DNA from: an uncultured delta proteobacterium | GTDB lineage: Bacteria; Myxococcota_A; UBA9160; SMWR01 | DNA: 64,000 bases | Direction of reading: 5' to 3' | NCBI GenBank assembly: GCA_963832165.1 | Contig: CAWHTE010000007.1 | Span: 320,001 to 384,000, forward strand | In this document: positions 1 through 64,000 of the stretch, in pieces | Numbering within the stretch: the first letter of the stretch is position 1 | How the letters are laid out: the number at the start of each line of letters is the position of its first letter | Translations under genes and position numbers: made by a program | Notes under the pieces: generated by a model | Databases searched by the model: none | Told to the model about the DNA's origin: nothing | What the model saw: only the letters and a program-made list of their open reading frames with translations

Positions 1-541
1 CACATCGTGATGAACTGCTTCGTGCTCTGGATGTTCGGTGCGCCGCTCGCGATGGCCTGGGGGGCGAAGCGATTCCTGCGCTTCTACCTGATCTGCGGCG
101 TCGGCGCGGGCGTGTTCATCGCGACCGTCCCGTACCTGCTCTACGCGCTCGGCGCGCCGCGCTGTGACGCTCTCGATTCCCACGCTCGGCGCCTCCGGTG
201 CGATCTACGGCGTGATCCTCGCGTACTCGCTCACCTGGCCCGAGCGCACGATCATGCTGATCTTCCCTCCGGTCGCGTTCCGCGCGATCTGGCTGATTCC
301 CGCGCTGTTCTTCATGTCGCTCTTGTTCGACCCGGGCAACGTGAGCCACGTCGGACATCTGTCCGGCGCCGCGGTGGGCTGGTTCTTCCTGCGCAGCACC
401 GGCGACGCGGGCGCGCAGCAGTTCTCGCTCGCGATGATCAAGCACCGCTGGCGCCGCTGGCGCATGCGCCAAAAGCTCCGGGCCGTGCAGTACGAAGAAT
501 GGGAGTCGAAACGGCGCGAGCGGGACCGCCGCTTCCACTGA
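1..541 (+). CDS. Rhomboid family intramembrane serine protease (5'-truncated by window; apparent frameshift near 150-165)
   Basis: HIVMN (HxxxN) motif in frame 1. GASG catalytic Ser and SHVGHLSG His motif in ORF 164..541. Hydrophobic helices throughout. Confidence 0.85.
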
Positions 542-553
542 GATGCCATCAAG

Positions 554-1438
554 ATGAGCTGGGGACGCGACCGAGATCACGACGAAGAGCCGGCGCAGGG
601 CCTGAAGGCGCTGTTGCGGAGTCTTCTGCCCGGGATTCCCTGGGCGGAGCGCGCCGAGACCAAAGAGACGAAGGTGTTTCCGGCGCCGAAGAGCCACGTG
701 TTCAAGGTCCACAACTCGAACGGCGTCACGCGGATCACGGGCGAGGACCGCGACGACATCGAGGTCACCGCGCACAAGACCGCGCGCGCAGAATCGCGCG
801 AGGCCGCCGAGGCACTGCTCGGGGAGATCCGGCTCGCCGTCTACGACATGAACGACAAGCTCGGCCTCGAGGTCGAGGTGCCGCGCAAGTGGAACCGCCG
901 CGGCAGCGCGAACCTGTGCATCAAGCTGCCGCGCGCGATGGAGGTGTGGGTCGCCGCCGCAAACGGGCGCATCGACGTCGAGGGGATCCGCGGGCTCGTG
1001 CGCGCCAAGTCGACGAACGGGTCGGCGAAGGTCAGCGACGTGATCGGCGACATCGAGATCAACACCACCAACGCCAAGGTCTCGTGCTCGTGTACGTGCG
1101 GCAAGCTGATCGCGCGCTCGAGCAACGGCAAGATCGAGATCGAGCAGCATCGCGGCTCGGTGGACGCTTCGACGAGCAACGGGCTGATCCGCGCCTCGCT
1201 CGACGACCTCGGCGCCGAGGGCGTTCAGCTCGCCACGAGCAACGGCCGGATCGTGCTCGACCTGCCCGAGCACGTCGATGCGGACGTCGACATCCGCGTC
1301 GACAACGGCGTGATCCGCAACGACCGCGAGCTGTGTCCGAAGGGCCGCGAGACCAACGGCCGCGTCGCAGGTCGGCTCGGCCTCGGCGGCAAGCTGATCA
1401 AGCTGCGGACTTCGAACGGGTCAGTGTCGCTGCACTGA
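554..1438 (+). CDS. DUF4097-type beta-strand repeat (adhesin-like) protein
   Basis: Repeated (T/S)xNG turns (NSNG, AANG, STNG, SSNG, TSNG) between short beta-strands. Confidence 0.75.
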   Translation: MSWGRDRDHDEEPAQGLKALLRSLLPGIPWAERAETKETKVFPAPKSHVFKVHNSNGVTRITGEDRDDIEVTAHKTARAESREAAEALLGEIRLAVYDMNDKLGLEVEVPRKWNRRGSANLCIKLPRAMEVWVAAANGRIDVEGIRGLVRAKSTNGSAKVSDVIGDIEINTTNAKVSCSCTCGKLIARSSNGKIEIEQHRGSVDASTSNGLIRASLDDLGAEGVQLATSNGRIVLDLPEHVDADVDIRVDNGVIRNDRELCPKGRETNGRVAGRLGLGGKLIKLRTSNGSVSLH

Positions 1439-1448
1439 CCCTGCGAAG

Positions 1449-2489
1449 TCAGGGCTGACCGAGCGGGCGGCGGATCTTCTCGCCCTCGCGCTCGAACACG
1501 ACGCCCGACGGCTCGATCGCCGAGACGATCAATCCGTCGATCACGTCGCCCTCGACGACGCGCTGCGCGTCGGTCTCGCCGGGAACGCGCAGCCACGCAC
1601 TGCGGCGATCCGCGAGCGGATGCCACTGCGTCTTCTCGACCGAGACCGCGATCGTCGGGACCGCGGGCGGCGCGGGTACAGGTGCGCGCGCCTCTTTCGC
1701 GGGCGCACGCCGCGCGACGGGCTTGGACGGCGCGGACTTCGCAGCCGCGACCTTCGGCGCGGGTGCCGGCGCGGGTGCGGGCTCCGCGGCGGGCGCTTGC
1801 GCGACGGGCGGAGGAGCCGGCGGAGCGACCGGAGCCGGCACGGGCTCGGGAGCCGTCGGCGCTGCGGCGCTCGCGATCGGCGCGGGTGCGGGCGCGGCCG
1901 AAGCCACTTCCACGGGTGCGGACTGCGCCTCCTGCACGGGCACGGGATCCGGCGAGATCGGCGGTGCGGGCGGCACGGGCGCGGGAGGCAGTCCGCGACG
2001 CGCTCGCTCGGCCGCGTTGTATTCCGCGAGCGCCGCCTGACGCGCGCGCTCCGCGGCGGCCGAGTTCGTCACGGGCCGCACCGAGCCCGGAGCGGGATCC
2101 CCCGAATCCGGCTCCATCGGCTCGCTGTCGGACATGCGCGGAAGCGCGTCGGGACGGTCGACGAGCTCCACGTCGGACGCGAACGCCTGATCGGGCAGCC
2201 CGGGGACTCGCGCGGGCTCGGGCGGCGCGACCGCGGTCGGCGGAGCCACCGCGGGAGCTGCCGAGGCGACCACGGGCGCCGGGGTCTGATTTCCGAACAG
2301 CCACCAGATCACGCCGCCGCCCGCGCCGACGCCGAGCACCAGCGACAACGCGGCGGCGAGCCAGCCGGTGCGGCGCGAGCGCAGCGCGCCACGCGGGGCG
2401 CTCGCGATCTGCTCGCGCAGCGGACGAGGCTCCTCGCTGGCGGCCTTCTCCTCTTCCAGCCGGCGCAGCGCCTTGAGGATCGTGCTCAA
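1449..2489 (-). CDS. GspB/ExeB-like type II secretion accessory protein
   Basis: N-terminus MSTILKALRRLEEEK, one TM helix, Pro/Ala-rich linker, C-terminal VVEGDVIDGLIVSAIEPSGVVF domain. Coupled to the upstream ExeA-like gene. Confidence 0.7.
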   Translation of the reverse strand: MSTILKALRRLEEEKAASEEPRPLREQIASAPRGALRSRRTGWLAAALSLVLGVGAGGGVIWWLFGNQTPAPVVASAAPAVAPPTAVAPPEPARVPGLPDQAFASDVELVDRPDALPRMSDSEPMEPDSGDPAPGSVRPVTNSAAAERARQAALAEYNAAERARRGLPPAPVPPAPPISPDPVPVQEAQSAPVEVASAAPAPAPIASAAAPTAPEPVPAPVAPPAPPPVAQAPAAEPAPAPAPAPKVAAAKSAPSKPVARRAPAKEARAPVPAPPAVPTIAVSVEKTQWHPLADRRSAWLRVPGETDAQRVVEGDVIDGLIVSAIEPSGVVFEREGEKIRRPLGQP

Positions 2490-3352
2490 TCGGACCTCTT
2501 CCTGGCCAGCATCCGCCAGCGCGGCTTCACTCTCCCGCGCCGCCGGCTCCGGGCGCGCAGGATCTCTCGGGCGGCGCGGCCCACGTGCGCGCGCTCGACC
2601 CGCAAAGAGCCGTCAGCATAGCCCGCGAGCAGAGCGCGGTCCGCGAGCAGGTTGACCAGGCGCGGCACGCCGCGCGAGCGGCGGCGCAGCTCGCGCAGCG
2701 CCGCGGGCGTGAACAGATCGGTTTCGCTGCCCGCGGCGATCCGCAGGCGATGGAGCACGTAGTCGCACGCTTCGGGGTCCGTGAGCGGGTCGAGCCGCCA
2801 GCGCACGCCGATGCGCTGGCGCAGCTGGCGCAGCTCCGGCGAGTCGAGCAGCGCGTCGAGCTCCGGCTGCCCGAACAGCACGATCTGGAGCAGCTTCTCC
2901 GTGGTGGTCTCGAGGTTCGAGAGCATGCGCAGCTCTTCGAGCGTATCGACGGGCAGGTTCTGCGCCTCGTCGACGAGCAGCAGCACGCGCCGGTGATTGC
3001 GGCTCGCATCGAGCAGGAAGCGGTTGAGCTGGTCGAGCAGCTCTGCGCGCGTGCCTTCGCACGGCAGGGCGAGCTCGCGCGAGACCGCCTGCAAGAGCTC
3101 GAGCCCCGTGAGCCGCGGGTTGAACAGGTACGCCACCTCGGAGTCCGCGCCGAGCCGCTCGAGCAACGTGCGGCACAGCGTGGTCTTGCCCGTGCCGACC
3201 TCGCCCGTGACCGCGATGAAGCCCTCGCCCTGCTCGATTCCGTAGAGCAGGTGGGCGAGCGCCTCGCGATGCGAGCTGGAGAGGTAGAGGAAGCGCGGGT
3301 CGGGCGTCAGAGAGAACGGCTTCTCTCGCAGCCCGTAGTGCCGGATGTACAT
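2486..3352 (-). CDS. ExeA/GspA family AAA ATPase
   Basis: MYIRHYGLREKPFSLTPDPRFLY N-terminus, Walker A GEVGTGKT, Walker B LLVDEAQ, LFGQPEL and GVPRLVN motifs. Confidence 0.9.
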   Translation of the reverse strand: MYIRHYGLREKPFSLTPDPRFLYLSSSHREALAHLLYGIEQGEGFIAVTGEVGTGKTTLCRTLLERLGADSEVAYLFNPRLTGLELLQAVSRELALPCEGTRAELLDQLNRFLLDASRNHRRVLLLVDEAQNLPVDTLEELRMLSNLETTTEKLLQIVLFGQPELDALLDSPELRQLRQRIGVRWRLDPLTDPEACDYVLHRLRIAAGSETDLFTPAALRELRRRSRGVPRLVNLLADRALLAGYADGSLRVERAHVGRAAREILRARSRRRGRVKPRWRMLARKRSD

Positions 3353-3430
3353 TAGGCGCCCTCGCCCCTCGCGGGTGCGTGCGCGCACCCAGCTTCCTTT
3401 TCGGCATACGCCCGATACAAAAGAGCGCGC

Positions 3431-4276
3431 ATGACGACCGAGGCCCGCACCCGAGCCCGCAGCGCCCCGGCCGGCGCGGACGTGGGCGCCACGCTCGTGA
3501 AGCTCGCCGTGCGCGGAGCGGGCGGGGAGACCACCACCGAGACCCTGCCCGCCGATGCGCTCGATGCGGTCGCACAGCGGCTGGACGAGCTGGCGCCGAG
3601 CGGGCTCGGCCTCACGGGAGGCGGCGCGCCGCGACTCGCCGCGCGCCTCGCGCGGCCGGCCGTGATGGTGGACGAGTTCGAGGCCTGGGCCGAGGGCGCC
3701 CGCCAGCTGCTCGCGCGCGAGGCGCCGGAGCGCTTCCTCGTGGTGTCGGTCGGCACGGGGACGTCGGCGCTCCTGGTCGAGCCCGGCCGCGTCACGCGCG
3801 CGGGCGGAACCGCGCTGGGCGGCGGCACGATCGTGGGTCTGGCCAGTGCGCTATGCCGCGAGCGCGACTTCGACGCGATCGCGGCACTCGCGCAGCGCGG
3901 CGATCGCCGCCGCGTCGATCTCCTGATCCGCGACATCTACCCGACCGGCGACTTCCTGCTGCCGGGCGACATCAATGCGGCCTCGTTCGCAAAGCTCGCG
4001 CGCCCGGACAGTGAGCCCGCCGCCGCGGCCGATCTCGCGCACGGGATCATGGGTCTGGTCGGCGAGAACGTCGGGCTGATCTGCGCGGGGCTCGCCGCGC
4101 GCCACTCCGTCGAGCTGATCGCGTTCGGCGGCTCCACGCTGCGCGCGAATCCGACGCTCACCGCGATCCTGGGCGCGGTGAGCGCAATGCTCGGGCGCTC
4201 GCCCCGATTCCTCGCTGAAGGGCAGTACGCGGGCGCGGTTGGCGCGCTCGCGATCGCCGAGGCCGCTACGGGGTGA
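3431..4276 (+). CDS. Type II (Fumble/CoaW-like) pantothenate kinase
   Basis: DVGATLVK, TGGGA, VDEFEAWAEG, VSVGTGTS, GGTALGGGT and ASFAK motifs. Confidence 0.8.
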   Translation: MTTEARTRARSAPAGADVGATLVKLAVRGAGGETTTETLPADALDAVAQRLDELAPSGLGLTGGGAPRLAARLARPAVMVDEFEAWAEGARQLLAREAPERFLVVSVGTGTSALLVEPGRVTRAGGTALGGGTIVGLASALCRERDFDAIAALAQRGDRRRVDLLIRDIYPTGDFLLPGDINAASFAKLARPDSEPAAAADLAHGIMGLVGENVGLICAGLAARHSVELIAFGGSTLRANPTLTAILGAVSAMLGRSPRFLAEGQYAGAVGALAIAEAATG

Positions 4277-6104
4277 CGCGGGTCTTGGCCTGCGTGTCGC
4301 CGTCGCGCAGCGCGGGCTCGGACGCTTTGTCTTCCTCGCCGCGGTTCATCGTGCGCAGTGCGCGCTGGGTGCGCGCGATCGCCGCGCGCTGAACGCGCAG
4401 CTCCTCGCTCTGCGCGGCAACCTGGCGCTCGAGCTTCTCGCGCGCCTCGTTCGACTCGTCGAGTCGCGCCTCGAGCGTCGCGATCTTGCGCTCGAGTTCC
4501 TGGAACATGCGGGTGAAGTCGGGCGAGGGTGCCGGTGACGGTGCCGCTGAGCCTCCCATGCGGGCGGCGGGCGGAGTCATGCGCCGGGGCATTTCCATTT
4601 CCTGTTCCATCGGAGCGTCTCCCTCTGTCGCATCGGAGTCACCGGGTGAATCGCCGGCGTCATCGAAGAGCGAATTTTCGGCTGCTGCGGGCTGCGCTGC
4701 GGGGCGCAGCGGCGCGGCGGGCCACAGTGGCCCGGCCGGCTTCTCGAACAACCCTCCGAACGGGCTGTTCGAAGTGATCGGCGTGTCGGCGACGTCGTCC
4801 ATCGCGAATCCGCCGGAGGGGATCCGCCCGGACGCTTCGGAGAACTCGTCGTCGGAGCTCTCCTCTACTTCGTCTGCGATGGCAGTGACGTCGAGGTCGT
4901 TCGGAAGCGCGCGGCGGCGGCGCAGCACCAGCACGATCGTGCCCAGACCCAGCAGCGCCGCGGCGGCCGCGCCCATCCAGATCGGATCGCTCGTGAGTCG
5001 CTCGCTCCAGCCCATCTCGGGCTCGGACGGCGCAGCCGGTGTCACCTGCGGCGCAGGCACCGGCTTGGGTACCGGAGCCGGCAGCGCCGCTGTGGGCGGC
5101 ATGGGCTTCGGCTCGGCCGGCGGGAGCTTCGCGACACCCTCCGGTGTCGGAGGAACGGCCGGCGGCGGCGTGATCGCGCTCGGTGTGGGTACGGGCGCCT
5201 GCGCCGACTGAGGCGGCGTGATCGCGGGCCCCTCGAGCTTCGCCCCGGGCGCGGTCGGGCTCGGCGGAGCCGGCGGTAGCGCCGGGGTCGGCGCCGGAGT
5301 CGCAGCGGCCTTCGGCGCTTCGGCCGTCTTCAGTGCTTCGGGAGCCGGTGCGGGCTTCGGGGCCTGCGCGGTCTTCGGAACCTCGGGAACAGGTGCGGGC
5401 TTCGGGGCCTGCGCGGTCTTCGGAGCCTCGGGAACGGGTGCGGGCTTCGGAGCCTCGGGAACGGGTGCGGGCTTCGGAGCCTGCGCCGTCTTCGGCGCTT
5501 CGGGAGCCGGCGAGGCCTTGGGCGCGGGGGCCGGGGCGGGCGGGGTGGGCTTCGCCGAAGACCCCGCGTGCCGGATCTCCGCGATCTTGCTCTGGGGCTT
5601 CGTCTCGGCCGGCTTGGCCTCCGGAGCCTTGGTCGCAGCGGGCTTGCTCTGCGCGGCCTTGGTCTCTGTCGGCTTGCTCTGTGCGGGCTTGCCCGCGGCC
5701 GCGAGCGCCGTCTCGGGCTTCATCACATCGAGCACGATCCGAGGCGGATCGGACATCATCATCTCGCGCACTCGCAGGCCCGACTGGCGCAGCGCGATGT
5801 GCGCGCGCGCCTTGGTGCCGGCGTCGACCTTCACGCCGCGGACGTCGCCAGACGAACGCAGCTCGCGCGCCGACGACGACGCCTCGATCGTGATCCGCAG
5901 CTCGGGCGCCGCGTCAGTGCCGACGCGCTCCACGCGGTAGCCAGCGCGGCCGTCGAGCTCGAACACGATGCGCGTGTACTTCGGATGCGCGCCCACGCGC
6001 ACCGCGGTGATCTGCGCCGCCAGGGCCGGAACCGCCGTGCACAGCGCTGCCACCGCGGCGAGCGCGGGAAGCATGCGCGGGCGGCGATGGTGCGGCAGGT
6101 GCAT
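4266..6104 (-). CDS. AMIN-like domain protein with signal peptide, Pro-rich repeat stalk, TM helix and cytoplasmic coiled-coil tail
   Basis: Signal peptide ending ALA-AQ. VRVGAHPKYTRIVFEL...DPPRIVLDV resembles AMIN. TM IWMGAAAAALLGLGTIVLVL. C-terminal heptads. Confidence 0.6.
   Translation of the reverse strand: MHLPHHRRPRMLPALAAVAALCTAVPALAAQITAVRVGAHPKYTRIVFELDGRAGYRVERVGTDAAPELRITIEASSSARELRSSGDVRGVKVDAGTKARAHIALRQSGLRVREMMMSDPPRIVLDVMKPETALAAAGKPAQSKPTETKAAQSKPAATKAPEAKPAETKPQSKIAEIRHAGSSAKPTPPAPAPAPKASPAPEAPKTAQAPKPAPVPEAPKPAPVPEAPKTAQAPKPAPVPEVPKTAQAPKPAPAPEALKTAEAPKAAATPAPTPALPPAPPSPTAPGAKLEGPAITPPQSAQAPVPTPSAITPPPAVPPTPEGVAKLPPAEPKPMPPTAALPAPVPKPVPAPQVTPAAPSEPEMGWSERLTSDPIWMGAAAAALLGLGTIVLVLRRRRALPNDLDVTAIADEVEESSDDEFSEASGRIPSGGFAMDDVADTPITSNSPFGGLFEKPAGPLWPAAPLRPAAQPAAAENSLFDDAGDSPGDSDATEGDAPMEQEMEMPRRMTPPAARMGGSAAPSPAPSPDFTRMFQELERKIATLEARLDESNEAREKLERQVAAQSEELRVQRAAIARTQRALRTMNRGEEDKASEPALRDGDTQAKTRVTP
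5310..5500 (-). repeat. Intragenic tandem repeat encoding PAP(V/A)PEAPKTAQAPK-type units (45-nt units with a 24-nt sub-unit)
   Basis: Recurrent ggtgcgggcttcgg(g/a)gcct and gcggtcttcgga blocks on the + strand. Confidence 0.8.
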
Positions 6105-6229
6105 CGGGCAGGCGTACTCCGAGCCTGGATAGGCCCCTTCTGATGCGCAGCGTATCGGCAACGCGCCGGCAGCGCTTGACCGCAATCAGGAGGTGCGGCG
6201 CGGGTTCCGGAAGGGGTGCGGCTTAATGC

Positions 6230-7033
6230 CTACGCCTGCTTCCCGGGCCCTCGCGGAGGCTCCGCGAGCAGCGCCGACACCTGCGCGATCGCGCGCGCGA
6301 TACGAGGACCGTACCAGGAGATCAGCGTGCCATCGAGGCAGTGGATGCGGCCCGCGGCCGCGGCGGGAATCGCGAGCGCGGAGAGCTCCGCGACGTCGCG
6401 CGCGCCGAACGCGTAGGGCTCGTCCGGCAACAGGATCACCTCGGGCTGCGCCACAGCGATCTCTGCCTCGTCCACGATCGGGTAGCGGCGCTCGCTGTGA
6501 TCGCGAAACACATTCAGGCCGCCGCATAACGCGATCAGATCGTCCGCGTAGGTGTCGGCGCCGACCGCCATCCACGGCCGCTTCCAGATCGCGCAGAACA
6601 CGCGCGGGCGGCGCGCGGGCGCGCTGCTCTGCGCGCGCTCTAGCGCGATCTCGAGCGAGCGAAGCAGCGGCTGTGCGCGCTCGGGCGGTGCACCGAGCTC
6701 CGCGAGCTCGCGCACGAGCGCGACGCCGTCCGCGACGGTGCGCGGGTAGGTCACCCACACAGGGACGCCCGCGTCGCGCAAGCGCTCGACGTCGCGCTCG
6801 CGGTTCTCCTCCTGGTTCGCGATCACGAGGTCGGGGCGCAGCTCGAGGATGCGCGCGATCGACGGATTCTTCGTGCCGCCGACCTTGGGCAGCTCCGCGA
6901 CGGCGTCGGCCGGATGGATACACCAATCCGTGACACCCACGACGCGCGGCCCGAGTCCGAGCTCGAACAACGCCTCGGTGAGGCTCGGCACCAGCGAGAC
7001 GATCCGACGCGCTGCGGCTTGATCCGCGCTCAC
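6230..7033 (-). CDS. BtuF/cobalamin-type helical-backbone metal receptor (no signal peptide evident)
   Basis: RIVSLVPSLTEALFELG, VVGVTDWCIHP, VGGTKNP, PDLVIANQEEN, SWYGPR. GTG start overlaps the arsA stop. Confidence 0.8.
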   Translation of the reverse strand: MSADQAAARRIVSLVPSLTEALFELGLGPRVVGVTDWCIHPADAVAELPKVGGTKNPSIARILELRPDLVIANQEENRERDVERLRDAGVPVWVTYPRTVADGVALVRELAELGAPPERAQPLLRSLEIALERAQSSAPARRPRVFCAIWKRPWMAVGADTYADDLIALCGGLNVFRDHSERRYPIVDEAEIAVAQPEVILLPDEPYAFGARDVAELSALAIPAAAAGRIHCLDGTLISWYGPRIARAIAQVSALLAEPPRGPGKQA

Positions 7034-8205
7034 GGCGCGGCGGCGCGCTCCCGAGCGAAGCGCACCTCGAGCACGCCGTCGCACCAGCGCGTGTCCGCGA
7101 TCGGCAGGCCACCGATCGAGCTCGGCAGCGCGAAGCGGCGCTCGAAGTCTCGCACGGAGACGAACAGGTCGTGGCCGTGGATCCAGACGTCCACCTCGTC
7201 GGCGCGCGCGCTCGGCAGGTCGATCTCGAGCAGCGCCGCGCCGTCGCGTTTGGTGAGGCGCACCGGTCGCCGGCGCACGAACAGCTCCGCGGGGTCGCGC
7301 TCGCCGTAGACCATGCGCCCGAGCGCGCGCAGCGCATCCACTCCGCGCACCTCGCTGGGCAGGAGCGGCGCGAACAGCTGCGGCACCGGGAACGACTTCT
7401 CGATGTCCGCGAGCTCGCTCCGCTCGCGCTCGGCCCAGCGCGCGAAGTAGCCGTTCGCAGCCGTCTCGGGCAGAAGCCGGTTCACGAGCACGGCGTCGGT
7501 CGCCACGCCGTAGAGGCAGAGATAGGCGAACGATCGGCGCGTCTCGTCCACCACGACGCGCGCGGGGTTCACGACCAGCCGTGCGCTCGTGCGATCCTCG
7601 TCGAGCAGGATCTGGCGCACGCTCTCGACCTCGGCGTACAGGCGCTCGAACGCATCGAACACCGACTCGGGTGCCACGAACCGGCCCGCGCCCAGACGCT
7701 CGGCCACGGGCCGCAGCATGCGCGCGGTGCGGCGCTCCCACTGCCAGAGGTTCTCCATGAGATGGCGCAGCACGTCGGGCAGACGCAGCATGCGCAGCGT
7801 GGATCCGGTCGGCGCGCAGTCGACCACGCACACGTCGTGCTTTCCGGCGACCTCCACCTCGTGCACCGCGCGCAGCGCCACGAGCTCTTCGAGACCCGGA
7901 AACACCAGCAGCTCCTCGGCCGCGAGGCTGTCGGATTCGAATAGCGCCGTCTGGAGCCACGCCTGGATTTCCGACCACGAACGGTCGAGCTCGGCGAGCG
8001 CCGACACCTCCTGCGCGCAGACGCGCTCCGAGATCGGCACGAGGCGCGGCCCGACCTCGCGCCCGAGCGCGTCGCCGAGACTGTGCGCCGCGTCGGTCGA
8101 GATCACCGCGCAGCGGTGACCGTGCTCCGCCGCAGCGAGCGCGGTGGCGAGCGCCATGCTCGTCTTGCCGACGCCGCCCTTGCCCGTGAGCAGCAGCACG
8201 CGCAT
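7030..8205 (-). CDS. ArsA/Get3 family ATPase with C-terminal HSP20-like domain
   Basis: GKGGVGKT, STDAAHSLGD, DCAPTG. C-terminal beta domain LLEIDLP...FERRFALP...GVLEVRF. Confidence 0.88.
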   Translation of the reverse strand: MRVLLLTGKGGVGKTSMALATALAAAEHGHRCAVISTDAAHSLGDALGREVGPRLVPISERVCAQEVSALAELDRSWSEIQAWLQTALFESDSLAAEELLVFPGLEELVALRAVHEVEVAGKHDVCVVDCAPTGSTLRMLRLPDVLRHLMENLWQWERRTARMLRPVAERLGAGRFVAPESVFDAFERLYAEVESVRQILLDEDRTSARLVVNPARVVVDETRRSFAYLCLYGVATDAVLVNRLLPETAANGYFARWAERERSELADIEKSFPVPQLFAPLLPSEVRGVDALRALGRMVYGERDPAELFVRRRPVRLTKRDGAALLEIDLPSARADEVDVWIHGHDLFVSVRDFERRFALPSSIGGLPIADTRWCDGVLEVRFARERAAAP

Positions 8206-9386
8206 CAGACGGCCTCGGCCGCGCGCTCGAAGCGGACGTGCAGCGTGCCGCCGTCGACGCGCGCCGCGCGCAGCTGGAGCGGCGCGAAGCGGCGCGGCAG
8301 CGTGAGCTTGCGGCGGCGCGCGGGCGTCGAGATCACGAGGTCGCCGTCGATCACGGCCACGTCGAGTTGCGCCGGGTCGACCCCGGGCATCGGCACGCGC
8401 ACCCAGTAGGCGCCGCGCTCGCGCGCGAAGCGGATCGGCTGTGCGCGCGACAGCACCGCATCGGGCGGCGTGTCGCCGAACAGCGCGCGACCGTGCGCGG
8501 CGAGCCGTTCGAGGCCCACCACCTCGTCGTCCTGGAGCGGCGCCCGGAACACGGGCAGCGGGCTGAACAGGCTCTCGACCTCGGCGAGCCGCTCGGCCTG
8601 CACGCGCCCCCAGTCGGCGAAGAAGGGCTCGCGCAGCGCTTCGTCCGGGAGCATGCGGTTCACGACCACGGCGTCGCACGCCACCTCGAACAGCGCGAGC
8701 TCGGTGTGCGCGCGGCGCGCCTCGTCGATCACCATGCGCTCGGACGTCACCACGAGACGCACGGTGGTCTCCGGCGCGGAGAGCCGCGCGCGCAGCGCCG
8801 CGAGGTTCCGGTAGACCAGCTCCTCCGCCTCGCCGAACACCGCGGGCTCGGGCAGCGGCGCCGCCATCAGGCGCTTGGCAATCGGCAGCGCGATCCCCGA
8901 GAACGTGCCCGCGAGCTGGAGCGCGAGCCGCACCATGCCGCTCGCCACTTCGGGCAGCGTCACGAGGCGCAGCGCCGCATCCGTGGGCGCGCAGTCGAGC
9001 ACGAGCAGGTCGAAGGCCCCGCTCTCGGCGAGCTGCTCGACTGCGAGCAGCGTCGTGAGCTCCTCCGCGCCCGGCAGCATCGCGAGCTCTTCCGCGACGG
9101 CCGCCTCGATTCCCTGATGGCGGAACGTGCGCTCGAGAAAATGCTGGATGCGGCCCCAGTGGCGCGCGCTCTCGACGCGCGGGTCGATCTCGAGCCCGTA
9201 CAGCCCCGGCGCGAGCCGACGCGGCTCGGGGCCGAGCCGCACACCCACCACGTCGCCGAGGCTGTGCGCGACGTCGGCCGATGCGACCAGCGTGCGCAAG
9301 CCGCTCTCGGCCGCGACCACTGCGGCCGCGGCGGCCGTGGTCGTCTTGCCGACGCCCCCCTTGCCCGTGTAGAGGACGAGCCGCAC
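8205..9386 (-). CDS. ArsA/Get3 family ATPase with C-terminal HSP20-like domain (paralog)
   Basis: GKGGVGKT, SADVAHSLGD, DCAPT. C-terminal RRRKLTLP...GTLHVRF. Confidence 0.88.
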   Translation of the reverse strand: MRLVLYTGKGGVGKTTTAAAAAVVAAESGLRTLVASADVAHSLGDVVGVRLGPEPRRLAPGLYGLEIDPRVESARHWGRIQHFLERTFRHQGIEAAVAEELAMLPGAEELTTLLAVEQLAESGAFDLLVLDCAPTDAALRLVTLPEVASGMVRLALQLAGTFSGIALPIAKRLMAAPLPEPAVFGEAEELVYRNLAALRARLSAPETTVRLVVTSERMVIDEARRAHTELALFEVACDAVVVNRMLPDEALREPFFADWGRVQAERLAEVESLFSPLPVFRAPLQDDEVVGLERLAAHGRALFGDTPPDAVLSRAQPIRFARERGAYWVRVPMPGVDPAQLDVAVIDGDLVISTPARRRKLTLPRRFAPLQLRAARVDGGTLHVRFERAAEAV

Positions 9387-9398
9387 CGCCCGACGGTA

Positions 9399-9662
9399 TC
9401 ACGCCGCGCTCGCGACCTCCGGCTGCACCGCCGGCGACGACACGCGCACCGCGACACGCGCAAGCGCGGGAACCTCGCGCAGCGGCTGCGTCCAGCGGTG
9501 CTGGCAGCGCGGACATTCCGCGAGCAGGAGCCAGCTGCTGGTCTCCGCTCGCCCCTGGCTCGCTGCGCGCGGCTTGCCGCCGTACTCGACGGCGTCGGTG
9601 CGCACCTCGAGCGACCCGCACACCGCACACGCGGCTCCCGGAATCGCAAGCCTGTTCTGCAT
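9399..9662 (-). CDS. Small putative Zn-ribbon protein carrying an in-frame repeat insertion
   Basis: CAVC...CPRC pairs. First gene of the arsA unit. Confidence 0.55.
   Translation of the reverse strand: MQNRLAIPGAACAVCGSLEVRTDAVEYGGKPRAASQGRAETSSWLLLAECPRCQHRWTQPLREVPALARVAVRVSSPAVQPEVASAA
9540..9577 (-). repeat. Diverged copy of the dispersed 38-bp element, in frame inside the Zn-ribbon ORF
   Basis: Minus strand GCAAGCCGCGCGCAGCGAGCCAGGGGCGAGCGGAGACC: same length as consensus, 31/38 identical. Confidence 0.75.
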
Positions 9663-9711
9663 ACGAAGCGCCTCCCTGTTCGATCTCGTCGCAAGGAGGT
9701 TTCCGCGAGGG

Positions 9712-9730
9712 TGTGACAGGTCCGGTCACA
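9712..9730. promoter_or_regulatory. Inverted repeat TGTGACAGG-T-CCGGTCACA, candidate operator upstream of the Zn-ribbon/arsA unit
   Basis: 8/9 palindromic arms in an 80-bp intergenic gap. Confidence 0.45.
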
Positions 9731-9742
9731 GCTCGAAACGGG

Positions 9743-10846
9743 CTAATCGAGGCGCTTGCGAAACCGCGCGATCGACGCGCCCAGCGCAACGGCCAGGAAC
9801 GCGATCAGCGGCCAGATCTCCGTGTGTACCTCGGAGAGCGTCGCCCCGCGCAGAAGGATCCCGCGCGTGATCCGCACGAAGTGCGTGAGAGGAAACACCT
9901 CGGCGATCACCTGCGCAGCGCGCGGCATGCCGTCGAACGGGAACATGAAGCCCGAGAGCAGGATCTGCGGCAGGAACGTGAAGAACGTGATCTGGAACGC
10001 CTGCACCTGGGTGGCCGCGAGCGTGGAGATGAACAGGCCGAGCGCGAGCGAGGTGGTCACGAACGCGAGGCTCGCCACGTAGATGTCGACGAGCGAGCCG
10101 CGGATCGGCACGTCGAAGAACCAGTACCCGACCAGCAGGATCAGCGTCACCTGAACCATGCCGATCGCCATGTAGGGCAGGATCTTGCCGACCATGAGCT
10201 CGGGCGTGCGCACGGGCGTGTTGATCAGGAGCTCGAGGTTGCCGCGCTCGCGCTCGCGCACGATCGCCACCGCGGTGAAGAGCACCATCGTCATGGTGAG
10301 GATCACGCCCAGCAGACCCGGGACGATCTGCACCTGCGAGCGGCGCTCCGGGTTGTAGTAGGCGCGCACCTCGAAGGTCTCGGTTGCGTGCCGCGCGGGC
10401 GCCGCGCGCGCGCTCACGGGCAGTGCGGCGATTCCGCGCGCCGCGCCGAGCACGATCGGGTCGCTGCCGTCCACGAGCAGCTGCGCGGGCGCGCGATCGC
10501 CGCGCTCGACGCGCCGCTCGAAGTCGGGCGGCACGAGCAGCCCCACGGAGATCTCGCCCGCGCGCAACAGAGCCTCGAGCTCGGCGGCGCTGCGCGCGCG
10601 CTCGACCACCTCCACGACCTGCGTGGCCTGGGCGTCCTGCACGAGCAGGCGCGCGCGCTGCGTGCCCGCGAGATCGGCCACACCCGCGCGCAGGTGCCGC
10701 ACGTCCTGGTTGATCGCGTAGCCGAACAGCAGGAGCTGCAGCACGGGAAGCCCCACGATCATGCCGAACGTGAGGCGGTCGCGGCGCAGCTGCAGCACCT
10801 CCTTGCGCGCGATCGCCGCGATGCGTCCGAGCGCCTCGCCCCTCAC
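9743..10846 (-). CDS. ABC-2 type transporter permease (YbhR/S-like)
   Basis: ARKEVLQLRRD, AIVRERERGNLELL, LLSGFMFP, PLTHF. Confidence 0.9.
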   Translation of the reverse strand: MRGEALGRIAAIARKEVLQLRRDRLTFGMIVGLPVLQLLLFGYAINQDVRHLRAGVADLAGTQRARLLVQDAQATQVVEVVERARSAAELEALLRAGEISVGLLVPPDFERRVERGDRAPAQLLVDGSDPIVLGAARGIAALPVSARAAPARHATETFEVRAYYNPERRSQVQIVPGLLGVILTMTMVLFTAVAIVRERERGNLELLINTPVRTPELMVGKILPYMAIGMVQVTLILLVGYWFFDVPIRGSLVDIYVASLAFVTTSLALGLFISTLAATQVQAFQITFFTFLPQILLSGFMFPFDGMPRAAQVIAEVFPLTHFVRITRGILLRGATLSEVHTEIWPLIAFLAVALGASIARFRKRLD

Positions 10847-11772
10847 CGCGCGCCTCCGCGTCCGGTGGCGGCCACGAACACATCCTCGAGGCTCGCCTCC
10901 GCGACCTGCACGCGCGCCTCGACACCGGCGTGCGACAGCGCCGCGCGCACGGCGTCGCCGGGATCCTGCACCTCCGGATCGATCAGCGCGTGCAGGCGCG
11001 TGCCGAGCTGCGCGACGCTCCAGAGCCCGCGCACGTCCGCGAGCGCCGCACGAGCACCGCGCATCTCTTCGGTCTCGATCTCGAGCACGACCGCCCCGAT
11101 CTGCGCCTCGAGCTCGCGCGGGGCGCCCTGTGCCACGAGCTTCCCATCGTCGAGGATCGCGAGCGCGTGGCAGCGCTCCGCCTCGTCCATGTAGTGGGTG
11201 GAGACGAGGATCGTGGTGCCGCGGTCGACGAGCGCGAACAGCGACTCCCAGAAGTCGCGCCGATTCTGCGGATCGACGGCGCTGGTCGGCTCGTCGAGGA
11301 ACAGGAGCTCGGGCTCGTGGATCAGCGATGCCGCGAGCGCGAGACGCTGCCGCTGGCCGCCCGAGAGCGTGCCCGCGCGCTGATCGGGCCGGTCGAGGTG
11401 GAAGTCCGCGAGCAGCGCGTCGACGCGTTGGCGCCGGCGCGCGGCGGGCAGCGAGTAGATCTCGCCCATGAACTCGAGGTTCTCGCGAATCGTGAGCTCC
11501 TCGTAGAGCGAGAAGCGCTGGGTCATGTACCCGATCTTGCGGCGCAGCTTCTGGGCATCGCGCGGGATCTGGAAGTCGAGCACGCGCGCCTCGCCCGCGG
11601 ACGGGCGCAAGAGGCCGCATAGCATCCGGATCGTGGTGGTCTTGCCGGAGCCGTTGGGCCCGAGGAAGCCGTAGATCTGCGCGCGCGGGATCGCGAGATC
11701 GACGTGATCGACGGCGACGAGGTTGCCGAAGCGCCTCGTGAGGCCGCGCGTCTCGATCGCAAGCTCACTCAC
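10843..11772 (-). CDS. ABC transporter ATP-binding protein
   Basis: GPNGSGKT, LSGGQRQR, FLDEPT, STHYMDEA. Confidence 0.93.
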   Translation of the reverse strand: MSELAIETRGLTRRFGNLVAVDHVDLAIPRAQIYGFLGPNGSGKTTTIRMLCGLLRPSAGEARVLDFQIPRDAQKLRRKIGYMTQRFSLYEELTIRENLEFMGEIYSLPAARRRQRVDALLADFHLDRPDQRAGTLSGGQRQRLALAASLIHEPELLFLDEPTSAVDPQNRRDFWESLFALVDRGTTILVSTHYMDEAERCHALAILDDGKLVAQGAPRELEAQIGAVVLEIETEEMRGARAALADVRGLWSVAQLGTRLHALIDPEVQDPGDAVRAALSHAGVEARVQVAEASLEDVFVAATGRGGAR

Positions 11773-12692
11773 TTGCTGGCCGGGTCTGATGACTTCGCGA
11801 GACTTGCCACTGGCACGAGCTCGACCTCGAGCGGAAGCCCCGTCGGGAGCTTGTGTGCGGCCTCGCCTTCGAGGTCGATCTTCGCGACGAAGCTGAGCCT
11901 GCCGCGGTCGCGCTCGGTCAACGCGTAGTAGGGCGTGAACGCGGCCTCGTGCGTGACCGTGCGAACGTGCCCCGCGAACTCGCCTTCGACGCCGTCGATG
12001 TGCACCGCGGCACGCGCACCCGGCACGACCTGCGCGCGCACCTGCTCGGGCACGTAGACGCGCGCGTAGGGCGCGCCGTCGGCGAGCAGGATCGCCACCA
12101 CGGCGCCCGCGGCCGGGCGCTCGCCGAGCTCGTAGGGCAGTGCATCGACCTGGGCATCGCGCGGCGCTCGCACGACGAGCCGCCCCGCGTGCACACGCGC
12201 CTCCACGAGCATGGCCTCGGCCTGCGAGAGCTCGGCGCGCGCGGCGTCGCGCTCCGCGCGTGCACCGTCGCGCTGCGCGTGGGCGCGGTCGAGTGCCTCC
12301 GGCGATGCGACACCGGTCGCCCGCAGCTTCACGATCCGCGCGAGCTCGCGCTCGGCGGTCTGGAGCGCGCTCTGGGCCCCCGGGATGCGCGCGGCCGCGG
12401 CGTCGCGCCGGTGCTGCGCCTGCGCGACCAGCGCCGTGAGCCGCTCGGCGTCGAGACGCAGCACGACGTCGCCGGCCTTCACGAACGCGCCTTCGGGCAC
12501 CGCGCGCTCGACGATCGGCTCCGACGCCTCCGCGATCAGCTCGATCCGATCGCGCTCGAGCGTGCCGACGAAGCGAGGCTCGGCGTCTTCGGAGCACGCC
12601 GCCGCGGCGAGCCCCGTCGCGAGCGCTACGGCGAATCTCATGGCCTTCGCTCGCCTTCGGCTGGCTGCGCGAAACTTGCGGCGGCGCATCAT
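11769..12692 (-). CDS. HlyD family efflux periplasmic adaptor (lipoprotein); alternative start 12641
   Basis: Lipobox LAAAAC, lipoyl-like VPEGAFVKAGD, FTPYYALTERDR. ATG overlaps the tetR stop (ATGA). Confidence 0.85.
   Translation of the reverse strand: MMRRRKFRAASRRRAKAMRFAVALATGLAAAACSEDAEPRFVGTLERDRIELIAEASEPIVERAVPEGAFVKAGDVVLRLDAERLTALVAQAQHRRDAAAARIPGAQSALQTAERELARIVKLRATGVASPEALDRAHAQRDGARAERDAARAELSQAEAMLVEARVHAGRLVVRAPRDAQVDALPYELGERPAAGAVVAILLADGAPYARVYVPEQVRAQVVPGARAAVHIDGVEGEFAGHVRTVTHEAAFTPYYALTERDRGRLSFVAKIDLEGEAAHKLPTGLPLEVELVPVASLAKSSDPASK
12641..12681 (-). repeat. Dispersed 38-bp element copy at the tetR/hlyD junction
   Basis: Minus strand CCGCAAGTTTCGCGCAGCCAGCCGAAGGCGAGCGAAGGCCATG. 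Confidence 0.92.
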
Positions 12693-13357
12693 GCTTCGGC
12701 CTCCACGGGCGCGAGTCCGCGCGCGAGAACAGCGCGCACGTGCGCGATCAGTCGATCGCGGAAGTCGTCGTCGAGCTCGTATCCGAGCGCACGGCCGGCC
12801 ACGGGGTGCATGAGATACGGGACCATTCCCATCCCGAAGATCGAGAGCATGACCAGCAGCGGATCGAGGTCGTCGCGGATCCGCCCCTCCGCCATCTCGC
12901 GGCGCAGCATCTGGGGGACGAGCACGCCGGGACCCTTCGCGATCCGCTCGGCGAGGAAATCGCGCAGCGGCGATTCGCGCGCGAGCACCTCGCGCGCGAG
13001 CAGCGGCGGCAGCCACGGCGTGTCGGCGAGCGTGCTGATCTGGAGATCGACCAGGCGCGCGATCGGATCGCCGTTGGTCGCGGAGCGGTCGAGCAGCGCG
13101 CGCATGCGCTCGACGAGGCGCTGATAGGTGGCGTCGATCATCGCCTCGTAGAGACCGCGCTTGCCGCCGAAGTAGTAGGCGATCATGCCCGGCGTCACGC
13201 CCGCTGCGCTCGCGATCTGCCGTACGCCGACCGCCTGGAAGCCGCGTTCGTGGGCGAGGGCGATCGCGGCCTCGACCAGCCGCTGGCGAACCTGCGGTGA
13301 GCCTTCCGCCTGGCGGGGACGCCCGGGTCGCGGCTTCGGTTTCGCTTTCGACCCCAT
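12689..13357 (-). CDS. TetR family transcriptional regulator
   Basis: HTH VGVRQIASAAGVTPGMIAYYFGGKRGLY. Confidence 0.93.
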   Translation of the reverse strand: MGSKAKPKPRPGRPRQAEGSPQVRQRLVEAAIALAHERGFQAVGVRQIASAAGVTPGMIAYYFGGKRGLYEAMIDATYQRLVERMRALLDRSATNGDPIARLVDLQISTLADTPWLPPLLAREVLARESPLRDFLAERIAKGPGVLVPQMLRREMAEGRIRDDLDPLLVMLSIFGMGMVPYLMHPVAGRALGYELDDDFRDRLIAHVRAVLARGLAPVEAEA

Positions 13358-13365
13358 GCGGCCCT

Positions 13366-13394
13366 AAATTAATCGAACGTTCGATTAATTTCAA
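13366..13394 (-). promoter_or_regulatory. Perfect 26-bp palindromic operator overlapping a sigma70-like promoter for the tetR-efflux operon
   Basis: AAATTAATCGAACGTTCGATTAATTT (13366-13391). Minus strand reads TTGAAA-N17-TAATTT, ending 8 nt before the tetR ATG. Confidence 0.85.
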
Positions 13395-13448
13395 CGGGAG
13401 GGGCCGGAGCCGGGTCGCGCGTATCATCCGGCGCTGCGCCCTACCCGG

Positions 13449-13512
13449 CCGCAAGTTTCGCGCAGCGAGCGCAAGTTTCGCGCAGCGAGCCGAAGGCGAG
13501 CGAAGACCATCA
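13449..13512 (+). repeat. Dispersed element copy with a tandem duplication of its first 20 bp
   Basis: (GCAAGTTTCGCGCAGCGAGC)x2 then CGAAGGCGAGCGAAGACCATCA. Confidence 0.93.
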
Positions 13513-13525
13513 AGCGGGAGGTCCC

Positions 13526-14545
13526 ATGCGGATCGGCATCATTCTCACGGCGGGCTCGGCGCGCGCCGACGTCGACCTCGCGATCCGGGCCGAAGCGGCC
13601 GGCTTCGATGGCGTGTTCACGATCGAGTTCTTCAATCGGAACGGTTATGTGCCGCTCGGCGCGATCGCGCAGGCCACGCAGCGCGTGCGTATCGGCACCG
13701 CCATTGCGAACGCGTTCACAAGAAGCCCGCTCGTGCACGCGGCGGCCGCGATGGACCTCGACGAGCTCTCGGAGGGCAGGCTCGTGCTCGGCCTCGGCAG
13801 CGCCACGCGCCGCATGAACGAGGACTGGTACGGCGTGCCGTTCTCGGCGCCGGCCCCGCGCATGCGCGAGCTCGCCCTGCTGCTGCGCGCCGCGTTCAAG
13901 GCGCAGAAGGGCGGAGGCTTCCGCTGGGAAGGCGAGCACTGGAAGCTCTCGGTTCCGATCTATGCGCGACCGGGCGCGCCGCGCGTCGACATCCCGATCT
14001 GGATCGCCGCGGTCAACCGCGGAATGATCGCGGCCGCAGGCGCCGTGGCCGACGGGCTGGTCGGCCACCCGATCGCGACGCGCCGCTGGCACCGCGAGGT
14101 GACGCTGCCCGGGCTGCGCGCGGGCGAGCGCGCGGCGGGCCGCCGCGAGGGGGCCTGCGCGCTGGCGCCCTACGTGGTCACCTCGATCCAGGACGATCGC
14201 GAGCTCGCGATCGCGGATGCGAAGAACCAGATCGGCTTCTACTTCACCACGGGCATCTACCACTCGGTGCTCGATCTGCACGGCATGCGCGAAGTCGGCG
14301 ACGCGTGCCGCGCCGCGCTGCGCACGTTCGACACCAAGGCGATGGCGGCCGCGGTGCCCGATGCGCTCGTCGAGGAGATCGCGATCGCGTGCACGCCCGA
14401 CGAGGCGCGCGATCGCCTCGCGCTCTGGAAGGACCTCACCGACCAGCCGCTGCTCTACGCGCCGACCGTCGGCGTGCCGCGCGGTCGGCTCCAGGACAAC
14501 CTCGACGCGACGCTCGAGATCTTCGGGAGCGGGAGCCGTCCGTGA
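13526..14545 (+). CDS. LLM class flavin-dependent (possibly F420) oxidoreductase
   Basis: AEAAGFDGVF, TQRVRIGTAI, LDELSEGRLVLGLG, GAVADG. RBS GGGAGG. Confidence 0.88.
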   Translation: MRIGIILTAGSARADVDLAIRAEAAGFDGVFTIEFFNRNGYVPLGAIAQATQRVRIGTAIANAFTRSPLVHAAAAMDLDELSEGRLVLGLGSATRRMNEDWYGVPFSAPAPRMRELALLLRAAFKAQKGGGFRWEGEHWKLSVPIYARPGAPRVDIPIWIAAVNRGMIAAAGAVADGLVGHPIATRRWHREVTLPGLRAGERAAGRREGACALAPYVVTSIQDDRELAIADAKNQIGFYFTTGIYHSVLDLHGMREVGDACRAALRTFDTKAMAAAVPDALVEEIAIACTPDEARDRLALWKDLTDQPLLYAPTVGVPRGRLQDNLDATLEIFGSGSRP

Positions 14546-15240
14546 ACGAGTCACCCGATTTGCTGAAGCCGGCCTGGGACACGACCAAGGAAGAGCCGGG
14601 CAAGTGGGCCCAGAAGCGCCGGCTCGCCAACGCCATGCGGGTCGTGATCGAGCGGCTCACGTCGAGCGACGCGCCCGAAGACGAGCTGCGCCGCGCGGCG
14701 GATGCGCTCGAGCGCTATGCCGATGCGCTCGCGGCCCACCCGCGCCTGCGCTTCGTGCACGGCTTCGCCGAGTCGGCCAACGCGGGCGACGTGGCCGCAT
14801 TCTTCGACCGCAGCCCGATGATCGGCCTCGCCAACCCGCTCGCACCGCCGATCACGATCGCGAAGACGGGTGAGCGCACGGCGGAGGCGCGCGCGGTGTT
14901 CAGCTCGGCGTACGAGGGCCCGCCCGGCAACGTGCACGGCGGCTTCGTCGCGGCGGCGTTCGACGAGGTGCTCGGCTTCGTGCAGTCGCTCTCGGGCCGG
15001 CCCGGCATGACCGGCACGCTCGTCGTGCGCTACCGCAAGCCCACGCCGCTGCACACGGAGCTGCGCTTCACCGCGGAGTACGTGCGCAGCGAGGGACGCA
15101 AGCTCTACACCGAGGCGCGTTTGCACGCGGGCGACGTGCTGTGCGCCGAGGCGGAGGGGATCTTCGTCTCGATCGAGCGCGCGCGCTTCGCCGAGCTCGA
15201 GGCGCTGCGCGCCCAACGCGAGGCGGATCGCGCGCGGTGA
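14542..15240 (+). CDS. PaaI/hotdog-fold thioesterase
   Basis: YEGPPGNVHGGFVAAAFDEVLG, LVVRYRKPTPL. Confidence 0.85.
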   Translation: MNESPDLLKPAWDTTKEEPGKWAQKRRLANAMRVVIERLTSSDAPEDELRRAADALERYADALAAHPRLRFVHGFAESANAGDVAAFFDRSPMIGLANPLAPPITIAKTGERTAEARAVFSSAYEGPPGNVHGGFVAAAFDEVLGFVQSLSGRPGMTGTLVVRYRKPTPLHTELRFTAEYVRSEGRKLYTEARLHAGDVLCAEAEGIFVSIERARFAELEALRAQREADRAR

Positions 15241-15935
15241 CGTTCGCGCGGCGCGGTCGTCCGCGCGGCTTCGGCCGGCGGCTCGCGGGATTCACGCTGA
15301 AGCTCGCCGCGCTCGTGCTGTTCGCGAGCGCTGTGCTCGTGTTGCCGTGGCGCTGGGTGCCGCCGCCCACGAGCGCGTTCATGCTGCGCGAGCAGCTGAA
15401 CGGACACGTGACGCGCCACCGTTGGATCCCCTATCCGGCGATCTCGAAGAACCTCGTGCTTTGCGTGATCGCGGCCGAGGACCAGAAGTTCGCCCAGCAC
15501 CAGGGCTTCGACGTCGAGGCGATCGTGAAGGCGACCCGAGAGCGGCGTCGCAAGCCGCGCGGCGCCAGCACGATCTCGCAGCAGCTCGCGAAGAATCTCT
15601 TCCTGTGGCCGGGACGCAGCTTGGTACGCAAGGGCCTCGAGGCGTACTTCACGGTCTGGCTCGAGCAGACCTGGCCCAAGCGGCGGATCCTCGAGGTGTA
15701 TCTGAACGTCGCGGAGTTCGGCCCCGGCGTGTTCGGCGCCGCGGCCGCCAGCGAGCTGATGTTCGGCAAGCCCGCGAGCGACCTCACGCTCTCGGAGGCC
15801 GCGCGGCTCGCGGCGGTGCTGCCGAGCCCGAAGCGGATGTCCGCCGTGCATCCCTCGGCGTACGTCTACGAGCGCGCGGGTCAGATCGAGAGCGTCGCGC
15901 GCGCGCTCGGCGTCCACTTCGTCGCGGGGCTGTGA
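15237..15935 (+). CDS. mtgA: Monofunctional peptidoglycan transglycosylase
   Basis: EDQKFAQHQGFD, GASTISQQLAKNLFL, RKGLEA, KRRILEVYLN, LPSP. Confidence 0.92.
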   Translation: MTFARRGRPRGFGRRLAGFTLKLAALVLFASAVLVLPWRWVPPPTSAFMLREQLNGHVTRHRWIPYPAISKNLVLCVIAAEDQKFAQHQGFDVEAIVKATRERRRKPRGASTISQQLAKNLFLWPGRSLVRKGLEAYFTVWLEQTWPKRRILEVYLNVAEFGPGVFGAAAASELMFGKPASDLTLSEAARLAAVLPSPKRMSAVHPSAYVYERAGQIESVARALGVHFVAGL

Positions 15936-15942
15936 GGAGTTC

Positions 15943-17040
15943 ATGACGACACGCAATCGCTCGCGCATGGCGGTGATGCTCGCGGTCGCAGCGCTCTCGT
16001 CGCACGCGGTGCTCGTGCGCGCCGACGCCGCGCCCGACCTGACCTCCGCGGTGAAGGATTGGCTCGCCGAGCTCGGCGACGACCTGCGCGAAACCGCGCT
16101 CTACCCCTTCGAAGACGAGGAGCGCTTCGACCTGCGACTTGCGCCGGTCGGCCTCGAGGGGGTGCGCCGCGACGCGATGAGCGACGCGCAATGGCAGGCA
16201 TGGGTCGGCGCACTCGCCACGACGCTCTCGATGCGCGGCCTCGAGAAGGTGCAGGCGATCATGGGCAACGAGCGCGAGATCGCGCTGCGCGATCGCGAGA
16301 CCTGGCTCGGGTCGCTGTTCGGCGGCTTCGTGCACGGCGAGCAGCGCTATTTCGCCTCGATCTACGGGATGCCGGGCGAGGCCACGCCCTGGGGCCTGCG
16401 CTTCGACGGCCATCACGTCTCGCTGAACTGGACCGTGCCGCGCGCGACCGCCGTGTCGGTGACGCCGCTGTTCCTGGGCGGGGAGCCGCGCGAAGTGCCC
16501 ACGGGCCACGAGCGCGCCGGGCTGCGCGTGCTCGCCGACGAGGAGGACCGCGGACTCGAGCTGTGGACCGCGCTGCGGCCCGAGCAGCGCACCCGAGCGC
16601 AGCTCGAGTTCGAATCCGCGTCGGGGATCGCCGCGATGAACCGCCCGATGTTCCTGGGCGAGGGGCCGCAGATCGCGCGCGCACCGGCGAGCGGGATCGC
16701 ACACGCCGAGCTCGACCCCGCGCAGCAGGCGCTGCTCGACGCGCTGATCGACACCTACTACGCGAATTTCAGCGACGCGATCGCGGCCGAGCGCCGCGCG
16801 GCGATCGACGCGGGCGGGCGCGACGCGATCCACTTCGCGTGGGCCGGCAGCCTCTCGCCCGGCGAGCCGGGCTACTACCGCGTGCAGGGCCCGACCTTCC
16901 TGATCGAGTTCGACAACACGGACGAGGCCGCCGACCACGTGCACGCGATCCTGCGCGAGTACGACGGCGACTTCGGACGCGATCTGCTCGCGGAGCACTA
17001 CGCGCACGACCATGCGCGCGGGTTCGCGGCGCGCCACTAG
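15943..17040 (+). CDS. DUF3500 domain protein, secreted
   Basis: Signal peptide. WGLRFDGHHVSLN, YYRVQGPTFLIEFDN, HVHAILR, DFGRDLLAEHY. Confidence 0.8.
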   Translation: MTTRNRSRMAVMLAVAALSSHAVLVRADAAPDLTSAVKDWLAELGDDLRETALYPFEDEERFDLRLAPVGLEGVRRDAMSDAQWQAWVGALATTLSMRGLEKVQAIMGNEREIALRDRETWLGSLFGGFVHGEQRYFASIYGMPGEATPWGLRFDGHHVSLNWTVPRATAVSVTPLFLGGEPREVPTGHERAGLRVLADEEDRGLELWTALRPEQRTRAQLEFESASGIAAMNRPMFLGEGPQIARAPASGIAHAELDPAQQALLDALIDTYYANFSDAIAAERRAAIDAGGRDAIHFAWAGSLSPGEPGYYRVQGPTFLIEFDNTDEAADHVHAILREYDGDFGRDLLAEHYAHDHARGFAARH

Positions 17041-17155
17041 CTCTCCACGGGCGCTCCCGCCTGCACCTCGGTGGCGAACGCCTCGAAGATCACGCTGCAG
17101 TTCCAGCGCCGGCGCGTGTAGCATGCACGCTTCGCTGTGGAGCGAAGGAGAACCC

Positions 17156-18262
17156 ATGCGCGCGGCACTCCTCGAGGAGCAGAACAAACCGCTCTCGCTG
17201 ATCGACGATCTCTCGGTGGCGGAGCCCGGACCGGGCCAGGTGCGTGTCGCGGTGCGGCACTGCGGAATCTGCCACTCGGACCTAGGCATCATCGACGCCG
17301 AGCTCGGTCCGGCGCAGCAGCTCCCCGTGGTGCTCGGACACGAGGCGGCCGGCGAGATCGAGAGCGTCGGGCCAGGCGTCACGAGCCTGGCGTGCGGTGA
17401 CAAAGTCGTGCTCACGCCGTGCCCGCCCTGCGGCGCCTGCTACTGGTGCGTGCGCAACGAGCACGCGCTGTGCGTGAACTCGGACAGCATCCTGACGAGC
17501 GCGTTCGCCGACGGCAGCACCGGTCTCTCGCGGCGCGGCGAGAAGGTCTACCGCGGCGTGGGCGTGGGCGGCTTCGCCGAGCAGGTGATCACCCAGGCCA
17601 CGGGCGCTGTGAAGATCCCGAGCGACGTGCCGACCGAGATCGCGTGTGTGATCGGCTGCGCCGTGCAGACCGGCGTGGGCGCGGCACTCAATACCGCGCG
17701 CGTCGAGGCGGGTGCCACCGTGCTCGTGATGGGCGCGGGAGGGATCGGTCTCTCGATCGTGCAGGGGGCGCGGCTCGCGGGCGCTGCCGTCGTGATCGTC
17801 TCGGACCCGGTGACGGCGCGGCGCGAGGTCGCAGGTCGACTCGGTGCGACGCACCTGATCGATCCGAACCAGGTCGACGTCGTGTCGCGCTGCCGCGAGC
17901 TCACGAATGGGATCGGTGTCGACTACGCGTTCGACGCCGTCGGCGTCGCCGCGCTGCTCCAGGCCGGCATCGCCGCCGCACGCAAGGGCGGCACGATCGT
18001 CGTCGTCGGCGCGGTGCCGATCACGCAGCCCGTGACGATCTCCCCGGTCGCGCTGTTCGGCATCCAGGAGAAGAAGCTCATCGGCTGCATCCTCGGCAGC
18101 TGCAACTCGCAGCGCGACATCCCGCGCTTCCTGGCGCTCTGGCGCGCCGGCAAGCTCGACCTCGAGGCGCTGGTCACCGCGCGCTACCCGCTCGCGCGCA
18201 TCAACGAAGCGCTCGACGAGCTGCGCGCCAAGCGCGGCGTGCGACACATCATCGAGTTCTGA
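17156..18262 (+). CDS. Zn-dependent alcohol dehydrogenase
   Basis: CHSD, GHEAAG, CPPCGACYWC...C, GAGGIG. RBS AAGGAG. Confidence 0.92.
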   Translation: MRAALLEEQNKPLSLIDDLSVAEPGPGQVRVAVRHCGICHSDLGIIDAELGPAQQLPVVLGHEAAGEIESVGPGVTSLACGDKVVLTPCPPCGACYWCVRNEHALCVNSDSILTSAFADGSTGLSRRGEKVYRGVGVGGFAEQVITQATGAVKIPSDVPTEIACVIGCAVQTGVGAALNTARVEAGATVLVMGAGGIGLSIVQGARLAGAAVVIVSDPVTARREVAGRLGATHLIDPNQVDVVSRCRELTNGIGVDYAFDAVGVAALLQAGIAAARKGGTIVVVGAVPITQPVTISPVALFGIQEKKLIGCILGSCNSQRDIPRFLALWRAGKLDLEALVTARYPLARINEALDELRAKRGVRHIIEF

Positions 18263-19864
18263 TCAAACGGGCGCGTGGCGCGCGACGTCGTAGCGCCGGA
18301 AGGCGTTTGCGACCGCGAACGTGCCGCCCGCGCACGCGGAGAGCAGGCAGAACAGCGGTACCCCGACCGCCGCGACGCGCGAGCCCGTGACCTCGAGCGC
18401 GGCCCCGCCGACCGCGAGCGTGGCGCCCAGGATCATCGTGAGCACCGCGAACTTGAACAGTGCGGTCGCGAACGTGCGACCCACGAATGCGACGTCGCCG
18501 GGATCCTCGGGCACGGTGCGGTACGGCATCCACAGGAACAAGAGGTTGTCGATGCACAGCGCCACCCAGCTCACCACGGGCATCAGGCCTAGCACGAGCA
18601 GCGTGATCCCGGGCGTGATCGCCGACGTCGTCACGGCGAGCGTGAGCACACCGATCACCTGCACGGTGGTGGCGAAGAGAGCCGCTGGGAGGATCTGTCC
18701 CGTCGCGAGCGCGAGCGGCGAGATCGGCCAGCTCTTGAGCTGGCCCATGCGGTCGAGGTCGCGGCGGAAGTCGCACGCGAGGTTGTCACCCATCAAGAGC
18801 GGCAGGAACGTCACGAGGAAGATCCCGGTGCGGCCCATGCGCACGATCAGCAGCGGATCGCCGCCGCGCAGATAGGGAATGAAGATCGCGGCGGCGCTCA
18901 CGAGGCCCACGATCGAGAGCAGCAGCAACACGCCGCGCGGGTTGCGCACGAGCTCCTGGATCTGCCGCCACGCAACGGGCCCCGCACCCGCGAGGTACGG
19001 GAACATCGGCACGCGCCGCGCCGTCGACTCGGACGCGCCGAACGCGCCGCCGCCCCCGCGCATGCGCTGGAAGCGCAGCGCGCGTCGCTCGCTGTGCTGG
19101 ATCGCGGCCTCGCGGTAGGGCACCTCGAGGCGACAGATGTGCACGATCATCACCGCGAGCACGCCGAGCGACAGGCCCGTGGTGAGCATCCAGTCGAGCG
19201 CGGTCGGCGCCGCGGCCGTGGCGAGGAAGGGCCGCGCGGGGGCACCGATCACGCGCAGCGAAATCGACGTGCGGAAGAAGTCGGGCAGCGAGAGGTCGCG
19301 GCGCGCGCTGAACTCGTACGCCACTGCGGAGAGCGGCACGACCGCGAAAGCCACCGCGATCAGCCGGCGCCGCGCGGGCGCCACGTGCAGCGCGAGCCAC
19401 GCGCGCACCACGGCCAGCCATTGCCCCGAGATCTGCAGCAGCAGGAACACGAGCGTGTAGCCCGTGAACGCCTGCCACCAGCCCGCGCCACGCCATGTCG
19501 GGAGCAGCGACAGGAAGAGACCGGACAAGAACGCGGTGCGCGCGCGCAGCGCCACGTTGTAGAGCACGAGCGCGGTGCGCGAGAGCGGTGCCGTGAGCAG
19601 CCAATCGACGTCGGAGGGACGGAAATAGAGCCCGAGCGGCGAGAATGCGCCGAGCATCACGAGCCCCATCACGCTCGGCGCGCCATAGGTGTTCACGTTG
19701 CGCGCGAAGCCCGGCGAGCTCTGCGTCGTGAATCCGACCGCGGCGCAGAACAGCGCGAGGCCCGAGAGCGCGAGCGCGCCGCGCGGCTGGCGCAGGCGCG
19801 CGAGCAGACTCCGGGCGACGTTGCGCGAGTCGCTCCACCAGAGCCATACGAGCGGGTGACTCAT
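18263..19864 (-). CDS. Putative ABC exporter membrane subunit
   Basis: Multiple TM helices and FRPSDVDWLLTAPLSR motif. Coupled to an ABC ATPase. Confidence 0.75.
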   Translation of the reverse strand: MSHPLVWLWWSDSRNVARSLLARLRQPRGALALSGLALFCAAVGFTTQSSPGFARNVNTYGAPSVMGLVMLGAFSPLGLYFRPSDVDWLLTAPLSRTALVLYNVALRARTAFLSGLFLSLLPTWRGAGWWQAFTGYTLVFLLLQISGQWLAVVRAWLALHVAPARRRLIAVAFAVVPLSAVAYEFSARRDLSLPDFFRTSISLRVIGAPARPFLATAAAPTALDWMLTTGLSLGVLAVMIVHICRLEVPYREAAIQHSERRALRFQRMRGGGGAFGASESTARRVPMFPYLAGAGPVAWRQIQELVRNPRGVLLLLSIVGLVSAAAIFIPYLRGGDPLLIVRMGRTGIFLVTFLPLLMGDNLACDFRRDLDRMGQLKSWPISPLALATGQILPAALFATTVQVIGVLTLAVTTSAITPGITLLVLGLMPVVSWVALCIDNLLFLWMPYRTVPEDPGDVAFVGRTFATALFKFAVLTMILGATLAVGGAALEVTGSRVAAVGVPLFCLLSACAGGTFAVANAFRRYDVARHAPV

Positions 19865-20610
19865 CGCCGCCCTGCCGCAGCCTCGGCCTCCGCTTCGGTG
19901 GCGCCGAAGAAGATCTCCTCGAGGCTCGCGTCGTGGTGCATCGCGGGCAGCTCCGCCGCGATCTCCGCCTTCGAGCCGTGGAACAGCTTCGTGCCCTCGC
20001 GCAGGATCAGGAAGCGCGTGCAGTGCGGCTCGATCTGCCCGAGCAGGTGGCTGCTCATCACCACGGCGCGCCCCGATCCCGCGTGCCGGCGCAGCGTCGC
20101 GAACAGCGTGCGGATCCCGCGCGGGTCGAGGCCGACCAGCGGCTCGTCGAGCATGAGCAGGCTCGGCGCGTGGATCAGCGCCGACGCAACCGCGACCTTC
20201 TGGCGCATTCCGCGCGAGAGCGCCTCGGCGAGCGTGTCGCGGCGCGGGGCCAGCTCGAGCTCTTCGAGCAGCTCGCGCGCGAGCGGCTCCCAGCCCGATA
20301 CGTCGTAGAGCCGCGCCGCGAGCTCGAGGTGCTCCCACACCGAGAGCCGCGCGAACAGATGCGGCTCGTCGGGCACGAGCGCGAGCCGCCGCTTGGCCGC
20401 GAGCGGATCTGCCGCGAGCTCGACGCCGTCGACGGTGACCCCGCCCTCGTCGGGCGAGAGGATTCCGGCGACGCAGCGCAGCGTGGTGGTCTTGCCCGCG
20501 CCGTTCGGGCCGACCAGGCCCAGGATCTCACCCGCGCGGACCTGGAAGGCAAGCCCGTTGACCGCGACGCGATCGCCGAAGCGCTTGGTGAGCTCTCGCA
20601 CCTCGAGCAT
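19861..20610 (-). CDS. ABC transporter ATP-binding protein
   Basis: GPNGAGKT, LSRGMRQK, LDEP, SSH. Confidence 0.92.
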   Translation of the reverse strand: MLEVRELTKRFGDRVAVNGLAFQVRAGEILGLVGPNGAGKTTTLRCVAGILSPDEGGVTVDGVELAADPLAAKRRLALVPDEPHLFARLSVWEHLELAARLYDVSGWEPLARELLEELELAPRRDTLAEALSRGMRQKVAVASALIHAPSLLMLDEPLVGLDPRGIRTLFATLRRHAGSGRAVVMSSHLLGQIEPHCTRFLILREGTKLFHGSKAEIAAELPAMHHDASLEEIFFGATEAEAEAAAGRR

Positions 20611-20654
20611 GGCTGCTCACCATAGCCGAGCCAGACGATGGTTCGGCCGTCGAG

Positions 20655-21419
20655 CTACGCAGCGACCTGCGCGGCCGCGGCGCGGCTGCGCGAGCGCGAC
20701 GCGTCGTGCAGCGGCCGGCTCTGCTCGTAATAGGTGGGGCGCTCGAGGCGGAGCCGCGCGCGCACCTCGTCGATCGGCAGTGCCAGCAGCGCCTGCCAGT
20801 CCTGCGCGATCATCCACTCTGCGCGGCGCCCGATCCGGAAGCCCTGCAGCACCGCGCGCACCGACGGCGCGCCCGGGTATTCGAACGGCACCTGGAAGAG
20901 GCCGAGCAGCGCGATGAACGCAACGCCCGGGGTGCGGATCTGGCTGTACAGCACGCCGAGCAGGCACAGCTCGCCGAGCGGATCGCGGCCATAGCCGGTC
21001 AGGACGTGCCAGAGGTCGTGGCTGTCGCGCGCCAGGTCTCCGAACGTGCGCGCGTCCGGGTCCGCGTTCCGCTGCTGGTATCCCTCGTCGGACGCCTCGG
21101 CGAGCCCGTCGGCGGTCAGACCCTCGCGCTCCATGAAGGCGAGGTAGACGCGGCCCAGCGAGCCTTCGGGCAGCGCGCGCAGGTGTTCGCGGTTCGCGAG
21201 CACGTCGAGCAGGCTGCGCCGCTCGGCCAGGATCTCGCGGCCGATTTCGGACTGGCGCATGCGCTCGACGTTGCGGATCTCCGAGTTGCCGCGCAGCGCG
21301 TCGACGATCCGGAACACCTGGGTGGTGTCGTCGTTGTCGAGCGCGAGCCGCCACAGCGCGCGGAACGCGGCGCCGAGGCGGATCGGGTTCTTCTGCTGCT
21401 GCGGATGAGAAGTGGTCAT
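20655..21419 (-). CDS. Coq4 family protein
   Basis: LPEGSLGRVY and HDLWHVLTGYGRDPLGE (HDxxH-x11-E metal motif). Confidence 0.85.
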   Translation of the reverse strand: MTTSHPQQQKNPIRLGAAFRALWRLALDNDDTTQVFRIVDALRGNSEIRNVERMRQSEIGREILAERRSLLDVLANREHLRALPEGSLGRVYLAFMEREGLTADGLAEASDEGYQQRNADPDARTFGDLARDSHDLWHVLTGYGRDPLGELCLLGVLYSQIRTPGVAFIALLGLFQVPFEYPGAPSVRAVLQGFRIGRRAEWMIAQDWQALLALPIDEVRARLRLERPTYYEQSRPLHDASRSRSRAAAAQVAA

Positions 21420-21481
21420 CTTCGTTTCTCCTGTCGAATCCCTACCGACGCCCTGCCATGGGAATTCAGTGGTTTCGAGCG

Positions 21482-21507
21482 TGTAACTTACAAGAGCGTA
21501 ACTTACA
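21482..21507. promoter_or_regulatory. Tandem palindromic operators TGTAACTTACA / GTAACTTACA between divergent coq4-like and tetR genes
   Basis: Two GTAACTTACA copies 15 bp apart, each a GTAA-C-TTAC palindrome. Confidence 0.7.
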
Positions 21508-21530
21508 GAGCTGAAATATCCTCGTCAACG

Positions 21531-22163
21531 GTGCCCGCTCAAAAAAATCCCCGCCTGCCGCGCGCGGAGCGCCGCCAGCAGCTCCTGGAGGTTTCCCGCG
21601 GGGTCTTTGCGGAGCGCGGCTTCGATGCCGCCACGCTCGAGGAGATCGCGGAGCGCGCCGGGGTGTCGCGGCCGATCGTGTACGGCCACTTCGGCGACAA
21701 GCAGCGACTGTTCGAGGAGGTCGTGACCGCCGAGATCGACCGCGTGCAGCTGGCGGTCGGCAGCGCGATCGCGGCGCCGGGCCAACCGCGTGCGGTGCTC
21801 GAGCGCGGACTGCGCGCGTTCTTCGCCTACGTGCGCGAGCACCCGGAGGGCCATGCCGTGCTCACGCGCGATGCGCCGGTTCACGTCTCCGATGTCGGTC
21901 TCGGCGTGATGCTCGACGACCTCGCCGCGCGGATCAGCGACGCGATCGCGCGCGCGATCCGCACGCTCGGCCTCGACCCCGCGCCCGCGCCGATCTACGC
22001 GAACGCGCTGATCGGGCTCGGCGCGCACGTGGGCCGCTGGTGGCGCGACCACCCCGAGGTGTCGCTCGACACGATCACGACCCACACCACGACGCTGCTC
22101 TGGAGCGGCTTCGGCGGGATGATCAACGACCCGGACGTCCGGGCGCTCTTGCTGCCCAACTAG
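21531..22163 (+). CDS. TetR family transcriptional regulator
   Basis: ATLEEIAERAGVSRPIVYGHFGDK. GTG start inferred. Confidence 0.9.
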   Translation: MPAQKNPRLPRAERRQQLLEVSRGVFAERGFDAATLEEIAERAGVSRPIVYGHFGDKQRLFEEVVTAEIDRVQLAVGSAIAAPGQPRAVLERGLRAFFAYVREHPEGHAVLTRDAPVHVSDVGLGVMLDDLAARISDAIARAIRTLGLDPAPAPIYANALIGLGAHVGRWWRDHPEVSLDTITTHTTTLLWSGFGGMINDPDVRALLLPN

Positions 22164-22171
22164 AGACCGAG

Positions 22172-24463
22172 CTAGGCGGTCGGCCGCTCCGAAGCGATCC
22201 GCACGCCGTTGCCGAGCAGCAGCGCCGGCAGCAGCGTGAGGTCGGCGAGCAGCGCCACGCCGACGGTCGCCGCGGTGAGCAGACCGAAATTGCGCGTCAC
22301 CGCGAAATCGGAGAGCCCGAGCACGCCGAAGCCGATCGCGATCGTGAGCGTCGTGAGCAACATCGGTGCCAGCACGCGCCGGAACGTGTCCACGAGCGCT
22401 CGCTTCGGATCCACGCGGTGCTCGGGGTGCTCGGTGAATCCCGAGAGCAGATGGATCGTGTCGTCCACTGCGATGCCGAGCGCGAGGCAGCCCACCACCA
22501 CGGTCGCCGCGTCGAGCGGGATTCCCGCGAGGCCCATGAAGCCGAACGTGAGCACGAGCGGAACCGCGTCGGGCACCATCGCGAGTGCCGCGACGCGCAG
22601 CGAGCGGAAGATCACGAGCGCGAGCGCTCCGGCCACGAGCAGCGACGCGGCGAGCCCGCGGATCTGGCCCAGCGCGATCTCGTCCTCCGCGCGCGCGAAC
22701 TCGAACATGATCCCCGTCGTGCGCGCGCTCGTGCCGGGCGGTCCGTGCTCGCGCCACCAGCCCTCGGCGCTGCGCGCGACGTCGAGCAGATTGTCGGAGC
22801 TGTTGTCGTCGACGCGCAGCAGCACGTTCGCGCTCGCGTGGTCTTCGCGCAGCACGTCGGAGATCCGGTCGACCGACGCGAGCAGGAGCAGGTATTGCTC
22901 GATCAGTGCGGTGTCCTGCGGAACGCCCGCATCCGGAACACCCGCGAACGCGGCGTGGATCTGGCGCAGCGGATCCGCGATCGAGATCACCTTGCCCACG
23001 TCGCTGCGCCCCGCGAGCGCACCCGCGAGCCCGTCGATCGCCTCGATCGCCCGCGGCTCCGCGAGCGAGGCGCCGTCCTCCGAAGTGATGACGACGTTCA
23101 TCGGGCTGATTCCGGAGAGCCGCTCCCGGATCGCCTCGTACGAGTCGCGCACCTCGCTGCCGCGCGGGAACCAGCGCGTCGCGTCGGTCTCGACCGAGAT
23201 GCGCGGAAGTCCGAGCCCGAGCACGGCGATGCCGACCCCCCAGGTCGCGAGTACCGCGCGGCGGCGCCGCGCCACGAACCCGACGAGCGCGAGCGCCCAG
23301 CGCTCGCCGATCGCCCGGTGCAGCCGCGGCTCGGGTGCATCGAGCGGCAACAGAGAGAGCGCCGCGGGCACTACGGTGAGCGCGGCGGCTGCGACGGCGA
23401 ACGTTCCGACCGCGCCGAACACGCCGAGATCGCGGATCGCCTCGATCCGGACCAGCGCGACGCCGAGGAAGCCGATCGCCGTGGTGAGCCCCGACAGCGC
23501 GACGGGCCGAGCCACCTCGCGCATGTGTTCCGCGAGCTCCGCGCGCGATCGGCAGCCGCCCGTCGCCGCGAGCACGTGGATCGTGTACGCGCTGCCGAGC
23601 GCGAGCAGGAGCGGTGGCAGGATGATGGTCGAGAACGTGAGCGGCGTGTGCGTCGCGCCCATCGCGCCTAGCATCAAGAGCGTGCCGAGCCCGCTCGCCG
23701 CGAGCGACACCGCGACCGAGCGGCGCGAGCGGAACGCGGCGTAGAGCAGCGCTCCCACCGCCGCGATCGTGAGCGGCACGAAGAACAGGATCTCGCTCTC
23801 GCTCTGCCGGTTCGACTCGGTGCGGAAGATCGGCACGCCCGAGACCCATGCGGGCCCACCCGCGATCGCGGCGCGCACGCGGTCGATGATCGCCTCGATC
23901 TCGTGACCGAGGTCGCCTTCGAGCAGGAGGTTGATCGCCATCACGCGCCCGTCGGTCGAGACGAGGCTGCGCGGGGCCAGACGATCGCGCGCGAGCAGCT
24001 CGGGCACGATCGCGAGCGCGAGATCGTCGGGCTGCGCCGCCTCGGGCACGGACGGGTCGAGGTGCAGATCGCCGTCCGCATCGGTGCGGATCACGGGAAC
24101 CGTGGCGAGGCTGTCGACGCGGCGCACACCGTGCACGCGCGCGAGCTCTGCCGACAGCGCGGCGACACGCGCGAGCAGCGCGGGATCCCACGGCCGCTCG
24201 CTCTCGAGCGCGACCACGAGGATCTCGTCGCCGCCGTACATCGCGATGCTGTCGCGGTAGAAGCTCCAGGCCGGACCTTCCTGCGCGAGGATGCTCTCCG
24301 TGGTGGGATCGAACTCGAGCTGCGCGATGCCCGCGCTCGCGAGCGCGCACAAGAAGAGCCAGGCGCCGAGGACGGTGCGCGCGCGTTCGGTGCTCTGCCG
24401 GACCAACCACCCGAGCACAGGACTCGCGCGGCGGCCGCTGCGCGGTGCGGACGGAATACTCAC
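22172..24463 (-). CDS. MMPL/RND family transporter
   Basis: Two TM clusters with periplasmic loops and GIAVDDTIH motif. Confidence 0.88.
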   Translation of the reverse strand: MSIPSAPRSGRRASPVLGWLVRQSTERARTVLGAWLFLCALASAGIAQLEFDPTTESILAQEGPAWSFYRDSIAMYGGDEILVVALESERPWDPALLARVAALSAELARVHGVRRVDSLATVPVIRTDADGDLHLDPSVPEAAQPDDLALAIVPELLARDRLAPRSLVSTDGRVMAINLLLEGDLGHEIEAIIDRVRAAIAGGPAWVSGVPIFRTESNRQSESEILFFVPLTIAAVGALLYAAFRSRRSVAVSLAASGLGTLLMLGAMGATHTPLTFSTIILPPLLLALGSAYTIHVLAATGGCRSRAELAEHMREVARPVALSGLTTAIGFLGVALVRIEAIRDLGVFGAVGTFAVAAAALTVVPAALSLLPLDAPEPRLHRAIGERWALALVGFVARRRRAVLATWGVGIAVLGLGLPRISVETDATRWFPRGSEVRDSYEAIRERLSGISPMNVVITSEDGASLAEPRAIEAIDGLAGALAGRSDVGKVISIADPLRQIHAAFAGVPDAGVPQDTALIEQYLLLLASVDRISDVLREDHASANVLLRVDDNSSDNLLDVARSAEGWWREHGPPGTSARTTGIMFEFARAEDEIALGQIRGLAASLLVAGALALVIFRSLRVAALAMVPDAVPLVLTFGFMGLAGIPLDAATVVVGCLALGIAVDDTIHLLSGFTEHPEHRVDPKRALVDTFRRVLAPMLLTTLTIAIGFGVLGLSDFAVTRNFGLLTAATVGVALLADLTLLPALLLGNGVRIASERPTA

Positions 24464-24488
24464 CCCGCGCGGATGCTAGCTGCTGGGA

Positions 24489-25976
24489 TCAGCCTCGCAG
24501 CTCGCGCTTGAGGATCTTGCCAGTGGGGCCCTTCGGCAGGCTCTCCGCGAAGACCACGATGCGCGGGTATTTGTAGGCGGCGAGCCGCTCCCGGCAGTAG
24601 GTGATCACCTCCTCGGCGCCGAGCTTCGGGTCGCGCGAGACGATCACGGCCTTCACCTCTTCACCGTGGCTCTCGTGCGGCACTCCGATCACCGCGGCTT
24701 CGACGATCGCGGGGTGCGCGTAGAGCACCTCCTCGATCTCGCGCGGGTACACGTTGAAGCCGCCGCGGATGATCATGTCCTTCACGCGGTCGACGATCCG
24801 ATAGGAGCCGTTCGCGTCGCGGATCCCGACGTCGCCCGAGTGGAACCAGCCGCCGCGCAGCGCCTCGCGCGTAGCGTCGGCGCGGCCCAGGTAGCCCTTC
24901 ATGATGTTGTGGCCGCGAATGCAGATCTCGCCGCGCTCGCCGTCGGGCAACGGCTGATCCTTCTCGTCGAGGATCGCCATCTCGACGCCCCACACCGGAT
25001 ATCCGATCGAGCCGGCCGCGCGCGGGCGGCCCGGCGCGTTGAAGCACGCGACGGGCGAAGTCTCCGAGAGCCCGTAGCCCTCGTAGATCTCGACGCCGAA
25101 CTTCGCCTCGAACGCATTCATCACCTCGACCGGCATCGCCGCGCCGCCCGAGACGCACAGGCGAAGCGCGGAGAGATCGCGCGCGGGGCCCTCGTGGTTG
25201 AGCAGCGCGAAGTACATCGTCGGAACACCCGCGAACAGCGTGACGCGGTCGCGCTCCATGATCGCGAACGCATCGTCGGCCGTGAAACGCGGGAGCAGGC
25301 TGAAGCTGCCGCCCGCAGCGATCGTCGCGTTCTGGATGCAGGTCTGCCCGAACGAGTGGAACAGCGGCAGCGTCGCGAGCGCGACGTCGTCGTGACTGGC
25401 CGGCAGGAGCTTCGGCAGCACCACCGCGCAGTTGATGTAGAGGTTCGAGTGGGTGAGCTCGGCACCCTTGGGCTTGCCCGTGGTGCCCGAGGTGTAGAGG
25501 ATCACCGCGGTGTCGGTGGGGAGCGTCGGGTGGAGTGCGTCGAGCGGTGGCGCCGACGCGAGCGACGCGACGGTGTCGGCACCGTCGCCGGCCGCCCACA
25601 CCACGGGGACTCCCGCGGCCGCCGCCCCCGCCTTCGCGGGCGCCTCGAACAGCGGATGCGCGAACAACAGCCGCGCGCGCGAATCCTCGAGGTGGTACTG
25701 CACCTCGGGCGCCGTGAGCAGCACGTTGAGCGGAACCACCGTGCAGCCCGCGTAGAGGATCCCGTAGTAGACCTGCGTGAACTCGGGCAGGTTCGGGATC
25801 AGGATCGCGACCGAGGAGCCGGGCTCGATGCCGCGCGCGCGCAGGCTCGTGGCGATGCCGCGCGCGGCGCGGTCGAGCTCGGCGTAGGTGAGCGCGTGCT
25901 CGCCGAGGCGCACCGCGACCCGGTCGGGTGAGAGCGCCGTGGTCGCCTGGAGGATCGAGCCGAGGTTCAGGTGCAT
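24489..25976 (-). CDS. Long-chain fatty acid--CoA ligase
   Basis: YTSGTTGKPKG, EGYGLSE, SGDVG, DRVKDMIIRGG, GPTGKILK. Confidence 0.93.
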   Translation of the reverse strand: MHLNLGSILQATTALSPDRVAVRLGEHALTYAELDRAARGIATSLRARGIEPGSSVAILIPNLPEFTQVYYGILYAGCTVVPLNVLLTAPEVQYHLEDSRARLLFAHPLFEAPAKAGAAAAGVPVVWAAGDGADTVASLASAPPLDALHPTLPTDTAVILYTSGTTGKPKGAELTHSNLYINCAVVLPKLLPASHDDVALATLPLFHSFGQTCIQNATIAAGGSFSLLPRFTADDAFAIMERDRVTLFAGVPTMYFALLNHEGPARDLSALRLCVSGGAAMPVEVMNAFEAKFGVEIYEGYGLSETSPVACFNAPGRPRAAGSIGYPVWGVEMAILDEKDQPLPDGERGEICIRGHNIMKGYLGRADATREALRGGWFHSGDVGIRDANGSYRIVDRVKDMIIRGGFNVYPREIEEVLYAHPAIVEAAVIGVPHESHGEEVKAVIVSRDPKLGAEEVITYCRERLAAYKYPRIVVFAESLPKGPTGKILKRELRG

Positions 25977-25986
25977 GGTCCCTCCG

Positions 25987-26457
25987 TCATTGCTGCGCGC
26001 GCAGCAGCATCCCCACCCAGACGCCGATCGCCGTGACGAACGCGAGCACGCCGGTCCAGCCCGCGATCCGACCCGCTCGCCGATGCTGCTCGCGTCCGGG
26101 CAGGGCGCCTGGGCCGGGCGGGATCGACCAGGTCGGGCGCAACCGGTCCTGGAAGCGCAGTGCGCGGTAGAGCGCATAGCCGCCCGCGACGAGCATCCCC
26201 GCGATGCACATCTCGTGGGTGTAGAGGATCGCGAAATCGAGCCCGGTCCAGGCGCTGCGGTCCTCCCGGCCGAGCCAGGCGACTTTCGCGAGATAGGACA
26301 CGAGGAAGAGCGCGACGAGCGCGCTCGACACGAGCATCATGCGGCGGTGCGTGCGCACGTCGCCGCGCCGGACTGCGCGGATGCCGCGCGTGCCGCACGC
26401 GACGATCACGCCCAGATTGGCGAGTGCGGCGCTCCAGTAGAGGAGATTGGGCGTCAC
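25987..26457 (-). CDS. DUF420 family membrane protein
   Basis: HRRMML, LFLVSYL, ILYTHE, HRRAGR pattern with four TM helices. Confidence 0.75.
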   Translation of the reverse strand: MTPNLLYWSAALANLGVIVACGTRGIRAVRRGDVRTHRRMMLVSSALVALFLVSYLAKVAWLGREDRSAWTGLDFAILYTHEMCIAGMLVAGGYALYRALRFQDRLRPTWSIPPGPGALPGREQHRRAGRIAGWTGVLAFVTAIGVWVGMLLRAQQ

Positions 26458-27632
26458 TGCGATCGCAAGCCCAGTGCGTGCTCCGCGATCAGCTTGCGGT
26501 GCAGCTCGCTCGTGCCCTCGCCGAACTCGAGCGCCTTCGCCTCGAGCAGCAGGCGCCCCACCTCGTACTCGGCCGTGACGCCGTATCCGCCGTGGATCTG
26601 GATCGCGTCGAGCGCGTTGTAGGTGGCCGCCTCGCTCGCCATGAGCTTCGCGAGCGACGCCTCCATGCTCGCACGCTCGATCCCGGCGTCCTTCATGCGG
26701 CCGAGCCGGTAGACCACGCCGCGCGCGCCCTCCGTGCGGCAGATCATGTCGGCGATCTTCTGCTGGATCATCTGGAACTCGCCGATCTTCTGCCCGAACG
26801 CCTCCCGCTCGCGCGCGTAGGCGACCGCGAGCTCGACGCAGCGCTGTGCCTGTCCGATGCAGCGCGCCGCCACCGAATAACGGCCCATGTCGAGCGCCGA
26901 GCCGAGCACGGGGAAGCCGCCGCCCGGCTCGCCGAGCAGATTCTCGTCGGGCACGAACACGTCCTTGAAGTGCACCTCGGCCACGTTGTCGCGCTTGAGC
27001 GTGCGCATCGGGAACGCGCCGATCGTGATCCCCTCGGAGACGCGCGGATCGACGAGCAGCGCCGTCACGCCCTTGTGTTTCTTCGCGAGGTCGACCGACG
27101 CCACGAGGAAGAACAGGCCCGCGTGCGCGGCGTGCGAGATGAACACCTTGGTGCCGTTGATGCGCCAGCCGCCCGGCACGCGCGTGGCAGTGGTCTTCAG
27201 GTTGCCGAGGTCGGTGCCGCCGCCGGGCTCGGTCAGACACGCAGAGCAGATGCACTCGCCCGCCGCGATCGCGGGCAGCCATTTCTCCTTCTGCGCCTCG
27301 GTGCCCCAGCGCAGGATCGAGCTCGCGAGGAGCGAGTTGGAGACCGACACCACCGATGCCACCACCCAGTCGGCGCGCGCGAGCTCCTCGCAGATGATTC
27401 CGTAGGTCACCACGTCGCTCTTCGAGCCGCCGTAGCGCTCCGGGATCATCGGGCCGAGCAGGCCCAGCGCGGGCAGCTTGGCGATCTGCTCGAGCGGGTA
27501 GCGCTCCTCGCGCTCGTACCGCTCGACGTGGGGCAGGAGCTCCTTTTCGGCGAATTCGCGGACGGTCGCGCGCACGAGCCGCTGCTCTTCGGTGAGATCG
27601 AAATCGGCGATCCGCTCGAGGGGATCCGACAC
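26454..27632 (-). CDS. Acyl-CoA dehydrogenase
   Basis: CLTEPGGGTD, INGTKVFIS, REAFGQKI, IQIHGGYG, GEGTSE. RBS GGAGG. Confidence 0.93.
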   Translation of the reverse strand: MSDPLERIADFDLTEEQRLVRATVREFAEKELLPHVERYEREERYPLEQIAKLPALGLLGPMIPERYGGSKSDVVTYGIICEELARADWVVASVVSVSNSLLASSILRWGTEAQKEKWLPAIAAGECICSACLTEPGGGTDLGNLKTTATRVPGGWRINGTKVFISHAAHAGLFFLVASVDLAKKHKGVTALLVDPRVSEGITIGAFPMRTLKRDNVAEVHFKDVFVPDENLLGEPGGGFPVLGSALDMGRYSVAARCIGQAQRCVELAVAYAREREAFGQKIGEFQMIQQKIADMICRTEGARGVVYRLGRMKDAGIERASMEASLAKLMASEAATYNALDAIQIHGGYGVTAEYEVGRLLLEAKALEFGEGTSELHRKLIAEHALGLRSQ

Positions 27633-27720
27633 GGCGGCCTCCAGGCGCCCGCCAGCATACGCGGTGCGCTTTGCGGGCCCAAGAGGCCTCACCTACCTTG
27701 CCGGGCCGCAAGCCGTCAGG

Positions 27721-27748
27721 CGCGCAGCGAGGCGAAGCCGAGCGGAGC
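27721..27748 (+). repeat. Variant (subfamily B) of the dispersed element
   Basis: CGCGCAGCGAGGCGAAGCCGAGCGGAGC, with stem pair swapped relative to consensus. Confidence 0.75.
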
Positions 27749-27768
27749 CCAAAAGGGGAGATCGACCC

Positions 27769-27897
27769 GTGAAGAAGGCGAAGCCGCTGCCGCACCGCAA
27801 CCGCAAGAAGAGCGCGCGCCATCGCGCCAAGCTCAAGGCGAAGTTCCGCCGCAAGCGGCTCTCGCGCAGCAAGGGCGAGCGGAGCACCTACCGCTAG
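27769..27897 (+). CDS. 42-aa extremely basic small protein
   Basis: GGGGAG RBS 8 nt before GTG. 20/42 residues K/R. Lys all AAG, Arg mostly CGC. Confidence 0.7.
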   Translation: MKKAKPLPHRNRKKSARHRAKLKAKFRRKRLSRSKGERSTYR

Positions 27898-27953
27898 GAG
27901 ACGTCCGTGCCACCGCGAGTGGCGACGGCGTCCGCCTACCCTACGGTCCTCCC

Positions 27954-29120
27954 ATGAGCCCCGCCCCTTCGCAGCCGTTCCGCTTCGCGCTCGAAGGCAC
28001 GAGCGGCGACGCGCGCGCGGGCGCGTTCTCGACGCCGCACGGGCCGTTCTCGACGCCCGCATTCATGCCCGTCGGAACGCACGGCGCGGTGAAGGCGATG
28101 ACGCCCGATCAGGTCATCGCAACCGGCAGCGAGATCGTGCTCGCGAACACCTATCACCTCGCGCTGCGGCCCGGCGAGGAGCTCGTGGCGAAGCTCGGCG
28201 GACTGCACGCGTTCATGCGCTGGGATGGGCCGATCCTCACCGACAGCGGCGGCTTCCAGGTCTTCTCGCTGCCCAAAGCGGACATCAGCGACCGCGGCGT
28301 GCGCTTCCAGAGCGAGGTCGACGGCACACCGGTGGAGATCACGCCCGAGCGCTCGATCCAGATCCAGCACGCGCTCGGCTCCGACATCGCGATGGCGTTC
28401 GACGAGTGCACGCCGTACCCCGCCGACGAGAAGGACGCGCGCACGGGCGTGCGGCGCACGCTCGCGTGGCTCGAGCGCTGCGCGAAGGAGCACGCGGGCC
28501 GCCGCGATCAGGCGCTGTTCGGGATCGTACAGGGCAGCACCTATCAACATCTGCGCACGAGCTGTGCGCAGGCGGTCGTGGCGATGGACCTGCCCGGCGT
28601 CGCGATCGGCGGCGTGTCGGTGGGCGAGGGCCACGATCTGCTCGTGCAGGTGACGGGCTGGACGACGCCGCTCCTGCCCGAGGACAAGCCCCGCTATTTG
28701 ATGGGCGTGGGCCTGCCCGAGGACGTGCTCGCGGCGATCGGGCTCGGCATCGACATGTTCGACTGCGTGATCCCCACCCGCTATGCGCGCAGCGCCACGC
28801 TGTTCACGCGGCGCGGTCGCGTGCGCCTGACCAACCGCCGCTATCGCCGCGACGGCTACCCGATCGACCCGAGCTGCGACTGCGCGACCTGCGCCGCCGG
28901 CTTCACGCGCGCCTACCTGCACCACCTGTTCGCCGCGAACGAAATCCTCTCGGCGATCCTCGCCTCGGTACACAACGTGCGCTTCTACCAGCGCCTGGTC
29001 GCCGACGCGCGCACCGCGATCCTCGAGGGAGGCTTCGCAGAGTTCCGCGAGGCGTTCCTGGCCGACTACCGGTCGGGCGGACCCTCCAGCGAAGGCAGCG
29101 GCCCGGCAGCTCACCGGTAG
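27954..29120 (+). CDS. tgt: tRNA-guanine transglycosylase
   Basis: TPAFMPVGT, LANTYHL, TDSGGFQVFSL, DMFDCVIPTR, CDCATC, HN. Confidence 0.96.
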   Translation: MSPAPSQPFRFALEGTSGDARAGAFSTPHGPFSTPAFMPVGTHGAVKAMTPDQVIATGSEIVLANTYHLALRPGEELVAKLGGLHAFMRWDGPILTDSGGFQVFSLPKADISDRGVRFQSEVDGTPVEITPERSIQIQHALGSDIAMAFDECTPYPADEKDARTGVRRTLAWLERCAKEHAGRRDQALFGIVQGSTYQHLRTSCAQAVVAMDLPGVAIGGVSVGEGHDLLVQVTGWTTPLLPEDKPRYLMGVGLPEDVLAAIGLGIDMFDCVIPTRYARSATLFTRRGRVRLTNRRYRRDGYPIDPSCDCATCAAGFTRAYLHHLFAANEILSAILASVHNVRFYQRLVADARTAILEGGFAEFREAFLADYRSGGPSSEGSGPAAHR

Positions 29121-29132
29121 CTCGCGCGCAAT

Positions 29133-29148
29133 TGTGACTTCGATCACA
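29133..29148. promoter_or_regulatory. Perfect CRP-type box TGTGA-N6-TCACA
   Basis: TGTGACTTCGATCACA in the gap between tgt and the next gene. Confidence 0.6.
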
Positions 29149-29214
29149 CGGGGCGTCCTCGGAGTGGTCGATTTCCCTAGCACTTCGGAGGGGCCCGAGG
29201 TTGGGAGCAGCCCC

Positions 29215-29580
29215 ATGACCACACGCATCGCCCGATTGCTCGCGATTCTGGTCTTGCTCACCACCGCAAGCGCGTTGCCGGCCTCCGCGAACGGGCTCGA
29301 CACGATGCTGTGGCGGCCCCCGGTGAGCGGCGCGCGAGCGTTCACGGGCGACTGGGCCGGATTGCGGCTCTGGGCCGAGGGCGCGGGGTTCTCAGTGGGC
29401 CGGCGCTCGGCGGGGTTCGGGCTGCAGGGTGGTGCCTCGCTCCCGCTCGCCGAGCGCATCGGCCTCACGGCGGGCTACCGCCTGATGGGCTTCTCGCTGG
29501 GCGACCGGCTCGACGCGCAGCTCGACGACGTCGACTCGCGCGCATTCGCGCCGATTCTCGGGATCGACATCGAGTTCTGA
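29215..29580 (+). CDS. Small secreted, outer-membrane beta-strand-like protein
   Basis: Signal peptide (ASA-N), amphipathic strands, terminal Phe (LGIDIEF). Confidence 0.6.
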   Translation: MTTRIARLLAILVLLTTASALPASANGLDTMLWRPPVSGARAFTGDWAGLRLWAEGAGFSVGRRSAGFGLQGGASLPLAERIGLTAGYRLMGFSLGDRLDAQLDDVDSRAFAPILGIDIEF

Positions 29581-29617
29581 GCAGGCCGGGTGATCACGCG
29601 CGGCTATCTTCGCGCGC

Positions 29618-30103
29618 GTGTCGAACCAGCTGCTCTCGCCCGAAGAAGTGCTCGCGCGCTACACCGCCGGACCGAAGAGCGGCGTGTTCACGGACGGATC
29701 GTGCGAGGGCAACCCGGGCCCGGGCGGCTGGGGCGTGGTGTGGGTAGAGGACGACCAGGTCCGCGCCGAGAAATCGGGCGTGGATCCCTCCACCACCAAC
29801 AACCGCATGGAGCTCGCGGCGCTGATCGCGGCCTATGAGCTCCTGCCCGCCGACGCCGAGGTCACCGTCTACTCCGACAGTCAGCTGTGCGTGAAGACCG
29901 TGAACGAGTGGGCCGCGGGCTGGGAAGCGCGCGGCTGGCGTCGCAAGACCGGCCCGATCGCGAACCTCGAACTGGTCAAACGCCTCTACGCGCTCGCCAA
30001 CGCGCATCCGAAGGTCACGCTGCGCTGGATCCGGGCGCACGACGGCTCGAAGTGGAACGAGTACGCCGATGCGCTCTCGAACGCGTTCATGCGCGGCGCA
30101 TAG
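29618..30103 (+). CDS. rnhA: Ribonuclease HI
   Basis: FTDGSCEGNPGPGGWG, TTNNRMEL, YSDS, WIRAH, NEYADAL. Confidence 0.93.
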   Translation: MSNQLLSPEEVLARYTAGPKSGVFTDGSCEGNPGPGGWGVVWVEDDQVRAEKSGVDPSTTNNRMELAALIAAYELLPADAEVTVYSDSQLCVKTVNEWAAGWEARGWRRKTGPIANLELVKRLYALANAHPKVTLRWIRAHDGSKWNEYADALSNAFMRGA

Positions 30104-30162
30104 GCCGCCGAGGGGCACGATGACACGCCCCTTCTTGCTCGTTAGGCGACGGAAGGAGTGTC

Positions 30163-30609
30163 ATGAGTGACGGTGAGAACCCCTTCTGGGCCGCCGTGCG
30201 CGGCGAGGTTCCTGGCCCGCCCGCCGCGAAGCTGCTCGGGTTCAAGGTGCTCGAAGCGGTGCCGGGCAGCGGGCGCATCCGGGTCCAGTTCGAGGCCACC
30301 GACGAGTTCACGAACCCGATCGGCAACGTGCAGGGCGGCATCCTCGCCGCGATGCTCGACGACACGATGGGGCCGGCGCTCGCCACGACGTTCGGCGCGC
30401 ACGAGTTCGCACCGACGCTCGAGCTCAAGGTGAGCTTCGTCCGCCCGGGCAAGCCCGGGCCGATCTTCGGCACGGGCTGGGTCGTTCACCGCGGAGGCTC
30501 GGTGGCCTTCCTCCAAGGCGAGCTCCACGACGCGGCCGGCGAACTCCTCGCGACGGGCTCGGCGACGGCCCGTCTCGTCCGCGTGGAGCCGGGCGGCTTC
30601 AAGATCTGA
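30163..30609 (+). CDS. PaaI family thioesterase
   Basis: NPIGNVQGGILAAMLDD, TLELKVSFVRP. Confidence 0.88.
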   Translation: MSDGENPFWAAVRGEVPGPPAAKLLGFKVLEAVPGSGRIRVQFEATDEFTNPIGNVQGGILAAMLDDTMGPALATTFGAHEFAPTLELKVSFVRPGKPGPIFGTGWVVHRGGSVAFLQGELHDAAGELLATGSATARLVRVEPGGFKI

Positions 30610-30625
30610 GAGGGCAGCACGCCGA

Positions 30626-31303
30626 ATGGCACTCGTTGCGCACGACGCGGACCTCTGGAGCACCGAGTACGAGATGGGCTGGCCGGCCGGGCTGGTTCCG
30701 ATTCCGGTGCGCATGACGGTGATCCGACTCGGCGACGGACAGCTCATCCTGCACTCGCCGGCGCCGATCACGCGCGAGCTTCGCGACGAGCTCGCTGCGC
30801 TGGGCCGGGTCGGCTTCATCGTCGTCCCCGAAGCCCACGGCATGTTCGCGGGTGCCGCGGCGCAGAGCTTCCCGGACGCGCAGCTCCTCGCGGCGCCTTC
30901 CGCTCCGCTGCGGCGCAAGTCGCTCTCGTTCCACGCTTCGCTTGCGCACGAACCGCCCGCGGCGTGGGGCGGCAGCGTCGACTGCCATCTCGTGCGCGGG
31001 TTCCGGCTCCACGAAGTGGTGCTGTTCCATCGCGCGTCGCGGACGCTCGTGATTACCGACCTGTGCTTCAACATCCACCGCTCACCCACCCGGCTCGGCC
31101 GCGCGATCTTCCGCGCGAACGGCATGTGGCGGCGATTCGGGCCGAGCCGGCTGATCCGCTACCTGACCATCTCCCATCGCGCGGCGTTCCGGGGCTCGCT
31201 CGAGCACATCCTGCGCTGGGATTTCGAACGCATCGTCCCGGGGCACGGCGACGTCGTCGAGAGGGGCGGGCCCTCCGCACTGCGTGCGGCGTGGCTCGGC
31301 TGA
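30626..31303 (+). CDS. DUF4336 family (MBL-like) protein
   Basis: RMTVIRL, LHSP, EVVLFHRASRTLVITD, WDFERIVPGHG. Confidence 0.8.
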   Translation: MALVAHDADLWSTEYEMGWPAGLVPIPVRMTVIRLGDGQLILHSPAPITRELRDELAALGRVGFIVVPEAHGMFAGAAAQSFPDAQLLAAPSAPLRRKSLSFHASLAHEPPAAWGGSVDCHLVRGFRLHEVVLFHRASRTLVITDLCFNIHRSPTRLGRAIFRANGMWRRFGPSRLIRYLTISHRAAFRGSLEHILRWDFERIVPGHGDVVERGGPSALRAAWLG

Positions 31304-31330
31304 CGACCGCGCGGCTATCGTCCCCTCGCA

Positions 31331-31834
31331 ATGGGAGGGGACTTGCTCGAGGCACCGAAAGAGCTCCGCGAATTCCTCGCTGCGTTTCCCGAGGATGTCT
31401 CGAAGCTCTTCCTCGCGACTCGACGCTTCGTTCTCGAGGCATCCCCGGGCGCGAGCGAGCTGATCTACGACGCCTACAACGCGGTCTCGGCGGCCTACAC
31501 GTACTCGGGTCAGCTCAAGGAGGCCTTCTGTCACGTCGCGGCCTACTCGAGCTACGTGAATCTCGGCTTCAATCGCGGGGCCGAGCTGTCCGATCCGAAG
31601 CGCATCCTCGCGGGCTCGGGCGCGCGCATCCGCCACGTCCGCATCGAAGCTCCCGCGGATCTGCGCGCGCCGGCGCTCGCGGCGCTGCTGCGCGCAGCCG
31701 TGGCGCAGGGCCGCGCCCTCGCTTCCGAGGCCGGCACACGCAAAGCTTCCTCCACGATCCGCCCCACCACGGGGGGCAAACGCCGGCCCCAGCGCACCTC
31801 GTCACGCAACCAGCGGAGGAGCTCCAATCGATGA
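31331..31834 (+). CDS. DUF1801 domain protein
   Basis: VNLGFNRGAELSDPKRILAGSGARIRHV. Confidence 0.75.
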   Translation: MGGDLLEAPKELREFLAAFPEDVSKLFLATRRFVLEASPGASELIYDAYNAVSAAYTYSGQLKEAFCHVAAYSSYVNLGFNRGAELSDPKRILAGSGARIRHVRIEAPADLRAPALAALLRAAVAQGRALASEAGTRKASSTIRPTTGGKRRPQRTSSRNQRRSSNR

Positions 31835-32241
31835 AGGCCCTGAAGATCGTCCTGATCGCCGTTCTGGTCTACGTGGGAATCGTCGCCGCGTTCGAGACGA
31901 TGATCGGAACGCTGCAGCCCACGCCGGCCGAGTCGACGCTCGTGATCACGACCTCCGATCCCGACGGGACCGCACACGACCGGGTCGTTTCCCGTCTGGA
32001 CTCGGGCGGGCAGATCTATGTGTCTGCGAACCACTGGCCGCGCGCATGGTATCGGCGCGCGTTGGCGAACCCGGACGTGCAGGCCACGATCGACGGCAAC
32101 AAGGCCGACTATCGCGCCGTGCCCGTGACGGGCGAGGAGCACGATCGCGTCGACGCCGAGCATCCCCACTCGCCGTGGTTCCGGTTCATGACGGGCTACC
32201 CGCCGAGACTCTTCGTGCGACTGGATCCGCGCCAGCCGTGA
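31831..32241 (+). CDS. Nitroreductase/deazaflavin quinone-reductase-like split-barrel protein, membrane-anchored
   Basis: N-terminal TM, WYRRALANPDV, FVRLDPR. RBS GGAGGA. Confidence 0.6.
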   Translation: MKALKIVLIAVLVYVGIVAAFETMIGTLQPTPAESTLVITTSDPDGTAHDRVVSRLDSGGQIYVSANHWPRAWYRRALANPDVQATIDGNKADYRAVPVTGEEHDRVDAEHPHSPWFRFMTGYPPRLFVRLDPRQP

Positions 32242-32300
32242 GCGCGGGTCCATCGGGCGCGGGAGATCTCGCGGTCCTGGGTTGATCGGAGTCGGGGCGG

Positions 32301-33101
32301 ATGCCGACGCTCTCCATCGATGAACGCCGCCTGAGCTACGAGGACTACGGGAGCGGCCGCGTCGCGCTGCTGATCCACGGATCGCCCGGGAATGCGCGCG
32401 CGTGGACGCGAGTCGGTGAGCGACTCGCTGCGCGCTTTCGCGTCGTCGCGCCCGATCTGCCCGGCTACGGCGAGACCACGCCCCAGCCGCCCGAGCAGGA
32501 GCCCGATGCGGGCTATGCGAGCGAGCTCGTCGAGGCGCTCGTGCGCGAGGTCGGCCCGCCCGCAGTGCTCGCGGGCCACTCGTACGGCGGCGTGGTCGCG
32601 CTCTCGGTCGCGCTGCGCGGCAACGCGCCGATCCGCTCGCTCGCGCTGTTCGAGCCCGTCGCGCTGAAGATCCTGCCGCTCGCGGGCGCGTCCGACGCCT
32701 TCGCGGCCGCGAAGGCCGTCTTCGACGACTACTTCGCGAGCTTCGCGGGCGGAGATCACAGGGCCGTGCGGAAGATGATCGATCTGTGGTTCGGCGACGG
32801 TGCGTTCGCGAGCATGCCCGACTCGCTGACCTCGTACTTGATCAGCGACACGGCCTCGAACATCCGGGACGTTCGCGCGACGTTTCGCGAGAGCTACTCG
32901 GTCGAGGCGTTCCGAAAGCTCGCGATGCCCGTGCTCTCGGTGGTCGGCGAACGGAGCCCGGAAGTCACGCATCGGATCGCGCGCGCGATCAGCGATTTCG
33001 CGCCGCACGGCGCGCTCGAGACGATGGCGGACGCCACGCACGCGCTCACCACTACACACGTGGAGGCCGTCGCCGACGCTATTTCGCGGGCCGCGCGTTA
33101 G
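32301..33101 (+). CDS. Alpha/beta hydrolase
   Basis: LIHG, PDLPGYG, GHSYGG, C-terminal His. Confidence 0.88.
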   Translation: MPTLSIDERRLSYEDYGSGRVALLIHGSPGNARAWTRVGERLAARFRVVAPDLPGYGETTPQPPEQEPDAGYASELVEALVREVGPPAVLAGHSYGGVVALSVALRGNAPIRSLALFEPVALKILPLAGASDAFAAAKAVFDDYFASFAGGDHRAVRKMIDLWFGDGAFASMPDSLTSYLISDTASNIRDVRATFRESYSVEAFRKLAMPVLSVVGERSPEVTHRIARAISDFAPHGALETMADATHALTTTHVEAVADAISRAAR

Positions 33102-33738
33102 GACCGAAGCGCTCCCAGTGCAGGGATTCGTCGACGGGCCGACGCGGAGGGCGCCCGTACTTCCCGAGCGGCCAGCCGATCGGCAGCATCGCGCAGCTCG
33201 GCTGCTCCGGCGGCAGGCCAAGATAGGTGTCGATCTCGGCGTGGAATGCCAGGTGCAGCGTGGTGAGTGACGCGCCGAGCCCGACGGCGCGGCACGCGAG
33301 CAGCACGTTCTGGATGCACGGGAACAGCGCCTGGGTCTGCGGCTCGCCGCGGCGCTTCCAGCCCGCTACGAACAGCAGCACGGGCGCCTCGTGGAGGTGG
33401 TCCGCCAGGTATGTCGCGGCGCGCACGTTGCGGCGCTTCGCGTCGGGATAATCGGGCGACCGGGCCGCCTCGGCGGCCTGCTCGGCATAGCGGTGAAACG
33501 CGGTGCGATAGCGCTCCGCGATCCACGCGCGCCGCTCGCGCTCGGTCACCGCGACGAAGGTCCACGGCTGGCGGTTCCCGCCACTCGGCGCGAACGTGCC
33601 GGCCTCGCACACTTTGCGGATCAGCGCCGGCGGAACCGGATCGGGCCGCAGCCGGCGGATCGCGCGCGCGGTGCGGATCGCCTCGAACAGCCCCACGTCT
33701 TCGCCGAGTGCGTCGACGTCGATCGGGGCGTCGGTCAC
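33079..33738 (-). CDS. Nitroreductase family protein
   Basis: RAIRR, APSGGNRQPW, QNVLLACRAVGLG, PIGWP. Confidence 0.88.
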   Translation of the reverse strand: MTDAPIDVDALGEDVGLFEAIRTARAIRRLRPDPVPPALIRKVCEAGTFAPSGGNRQPWTFVAVTERERRAWIAERYRTAFHRYAEQAAEAARSPDYPDAKRRNVRAATYLADHLHEAPVLLFVAGWKRRGEPQTQALFPCIQNVLLACRAVGLGASLTTLHLAFHAEIDTYLGLPPEQPSCAMLPIGWPLGKYGRPPRRPVDESLHWERFGPNARPAK

Positions 33739-33747
33739 GGTTCGCTC

Positions 33748-34173
33748 CTAGAGCTTCGTCTTGCCGAGTGCGAGGATGCGCGCGAACGCGCGCGGCTCGA
33801 TCGGCATCACCGAGAGCCGACCCTGGCGCACGAGCGCGATCTGCGCGAGCGCGGCATCGCGCTTGATCTCCGCGAGCGTCACCGGCTCCCGCAGCGCCGC
33901 CACGGTCGCGAGGTCGACTACCACCCAGCGCTCGTCGTCCGTCGTGGGATCGGGATAGGCCGCCTTAACGACCTTCACGACGCCGACGATCTCCTTGTCC
34001 TCACCGCTGTGATAGAAGAGCGCGAGGTCGCCCGCGCGCATCGCCTGCAGGTTGTTGCGCGCCTGCGGGTTGCGCACGCCGTCCCAGCGCGTGCGGCCGT
34101 CCTTCACGAGCTCGTCCCAGCCGTAGGTGTCGGGATCGGACTTCACGAGCCAGTGCGAGAGTGCGCGCGGCAC
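33748..34173 (-). CDS. EVE domain protein
   Basis: WLVKSDP, WDGVRNPQARNNL, FYHSG, QGRLSVMP. Confidence 0.9.
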   Translation of the reverse strand: MPRALSHWLVKSDPDTYGWDELVKDGRTRWDGVRNPQARNNLQAMRAGDLALFYHSGEDKEIVGVVKVVKAAYPDPTTDDERWVVVDLATVAALREPVTLAEIKRDAALAQIALVRQGRLSVMPIEPRAFARILALGKTKL

Positions 34174-35378
34174 TACTGGAGGTCCTCGGGCGTGTGGCGG
34201 CGCGTGTACTCGTGCGCGAGATGGGCGACCAGCGAGCGCGGCGCGAGCCGCTGCGAAGCGTTCGCGCGCAGCCAGTTCCACCAGCCCGACACCACGGACG
34301 GCTGGCGTCCGAGCGCTTCGAGCGCGACTTCGACCACGGCCTCGGGCGACTCGCCCGCGTGCGGTAGCTCGCCGGCCACGCCGTGGAACTCGCTCTCCGT
34401 CGAGCCGGGCTCCACGACGAGCACGTCGACCCCGAAGCGGCGCTGCTCGACGTAGAGCGCCTCGCCTAGCAGCTGGTCGAATGCCTTCGTGGCCGCGTAC
34501 ACGTTGTGCAGCGGCAACGGCTGCCGGCCCGCGACCGATCCCGTGAAGATGATCGCGCCGCGGCCGCGCTCCTGCATGCGCGGCAAGAGCCTCCGCGCGA
34601 GCAGCATCGGCGCGACACAGTTGACGGTCACCATGTCGCGCAAGCGTTCGGCCTGGAGCTTGTCGAAGCGGCCCGCGGCGCCGAAGCCCGCGTTGTTCAC
34701 GAGCACTGCGATCGGGAGGTCCGACACCGCGCGTGCGACGCGCTCGGCGCCCTCGGCGTTGGCGAGGTCCTCCGCCACCACCCGTGTCTCCACCGAGAAG
34801 GCCTTCTCGAGGTCCGATGCGAGCGCGTCGAGCCGGTCGGCGCGCCGCGCCGAGAGCACCACCGACATCCCCTCGCGCGCGAGCGCGCGCGCGAACGCCT
34901 CGCCGATCCCGGCCGACGCGCCGGTCACGAGCGCCCAGTCGCCGTAGCGCTCGCGCATCGGCACGCGCTCTTCGCCGAACAGTTGCTCGGCCTCCCAGAG
35001 CGCGCGCGCGAGCAGCGCAAACGGCACGAATGCGATCATTCCGAGCAACAGGCCGAAGCTCTTCTCGTAGATCAGCGGCCACACGAGCATGCCGACCGCC
35101 ACAGAGCCCACGTACACGGCCGCCCACGGCCACAACCACGAGCGCATGCGGTAGAAGCCGTAGAAGCCCGCCGCATAGATCGCCCAGTGCAGCGGCTCGG
35201 TGAGCTTCGCGCCCCAGCCCGTGAACATGATCCCGACCCAGACCTCCTCGTCGCGCGAGACCGGCTTCCAGAGGAAGTCCCACGGCACGTACACGAACGC
35301 CATGTACGCGCAGAACACCATCAGCGCGTTGATCCAGGCCGGGCGCCCGGAGAAGACATCGGAAAGCCAATCGCGCAC
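34173..35378 (-). CDS. SDR oxidoreductase fused to an N-terminal ~4-TM membrane domain
   Basis: TGASAGIG, NNAG, YAATK, preceded in frame by ~125 hydrophobic residues. Confidence 0.82.
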   Translation of the reverse strand: MRDWLSDVFSGRPAWINALMVFCAYMAFVYVPWDFLWKPVSRDEEVWVGIMFTGWGAKLTEPLHWAIYAAGFYGFYRMRSWLWPWAAVYVGSVAVGMLVWPLIYEKSFGLLLGMIAFVPFALLARALWEAEQLFGEERVPMRERYGDWALVTGASAGIGEAFARALAREGMSVVLSARRADRLDALASDLEKAFSVETRVVAEDLANAEGAERVARAVSDLPIAVLVNNAGFGAAGRFDKLQAERLRDMVTVNCVAPMLLARRLLPRMQERGRGAIIFTGSVAGRQPLPLHNVYAATKAFDQLLGEALYVEQRRFGVDVLVVEPGSTESEFHGVAGELPHAGESPEAVVEVALEALGRQPSVVSGWWNWLRANASQRLAPRSLVAHLAHEYTRRHTPEDLQ

Positions 35379-35441
35379 GGATCGACCTCGGGGGCCGGAG
35401 TAGAATGACGCAGCTACACGAAAGTGGGGAGGGAAAGAAGC

Positions 35442-36632
35442 GTGGGACCGCTCGACGGAATCCGGATCCTCGACCTCACCATCGCGCTCTCGGGACCGTG
35501 GGCGGTCGGGATCCTCGCGGATCAGGGCGCCGATGTGGTGAAGGTGGAGCCGCCCGGGATCGGCGACATCGGGCGCTGGGTGGGCCCTGCAATCGGCGGC
35601 GTCTCCGCGATGGCGCAGATCGCCAACCGCGGCAAGCGCTCGATCGCGATCAACCTTCACACCGAACCCGGCCGCGAGATCGCGCGCGCGCTCGCCGCGC
35701 GCGCGGACGTGTTCGTGCAGAACTTCCGCCCCGGCGTGATCGAGCGGCTCGGGCTGGGCTACGACGTGCTCTCGGCGTCGAATCCGGGCCTCGTGTACGT
35801 CTCGATCAGCGGCTTCGGCGCGTCGGGACCCTACGCGCACAAGAGCGCCTACGACCCGGTCGTGCAGGCCTACGGCGGCCTGGCCGCGGTACAAGCGGGC
35901 GCGAGCGGCGAGCCGCAGCTGATCCGCCACACCGCCGCCGACAAGATCACCTCGCTCACCGCCGCGCAGGCGATCACCGCAGCGCTGTTCGCGCGCGAGC
36001 GAAGTCGATCCGGCGCCGGTGGACAGCACCTCGAGCTCTCGATGCTCGAGAGCGTGATGAGCTTCGTGTGGGCCGACGCCGCGGGCAACGAGGTGCTGCT
36101 CGACTCCGACGGAAAGCAGCCGTCGAGCTTCTCGCGCGATCAGAAGCTCTGGCCGACCAAGGATGGCTACGTGATCGCGGCGCCGGTTTCCGACGACGAC
36201 GTCGCGGCGATCTGCCGCGGTGTCGGCGTGGACGGCTACGACGATCCGAAGGTCGCGACGATCATCGCGCGCCGGCAGAACACGGAGGCGTTCCAGGCGC
36301 TGTTGCGGCGCGTGTACGCCGCGGTGGGCAACATGACCACGGCCGAGGCGATCCGCGGCATGGAGCGCGAGCGCGCGCCGTGCGGTGCCGTGCTAGGCCC
36401 CGCCGAGCACCACCTCGACCCGCAGGTGGTCGCGCTCGGTGTGCTCGAAGACTCGCTCCACCCCGCTGCGGGGCGCCTGCGCCAGCCGCGCCCGCCCGCG
36501 CGCTTCGCGGCGACGCCCGCGAAGACGGGCGCGCCCGCGCCCACGATCGGCCAGCACACCGACGAGATTCTCGCCGAGCTCGGCATGCGCGAGCAGATCG
36601 CCGCACTGCGCGCGGCGGGATCGGTGGCCTGA
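35442..36632 (+). CDS. CaiB/BaiF class III CoA-transferase
   Basis: LDGIRILDL, GADVVKVEPP, NRGKRSI, NFRPGV, GQHTDEIL. Confidence 0.92.
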   Translation: MGPLDGIRILDLTIALSGPWAVGILADQGADVVKVEPPGIGDIGRWVGPAIGGVSAMAQIANRGKRSIAINLHTEPGREIARALAARADVFVQNFRPGVIERLGLGYDVLSASNPGLVYVSISGFGASGPYAHKSAYDPVVQAYGGLAAVQAGASGEPQLIRHTAADKITSLTAAQAITAALFARERSRSGAGGQHLELSMLESVMSFVWADAAGNEVLLDSDGKQPSSFSRDQKLWPTKDGYVIAAPVSDDDVAAICRGVGVDGYDDPKVATIIARRQNTEAFQALLRRVYAAVGNMTTAEAIRGMERERAPCGAVLGPAEHHLDPQVVALGVLEDSLHPAAGRLRQPRPPARFAATPAKTGAPAPTIGQHTDEILAELGMREQIAALRAAGSVA

Positions 36633-36637
36633 GCTCG

Positions 36638-37159
36638 ATGTCGCGGTCCGCGAAGATCGTCGCGATCTGCGCGGGCCACCTGGCCTCGCTCGCAGCCGCT
36701 TGTGCGGCGGGCTGGGCATACAACGCACGCGTCTCGGCACTGCCCTACGACACGTCGGGCGGCATGTACGCCGGAGGCGAGGCGCTCACGGCGCTCGCTG
36801 CGTTCGCCGCCCTCGCGCTGCCGACGACGCTCGTCGCGCTCCTCTTCCTGCGCAGCCAGGAGCGGTTCTGGCACGGGGTCGCCGTGCTCTCGCTCGCGTT
36901 CGCGAGCGCGGGTCTGCTCGCGGTGCTGTCGCCACTCGTGATTCCCGGCGTGGAGGGCCACCCCGTCCTCTGGCCGCTCGGCCTGCTCTGGCTCGCCCAG
37001 CTGCTCGGTGTGCCGCTGTGGACGGTGGCCTTCGCGCTGCTCGCGGTGATCGCTCCGACGTGGCGGACACGCCGGCTGCTGCTCGCCGCGACCGGCATCG
37101 AGCTCGTGATCGCAGTCTGCGCCGCGATCCACTGGTTCGTGCCGTCGCCGCCGTTCTAG
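36638..37159 (+). CDS. Hypothetical membrane protein
   Basis: About five hydrophobic segments. Fills the gap between neighbouring genes. Confidence 0.65.
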   Translation: MSRSAKIVAICAGHLASLAAACAAGWAYNARVSALPYDTSGGMYAGGEALTALAAFAALALPTTLVALLFLRSQERFWHGVAVLSLAFASAGLLAVLSPLVIPGVEGHPVLWPLGLLWLAQLLGVPLWTVAFALLAVIAPTWRTRRLLLAATGIELVIAVCAAIHWFVPSPPF

Positions 37160-37161
37160 CG

Positions 37162-37893
37162 CTAGTTCTGCTTCTCGCTCTCGCCGCGCAGCGGCACGAA
37201 GCGCACCGGCATCAGGCGTTTGCGCTCGATGCCGCGATCGGTCTTCGTATAGAGCCAGAGCTCCTGATCGAAGCTCGGGCCCACCGGGATCACGAGCCGG
37301 CCGCCCGGCGCGAGCTGCTCGAGCAGCGCGGGCGGCACGTGATCGGGCGCCGCGGTGACGAGGATCGCCTCGAACGGCGCCACCTCGGGCCAGCCGCGGT
37401 AGCCGTCGCCCGTGCGCGTGTGGACGTTGGTGCAGCCGAGCCGCTCGAGGTCGGCCTTCGCGCGCGCGGCGAGCGCGGCCTCGATCTCGATCGTGTAGAC
37501 CTCACGCGCGAGCTCCGAGAGCACCGCGGCCTGGTAGCCCGAACCCGTGCCCACTTCGAGCACGCGCTCGCTGCCCGTGAGCGCGGCGGCTTCGCTCATC
37601 GCCGCGACGATGTAGGGCTGCGAGATCGTCTGGCCCGCGCCGATCGGCAACGGATTGTCGTCGTACGCGTCGGCGCGCTCGCCGTCCGGCACCAGCTCGT
37701 GGCGCGGCACCCGGCCCATCGCCTCGAGCACGCGCGCGTCGCGGATCCCTCGCGCGGCGAGCTGCTCGCGCACCATGCGCGCGCGCGACTCGGCGTAGTC
37801 GTCGCTCATCGGCGCGGGCACCTCGCGCGAGCCTCCGCCACACCCGAGCCACCAGAGCGAGGCGAGCAGCATGCTGCGGATCCGGGGTTGCAC
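37162..37893 (-). CDS. pcm: Protein-L-isoaspartate O-methyltransferase (start uncertain)
   Basis: GQTISQPYIVA, VLEVGTGSGYQAA, GDGYRGWP, VTAAP, VRFVPL. Confidence 0.93.
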   Translation of the reverse strand: MQPRIRSMLLASLWWLGCGGGSREVPAPMSDDYAESRARMVREQLAARGIRDARVLEAMGRVPRHELVPDGERADAYDDNPLPIGAGQTISQPYIVAAMSEAAALTGSERVLEVGTGSGYQAAVLSELAREVYTIEIEAALAARAKADLERLGCTNVHTRTGDGYRGWPEVAPFEAILVTAAPDHVPPALLEQLAPGGRLVIPVGPSFDQELWLYTKTDRGIERKRLMPVRFVPLRGESEKQN

Positions 37894-37897
37894 CGAC

Positions 37898-38764
37898 TCA
37901 CACCTCGAACACCACCTGACGCAGCCCCCAGGTGATCGGAGGCGCCGGCTCCTCGCCGTCGCGCAGCGCCGCGAGGGCTTCTCCGAGTTCGTCGCGCTCG
38001 GAGGCCGTCGTGCGCGCCGCCACGGCCGCGTGATCGCGCAGCGTCTCCCAGTTCAATGAGAACATACCGGCCGCATCGCGCGGGTCGACCGCGAGCTCGC
38101 GCACGCGGCTCTCGCGCACGCGCGCGTCGCGCACTGCGAGCGCGCCGATCCGCGCGCCCACGTAGAGACACTGCGACTGCGCCGCGAGCACCGCCTCGAC
38201 CAGCGCGAGATAGCGCCGGAACGGTTCGCCGTCGCTGCGGATCCACTCGACCTCGTCGAGGAGCAGGCGACCGCCGCGCGCGAGCTGCGACGCGAACAGG
38301 CCGATCGCGGCCTCGGGATCGGCGAGGTGCGAGACCAGGAAGCGCGCGAAGAGCGTGTCGGCGCGGCCGCAGGGGTAGGGCGCGGCGAGCGCGTCATGGC
38401 ACAAGAACTCGCAGCCCGCGGGCGCGCGCTCCTGCGCGAGCTCGACGTATGCGGGCGACGCGTCGAGTCCCACGCAGCGCTCGCTCGAGAGCACGCGCGC
38501 GAGCAGCTCGGTGGTGTGGCCGGGACCGCAGCCGAGGTCGACCGCGACTGCGCTGCCGCGCCGGCCCCAGGCCGCGATGAAGTCTTCCGATGCGGGCTCG
38601 AACACGCGCGCGACCAGCGCGAGGCGGCGCGCCGCGCGCTCGGAATCGCCGAACGCGTACATTGCCGGGCCTGCGCGCTCGCTGCTCGCTCGCGCTCGGG
38701 CTCCTGCCTTCGCTCGGCTCCGCCTCGCTGCGCGTCGGCCGACTTCGTCGGCCTCCTTGCTCAT
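37898..38764 (-). CDS. Class I SAM-dependent methyltransferase (alternative start 38662)
   Basis: [25 protein letters not shown] overlaps the upstream stop. Confidence 0.8.
38707..38753 (-). repeat. Subfamily B element copy plus adjacent GGCCGAC-GAA-GTCGGCC hairpin
   Basis: Minus strand CGCGCAGCGAGGCGGAGCCGAGCGAAGG (38734-38707). Perfect 7-bp hairpin at 38737-38753. Confidence 0.75.
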
Positions 38765-39255
38765 GCCCCGCCTGATGGTCTTCGCTCGCCTTCGGCTCGC
38801 TGCGCGAAACTTGCGGCCTCGATCACCTCGCGCGGCGCCTGCACGAGCTCGATCAGCACGCCCTCGCCACCGTTCTTCGGGTGGATGAAGCAGACGTCGT
38901 GCCCGGCCGCGCCCTTGCGGATGCCGCCCGGCGTGAAGCGGACGCCCTGGGCTTCGAGCCACGGCACCGCCGCGGCGAGGTCGTCCACCCAGAGTCCGAC
39001 ATGGTTCAGCGCGGGGTCGTGCACCTTCGGCTTGCCGTTCGGGTCGATCGGCTGCATCAGGTCGACCTCGACGCGGTGCGGACCCGCACCCGCCACCGCG
39101 ATGTCCTCGTCGACGTTCTCGCGCTCGCTGCGGAACTCGCCCTCGAGCGTGAGGCCCAGGAGATCGATCCAGAGCCGGCGCAGCGCGAGCTTGTCGGGCC
39201 CACCCACGGCGATCTGCTGCAATCCGAGCACCTTGAACGGTCGCGCCGCCATCAC
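38761..39255 (-). CDS. VOC family enzyme (methylmalonyl-CoA epimerase/glyoxalase-like)
   Basis: [31 protein letters not shown]-terminal tail is repeat-encoded. Confidence 0.85.
38774..38817 (-). repeat. Dispersed element copy encoding the VOC C-terminus
   Basis: GCCGCAAGTTTCGCGCAGCGAGCCGAAGGCGAGCGAAGACCATCA on the minus strand. Confidence 0.95.
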
Positions 39256-39863
39256 TCGCTTCCTCCATCGAAATCAGTCCCGATCCAGTAGCGCTCGGTC
39301 GTGCCCTTGCGGCTCGCGTCCGGGCGCAGCGAGCGCGCGCTCGCGAACCGAGCGCGCAGGCGCTGCTCCGCGGCCTGTGCCTCGGGACCCTCCATGAGCT
39401 TGAGCACGAGCGAACCCCCGCGCCGCAAAAGATCCGGCAGCGCGTCCTCGATCGCGGCGAGCAGCGACTCCTCGTGCGCGCGGTCCGTCGCGCGCACGCC
39501 CGTGAGCTTGGGCGCCGCGTCCGAGAGCAGCACGTCGGCCGGGCCGCCCGCTGCGGCGAGAACCGCTTCCCGGACCGCGGGTTGCGCGAGATCGCCCACT
39601 AAAGCGATCGCGTTCGCAAACTCGAGTGCGGGCTCGATCGCGGCCAGATCCACGCCCACCACGCGGCCCGTGGGCCCGACCTCGCGCGCGGCCACCTGCA
39701 TCCAGCCGCCCGGCCAGCAGCCGAGGTCGATCACGCGCTGGCCGTGCCGGAGCACCGACGTGCGGCGCTGGATCTCGATCAGCTTGTAGGCCGCGCGCGA
39801 GCGATAGCCCTCGCGCTTCGCGCGCTGGTGGAAGGAGTCCTTGCGCTGGTAGGGGCGGGCCAT
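39252..39863 (-). CDS. rlmE: 23S rRNA Um2552 methyltransferase
   Basis: [39 protein letters not shown]. Confidence 0.92.
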
Positions 39864-39878
39864 GGCCGGCCCCGCGGC

Positions 39879-40523
39879 CTACCCGCGGGCCTTCACCGAG
39901 GCGCGAACGCGCACCACCCCGTCGTTGTGGCCGGGAACACCGCCGCGCACGAACAGCAGGCGCTTCTCGGGGTCGACGCGCACCACCTCGAGGTTCAGCG
40001 TGGTGACGCGCGCGTCGCCCATATGGCCCGGCATGCGCAGGCCCTTGATCACGCGGCCCGGGTACGAGCCGGGGCCGATCGAGCCGCCGTGGCGAAAGAC
40101 TTCGTGGGTGCCGTGGGTGCGCTTCTTGATCGAGAAATGGTGCCGCCTCACCACGCCCTGGTAGCCCTTGCCCTTCGAGGTGCCGATCACGTCTACGCGC
40201 TGGCCCGGGCTGAAGATGTCGACGGCGATCTCCCCGCCCACTTCGTACTTCTCGAGCTCCTCCGCGGGAACTCGGCTCTCGCGCAGCGCCTTGGGCGGCG
40301 GCACGTTGGCCTTCGCCGCGTGTCCCTGGAGCGGCTTGTTCGCGTGGCGCTGCGCGCGCTCGCCATAGCCGAGCTGGAGCGCGCTGTAGCCGTCGCGCTC
40401 GAGCGTCTTCTTCTGGACGATCCGATTGGGCTGCGCGTCCAGCACGGTGACGGGGATGCACTCCCCGGCCTCGTTGAAGAGCTGGGTCATGCCGATCTTG
40501 CGGCACATGAACTCGATCGCCAC
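39879..40523 (-). CDS. rplC: 50S ribosomal protein L3
   Basis: RKIGMTQ, PVTV, DGYSALQLG, SKGKGYQG, HGTHE, PGRVIKG.RMPGHMG, GGVPG. Confidence 0.96.
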   Translation of the reverse strand: MAIEFMCRKIGMTQLFNEAGECIPVTVLDAQPNRIVQKKTLERDGYSALQLGYGERAQRHANKPLQGHAAKANVPPPKALRESRVPAEELEKYEVGGEIAVDIFSPGQRVDVIGTSKGKGYQGVVRRHHFSIKKRTHGTHEVFRHGGSIGPGSYPGRVIKGLRMPGHMGDARVTTLNLEVVRVDPEKRLLFVRGGVPGHNDGVVRVRASVKARG

Positions 40524-40578
40524 GGGATGCCTCGGAGGCCCGGAGGGTTGGGGCCTGGAAGGGGAAAGAAGGGCGCCC

Positions 40579-40607
40579 ACTATAGAAAGTGACCCGGGGG
40601 CTGTCGA
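40579..40607 (-). promoter_or_regulatory. Sigma70-like promoter for rplC
   Basis: Minus strand TCGACA-N17-TATAGT, ~55 nt upstream of the rplC start. Confidence 0.65.
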
Positions 40608-40640
40608 GCGGGTCCCGGCGGGGAAGGGATCGCTTCCCGG

Positions 40641-41282
40641 CTACGGGACCTCGCGCACGAGCAGCCCCGTCGTCGACACGCGCACCTCGTAGCTCGCGGC
40701 GCGGTCCGCGCGCGTGAACGTGCTCGAGCCGTACTCGGCGTCGACGAGCGGAGCCAGCCACGGCAGGCGCGCGCGCCACGCGAACAGATCGACGCGGTGC
40801 TCGGGCGAGAGCGGGAACACGGTGCGCGGGCGCTGCTGCTCGTCTTCGATCCGCGTGTAGCGCCCCGTGACGCGGTCGAGCTCGTACGCGGTGTGGAGTC
40901 CGAGCAGGTTCGCCCAGGGATGCCACTTCAGGATCCGCGCCTCGATCGCGAACTGATCGCCCGCGAGCACGTAGTTGGCCTCGCTGCCGTCGGGCAGCAC
41001 GATCCGCGCCTCGAACGCCTGCGGGCCGGTCGGCACGGTGTAGACGGTCGCCGCGAGCTCCTCGAACGTGAGCGCGCGATAGCCCGACAGGCCCGCGATC
41101 ACCACCGCACACAGCGCGCTCGCCGCGAGCAGCGCGAGCGCGAGCAGCAGCGAGAGCGCGCCCGCGCCGAGCCGCATGGCGCCGCGCGGCGAGCGGCGCA
41201 CCAGCGCGATCGCCACGACCGCGCACAGCGCGGCGCTCGCTGCGCACAGCGCTGCGGCGTAGAACAGCGGATCGAAGGTCAT
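40641..41282 (-). CDS. Conserved hypothetical membrane protein
   Basis: Two TM helices, then YRALTFE, EARILKW, VDAEYGS. Confidence 0.7.
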   Translation of the reverse strand: MTFDPLFYAAALCAASAALCAVVAIALVRRSPRGAMRLGAGALSLLLALALLAASALCAVVIAGLSGYRALTFEELAATVYTVPTGPQAFEARIVLPDGSEANYVLAGDQFAIEARILKWHPWANLLGLHTAYELDRVTGRYTRIEDEQQRPRTVFPLSPEHRVDLFAWRARLPWLAPLVDAEYGSSTFTRADRAASYEVRVSTTGLLVREVP

Positions 41283-41881
41283 GCGCGCGCCTCCCGAAGC
41301 ATGCGCCAGATTACGGGACCGCCCTGGATCGCGAGCTCGCCCAGCACTCGGAACCCGTGGCGCTCGTAGAAGGGCACGTTCGCGCGTTTCGACGACTCGA
41401 GATAGGCCGGAACGCGATCGGCGTCACAGCGCGCGAGGATCGGCGCGAGCAGCGCCGACCCGACGCCGCGGCCCTGGTGGCGCGGATCGGTGCCGAGCAC
41501 CGCGAGATACCAGTGCGGCTCGAGCGGATGCGCGCGCTCGATCCGCGCGAGCTGCTCGCCCACCGCGCGGGCGCGGCGCCCGAGCGCGGCGTACCAGCGC
41601 ACCGCCATCGCGAGCCGCTCCCCCAGCGAGGGAATCTGCGGGTAGGGCGGAACCCAGAACGACGCACCCTCGCGCGCCTCGGTCGTGAACACGCTCTCGT
41701 GTCGCAGCATGTCGCCCATCACCATCGCGAAGAACGCGTCGCTCGCGATCGCCCAGTCGAATTCGTTCGGCAGGATCCAGCGATGGACCGGATCGTCGCG
41801 AAACGCGCGCGCGAGTGCGAGCGACACCGCGCGCAGGTCGTCGGCGCGCGCGTTGCGCACGCACGGGGCCGGCAGGTTCAC
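41279..41881 (-). CDS. GNAT family N-acetyltransferase
   Basis: HWYLAVLGTDPRHQGRGVGSAL, AYLESS, NVPFYERHGF. Confidence 0.9.
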   Translation of the reverse strand: MNLPAPCVRNARADDLRAVSLALARAFRDDPVHRWILPNEFDWAIASDAFFAMVMGDMLRHESVFTTEAREGASFWVPPYPQIPSLGERLAMAVRWYAALGRRARAVGEQLARIERAHPLEPHWYLAVLGTDPRHQGRGVGSALLAPILARCDADRVPAYLESSKRANVPFYERHGFRVLGELAIQGGPVIWRMLREARA

Positions 41882-42372
41882 TGCGGCGCGCTCGCAGCGA
41901 ACGGCGCGTCGCAGCGGTGGGTGTCGCGGATGCGGCGCAGCGCTTCGAGCGAGCCGCCCCAGCTGCGCCAGCCCGCCTCGACCGCTTCCCAGCCGCGCGC
42001 CGCGACTACGCCGTCGCGGAACACCACGGGCACGTCGTCGACCTGGACGTCCGGGCAGCCCTCGGCGCTGCGCGCGGCCACCACGTAGACCTCGATCCGC
42101 AGCGAATCTCCGGTGGGCGTCTCGAGCGAGACCTGTCGCAGCGGGCTCGGAAACGGTTCCGCGGGGTGCCCGGGCCGGTGTACCGGATCGCGGCCCAGGA
42201 TCGCGTGGGCCTCCACCGCGCTCTGGCCGACCGCGACTCGCTCGACGCGCGCGCGCATCGCGAAATCCTGGATCGCGGCGGACTCGCGGGCACCCTCGCG
42301 CGCACTCCCGGACGCGCAGCCGAGCGCGGCGAGCGCGATCGCGGCCGCGCGCGCGTACCCTCTGCACCTCAT
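41878..42372 (-). CDS. Putative lipoprotein (DUF3192-like)
   Basis: Lipobox ALGC and C...PVVFRDGVVAARGW motif. Confidence 0.55.
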   Translation of the reverse strand: MRCRGYARAAAIALAALGCASGSAREGARESAAIQDFAMRARVERVAVGQSAVEAHAILGRDPVHRPGHPAEPFPSPLRQVSLETPTGDSLRIEVYVVAARSAEGCPDVQVDDVPVVFRDGVVAARGWEAVEAGWRSWGGSLEALRRIRDTHRCDAPFAASAPQ

Positions 42373-42387
42373 CCCAGGAGACTAGCC

Positions 42388-42849
42388 ATGCGAAACCGCC
42401 GTGCGCTCCCGTGCGCACTCGCGATCTCTCTGCTCCTGCTCGCGGCCGCGCCCGCGAGCGACCCCGCGCCTACCGTGGACGCACTGCTCGGGGCGCAGCG
42501 CGTGCGCATACCGCTCGCCGCGCTCGCCGAACGCGCGCCGCTCGCGCCGCAAGAGGACTTCCGCGTCGTGGAGCTCGGGCGCGACACCGCCACGAGCCAC
42601 CACCTCGTCGCGATCCGCGGCGCGGAGAAGCCGCACCGCCACGATCGCCACGACCTGTTCGTGGTGGTCGTGCGCGGGCACGGCACGATGCGGATCGGCG
42701 ATGCCGCGCTGCCGGTCGGCGAGCACAGCGTCCTCTACGTGCCGCGCGGCACCGTGCACGCGTTCGCGAACGAGAGCGGCGGGCCCGCGCTCGCGTACGT
42801 GCTCTATACGCCGCCGTTCGACGGCGTGGACCGCGTCGACGCGCGCTAG
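42388..42849 (+). CDS. Secreted cupin domain protein
   Basis: Signal peptide, PHRHDRHD, VPRGTVHAF. RBS AGGAG. Confidence 0.82.
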   Translation: MRNRRALPCALAISLLLLAAAPASDPAPTVDALLGAQRVRIPLAALAERAPLAPQEDFRVVELGRDTATSHHLVAIRGAEKPHRHDRHDLFVVVVRGHGTMRIGDAALPVGEHSVLYVPRGTVHAFANESGGPALAYVLYTPPFDGVDRVDAR

Positions 42850-43127
42850 ATCTCGTTTACGTGGACGATCGTCGGCGCTCCGGCGATCAGCGCGCCGAAC
42901 TGCGCGCCCACGCTCGCGAGGTTCTTGCCGTGGATCTTGAGGGCCTCGTCGCTCTCGTACTTCTCGTACAGGATGAACGTGGTCGGATCGTCCTTCCGCT
43001 GGTGCGGCAGATAGACGAGCGTGCCCTTCTCCTTGGCGAGCGTGTCGGCGGCCAGCTGCTTCAGGAAGCTCTTCGCCTCCTCGACCTTGTCTTCCTTCAC
43101 CTTGATCGTCGCGACGATGCTGGGCAT
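42846..43127 (-). CDS. ABM/putative quinol monooxygenase
   Basis: EKGTLVY, FILYEKYESDEALKIH. RBS AGGAG. Confidence 0.85.
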   Translation of the reverse strand: MPSIVATIKVKEDKVEEAKSFLKQLAADTLAKEKGTLVYLPHQRKDDPTTFILYEKYESDEALKIHGKNLASVGAQFGALIAGAPTIVHVNEI

Positions 43128-43301
43128 CGGGGGGTCTCCTGTGCTTTCGGGCGCGTGAGGGGAGCACGGTCGCAGGCTCGGTGACCCCGCGTCAAGCGCC
43201 GGGTACCCTCGGCCGAGAATCTCGAGAAGGACTCGCCTCGCACCCCCCACCCCCAGGTGGGCGGTGTCGGGGCTTTCGTGCGTGCGCGCACAGGAAGTTC
43301 G

Positions 43302-46949
<3,648 letters not shown>

Positions 46950-47016
46950 TCCGTACGCGATGTGCGGGCGCCGCAGTGAGGTGCTAACTCGGTACTCCCC
47001 TTTCCAGGAGAGCACG

Positions 47017-47553
47017 ATGAAATCCGATCAGCGGTCCGTAGCCGGCCTAGCGATTGTGATCCTGTCGATGGCCGTCGCGTGCGACCGGGCCTCGGCACCC
47101 GCGCTCGTCGAAGACACGCCGGAGAATCGCTCTGCTCAGATCGAGCGCTATTTCGCGGCCATGCCCCCCGAGGCCCTGGTCACGGACATGGTCGACAACA
47201 TCGCGACGCGCTTGCCCGATGATCAGCGCGCGCACTTCGTCGATCTGATGAAGAAGAACGTCGATGTGCCGAAGCTTCGTTCGATCATGCAGGAGGGAAT
47301 GGCGAAGAACTTTACCGCCGGCGAACTGAGCGCACTGGCCGACTTCTATGGATCGGAGCTCGGCAAGTCCGCGAACGAGAAGTTCGGAACCTACATGGCG
47401 GAAGTGATGCCTGCGGTCCAGGCGGAGATCGTGACGGCGGTGGGCAAGGTGCAGGGTGAGTTCGCAGCGAAGCAGGAGCCGTCGGCCCCGCCCGCCACGA
47501 AGACAGAGCCGGCGCCCGAGGCTGCCGCTCCAGCGCCGGCGGAGATGAATTAG
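47017..47553 (+). CDS. DUF2059-like lipoprotein
   Basis: Lipobox AVAC, FTAGELSALADFYGSELGK. RBS AGGAG. Confidence 0.75.
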   Translation: MKSDQRSVAGLAIVILSMAVACDRASAPALVEDTPENRSAQIERYFAAMPPEALVTDMVDNIATRLPDDQRAHFVDLMKKNVDVPKLRSIMQEGMAKNFTAGELSALADFYGSELGKSANEKFGTYMAEVMPAVQAEIVTAVGKVQGEFAAKQEPSAPPATKTEPAPEAAAPAPAEMN

Positions 47554-48554
47554 TCGCGCGCTCCGAATCGCCGCCGGTACGCCGCGGGCGATAGACCCGT
47601 GTGGCGCTTGAACAGCCCGCGGAAGAACGCCGCGTCTCCGTAGCCGACCGACATGCCGACCTCCGACACGCCGCGGTGATCGTCCTCGAGCATGCGCTGC
47701 GCCGCGCGCACGCGCAGGCGCTGGAGATAGTCGAGCGGCGTGGTGCCCGTGGCGTCCTTGAACCGGCGCATGAAGTTGCGCGGGCTCATGCCGAGCTCGC
47801 GCGCGAGTGCGTCGAAGCGCACGTCTTCACGGCAGTGCCCTTGGATCCATCGCTCGGCGCGGCGCACCGACTCGTCGTCGTGGCGCGCGCCCACCGGCAG
47901 CACGGAGAAGCCGGCCTGGCACTCGCGCGGCATGTCGAGCACGAGCGCCTTGGCGCACTCGCGCGCGGTGTCGCGGCCCGCGAGCCGGTCGACGAGGTAG
48001 AGCGCCAGGTCGAGCGCCGCGTGTACACCGCCGCCGCAGTAGACGCCGTCTTCCTCCGTGACCAGGTCGTCGGGCTGCCAGCGCGCTCTCGGGAAGCGCG
48101 TGCGCATCTCGTCGACGAGCGCCCAGTGGGTGGTGGCGGCGCGGCCGTCGAGCAGCCCCGCGGCGCCGAGCAGCGAGACGCCCGAGCACACACCCGCGAC
48201 GCGCGCGCCGCGCGCGTGGACCTCGCGCAGAAAATCGACGATCGGCGCGTTGCGCGCGATCACCTCGCCGATCGGGAGCCCGCCCGAGGACACGAACACG
48301 AGGTCGCTGTGCGCCACCGCGTCGAGCGCGTCATCGGGCTGGATCCGGTACGGCGAGTTCGGGCACACGGGTGCGCCGTCGATCGACGCACTGCGCACGC
48401 GGAAGCACGGCGCGTGGGGCTGGCCGGCGAGCTCGTTCCAGAGCACGCCCGCATCGCGGAAGACCTCGAGCGGCCCGACCGCGGTGGAGGCGTGTCCGCC
48501 CTCGAGGAACAGCACGCTGACCTCGATCGAGTCGTTTGTCTGGATCACCACCAT
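47550..48554 (-). CDS. GlxA family (DJ-1/PfpI + AraC HTH) regulator
   Basis: VCSG, GLLDGRAATTHW, MSPRNFMRRFK, VGYGDAAFFRGLFKR. Confidence 0.92.
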   Translation of the reverse strand: MVVIQTNDSIEVSVLFLEGGHASTAVGPLEVFRDAGVLWNELAGQPHAPCFRVRSASIDGAPVCPNSPYRIQPDDALDAVAHSDLVFVSSGGLPIGEVIARNAPIVDFLREVHARGARVAGVCSGVSLLGAAGLLDGRAATTHWALVDEMRTRFPRARWQPDDLVTEEDGVYCGGGVHAALDLALYLVDRLAGRDTARECAKALVLDMPRECQAGFSVLPVGARHDDESVRRAERWIQGHCREDVRFDALARELGMSPRNFMRRFKDATGTTPLDYLQRLRVRAAQRMLEDDHRGVSEVGMSVGYGDAAFFRGLFKRHTGLSPAAYRRRFGARD

Positions 48555-48626
48555 ACGTTGGCATATCAGCCATCTGGTAGCGAGGTCGGGCGAGGCGCAG
48601 ACTGGCGCCACACAAGGAGGACCGAC

Positions 48627-48902
48627 ATGCGTAAGTTCCTGATCGAGCGAAGGATCCCGGGCGTCGAACAGCTGGACTCGTGCGGGCTCGCCGACGCCGC
48701 GAAGAAGTCGAACGGCGTGCTGGCCGAGCTCTCGCCCCGGGCGCAGTGGATCGAGTCCTACGTCGTGGACGGGGGCACGGTGTGCGTCTACCTCGCCGAC
48801 GACGAGCAGGCGATCCGCGACCACGCCGCCAAGAGCGGCTTCCCGGCCAACAAGATCACCGAAGTGCTCCGGATGATCGATCCGACCACGGCCATCGGCT
48901 GA
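48627..48902 (+). CDS. DUF4242 family small protein
   Basis: FLIERRIPG, WIESYV, CVYLA, HAAKSGFPANKI. RBS AAGGAGG. Confidence 0.85.
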   Translation: MRKFLIERRIPGVEQLDSCGLADAAKKSNGVLAELSPRAQWIESYVVDGGTVCVYLADDEQAIRDHAAKSGFPANKITEVLRMIDPTTAIG

Positions 48903-48962
48903 CGACCGAGGCGTCACCCGATCTACACGGCCGCGGTCGGACCGCCGATCTACTCTGGTGGA

Positions 48963-51005
48963 ATGCGCCACTCCGCCGAGCGCTTCTTCAACCGCGAGCT
49001 GTCCTGGCTCGACTTCGACCGCCGCGTGCTCGAGCTCGCGCGCGACGCGGGTCGACCCGTGCTCGAGCGGGCGAAGTTCCTCGCGATCTTCTCGCGCAAT
49101 CTCGACGAGTTCTTCCAGGTGCGGGTGTCCGAGCTCCAGGACCTCGTGGCCGAGCGCGACGAGACGCCCGCGCCCGACGGACTCACGCCCGCGGCGCAGC
49201 TCGCCGCGATCCGCGAGCGCGTCCTCGAGCTGTTCGCGGCCGCGCACGAGACGTTCGAGCGCGAGCTGCGCCCCGCGCTGCGCGGCGCGGGCATCGACAT
49301 CGTGCGCTGGCAAGACCTCACCGACGAGGAGCGCGCGGGCACGCTCGCGCCGTTCGACGAGCAGATCTCGCCGGTGCTGATCCCGCTCGGCGTCGACCCG
49401 ACGCACCCGTTCCCGTTCGTCTCGGGTCTCTCGCTCTCGGTGGGCGCGTTCGTGCAGGCGCGCGGCGGCGGTCCGCGCCGGCTCGCGCGCGTGAAAGTGC
49501 CCGCCTTCCTGCCGCGCTGGTGGGAGGTCGGCCCGGGCCGCTACACGCCCGTCGAGGAGGTGATCCGCGCGCACTTCGGCCTCTTGTTTCCCGAAGACGA
49601 GATCGCGGGCGCGAGCTTCTTCCGCGTGACGCGCGACGCCGATCTCGAGCTCGACGAAGACCGCACCACGGGCGATCTCGTGAAGCAGGTGGAGGCGGGC
49701 CTGTACCGGCGCCGCCGCGCGAGCGATGCGGTGCGCCTCGAGGTGGCGGCCGGCTTCGATCCGCGGATCCGCGACCTGCTCCTGCGCGAGCTGCGTCTCG
49801 AGCGCGACGACCTGTACGAGGTGCCCGGGCTGCTCGATCTGGGCGGGCTGTCCGAGCTCCACGAGCGCGCGCCGTCCGAGCACAAAGACGCGCCGTGGAT
49901 TCCGGCCGAGGTGTTCCGCGGTCGACTCGGTGCAGAGCGCGTGGGCGAGGCCGTGTTCCGCACGCTGCGCGAGCGCGACGTGCTCGTGCACCATCCCTAC
50001 GAGAGCTTCGAGAGCTCGGTGGGCACGTTCCTCACCGCGGCCGCCGAGGATCCCGCGGTGCGCGTGATCATGACCACGCTCTACCGCACGGGCGGCTCGG
50101 AGAGCAGCATCGTGCAGGCGCTCCAGGGCGCGGCCGCGCGCGGCAAGCAGATCGTCGTGCTCGTCGAGCTCAAGGCGCGCTTCGACGAGGCGAGCAACCT
50201 CGAGCGCGCGCGATTCCTCGAGCGCGCAGGCGCGCACGTGGTGTATGGGGTGCTCGGCTTGAAGACCCACACCAAGCTCGCGTTCGTCGTGCGCGAGGAA
50301 GCGGGGCGGCTGCAGCGCTACTGCCACGTCGCGACGGGCAACTACAACCCGGTCACGGCCGCGCTCTACGAAGACGTCGGCCTGTTCACGAGCCGCGAGG
50401 ACGTCACGCGCGACGTCGCGGAGATGTTCCAGCGCCTCACGAGCGGAAGCGGCTGGCGATCCTACGAGAAGCTGCTCGTGGCGCCCGAGGGTCTGCGCGC
50501 GGGAATGCTCGAGCGGATCGCGCGCGAGGCGCGCCCGGGCGGCCGGATCATCGCGAAGCTGAACGGGCTCTCCGATCCGACCGTGATCGACGCGCTCTAC
50601 GACGCGTCGGCCGCGGGCGCGGAGATCGACCTGATCGTGCGCGGCATCTGCTGCCTGCGACCCGGCGTCGCGGGCCTGTCCGAGCGGATCCGGGTGCGCT
50701 CGGTGCTCGGCCGTTATCTCGAGCACTCGCGCATCTTCCGCTTCGGCGCGCCGGGCCAGGGCGAGACCTGGATCGGCTCCGCCGACCTGATGCAGCGCAA
50801 CCTCGATCTGCGCGTCGAGGCGCTCGTGTCCGTGGAAGACTCCGCGCTCGTGGCGCGCATCGACGCGCTGCTCGCGATCTATCTCGACGCGGAGTCACGC
50901 GTGTTCTGTCTCGCGCCCGACGGCTCATGGAAGTGCACGGGCAGCGTCGACGTGCAGGAGCGGATCCGCGCGCTCACTCCGCCGTCGGGAGCTCCAGCGG
51001 TGTGA
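48963..51005 (+). CDS. ppk1: Polyphosphate kinase 1
   Basis: NRELSWL, NLDEFF, HPFP, HHPYESF, ELKARFDE, KTHTK, LEHSR, SADLM.RN. Confidence 0.96.
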   Translation: MRHSAERFFNRELSWLDFDRRVLELARDAGRPVLERAKFLAIFSRNLDEFFQVRVSELQDLVAERDETPAPDGLTPAAQLAAIRERVLELFAAAHETFERELRPALRGAGIDIVRWQDLTDEERAGTLAPFDEQISPVLIPLGVDPTHPFPFVSGLSLSVGAFVQARGGGPRRLARVKVPAFLPRWWEVGPGRYTPVEEVIRAHFGLLFPEDEIAGASFFRVTRDADLELDEDRTTGDLVKQVEAGLYRRRRASDAVRLEVAAGFDPRIRDLLLRELRLERDDLYEVPGLLDLGGLSELHERAPSEHKDAPWIPAEVFRGRLGAERVGEAVFRTLRERDVLVHHPYESFESSVGTFLTAAAEDPAVRVIMTTLYRTGGSESSIVQALQGAAARGKQIVVLVELKARFDEASNLERARFLERAGAHVVYGVLGLKTHTKLAFVVREEAGRLQRYCHVATGNYNPVTAALYEDVGLFTSREDVTRDVAEMFQRLTSGSGWRSYEKLLVAPEGLRAGMLERIAREARPGGRIIAKLNGLSDPTVIDALYDASAAGAEIDLIVRGICCLRPGVAGLSERIRVRSVLGRYLEHSRIFRFGAPGQGETWIGSADLMQRNLDLRVEALVSVEDSALVARIDALLAIYLDAESRVFCLAPDGSWKCTGSVDVQERIRALTPPSGAPAV

Positions 51006-51837
51006 GCGCGCCCTCGGTCGCCCAGCCGTGGGCGACCGCCTCGGCCTCGAGCGCAGCGACGCGGTCCGCTGACAGCGGGTGCGTGCCGAGGTAGCCAGGG
51101 ATGCGGGGCAGCGCACCTGCAGAGCCGTCTTCGCGAGCCAGGCGCGCGAAGAAGTCGGAGGTGCCGGCGACGTGTCCATACTCCGCCTGGACCAGAGCGA
51201 GGCCGAACTCGTCGGCTGCAGTCTCCTGGCGGCGGTCGAAGCTGCGCTGCGCGAGCTGGCCCGCGAGGTTGCCGAGCCCCGAAACGAGCTCGTCGCCGTA
51301 ACCGAGCGCGTTGGCCACGACCCAGAGCCCGAGGCCGCGACCGAGGCCGCGCAGGTGGTCGCGCGCCTCGTAGTGGCCGATCTCGTGCGCGAGCACGAGC
51401 GCGAGCTCGTTCTCGCTCTGCACGGTCTCGAGAAGTCCCGAGGTCACGAGGACGACGCGGCCCGGCAGCGCAAGCGCGTTCGGCTCCGGCTCGTCGTCGA
51501 GCACCCCGACCCGGATGTACGGCGGATCGCCGCAGTGCGACGCGAGCCGGTCGACCAGTGCCTGTAGAGCCGGCCTGCGCGGGTCTTCCGCACCCGCGAG
51601 CGCCCAATCCGCGAACCAGCGCGCCTCGAACGCGGGCGGGGCGAGCAGCACGAGCCGATCGACCACGAGCGCCGCGATCACGACGAACACGACCACCGCA
51701 CCGACCAGGCCGACCACGAGCAGCGCGAACTCGCGCAGCGGGTGATCGTCGCTGGTGTTGATGCCTTCGGCCGGGAGTTGGTCTAGAAGTCGCTCGTCGT
51801 CGGTCGCTGCGCGGCCGTCTGCGGCGCTTGCGATCAA
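50974..51837 (-). CDS. M48 family metallopeptidase (start uncertain)
   Basis: PNALALPG, LAHEIGH, ETAAD, THP. N-terminal TM. Confidence 0.88.
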   Translation of the reverse strand: MIASAADGRAATDDERLLDQLPAEGINTSDDHPLREFALLVVGLVGAVVVFVVIAALVVDRLVLLAPPAFEARWFADWALAGAEDPRRPALQALVDRLASHCGDPPYIRVGVLDDEPEPNALALPGRVVLVTSGLLETVQSENELALVLAHEIGHYEARDHLRGLGRGLGLWVVANALGYGDELVSGLGNLAGQLAQRSFDRRQETAADEFGLALVQAEYGHVAGTSDFFARLAREDGSAGALPRIPGYLGTHPLSADRVAALEAEAVAHGWATEGALTPLELPTAE

Positions 51838-52319
51838 CGCGGATCGCTGCGCAGCTCCAGCCCAGTGCCGAACGCGAGCACCTCGACGCCGGTGGTCGCC
51901 TTGCTGTTGCGGCTCGCGCGCGCGACGCGCGTGGTCTCGAGGCGCAGATTCACGATCGCCTGGAAGCCGCGCGCGCGCGCGTCCTCCTTGCAGCGCAGGA
52001 TCGCCTCGCGGCGCGCGCGGTCGAGCAGTGTCTCGTAGCTCTGGACGCGCCCGCCCACGATCGTGCGCAGACTGGCCAGGAAGCGCTTGAAGTGGTCGAC
52101 CGAGATCACGACGCTGCCCGAGACGATGCCGACGGCGTCCACGGCCCACGCGTTCGGGATCTGGCGGAACGTCACCGCGGGCAGCATGCGCAGCTCGTTC
52201 TCGCGCGTGCGGATGCTCGCGTAGTGCTGTCGCTCGACGCGCCGCCCCGTGAAGAACGCTGCGCCGAGCAGCGCGAGCGGCAGGACGATCTGGATCAGCC
52301 CCTCGATCGCGGCGCCCAC
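51834..52319 (-). CDS. YbjQ (UPF0145) family protein with N-terminal TM
   Basis: GG.VQSYETLLDRARREA, AFGTG. Confidence 0.85.
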   Translation of the reverse strand: MGAAIEGLIQIVLPLALLGAAFFTGRRVERQHYASIRTRENELRMLPAVTFRQIPNAWAVDAVGIVSGSVVISVDHFKRFLASLRTIVGGRVQSYETLLDRARREAILRCKEDARARGFQAIVNLRLETTRVARASRNSKATTGVEVLAFGTGLELRSDPR

Positions 52320-52634
52320 CTAGTCCACCTGCACCGCAGTGCCGTATGCGAACAGCTCCGCCGCGCCCTGCGTGATCGAGCTGGTCGAGAAGCGCACGTT
52401 CACCACGGCGTTCGCACCGAGGCTCTCCGCCTCGTGGACCATGCGCTGGAGCGCGTCTTCGCGGCTCTCCTGGAGAAGCTCGGTATAGCCCTTGAGCTCG
52501 CCGCCGAAGATGTTCTTGATGCCGGCCATCAGGTCGCGCCCGATGTGCTTGGAGCGCACCGTGCTGCCGGATACGACGCCGAAGAAACGCTTGATCGTAC
52601 GGCCGGGAATACTCTCGGTCGTCGAGATGATCAT
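52320..52634 (-). CDS. YbjQ (UPF0145) family protein
   Basis: TTESIPG, GGELKGYTELL, GANAVVNVRF, YGTAV. Confidence 0.92.
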   Translation of the reverse strand: MIISTTESIPGRTIKRFFGVVSGSTVRSKHIGRDLMAGIKNIFGGELKGYTELLQESREDALQRMVHEAESLGANAVVNVRFSTSSITQGAAELFAYGTAVQVD

Positions 52635-52739
52635 GGGGGGCCTCCGCTGGTCCACGGAACATCGGCCGGCCAGGGTTGTGGGCTTGAGCATCCGGCACCG
52701 CGCGCGAGGTTTTGTCATGCTCCGCGCGTGCCGCTCCGC

Positions 52740-53741
52740 ATGGGCAAAATCCTGTTGGCCGCCGCGCTCGCGCTGGCCCCGGTTGCGCCTGCGCGCGCGG
52801 TCGGCGACGCGACGCTGATCGACGGGATCGCCGCGCAGGTCGACGGCCGGATCGTGCTGGTGTCCGAGGTGCTGCGATCGGTGCGGCCCCAGGAAGAGGC
52901 GATGCGCCGCGCGGGCGCGCCCGAGCAGGAGATCGCCAAGCTGCGCGCCGACGGGCTCGAGCGGCTGATCGAGTCGCGCCTGGTCGAGAAGATCGTCGAG
53001 GACAGCAATCAGAAGGCCACCGACGAAGAGATCACGCGCACGATCGAGGGCATCGCGCAGGAGAACGGCCTCACGCTCGAGCAGCTCTACGCGAGCGTGG
53101 TGTTCCACGGGCTCACGGTCGAGGAGTACCGCCTCCAGATCAAGCGCGACTTCGAGCGGCGCAACATGATCCAGGGAATGCTCGGCCAGCGCGTCAAGGT
53201 CGAGGACGGCGAGATCGAGGAGCTCTACGCCGCCCGCTACGGCAAGCAGCGCGACACGGGAGACTCGGTGCACGTGCGCCAGATCCTGCGCGCGTACGGC
53301 GGCGCGTCCCAGCGCACGCAGGACGTCGCCTGCAACGAGGTGCGCCTCGCGCGCGATCGCGTCGCGGGCGGCGAGCCGTTCGAGAAGGTGGCCTCGCAGG
53401 TCTCCGAGGCCGCGCCGCGCGACGGCGGCGACATCGGTTGGCTGCCGCTCGCGAGCGTCGCGCCGTGGATGAGTCAGGCGCTCGAAGGCGTCCCCGACGG
53501 CGGCATGAGCGAGGTGCTCGTGCTGCCGTTCGGCTGCGCGGTGCTCCAGCTCGTCGAGCGCCGCGTGCTCGAGCCCGTCACCTACGAGCAGGCAAAGGAA
53601 TCGCTCTCGCGCGAGCTCTGGGAGCGCAAGCTCGAGCAGGAGTACCGCACCTGGATCGAGGAGATGCGCGGGAACAGCTACATCGAGCGACACGGCTACT
53701 TCGCCGACGCCGCCGCGCTCGGCGCATCCGACGTCGAGTAG
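52740..53741 (+). CDS. surA: SurA-like periplasmic chaperone/parvulin PPIase
   Basis: Signal peptide, IDGIAAQVDGRIVLVSEV, VHVRQIL, GGDIGW. Confidence 0.8.
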   Translation: MGKILLAAALALAPVAPARAVGDATLIDGIAAQVDGRIVLVSEVLRSVRPQEEAMRRAGAPEQEIAKLRADGLERLIESRLVEKIVEDSNQKATDEEITRTIEGIAQENGLTLEQLYASVVFHGLTVEEYRLQIKRDFERRNMIQGMLGQRVKVEDGEIEELYAARYGKQRDTGDSVHVRQILRAYGGASQRTQDVACNEVRLARDRVAGGEPFEKVASQVSEAAPRDGGDIGWLPLASVAPWMSQALEGVPDGGMSEVLVLPFGCAVLQLVERRVLEPVTYEQAKESLSRELWERKLEQEYRTWIEEMRGNSYIERHGYFADAAALGASDVE

Positions 53742-53749
53742 CTCCCCCG

Positions 53750-54835
53750 TCAGGGCCGCACGACGTAGAACGCATTGACGGGATGCCCGAGGTCGAGCGG
53801 CTCGAAGCGCGCGAAGCCGGCCTCGGCAGCCATCTGGCGCAACAGATCCGCGTGCAGCCCGAGCGTGCCGAGCCCGAGCCCGCCCGGCTCGGAGAGCGCC
53901 GACGACATGCACGTGAGCACCGAGGTGCCGTACATCAGCGCGGCCATCGGGTTCTTGCGCACGTTCGCCTCGTAGCCGTCCTGCGCCTTGATGTCGGCGA
54001 CCAGCCAGGTGCCGTCGTCGCGCAGCGCGGCGCGGATCCCCTCGATCGCGCTCGCGGGATCCGTCATGTCGTGCAGGCAATCGAACGTGGTGATGAAGTG
54101 GAAGCTCGCGTCGCGCGGCAGAGGCTCGCGCCTGGCATCGTGGAATTCGACGTTGTCGAGACCCGCGGCGAGCCGGTTGGACTCGGCGCGCGAGAGCGCG
54201 TGGTGCGAGATGTCGTAGCCGTGGAAGTGTGAGTTCGGGAACGCGCTGGCCATCTCGAGCAGCGCGACGCCCGCGCCGCAGCCCACGTCGGCCACGCGCG
54301 CGCCGCGCTCGAGCGCAGGCACCACGCCCGCGATGCGCGGCAGCGCCATCGGCACGAGCAGCGCGCGATACCACGGCGCGAAGCCGCGCTCGATGCCCGC
54401 GGCCGCGCCGGGGCCGAGCGCGTCGTAGTCGAGACCCACGCCGCTCGCGAACGCCTCGGGCATGCGGTCGACGATCGCGATCGTCTCGGGCAGCGACGCG
54501 AACATCCCACAGCCGAACGCGGGATGGCGTTCGTCGGCGAGCACGGCGCGTCCCTCGGGCGAGAGCGCGAATCGCTCGTCGCCGCGGTGCTCGAGCACGC
54601 CGGCCGCTCCCTGCTGGTACAGCCACTCGCGCAGCCAGCGCTCGGAGAGCCCCGTGCGCCGCGCGAGCTCGGTGCTGTCGGCGGGCCCATCGTTCGCGAG
54701 CGAGCGGTACAGGCCGAGCCGGTCGCCCAGGCAGATCATCGCCGAGGTCATCGCGCCCCCGAGCGCGCCGAATACCTGCTTCGCGAATTCCTTGAGCCGC
54801 TCGGGATCGAGCGCGCGGTCATCGGGGGTGGACAT
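53750..54835 (-). CDS. SAM-dependent methyltransferase with N-terminal wHTH (Rv2258c-like)
   Basis: GDRLGLYR, ERWLREWL, DVGCGAG, FDCLHDM. Confidence 0.85.
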   Translation of the reverse strand: MSTPDDRALDPERLKEFAKQVFGALGGAMTSAMICLGDRLGLYRSLANDGPADSTELARRTGLSERWLREWLYQQGAAGVLEHRGDERFALSPEGRAVLADERHPAFGCGMFASLPETIAIVDRMPEAFASGVGLDYDALGPGAAAGIERGFAPWYRALLVPMALPRIAGVVPALERGARVADVGCGAGVALLEMASAFPNSHFHGYDISHHALSRAESNRLAAGLDNVEFHDARREPLPRDASFHFITTFDCLHDMTDPASAIEGIRAALRDDGTWLVADIKAQDGYEANVRKNPMAALMYGTSVLTCMSSALSEPGGLGLGTLGLHADLLRQMAAEAGFARFEPLDLGHPVNAFYVVRP

Positions 54836-54850
54836 GGCTTCCTCCTGGGC

Positions 54851-55459
54851 TCAGTCGAGTCCGAATCGCTCCTGCAGCGCGCCGAGCGCGCGCGCGGTCA
54901 CGGCCTCCGCGCTGCCCGACGCGTCGACGCGCACGAGGTAGGGGCGCTCGATCGCCGCGAAGATCGCCGCGACCTGCGTCAGGTACTCGCCGTGCTCGAA
55001 GCGCGGATCGGCCGCACCGCGCGCGCGCGTTCGCGCGAGGCCCTCGGCGGCGGGCAACTCGAACAGCAGCGCGGCGTCGGGCGCGGGGAACTCGGCCTCG
55101 CTGTCGGCGAGGATCCTGCGCCAGTCGAGGCCGCGCGCGCCCTGATAGGCGACGGTCGAGAGGAAGTAGCGGTCGGTGAGCACCCAGCGGCCCGCCGCGA
55201 GCGCGGGCTCGATCGTGCGCGCCACGTGCTCGCGCCGATCTTCCACGAACAGCGCGAGCTCGCGCTCGACGGACAGGTGATCGCCCCCGCGCAGCAGCGC
55301 GCGCAGGCGTTGCCCGGTCGGGGCGTCGCTGGGCTCGCGCGTCTGCACGACATCGCGGCCGCGCTCGCGCAGCGCCTGCGCGAGCCGCACCGCCTGCGTC
55401 GACTTGCCGCAGCCGTCGAGCCCTTCGAGCGCGACGAGCGTCCCCCGGTTCACGGCCAT
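54851..55459 (-). CDS. tmk: Thymidylate kinase
   Basis: EGLDGCGKSTQ, TREP, DRY..STVAYQG. Confidence 0.95.
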   Translation of the reverse strand: MAVNRGTLVALEGLDGCGKSTQAVRLAQALRERGRDVVQTREPSDAPTGQRLRALLRGGDHLSVERELALFVEDRREHVARTIEPALAAGRWVLTDRYFLSTVAYQGARGLDWRRILADSEAEFPAPDAALLFELPAAEGLARTRARGAADPRFEHGEYLTQVAAIFAAIERPYLVRVDASGSAEAVTARALGALQERFGLD

Positions 55460-55526
55460 CGCGTGGCGATCCGTTCACGCCCGGGGCCGAGTCGAGGCTG
55501 CGGTGCAACGGCACATCGCCCCAGCG

Positions 55527-55542
55527 TGGCATGCCGCTTGCT
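55527..55542 (+). promoter_or_regulatory. Sigma54 (-24/-12) promoter
   Basis: TGGCATGCCGCTTGCT versus consensus TGGCACG-N4-TTGCW, with correct GG-N10-GC spacing. Confidence 0.65.
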
Positions 55543-55551
55543 CCCGAGAAA

Positions 55552-55690
55552 GGCGCGCCGCAAGGCGTGCCCGCCAGCACCCCTCTAACGGGACCGGGGG
55601 TCGGCGGGTTCTCGGACGCCGGGCGGGGGCATTGGCATGCCGCGGGAATTCAAACGGGGTGAGGCCCGTGGCTGGCTCCCGCCCGGCGTT
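55552..55690 (+). ncRNA. Candidate structured sRNA (three stem-loops)
   Basis: Starts at the predicted sigma54 +1. Hairpins at 55552-55571 (GCAA loop), 55572-55606 and 55615-55690. G·U pairs form only on the + strand. Confidence 0.55.
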
Positions 55691-55702
55691 CAACCGAGGT
55701 GG

Positions 55703-56020
55703 CTAGATCTTGCCCTGGAGCATGAACGCGATCACGAGCCCGTAGATCGCGATCGACTCGATCAGCACCATGCCGAGGATGAAGTTGACGAACATCGCGC
55801 CCGCAGCGCCCGGATTGCGCGCGATGCCCGCGGTCGTGTTGCCCGCGGTGAGACCCTGGCCGATGCCGCAGCCGAGCCCCGCGAGGCCGACCGCGAGGCC
55901 CGCGCCGAGCGCATAGCCCCAGCTCGAGCCGCCATCGCCCGCGCCTTCCTGGGCCATCGCTGCGAGCGGCGCGATTACGAACATCAGGGTCCACAGAACG
56001 GTCGATCGAAACTTGCGCAT
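55703..56020 (-). CDS. atpE: F0 ATP synthase subunit c with N-terminal leader
   Basis: GxGxGxG, ARNPG, IESIAIYGLVIA. Confidence 0.95.
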   Translation of the reverse strand: MRKFRSTVLWTLMFVIAPLAAMAQEGAGDGGSSWGYALGAGLAVGLAGLGCGIGQGLTAGNTTAGIARNPGAAGAMFVNFILGMVLIESIAIYGLVIAFMLQGKI

Positions 56021-56063
56021 GGATCCAGTCACTCCTTTGGTGGGTTGTGCGCGCGAGTCGCCG

Positions 56064-56780
56064 CTAGTGCGGCTCGTCGAGCGCGAGTCGGATGTAGATC
56101 ATCGTGAGCAGGGCGAATACGAACGCCTGCAGGAACGCGACGACGAGCCCGAGCCCCATGAACACGGCCGGCACCGCGATCGGCACCAGCGAGATCCAGA
56201 CCGCGACCACGGTGTGGTCGGCGAACATGTTCGCGAGCAAGCGCACGGCCAGCGTGACGATGCGCGCGAGGTCGAGCGGGATCTCGAGCACGAAGAAGAG
56301 CGGGGCGAGCAGCCGGAAGTGGACGTGGCGGCCGAAGATCTCGCGCTCGAAGAAGCTCGGCCCGAGGAACTTCACGACGTACTTCTGCTTGTGCTCGAGG
56401 ATCCCGATCACCGTGTAGAACACCCACGCGATGACCGCCCACGCGGCGGTGGTGTTGACGTCGCTCGTCGCACCCGCGAGCCCCGGGACCAGGCCCATCA
56501 GGTTCGAGATCAGGATGAAGAAGAACATCGTCCCGACGAGCGGGAAGTAGGTGCGCCACTTGGGGCCCATGTGCTCGCGCGCCATGCCCGAGAGCCATTC
56601 GACGAGCACCTCGAGCAGGTTGCGCACCGTGACGCCTTCGTCCGGGAGCACTCCGCCGTCGGAGGTCGCGATGCGCCGCCGCACCAGCACACCACCGAGC
56701 AGCAGCAACACGGCCGCCATCACGGCGGCCTGGATCACCCAGGGCACGTGGATGAGGTGCTCGAAGTCGTGGAAGATCAT
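56064..56780 (-). CDS. atpB: F0 ATP synthase subunit a
   Basis: NLMGLVPG, TLAVRLLANM, LQAFVFALLTMIYI. Confidence 0.95.
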   Translation of the reverse strand: MIFHDFEHLIHVPWVIQAAVMAAVLLLLGGVLVRRRIATSDGGVLPDEGVTVRNLLEVLVEWLSGMAREHMGPKWRTYFPLVGTMFFFILISNLMGLVPGLAGATSDVNTTAAWAVIAWVFYTVIGILEHKQKYVVKFLGPSFFEREIFGRHVHFRLLAPLFFVLEIPLDLARIVTLAVRLLANMFADHTVVAVWISLVPIAVPAVFMGLGLVVAFLQAFVFALLTMIYIRLALDEPH

Positions 56781-57223
56781 TCGTCGTCCTCGTCACTCGC
56801 TTCTCGCTCGCGCGCGAGCCACGGGTTCCAGCTCTCCCAGGCGGGATCATCGAGCGGGAGCGCCGGGGCGTTCGGATCGATCGCGGGACGGCTGCGCCAC
56901 GCAGCCCAGATCGAAGCGGGCATGATCAGCGAGAGCCCGATCACGAGGCCGACCGGGTGCGCGCCGAGCGCGAGCGCTCCGCCGATCCCGATCACGAGCA
57001 GGCCGAAGCGCAGCGCATAGAGACCCGTCCAGCCGCCGCCGCTCTTGATCTCGCCAAAGAACAGGAGCTGCGCCTGCTGGTGCAGCCCGCGGAAGTTCAC
57101 GGCCTCGAGCAGCGCGCCGAAGCCCAGGCTCAGCGCGAACAGGGGCGACACGAGCCACCACGCGGCGGCGGTTGCGCCCGCGGACAGCGCGAAGTTCAGG
57201 CGTTCGATGGGCTGGATCGTCAC
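56777..57223 (-). CDS. atpI: ATP synthase subunit I
   Basis: Four TM helices, immediately upstream of atpB. Confidence 0.75.
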   Translation of the reverse strand: MTIQPIERLNFALSAGATAAAWWLVSPLFALSLGFGALLEAVNFRGLHQQAQLLFFGEIKSGGGWTGLYALRFGLLVIGIGGALALGAHPVGLVIGLSLIMPASIWAAWRSRPAIDPNAPALPLDDPAWESWNPWLAREREASDEDDE

Positions 57224-57501
57224 GGTTTGGGATCGTCGTCGAGTTGTCGCAGCTGTTGGCCCAGCCGCAAGAGGCGCAGCACGAACGCGCCGAAACCGAT
57301 CGCGGCGCCCACGAGCAGGAGGATGGGTGTTGTGTCGAAGCGGCCGTCCAACCAGTACCCGCCGCCGATCGCGATCGGGATCGCCAGCACCGCTTCGAAC
57401 GCGCCTTGATAAGCCGCGACCCCGCGCCGCTGGACTGTCTGCTCGGGCGACGCCGGATCTTCGTTCGGAGGATCGGTGGGGTCTGTCGGAACGCGGCGCA
57501 T
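57220..57501 (-). CDS. AtpZ/AtpI family 2-TM protein (start uncertain)
   Basis: GGYWLDGRFDTTP.LLLVG motif. Confidence 0.78.
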   Translation of the reverse strand: MRRVPTDPTDPPNEDPASPEQTVQRRGVAAYQGAFEAVLAIPIAIGGGYWLDGRFDTTPILLLVGAAIGFGAFVLRLLRLGQQLRQLDDDPKP

Positions 57502-57538
57502 GCTAGCCAACGCCTCCGCGAGCCTCAACGCACTGCGG

Positions 57539-57590
57539 CAAGTCTCATGGACTTCGCTCGCCTTCGGCTCGCTGCGCGAAACTTGCGGCC
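57539..57590 (-). repeat. Dispersed element copy encoding the HemL C-terminus and stop codon, with imperfect terminal inverted repeats
   Basis: GGCCGCAAGTTTCGCGCAGCGAGCCGAAGGCGAGCGAAGTCCATGAGACTTGC on the minus strand. Confidence 0.95.
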
Positions 57591-58864
57591 CGAAATGCCG
57601 CGCGCGCAGCGGAGATCGTGGCGGCGATCTGGGCCGGACGGTGAGCGAGCGAGACGAAGCCCGCCTCGAAGGCCGAGGGCGCGAGATAGACGCCCGCGTC
57701 GAGCATCGCGGCGAAGAATCGGCGGAAGGCCGCCGCGTCGGCCTTCTTCGCATCCGCGAAGTTGCGCACGGGCCCCGCGTGGAAGAAGAAGCCGAACATC
57801 CCACCGATCGCGGCGGACGTGAACGGAACCCCGGCTTCGGCCGCCGCGGCCGCGAGACCGTCCGCGAGTGCCCGGCTCGTCTGCTCGAGCTGCGCGTAGA
57901 CGCGCGGCTTTGCGAGCCGGTCGAGCGTCGCGCAGCCGGCCGCCATCGCGAGCGGGTTGCCCGAGAGCGTCCCGGCCTGATAGACGGGCCCGTCGGGCGC
58001 CATGCGGTCGAGCAGCTCGGCCGGACCGCCGTACGCGGCCGCGGGCAGGCCCCCGCCCACCACCTTGCCGAGGCAGGTCAGATCGGGTGCCACGCCGAAG
58101 CGCTCCTGCGCGCCGCCGCGCGCGACGCGGAAGCCCGTCATCACCTCGTCGAAGATCAGGAGCGCGCCCGCGCGCGTGCACAGCTCGCGCAGCCCGGCGA
58201 GGAAGCCCGGCTCCGGCAGCACGAGGCCCATGTTGCCCGCAACCGGCTCGACGATCACGCACGCGATCTCGCGTCCCCAGCGCGTCATCGCATCCGACAC
58301 CGCGCCGAGATCGTTGTAGGGTGCGGTCACGGTGAGCTCGGTGAACGCCTCGGGCACGCCGGGCGAGCCCGGGATCCCCAGCGTCGCGACACCGCTGCCT
58401 GCGCCGACCAGCAGCGCGTCGGCGTGGCCGTGGTAGCAGCCCTCGAACTTGAGGATCCGCGGCCGACCCGTCACCGCGCGCGCGAGCCGCAGCGCGCTCA
58501 TCGTCGCCTCGGTGCCCGAGGAGACGAAGCGCACGCGCTCGATTCCGGGCACCGCGGCCACCACGCGCTGCGCGAGCGCGGTCTCGAGCTCGGTCGGCGC
58601 GCCGAAGCTCGTGCCGTGGCGCAGCGCCGCGCGCACCGCGCGCAGCACGTCCGGATCCGCGTGCCCGAGGATCATCGGGCCCCACGACCCCACGTAGTCG
58701 ATATACACGTTGCCGTCGGCGTCCCAGATCCGCGCGCCGCGCGCGCGCGAGATGAAGCGCGGCGTCGCGCCGACCGCCCCGAACGCGCGCACGGGGCTGT
58801 TCACGCCGCCCGGGATCACGCGCCGCGCGCGCTCGAACAGGCGCCGCGAGCGTCCCGTCTTCAC
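57545..58864 (-). CDS. hemL: Glutamate-1-semialdehyde 2,1-aminomutase
   Basis: [56 protein letters not shown]. Confidence 0.96.
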
Positions 58865-61373
58865 GCGGTGCCGCTGCCCGGCTCCGGGACGTCCCGCTCG
58901 GCCAGGCGCGCCATCGACACGATCTTCTCGTCGTCCGCGAGGTTCATGATCCGCACGCCCTGGGTCGCGCGGCCCATCGTGGAGATGCCCGCGACGCGCG
59001 CGCGCAGCACCTTGCCACCGTCCGTGATCAGCATGACCTCGTCGTCGTCGACCACCTGCGCCACCGACACGACCGGCCCGTTTCGCGCGGAGGTGCGGAT
59101 CGTGATGATGCCCATGCCACCGCGCCGCTGGACCCGGTAGTCCTCGAGCGGCGTGCGCTTGCCGTAGCCGCGCTCGGTCACCGTGAGCACGGTCGCGACG
59201 GGCGAGAGGATCTCCATTCCCACCACGCGGTCGCCCTCGCGCAGCATCATGCCGCGCACGCCACCCGCAGCGCGTCCCATCGCGCGCACCTGCTCTTCGG
59301 GGAAGCGGATCGACTTGCCGTCGCTCGTCGCGATGATCACCTCGTGGTGGCCGTTGGTGCGGCACGCGGCGATCAGCTCGTCGTCGTCGTCGAGTGTGAT
59401 CGCGATGATCCCGCCGCGGCGCGGGTTCGAGTACGCGTCGAGGCGCGTCTTCTTGATCACGCCCTTGCGCGTGCACAGAAGCACGTAGGCCTCTTCGTCG
59501 AACGCCCGCACGGGCAGGGTCGCGCGCACGCGCTCGCCGTCGGCGAGCTGGAGCACGTTCGCGAGCGATTTGCCGCGCGCCGCGCGCCCGAGCTGCGGCA
59601 GCTCGTGAACCTTGAGCCAGTGCGCGCGTCCGCGCGTGGTGAAGAACAGGATGTAGGCGTGGGTCGAGGCGATGAACAGGCGCTCGACGAAGTCCTCCTC
59701 GCGCGCCTCCATGCCCTTCACGCCCTTGCCGCCGCGGTGCTGCGCGCGGTACTCGGTGAGCGCGTTGCGCTTGATGTATCCGTGGTGGGACACGGTCACG
59801 ACCATGTCCTCCTCGACGATCAGGTCCTCGGTGGTCAGCCCCTCGACCGCCGCGGCCAGCTCGGTGCGCCGCTCGTCGCCGTACTGCTCGCGGATCTCGG
59901 CGAGCTCCTCGACCACCACCTCGCGGATCTTCTCGTCGCTCGCGAGCAGGGCCTTCAATTCCTCAATCTTTGCGCGCACCTCCGCGAGCTCGTCCAGCAC
60001 GCGCTGGCGCTCCATCGCGGTGAGCGAACGCAGTCGCATTTCGAGGATCGCGTTGGCCTGGCGCTCGGAGAGCTCGAAGCGGGTGATCAGCGCCGTGCGC
60101 GCAGCGCCCGTGTCGTCGGCTCCGCGGATGATCGAGATCACCTCGTCGAGGTGGTCGAGCGCGATCGCGAAGCCCTCGAGCAGGTGCGCGCGCGACTCGG
60201 CCTGCGCGAGGTCGTAGGTGGCGCGCCGCACCACCACCTCGCGCCGGAAGTCGATGAAGTGCTGGAGCGCCTCCTTGAGCGGCAGCGTCTGGGGCCGGCC
60301 GTTCACGAGCGCGAGCAGGTTCACGCCGAAGGTGGTCTGCAGCGGCGTCTGCTTGTAGAGCTGGTTCAGCACCACGTCGCCGGGCGCGTCCTTCTTGAGC
60401 TCGATCACGACGCGCATGCCTTCGCGATTGCTCTCGTCGCGCAGGTCGCCGACGCCGTCGATCTTGCCCTCGCGCGCGAGCTCGGCGATCCGCTCGAGCA
60501 TCGACGACTTGTTGACCATGAAAGGGATCTCGGTCACGACGATCCGCTCGCCGCGCTTGGTCGTCTCCATCTCGGCGCGCGCGCGCACGGTGAGCAGACC
60601 GCGGCCCGTCGCGTAGGCGGAGCGAATCCCCTCGTGGCCGCAGATGATCGCGCCGGTCGGGAAATCGGGTCCGGGCATCTTCTCGAGCAGGTCGTCGAGC
60701 GTGCAACCGGGGTTGCGCACGACGAGCGTGATCGCGTCGATCAGCTCGCGCAGATTGTGCGGCGGCACGTTGGTGGCCATGCCCACCGCGATCCCCGAGG
60801 AGCCGTTCGCGAGCAGGTTCGGGAAGCGCGACGGCAGCACCACCGGCTCCATCATGCCGCCGTCGAAGTTCGGCACGAAGTCGACCGTCTCGCGGTCGAT
60901 GTCGCGCAGCATCTCCTCGGCGAGCCGCGTGAGGCGCGCCTCGGTGTAGCGGTAGGCGGCCGCCGGATCGCCGTCGATCGAGCCGTAGTTGCCCTGGCCG
61001 TCGACGAGCGGGTAGCGGAGCGAGAAGTCCTGGGCCATCCGCACCATCGAGTCGTAGACGGCGCTGTCTCCGTGCGGGTGGTAGTGCTTGAGCACCTCGC
61101 CGACCACGCCGGCCGACTTCGAGTAGCCGCGCGTCGAGAGCAGCCCTTCCTGCTGCATCGCGTACAGGATCCGCCGATGCACGGGCTTCAGGCCGTCGCG
61201 CACGTCGGGCAGCGCGCGGGAGACGATCACCGACATCGAGTAGTCGAGGAACGAGCGCCGGACCTCGTCCTCGATGTTCACGGGCGGCGAAAACGGCTCC
61301 GACGGCGCCCCCCGCCCGGCGGCGGGGGCTCGGGCGGCTGGGGCGGGGGCGTGATCTCGATCCCGTCACTCAT
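58861..61373 (-). CDS. gyrA: DNA gyrase subunit A (probable 1-nt indel in the G-run near 61310; main ORF 58861..61281)
   Basis: [29 protein letters not shown], GyrA-box QHRGGKG, beta-pinwheel repeats. Confidence 0.96.
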
Positions 61374-61376
61374 GCT

Positions 61377-61416
61377 GGTCTTCGCTCGCCTTCGGCTCGC
61401 TGCGCGAGACTTGCGG
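61377..61416 (-). repeat. Dispersed element copy filling the gyrB-gyrA spacer
   Basis: TGA-CCGCAAGTCTCGCGCAGCGAGCCGAAGGCGAGCGAAGACC-AGC-ATG. Confidence 0.95.
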
Positions 61417-63857
<2,441 letters not shown>

Positions 63858-64000
63858 ATCGCGGAGTTCCCAGGGCTGCGGCGGCGGTGAGCCGCGCGGG
63901 GGAGCGGGGCGGCCCCGAAGTTCGTGGGCCGGCCGGAGAGTAACGGAAGCCTAACCCGGGGTAAAGGCTCTAACTATTCGAATTGACAGGGAGAATCAAG

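Follow-up and report, generated by a model that had tools for sequence, protein, structure and literature searches.

Very small mobile repeats with a conserved structure reportedly occur in cyanobacteria as the SDR elements ascribed to Elhai et al. 2008, which are nested in themselves and lie in frame in genes. They are said to be 21-27 nt long, to have preferred targets and to have been proposed to act as RNA; to our knowledge, no enzyme is known for them. Insertion sequences of the IS200/IS605 type insert 3' of a fixed target of 4-5 nt without loss of target bases, in an orientation set by the replication fork. MIRU carry tetranucleotide direct repeats and imperfect terminal inverted repeats, as described in PMC3184786. 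REPs are presented as short repeats that form a hairpin and begin with a fixed tag left unpaired at the 5' end, and some of them lie in frame in genes, repair genes among them (PMC3733652; for REPINs, PMC3116915), and unpaired GA has been noted in one REP family (PMC3733652). On the structural side, the CGAG block is an NMR-defined motif (PMC10085684), and mini-hairpins are known at the phage G4 origin, RSF1010 ssiA and the N4 promoters (PMC10085684, PMC13037366, PMC3201870). C-G closure and GNA loops are described as DNA-specific stabilizers, the mini-hairpins being nuclease-resistant and poor binders of SSB, while the RNA counterpart melts much lower (PMC3201870, PMC13037366). In the literature searched, to which subscription papers, including those on SDR and the original one on MIRU, did not belong, no paper on the repeat family described below or on G·A-paired mobile repeats was found.

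The window, i.e., the whole stretch of 64,000 nt analyzed here, derives from the genome of an uncultured delta proteobacterium (G000). The pattern GCGAG-NN-GNA-NN-CGAGC matches seven times in it, with 0.16 matches expected and none of 100 shuffles reaching seven. Both cores named in the original prediction are exact, namely GCGAGGC-GAA-GCCGAGC at 27727..27743 on the plus strand, which can be parsed as GC-GA-GGC-GAA-GCC-GA-GC, and GCGAGGC-GGA-GCCGAGC with its GGA loop at 38712..38728 on the minus strand. Two decayed copies, at 12649-12665 and 9547-9563, both on the minus strand, add to the seven. Genome-wide, anchors located outside the core gave 202 hits, of which 153 with at most two changes from the consensus were kept and 49 with at least five changes from the core consensus were left out. 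Among the 153 copies, the tandem pairs G3·A15 and A4·G14 are found in 147 and 153, respectively, and the core loop is G-N-A with N being A in 110, C in 23, G in 13 and T in 7. Such loops, closed by C-G, are the signature of a DNA mini-hairpin. Pair 6-12 is C-G in 107 copies, G-C in 41 and broken in 5, so that the compensatory swap noticed originally holds, albeit as one inherited subfamily difference within this genome and not as many events. Relatives lend independent support. In an order-wide scan, a position 2 other than C was found in 646 matches from 67 of 193 genomes, 14 of 17 in family f7 and 1 of 68 in family f10; a hand tally of the 150 of these that were listed gave, for pair 2-16, T-A 96 times, T·G 37, A·A 9, G·G 4, A·G 2 and G·A 2, with G-C and A-T both absent from these 150. 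C2 combined with a position 16 other than G occurs in just 45 matches from 25 of the 193 genomes. The exchange of C2-G16 for T2-A16 is, hence, a second compensatory pair, and it keeps the pyrimidine-GA-purine rule. Among 156 matches in distant loci, pair 7-11 is changed to G-C in four and to T-A in one; at pair 1-17 covariation is absent, and 17 single-sided changes are seen in 44 genomes. Single copies break core pairs without compensation.

The earlier observation of a hairpin repeat core is confirmed, and covariation, which had been put forward as a check, is present at pairs 6-12 and 2-16, with relatives as the independent source. Judged from base pairing and covariation, one strand folds into a hairpin in which a C-GNA-G loop tops three pairs, below which come a tandem G·A block, pyrimidine-GA-purine on both strands, and then the outer pairs; this strand-specific fold is backed more strongly than could be shown at first sight, pairs 6-12 and 2-16 covarying widely and 7-11 in few copies. 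A further GNA/GNA zipper, a known motif, may lengthen the stem by A0·G18, G-2·A20 and C-3-G21. No doubly changed copy was found for these pairs in 113 genomes; the positions are invariant. Nearest-neighbor folding does not single out the core (z of about 0.2 as DNA and -1.3 to -1.4 as RNA), and neither the core nor the 51-nt element is significant on either strand; a 106-nt long copy reaches z values of -2.1 as RNA and -1.3 as DNA. DNA folding programs return solely the inner 3-bp stem of the core. RNA parameters yield exactly the proposed core fold, at -5.4 kcal/mol versus -3.3 kcal/mol for the complement. It is from the loop chemistry that we infer DNA rather than RNA as the folding form; T·G at pair 2-16 would be allowed in RNA, too. 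No Rfam family reaches its gathering score in the window.

While the core was rightly recognized as a structured repeat, the larger mobile element around it had been missed. The core is the middle part of a modular element composed of GCAAG, a variable hairpin, the core and a purine-rich tail, with a short form of about 48 nt and extra modules bringing it up to about 110 nt. The first hairpin behind the fixed GCAAG 5' end has 65 different 5' arms among 129 hairpin-forming variants, is closed by C-G in all 54 variants with a GNA loop, and contains G·T in 11 of 743 pairs, a count obtained with a helix picker that penalized wobble. GCGCAGC and GCGNAG border the core; N varies freely on the downstream side, and on the upstream side it has a G subfamily. 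The tail consensus is purine-rich and SD-like, and RNAalifold found no structure in 19 long tails. The rare long-tailed form has matches in G000 and G005 alone among 59 genomes, and no common gene follows it.

In the window, a whole element of subfamily B lies at 27708..27758(+), with the GCAAG 5' end, a small first hairpin, core and purine-rich tail, its right end being approximate. It occupies the divergent gap before a 42-aa ORF, the native ribosome-binding region of which is replaced; the orthologous site is empty in the sister species G004 and in the relatives G001, G005 and G006. A long B-type element at 38663..38760(-) consists of GCAAG, a first hairpin GGCCGAC-GAA-GTCGGCC, the core, and a third module, in which there is another tandem-GA hairpin (38675-38695). 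The element ends at the start codon of a methyltransferase and is absent in G001, G004 and G006. The neighboring short A-type element at 38767..38814(-) continues the frame of a glyoxalase-family gene at its 3' end, adding 17 residues. Inside mfd, a nested pair (43661..43763, plus strand) consists of an A-type element within the core loop of an older copy, in frame and with a net gain of 90 nt; G003 has a different copy in the same protein loop. Further A-type elements are located at 13451..13518(+), where the left half of an older copy precedes the element and an LLM oxidoreductase gene lies downstream; at 57540..57586(-), where a new stop codon is supplied to the 3' end of hemL (G004 has an eroded copy at this site, and G001, G003, G005 and G006 have none); and at 61367..61414(-), in the gyrB-gyrA junction, a copy absent in G001, G003, G005 and G006. 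The copy at 12632..12679(-), before an RND adaptor gene, is A-type with G3 changed to C, and that at 9530..9577(-) is a decayed A-type copy with an altered loop.

The element moves. Its copy number is 153 in the source genome and up to 326 in relatives across the order, and ranges from 1 to 139 within the genus. When 107 sites of G004 were checked in G000 (fourfold divergence 0.293), a core within two edits was found at 17, and the remaining 90 resemble random sequence; in the control, 1 of 150 was at zero edits. The 5' junction is sharp, identity to the empty site being 0.74-0.98 up to position -4 and at background from GCAAG on, and the 3' junction is ragged. Target bases are replaced in 31 of 36 filled/empty pairs, usually a few to about 15 bases, these lengths being overestimates given that the species compared are 29% apart at silent sites; an apparent duplication of 1-3 nt is seen in 4 of the 36, and regular target duplication is lacking. 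No letter is enriched in 54 empty sites. A GC target motif hinted at by few alignments disappeared in this 54-site profile. Nested insertions in the core loop number 23, tandem neighbors have a 42-nt period in 13 of 43 cases, and the element also inserts into REP loops. CTAG flanks both sides of one copy at a convergent site. In four DNA sequencing runs, covered in small shares and as contigs only, no joint skipping a copy was found among those listed. Four matches come from viral contigs: two overlapping phage contigs have an element-like copy in a non-coding stretch, and the other two have the core only; among the unannotated ORFs listed for one of them, no replication or mobility gene was identified beside the copy.

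Compared with MIRU as described in PMC3184786, common traits are a dispersed repeat of 40-100 bp in dozens of copies, the occurrence of both empty and filled sites, internal inverted repeats rich in G+C, and reading frames running into neighbors within operons; the present element also forms tandem arrays, and its position and orientation would fit the transcription in polycistronic mRNA known for MIRU. It differs, by description, in having neither flanking tetranucleotide direct repeats nor terminal inverted repeats, in replacing target bases, and in coming from another phylum. The GCAAG start and the variable purine tail being non-complementary, it lacks the terminal inverted repeats of MITEs as well as their target duplication. 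With SDR elements, as these are reported, it shares self-nesting and the lack of target duplication, while its short form is longer than 21-27 nt, and it is modular, without target consensus, and has DNA-type loops. The RPE-type coding palindromes of Rickettsia (PMC3184786, PMC3733652) are likewise described as in-frame inserts adding short peptides to housekeeping proteins, here found in conserved proteins as well; the present element is shorter, does not form a Watson-Crick palindrome and is nearly always sense. The REPs with GTAG or CGTC tags described in PMC3733652 resemble it in being short, in forming hairpins and in having a fixed tag unpaired at the 5' end, and the genome's own REPs share its GA/GNA motifs. 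Yet its tag is GCAAG and its copies are nested or in direct tandem rather than inverted dimers; it is by description that it is set apart from the REP consensus families of PMC3733652, which may include relatives. Nor does it keep to convergent or unidirectional gaps at 3' ends: called CDS are overlapped by 66 of 166 clusters and convergent gaps hold 9 of 166, whereas 78 of 148 of the genome's REPs are convergent. From IS200/IS605 it deviates in target and in orientation, since bases are replaced without an enriched target letter and fork orientation is even. CGAG blocks and GNA mini-hairpins, including the CCGAAGG mini-hairpin, are the same structural motifs as those of the element (PMC10085684, PMC13037366, PMC3201870). 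There they stem from oligonucleotide studies or single functional sites, whereas here a mobile element present in many copies has them as its conserved core. The replication-strand bias to be expected of a priming signal is not seen in the element.

Orientation was evaluated with gene calls from a purpose-made hexamer caller. Deep in CDS of G000, 27 copies are sense and one is antisense; sense versus antisense counts are 61:5 within genes and 48:19 in co-directional gaps, the bias thus being weaker between genes. Of the inserts specific to G004, those in CDS are sense in 24 cases and antisense in none, and those at junctions sense in 34 and antisense in 4. Head-on units give 17 to 4. A replication-strand bias is rejected: of 166 clusters, 60 lie in bins with a callable, albeit weak, skew, and these divide into 31 leading and 29 lagging. 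As a correlation, then, the folded strand is the sense strand of the host gene irrespective of fork direction. The link to the displaced non-template strand suggested originally is upheld to the extent that orientation tracks transcription and not replication. In-frame inserts are found in Mfd, PurH, BirA, AMP-binding enzymes and a RadA/Sms-like ATPase. The spread of intergenic copies roughly matches gap length.

With fold and element as described, insertion could be orientation-blind and the sense bias be made later by host selection, as some peptides would be tolerated, the tail would serve ribosome binding at the next gene, and the C-rich strand would be harmful in mRNA. We are doubtful about this reading, to which several data lend themselves: the three frames of sense intragenic copies are used 28, 22 and 4 times, the arginine-rich one in just 4 of 54; 42 of 61 net insert lengths are divisible by three; the tail is SD-like; and the bias is weaker between genes than within. 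The skewed frame use implies strong host selection, which could inflate the sense bias. Yet two of the three antisense frames of the common unit, as read from its sequence, are open, and one codes for a polar peptide, despite which antisense copies are nearly missing deep in CDS (27:1 in G000, 24:0 among G004-specific inserts), and an SD-like tail brings no gain at such positions, where the bias persists. That the copies are instead host regulatory signals for mRNA stability, translational coupling or protein binding, held by purifying selection, is the reading with the slightest probability; sense orientation and SD-like tails would suit it, as would the cores of the 17 sites shared by G004 and G000, which are 0-2 edits apart where about 7 would be expected at 0.293 silent divergence. 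It is opposed by the 90 of 107 lineage-specific sites, the wide range of copy number within the genus, the intergenic spread following gap length, and the shared sites themselves, which differ in the free loop base in 11 of 17 and in A/B type in 4 of 17 and so point to rewriting by new copies, although nested clusters blur these counts.

As for the mobilizing activity, the genes between neighboring copies, inspected by eye, are housekeeping-like. A route via RNA, in which a reverse transcriptase would prime on the nicked target and copy the complementary RNA, the GA strand being cDNA with a sharp start and variable truncation, is very unlikely: the sharp 5' and ragged 3' ends, the head-to-tail 42-nt tandems and the rare long-tailed form fit target-primed copying, and the RNA-parameter fold and the tolerated T·G at pair 2-16 agree with it, but RVT_1 has no match in G000 and the element-rich G003-G006, G009, G013, G014 and G017, and the prevailing loops are not GNRA or UNCG tetraloops but C-G-closed triloops with a free N. 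Equally improbable is mobilization in trans by the resident RAYT or a TIR-flanked Y1 family, the element being a tag-less cousin of the genome's GTAG REPs. G000 has the one RAYT above cut-off among 41 genomes and GTAG REPs flank it, the GA-GC-GAA-GC-GA and GCC-GAA-GGC motifs are common to REPs and element, and seven of eight Y1-family genomes carry the element. However, the GTAG tag is missing, none of the 12 Y1 genes of G000 is flanked by the element, and the niches differ as given above; Y1 is absent in the element-rich G003, G004, G005, G009 and G016, G005 being 99% complete with 76 copies, and present in G015, which has no copy. Neither Y1_Tnp, RAYT nor RVT_1 therefore accounts for the element, by flanking or co-distribution, nor does GIY-YIG, represented by one 625-aa frame in G000 alone. 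Among the enzymes examined, no transposase or reverse transcriptase tracks the element, and the protein recognition of the hairpin proposed originally thus gains no candidate. A different fold, three GC-GNA-GC mini-hairpins in a row, formed by the GCA preceding the core, the inner loop and the GNA following the core and using the outer stem bases differently, likewise has little probability. The motifs bordering the core and the lack of covariation at pair 1-17 would speak for it; T2-A16, in contrast, would leave the first mini-hairpin weaker and the third one broken, yet it preserves the long stem and is the commonest variant among the 150 listed.

We give about even weight to a non-autonomous mobile element of MIRU/SDR/RPE-like kind, about 48 nt and up to about 110 nt with modules, that would be handled as single-stranded DNA and selected as folded ssDNA during copying. 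A nickase or strand-transfer activity, HUH-like or from a host repair enzyme, would release the folded strand at GCAAG, and the structure of G·A pairs and GNA loops would shield it from nucleases and SSB, be read by the enzyme, or both. Transcription would expose the non-template strand, and the element's 5' end would join a 3'-OH there; after short target resection, the trimmed 3' end would be joined as well. Host selection would eventually retain in-frame inserts coding for polar peptides and junction inserts with a tail usable as ribosome-binding site. The structure would then owe its conservation to the propagation of well-folded copies only. Selection most plausibly acts during copying of the element and not on each resident copy for host benefit, because most sites are lineage-specific, single copies break pairs uncompensated, and one orthologous copy is half eroded. 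Shared copies show far less decay than do neutral sites, an observation that could also follow from selection in place. We infer the protein partner, the DNA form and the non-template-strand step of this scheme. A further reading that we consider unlikely is a selfish oligonucleotide without its own transposase, a strand of about 48 nt surviving by stacked G·A pairs and mini-hairpins that resist nucleases and exclude SSB, stitched by host enzymes into the non-template strand of transcribed genes and overwriting its own older copies.

Summarizing, a mobile DNA of about 50 bases without a recognizable jumping enzyme provides access to the question of how repeats of the smallest size spread in bacteria. 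With hundreds of lineage-specific insertions, natural compensatory variants, junction rules and transcription polarity at hand, this question becomes testable with a synthetic oligonucleotide. Natural covariation indicates selection in genomes on tandem G·A and GNA motifs, for which NMR of oligonucleotides has been the main source of knowledge, and the element is a steady source of inserts of 13-30 residues in housekeeping proteins across the order. If the same chemistry underlies repeats of the MIRU, SDR and RPE types, it would constitute a general route, coupled to transcription, by which DNA moves and proteins acquire inserted peptides.

The core pattern GCGAG-NN-GNA-NN-CGAGC (positions 1-17) occurs seven times in the window against 0.16 expected, a number attained in none of 100 shuffles; with two decayed copies included, the total is nine. 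The cores of subfamily B, in which pair 6-12 is G-C and not the C-G of subfamily A, are located at 27727-27743 (+) and 38712-38728 (-), with the sequences given in the original prediction. In the 5.5-Mb genome (70% G+C; G000) to which the window belongs, anchors lying outside the core gave 202 hits; of these, 153 are within two changes of a consensus, the other 49 being left out as unrelated, and 124 of the 153 match it exactly, the loop base aside. The loop of these copies is G-N-A with all four bases at N, the G·A positions are almost invariant, and 107 copies have C-G at pair 6-12, against 41 with G-C. Most of the remaining deviations affect one position and lack a compensating change, the pattern that decay following insertion would produce. 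From these counts the 6-12 swap amounts to one event within G000; the compensatory change noticed earlier is present, but the deciding support for pairing comes from relatives.

Across 41 genomes of the order, 28 contain the core pattern, with counts per genome from 0 to 326; a reversed control pattern has no match in them. In a scan of 193 genomes, 646 matches from 67 genomes have a base other than C at position 2. A hand count of pair 2-16 in the 150 matches listed gave T-A 96, T·G 37 (27 of them from one genus), A·A 9, G·G 4, A·G 2, and G·A 2, with no purine-first Watson-Crick pair among them; the opposite single change, with position 16 altered and C2 kept, is found in 45 matches. T-A occurs with either inner subfamily. 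It preserves the pyrimidine ahead of and the purine behind each GA, hence the CGAG block, which is the motif defined by NMR in PMC10085684. At distant loci both inner pairs are Watson-Crick in 150 of 156 matches, the closing pair including the variants G-C (4) and T-A (1), while pair 1-17 does not covary in any copy. The relatives counted are non-independent kin, and each variant possibly arose once; two widespread double changes would be hard to obtain without pairing. The hairpin originally proposed is judged correct, and the core would very likely adopt the G·A-paired fold described. A string of three mini-hairpins is an improbable substitute, T2-A16 speaking against it. Against the fold, folding programs gave no significant stability for core or element, and with DNA parameters the inner three pairs alone form; the model presumably has no terms for sheared pairs.

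The element is ordered GCAAG, hairpin 1, GCGCA, core, GNAG, and tail. Hairpin 1 varies in size between a stub and a stem of 9 bp or longer; its 145 sequences in 344 copies include 129 that form hairpins, with 65 different arms. A second tandem-GA hairpin is present in one subfamily. The short form, whose tail is SD-like, comprises about 48 nt; the tail of the genus-level form is ~55 nt longer and often ends in CTAG or TTAG against an opposite-strand gene. At one convergent junction (L175 and G000:C11 near 597100), long-tailed copies of the sister species G004 and of G000 lie between two CTAG words in opposite orientations, reflecting inversion or two independent insertions. A and B cores are each found with all three upstream types. 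The core-flanking bases are invariant in a pattern that would permit an additional GNA/GNA zipper; no copy in 113 genomes is changed on both sides.

GNA is the most frequent hairpin 1 loop (54/129) and is closed by C-G in 54 of 54 cases, a closure credited in PMC3201870 with about 3 kcal/mol of added stability in d(GNA) loops. Because of these triloops and the properties reported for mini-hairpins, which according to PMC13037366 lose much of their stability as RNA, withstand nucleases, and are poorly bound by SSB, the folded strand is taken as DNA, and the element probably acts as DNA, not RNA. An RNA intermediate is improbable; searches of G000 and eight further element-rich genomes recovered no reverse transcriptase.

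The repeat is almost certainly a mobile element. At five window sites, copies are missing from most or all congeners compared; in the Mfd loop, the relative G003 carries a different copy, and downstream of hemL, an eroded copy is found in G004. The G004 comparison covered about 1 Mb (overlaps included) of the 3.4-Mb genome, at a silent divergence from G000 of 0.293. For 107 G004 clusters, the orthologous G000 site holds a core within two edits in 17 and random-like sequence in 90; conversely, 16 of 44 G000 clusters are matched within one edit at G004 sites. At shared sites the core is much better preserved than silent sites, and the free loop base differs in 11/17 and the subfamily in 4/17, a comparison blurred by nested clusters; we read these differences as probable overwriting by newer copies, the alternative being selection in place.

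Insertion follows rules at its junctions. On the left, the flank closely matches the empty site through -4, diverges across -3 to -1, and shows background identity beginning with GCAAG, and no position in 54 empty sites is enriched for any target base. The right junction is dispersed across some 10-30 nt. Where both sides could be anchored (36 pairs), target bases are replaced in 31, one junction is clean, and four have an apparent 1-3 nt duplication; the replaced length (median 13.5) is overestimated owing to divergence, and a 48-nt unit with net lengths of 33-45 implies that 3-15 target bases are replaced. Nested insertion into the core loop of older copies is seen in 23 cases, a 42-nt period in 13 of 43 tandem neighbours, and several copies reside in loops of GTAG REPs, a separate repeat family of G000.

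Insertions are sense-oriented. By our own gene calls for 166 G000 clusters, sense exceeds antisense deep in coding sequences (27 to 1), at their edges (34 to 4), in co-directional gaps (48 to 19), and still in head-on units (17 to 4), while fork direction is balanced (31 vs 29 among the 60 clusters in bins with callable skew). G004-specific inserts are 24 sense and 0 antisense within genes and 34 and 4 at junctions. In-frame inserts encode peptides of 13 or 14 residues and affect Mfd, PurH, BirA, AMP-binding enzymes, and an ATPase matching Pfam AAA_25, presumably RadA/Sms-like from its motif. Host selection is clearly at work, because the arginine-rich frame is chosen in 4 of 54 inserts and the net length is divisible by three in 42 of 61 cases. 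That selection also created the polarity is unlikely, as it does not obviously account for the near-absence of inserts in open antisense frames; its production by the insertion mechanism is moderately favoured. That the copies represent host regulation is the least probable reading.

Mobility, junction rules, and sense polarity are established, as is the fold by covariation. In the proposed mechanism, the fixed 5' end of the folded strand would be joined to a 3'-OH in the non-template strand exposed by transcription, and the ragged 3' end would arise by trimming and short resection. The chances of the full chain, from fold to transcription-linked insertion, appear about even. No mobilising enzyme was found among the few families searched in incomplete genomes. 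None of the 12 Y1 transposase genes of G000 is flanked by the element; the sole true REP-associated Y1 transposase (RAYT) has GTAG REPs at its flanks, and G000 alone of 41 genomes has a RAYT above cut-off. The other Y1 family occurs in 8/41 genomes, is absent from G003, G004, G005 (99% complete, 76 copies), G009, and G016, and is present in G015, which has zero element copies. Mobilisation in trans by a resident RAYT or Y1 is given little probability, movement by host enzymes alone is unlikely, and a mobilising enzyme may have come and gone; the rival readings of fold, polarity, function, and movement are not all mutually exclusive. A ~230-aa Y1-like transposase with a Gly/Arg-rich motif at its N terminus is dispersed in eleven copies (L001, L003-L010) bounded by short inverted sequences; any of the 8/41 genomes that have it contains at most 23 matches.

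The element works like MIRUs, RPEs, REPs, and cyanobacterial SDRs, and misses a defining feature of every family tested. IS200/IS605 elements have a fixed target and a fork bias, both absent here. The direct repeats or terminal inverted repeats of MIRUs and MITEs, as described in PMC3184786, are lacking, as are the GTAG/CGTC tag, flanked RAYT, and convergent niche of REPs (PMC3733652). The GTAG REPs of G000 (e.g., L002, C4:535405-535842) comprise about 150 copies and one RAYT, prefer convergent gaps, and share the motifs GA-GC-GAA-GC-GA and GCC-GAA-GGC in their loops. A literature search, with subscription papers outside its reach, gave no account of the family. Small non-autonomous mobile repeats are already known as a kind; the present element is a real one and a new variant, its conserved part being a G·A-paired single-strand hairpin and its insertions following transcription.

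Elsewhere in the window, a very basic, Lys/Arg/His-rich 42-aa ORF upstream of tgt (27769-27897, +) is conserved in four congeners, has no Pfam or NCBIfam hit, and may encode a small protein that binds ribosomes or nucleic acids. By ORF layout and model match, gyrB (61417-63857, -) is apparently split over two frames, a 411-aa ORF matching GyrB model positions 406-803 only and a 457-aa ORF overlapping it upstream, possibly through an assembly frameshift. Degenerate 18-45-nt tandem repeats (5278-5525) are probably minus-strand coding sequence for a Pro/Ala-rich linker.

The matches listed come from records with Myxococcota or Deltaproteobacteria in the title, and also from high-G+C records titled Spirochaetales, a Longimicrobiaceae record, and phage contigs. 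Many Spirochaetales-titled records (L184, L186, L189, and similar) have the element in surroundings of 63-80% G+C resembling Myxococcota records, and may have been mislabelled when taxonomy was mapped. Two overlapping phage contigs (L310:300-415 and L313) contain, in a non-coding stretch that precedes a run of genes, an element-like copy in which core motifs are repeated, either a host copy or a phage signal. Within the genus, the 95%-complete genome G001 has 1 copy only, vs 60-139 in the other six genomes, and provides a natural contrast for seeking the mobilising factor.

Follow-up and report, generated by a model that had tools for sequence, protein, structure and literature searches.

A candidate sigma54-activated non-coding RNA gene between tmk and atpE in an uncultured delta proteobacterium and its class

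What does a sigma54-type promoter motif serve when it points along the plus strand into a gap whose two neighbouring genes both lie on the minus strand? The question is raised by positions 55460-55702 (243 bp) of the window, that is, the whole 64,000-nucleotide stretch of an uncultured delta proteobacterium that was analysed. The gap is bordered by tmk (dTMP kinase; 54851..55459, minus strand; TIGR00041 of NCBIfam, 126 bits against a cut-off of 83) and by atpE (ATP synthase F0 subunit c; 55703..56023, minus strand; TIGR01260 of NCBIfam, above its cut-off), and these matches agree with the neighbours named in the original prediction, which had proposed a three-stem-loop small RNA between them. 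The comparison with relatives points to a predicted non-coding RNA of about 138 nt at 55553..55690 on the plus strand, with both protein genes outside it; it was delineated with the covariance models R1 (built without the promoter) and R2 (the two-order core model), and its ends are placed by the promoter spacing and the base of the third hairpin. That the gene, its strand, structure, promoter and independence from the neighbours are established by this comparison of sequences we consider highly probable, while transcription, the ends of the RNA and the activator are what we infer. The whole statement, i.e., an independent sigma54-activated non-coding RNA gene whose RNA acts by protein binding, is given a probability of roughly 45%, protein binding as the mechanism being a guess.

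The -24/-12 motif, TGGCATG-N4-TTGCT, occupies 55527..55542 on the plus strand (TGGCATG at 55527-55533, TTGCT at 55538-55542) and points into the gap as had been described, so that the predicted +1 falls near 55553. It stands at a fixed distance from the RNA in 70/70 genome loci, 50 of which had been found by queries containing the promoter; the independent set was composed of 120 metagenome loci picked by loop 2 of the RNA alone, on contigs all longer than 1 kb, and there the motif was present at 109 of the 114 loci with enough flank, against 0/116 in a mirror control. The 5.5-Mb genome holds only 71 occurrences of a loose sigma54 pattern (on one strand, about 0.0006 per 100 bases), and chance therefore falls far short of explaining a motif at such a fixed distance in the homologs. 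The five metagenome loci without it comprise two matches that fall in a coding gene by chance, two one-base deviations and one locus with unrelated upstream DNA (L271:1-200), which carries a close relative of the window's RNA and may represent promoter loss or a chimeric contig. A second exact copy of the promoter's TGGCATGCCGC lies at 55633-55643, inside the third hairpin, and was taken as coincidence because it is not conserved in homologs.

Two GTTCAC repeats on the plus strand, a distal one at 55448..55453, overlapping tmk codons 3-4 on the opposite strand, and a proximal one at 55473..55478, are putative sites for an activator (enhancer-binding protein). GTTCAC is found within -120..-40 of the -24 GG at 53/69 loci, with 2.5% expected, and upstream at 74/106 loci of the independent metagenome set. 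The homologs fall into two orders of the class (which we take to be GTDB UBA9160), namely order 1, to which the window belongs, and a second order, presumably SZUA-336; the tandem repeats are spaced by 25 bp in the former and by 22 bp in the latter, and in order 1 they lie mostly at -115/-90, in the window at -80/-55. Although GTTCAC can overlap the first tmk codons in order 1, 16/19 second-order loci keep it with no tmk upstream, and it is therefore read as an activator site. Between GTTCAC and the promoter an AA...TT element was seen in 42 and 39 of 50 loci, counts that come with no background control, and by analogy with glmY, as the accessible part of PMC3045617 describes it, this element may be an IHF site. 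The promoter region of the window is shorter and lacks it. The genome of the window encodes 26 matches to the activator domain PF00158, 19 of them strong, and a gene which we take from its sequence to be rpoN; the cognate activator of the GTTCAC sites was not picked out among these activators. Thus the promoter spacing, the upstream sites with rpoN and activators, and a covarying non-coding structure (see below), all expected of a sigma54-dependent small RNA, were found together. Only one other sigma54 promoter of this genome has a tandem GTTCAC-like site, C2:126598 (near 126527-126610); it precedes a membrane protein gene, the co-regulation of which with the RNA is possible, judging from the sites. 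At L367:1463-3458 ptsN comes directly after rpoN and no hpf separates the two; the window's genome encodes two HPF-family genes at other places.

The predicted RNA begins with P1 (55554..55569, plus strand), a 6-bp hairpin with a GCAA tetraloop, in which 5/5 outer pairs change on both sides and which is dispensable. A GNRA hairpin at +1 had been foreseen, and it does pair base by base at 55552-55571, but 55570-55571 form part of P2 (its outer stem), which limits the conserved stem to the 6 bp of 55554-55569. P2 (55570..55608, plus strand) is composed of an outer stem (55570-55575/55603-55608) and an inner stem (55579-55584/55596-55601), closed by loop 2 (55585..55595, plus strand; 11 nt, CUAACGGGACC), in which GGGAC is nearly invariant; the loop ends in ACGGGACC and its closing pair varies between U-G, C-G, U-A and A-U. 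P3 (55615..55690, plus strand) contains a 16-bp basal stem (55615-55630/55675-55690) and an 8-bp upper stem (55639-55646/55665-55672), both predicted originally and both upheld when the pairing was checked base by base; 13/17 and 10/10 of the P3 pairs change on both sides, and the internal loop at 55631-55638 is asymmetric with a conserved GG. Loop 3 (55647..55664, plus strand) is a variable A/U-rich linker followed by the Shine-Dalgarno-like ACGGGGUGAG, with which it ends across homologs at a length of 15-24 nt, and its GGGGTGA is kept in 48/48 aligned homologs and 112/117 independent metagenome loci. Loops 2 and 3 have ACGGG in common, and the nearly invariant apical loops ACGGGACC and ACGGGGUGAG are likely the working parts of the RNA. 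The three-stem-loop design holds at the locus, but the family core has two hairpins (P2 and P3), because P1 is missing in the 19 second-order loci and in L041 (genome G037), a homolog from order 1 whose loss of P1 was a separate event. An alternative fold in which loop 3 would pair with the CCCC strand of P2 was rejected, since second-order sequences vary in that strand and keep loop 3 constant.

Covariation was scored in alignment A1, which holds 48 full homologs of the window's order, L041 (run of N) and L035 (near-duplicate) having been excluded from the 50 located. Under the P1/P2/P3 structure 94.3% of its 2150 cells are paired and 34/45 pairs change on both sides; none of 500 shuffles reaches any measure, a test inflated by the relatedness of the A1 sequences, with which the slid controls (42-50% paired) and the two-order alignment (46 sequences, 22/26 pairs changing on both sides) concur. 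The cells with G-U outnumber those with A-C by 224 to 37 in A1 and by 128 to 12 in alignment A4. Read on the plus strand, the P1 loops of the 48 homologs include 11 of GNRA and 15 of UNCG type, which makes 26/48 such tetraloops, against 1 on the minus strand. Because both biases follow the strand of the promoter, the RNA is assigned to the plus strand, on which the five G-U pairs noted earlier (55555/55568, 55584/55596, 55615/55690, 55628/55677 and 55642/55669) were recovered. Folding alone favours this strand only mildly, since the z value is -3.71 for the plus strand (0/200 shuffles as good) and still -2.72 for the minus strand (3/200), and it is the comparative data that decide. The distance between loop 2 and loop 3, taken modulo 3, is distributed 27/19/24 over 70 loci, i.e., it occurs in all three frames, so that no peptide or reading frame is conserved through the RNA.

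The arrangement of the neighbouring genes gives a further line of argument. In order 1 it is tmk<, RNA>, atpE<, with tmk at 50/51 and atpE at 49/51 loci, and the RNA, counted as far as the base of P3, measures 135-151 nt; the second order shows atpE>, RNA>, tmk>, with tmk at 17/19 loci (the remaining two are contig ends), atpE within 600 nt in 13/19, at 2.6 kb in two and not within 3 kb in four, and an RNA of 117-122 nt. The genes atpE and tmk are co-oriented in both orders, and only the cassette of promoter and RNA is inverted. The RNA is thus considered an independent gene and not the atp terminator, and its reading as a terminator or tmk leader is untenable, because the cassette flips while the neighbours keep their order; this natural inversion is an unusually clean proof of independence. 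Together with the promoter spacing, the covariation and the strand biases it supports the plus-strand stem-loop RNA under a sigma54-type promoter that had been proposed. The 24 RNA runs listed share less than 0.2 of words, and a few of the contigs examined from four of them cover homologs of the RNA, such contigs carrying neither strand nor transcript ends; one contig, from run X8, extends from the promoter to atpE, for which DNA or atp read-through would give the same picture.

Conservation of the spacer in relatives, proposed as a check along with covariation, was found as well. At E<=0.01, BLAST matched the spacer in 55/61 genomes, in a few of which the match is short and due to chance, and R1 detected the RNA in 144/151 genomes of the class and in 103/104 high-quality ones, as a rule in single copy; among the matches listed, a second R1 match reads one and the same locus on its other strand, apart from one genome with two contig-end pieces. 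Outside the class, R1 had a significant match in 0/123 genomes and R2 gave five matches only (E 0.11-0.36, 24-29 bits), taken as chance, in searches that scored 20-23 candidates per genome and may miss distant homologs. At 40 atpE loci of other classes there was no R2 match below E 3.5, no tmk beside atpE and no sigma54 motif beside it (one lay 709 nt away), the viral contigs and plasmids searched gave 0 matches each, and no paralog of the RNA was found in the window's genome. A pattern scan of named records listed at least 118 matches, among which 109 were chance and nine score with the models; among the matches listed, these nine are labelled Myxococcota (five), Deltaproteobacteria (one) and otherwise (three). 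The three last (L091, L171 and L173) are full-scoring copies under depositor labels outside Myxococcota/Deltaproteobacteria-unclassified, and are more likely mislabelled or mixed bins than cases of transfer. For regulatory small RNAs, turnover inside one genus or family is the rule. A single copy in 103/104 good genomes, with loops and sigma54 promoter frozen, is the behaviour of housekeeping RNAs, and the RNA is probably a core regulator. It appears to be a real class-wide non-coding RNA family of a known general type, apparently undescribed: no description was found in the open literature, and subscription papers or the supplements of motif-discovery studies could contain one. The family is fit for curation and may serve as a marker for the class, and it gives a first access to regulation by RNA in a lineage that is uncultured, in which CsrA is patchy and the window's genome yielded no Hfq.

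Which of the known RNAs does it resemble? The Rfam check advised for the locus returned two chance microRNA matches only, with E about 3, and no family, and scans extended to 10 homolog loci likewise gave chance microRNA hairpins only. SRP RNA, RNase P RNA and tmRNA were rejected, as none of their models matches at the locus; the SRP RNA of this genome lies elsewhere, at C11:122348-122447, and what are presumably RNase P-type end motifs stand on C11 near 441.3-441.6 kb. The CsrB/RsmY/RsmZ and CrcZ sponges carry a repeated short motif in their hairpin loops. The present RNA also repeats a loop motif and has one GGA in loop 2 (compared with the accessible part of PMC4152352), but it offers just two loops and this single GGA, unlike those sponges. 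A CsrA sponge was rejected: CsrA is encoded in 24/61 class genomes and in 0/9 of the window's family, and the loops are invariant regardless. With GlmY/GlmZ of Enterobacteriaceae it shares a sigma54 promoter with repeated activator sites, accompanied by IHF at glmY in the available text of PMC3045617, as well as core-genome conservation and a RapZ encoded in the window's genome; it differs by the absence of any Rfam match (at the locus and 10 homolog loci), of an adjacent glrK-glrR or other adjacent activator genes and of a detectable Hfq, and by GTTCAC repeats in place of TGTC-N10-GACA. Pxr of Myxococcus xanthus (RF01812), a blocker of development that is processed to a short form, is, according to the accessible portions of PMC5684412 and PMC5568312, a small multi-stem-loop RNA present in single copy in a myxobacterial host and transcribed from a sigma54 promoter with an upstream enhancer region, features which the present RNA shares; pxrK/pxrR lie upstream of Pxr, whereas atpE and tmk flank the present RNA, and its G-rich invariant loops are class-wide, whereas Pxr belongs to one suborder.

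How may such an RNA act? In the mechanism we prefer, an enhancer-binding protein at the tandem GTTCAC sites would activate sigma54 RNA polymerase, which would make an almost fully paired RNA of 120-150 nt; its rigid stems would present the two apical loops with their common ACGGG, together with the GG internal loop, to a protein, and the RNA would serve as a decoy or scaffold in the way GlmY or CsrB do. The available part of PMC4152352 describes GlmY as a protein decoy. Protein binding is put forward because the loops are frozen while the stems swap pairs, the loops share a motif, the RNA offers almost no single-stranded seed, a U-tract comes after P3 in just 7/46 sequences, the window's genome (89% complete) gave no Hfq, and the complements of the loops are not enriched at the ribosome-binding sites of its 4720 predicted genes. 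As to the partner, CsrA would be the obvious candidate, and it was found in only 24/61 class genomes and not in that of the window; RapZ is encoded there, yet the GlmY/GlmZ models give no match. A base-pairing seed or a tertiary contact would account for the invariant loops just as well.

The possibility that the RNA is an Hfq-independent base-pairing regulator of Pxr or GlmZ type, whose G-rich loops would pair with C-rich mRNA leaders (e.g., anti-SD strands) and turn translation on, is a minor but real one. The promoter class and stem-loop design are common to Pxr, the first loop of which is essential (PMC5684412, accessible part), and glmS is activated by GlmZ through the opening of a hairpin that masks the SD (PMC4152352, accessible part). 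Leader sites complementary to loop 3 exist in the window's genome, and one, before an act/qrc-like operon, is complementary to both loops; however, this leader was rejected as a target, since the site occurs in only 1/50 orthologous leaders. The complement counts are at chance level with no enrichment at gene starts, and class-wide invariance of the loops would require an equally invariant target. Conservation of the loop-3 complementary sites was compared for this one among about 55. Two other places in the same genome may be recorded here. At L369 (C3 near 53803, minus strand) a non-coding loop-3 complement forms part of a hairpin that masks an SD, a loop-2 complement adjoins it, and the ORF that follows looks broken; at L370 (C4 near 314103) a non-coding loop-3 complement stands just after a small gene, which from its sequence we presume to be pilin-like.

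Doubtful, though of wider consequence, is that the RNA joins the core machinery as a sigma54-controlled, housekeeping-grade RNA of a new kind, binding RNA polymerase or, via the SD-like loop, the 30S anti-SD; if so, the signal of an enhancer-binding protein would be coupled to global transcription or translation across the class, and with polymerase or the ribosome as partner the RNA would be a new global regulator beside 6S and Ms1. Its ribosomal form, in which loop 3 mimics a Shine-Dalgarno sequence, pairs with the 16S anti-SD and lets the RNA hold or tune 30S subunits, is improbable. Between loop 3 and the 3′ end of the 16S rRNA of this genome 7 pairs form (-10.9 kcal/mol), and no reading frame is conserved through the RNA, but 2.6% of 6600 random 19-mers do as well and loop 2 pairs poorly (-4.0). 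Besides the anti-SD, no rRNA complement longer than 7 bases was found among eight short patterns. HPF is present in 57/61 class genomes, which leaves no hibernation gap to fill, and replacement of HPF by the RNA was rejected on this count.

Similarly improbable is an RNA that binds RNA polymerase and complements or replaces 6S, as Ms1 does in actinobacteria (Ms1 binds the core polymerase; PMC4191392, accessible part). Like 6S (RF00013) and Ms1, the present RNA is single-copy, lineage-wide and highly structured at 120-190 nt, with a housekeeping-like spread, and 6S is hard to find in the class: RF00013 was detected in 6/41 genomes, and a class-trained 6S model in 10/101 at E<1e-5, five of these being training sequences. 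But 6S is one rod with a central bubble, whereas the present RNA consists of separate hairpins behind a sigma54 promoter and has no 5′-3′ closing stem around such a bubble. RF00013 has no match at the locus, and six genomes hold a real 6S at another locus in addition to the present RNA, so that identity with 6S was rejected. The 6S searches scored 28-47 candidates per genome, and the patchiness may be an artefact; the scarcity of 6S over the class (L079-L084; L366) is either real loss or search failure. The window's genome gave no 6S, and neither zapA nor the position corresponding by synteny to the 6S locus of G050/G052 yielded one.

A cis element, be it an atp F0 terminator, a tmk leader or an antisense brake on atpE/tmk, is largely refuted and very unlikely. 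The site between atpE and tmk is retained throughout the class, and in the second order tmk begins right after P3 on the same strand, which makes read-through from the RNA into tmk likely there. Nevertheless, the cassette is inverted between orders with the neighbours unchanged, the G-U and tetraloop biases follow the promoter strand, and at 4/19 second-order loci no atpE was seen up to 3 kb away. The original prediction had named the atp terminator as what the long stem would otherwise be, an alternative refuted by the inversion. A U-tract follows P3 in 7/46 sequences on the RNA strand and in 1/46 on the other (atp) strand, the orientation is not tied to atpE, and no terminator was found.

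A diverged homolog of Pxr is scarcely credible, for although the phylum (by record titles) and sigma54 are the same and some homologs have, in the 5′ strand of their P2, a 10-base C-rich likeness to the Pxr stretch that a probe implies (PMC5568312, accessible part), RF01812 has no match at E<=10 at the locus or at E<=0.5 at 10 homolog loci and was found in 0/151 genomes, a search in which no positive control responded, the upstream gene is tmk (50/51 order-1 loci) or mostly atpE (13/19 within 600 nt) and not pxrK/pxrR, and Pxr itself is, in the accessible portions of PMC5684412 and PMC5568312, recent and limited to Cystobacterineae; the original prediction, which claimed no homology with Pxr, was right to confine the likeness to design.

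Two repeats lie apart from the RNA gene. A 13-residue translated stretch recurs within mfd, where hemL ends, and ahead of metK (window 43257-46949 and 57545-58900; L367 near 5600), which suggests a repeated palindromic DNA element that also lies in frame within genes. A tandem duplication of about 45 bases is present upstream of a sugar-kinase-like gene (L366:240-325).
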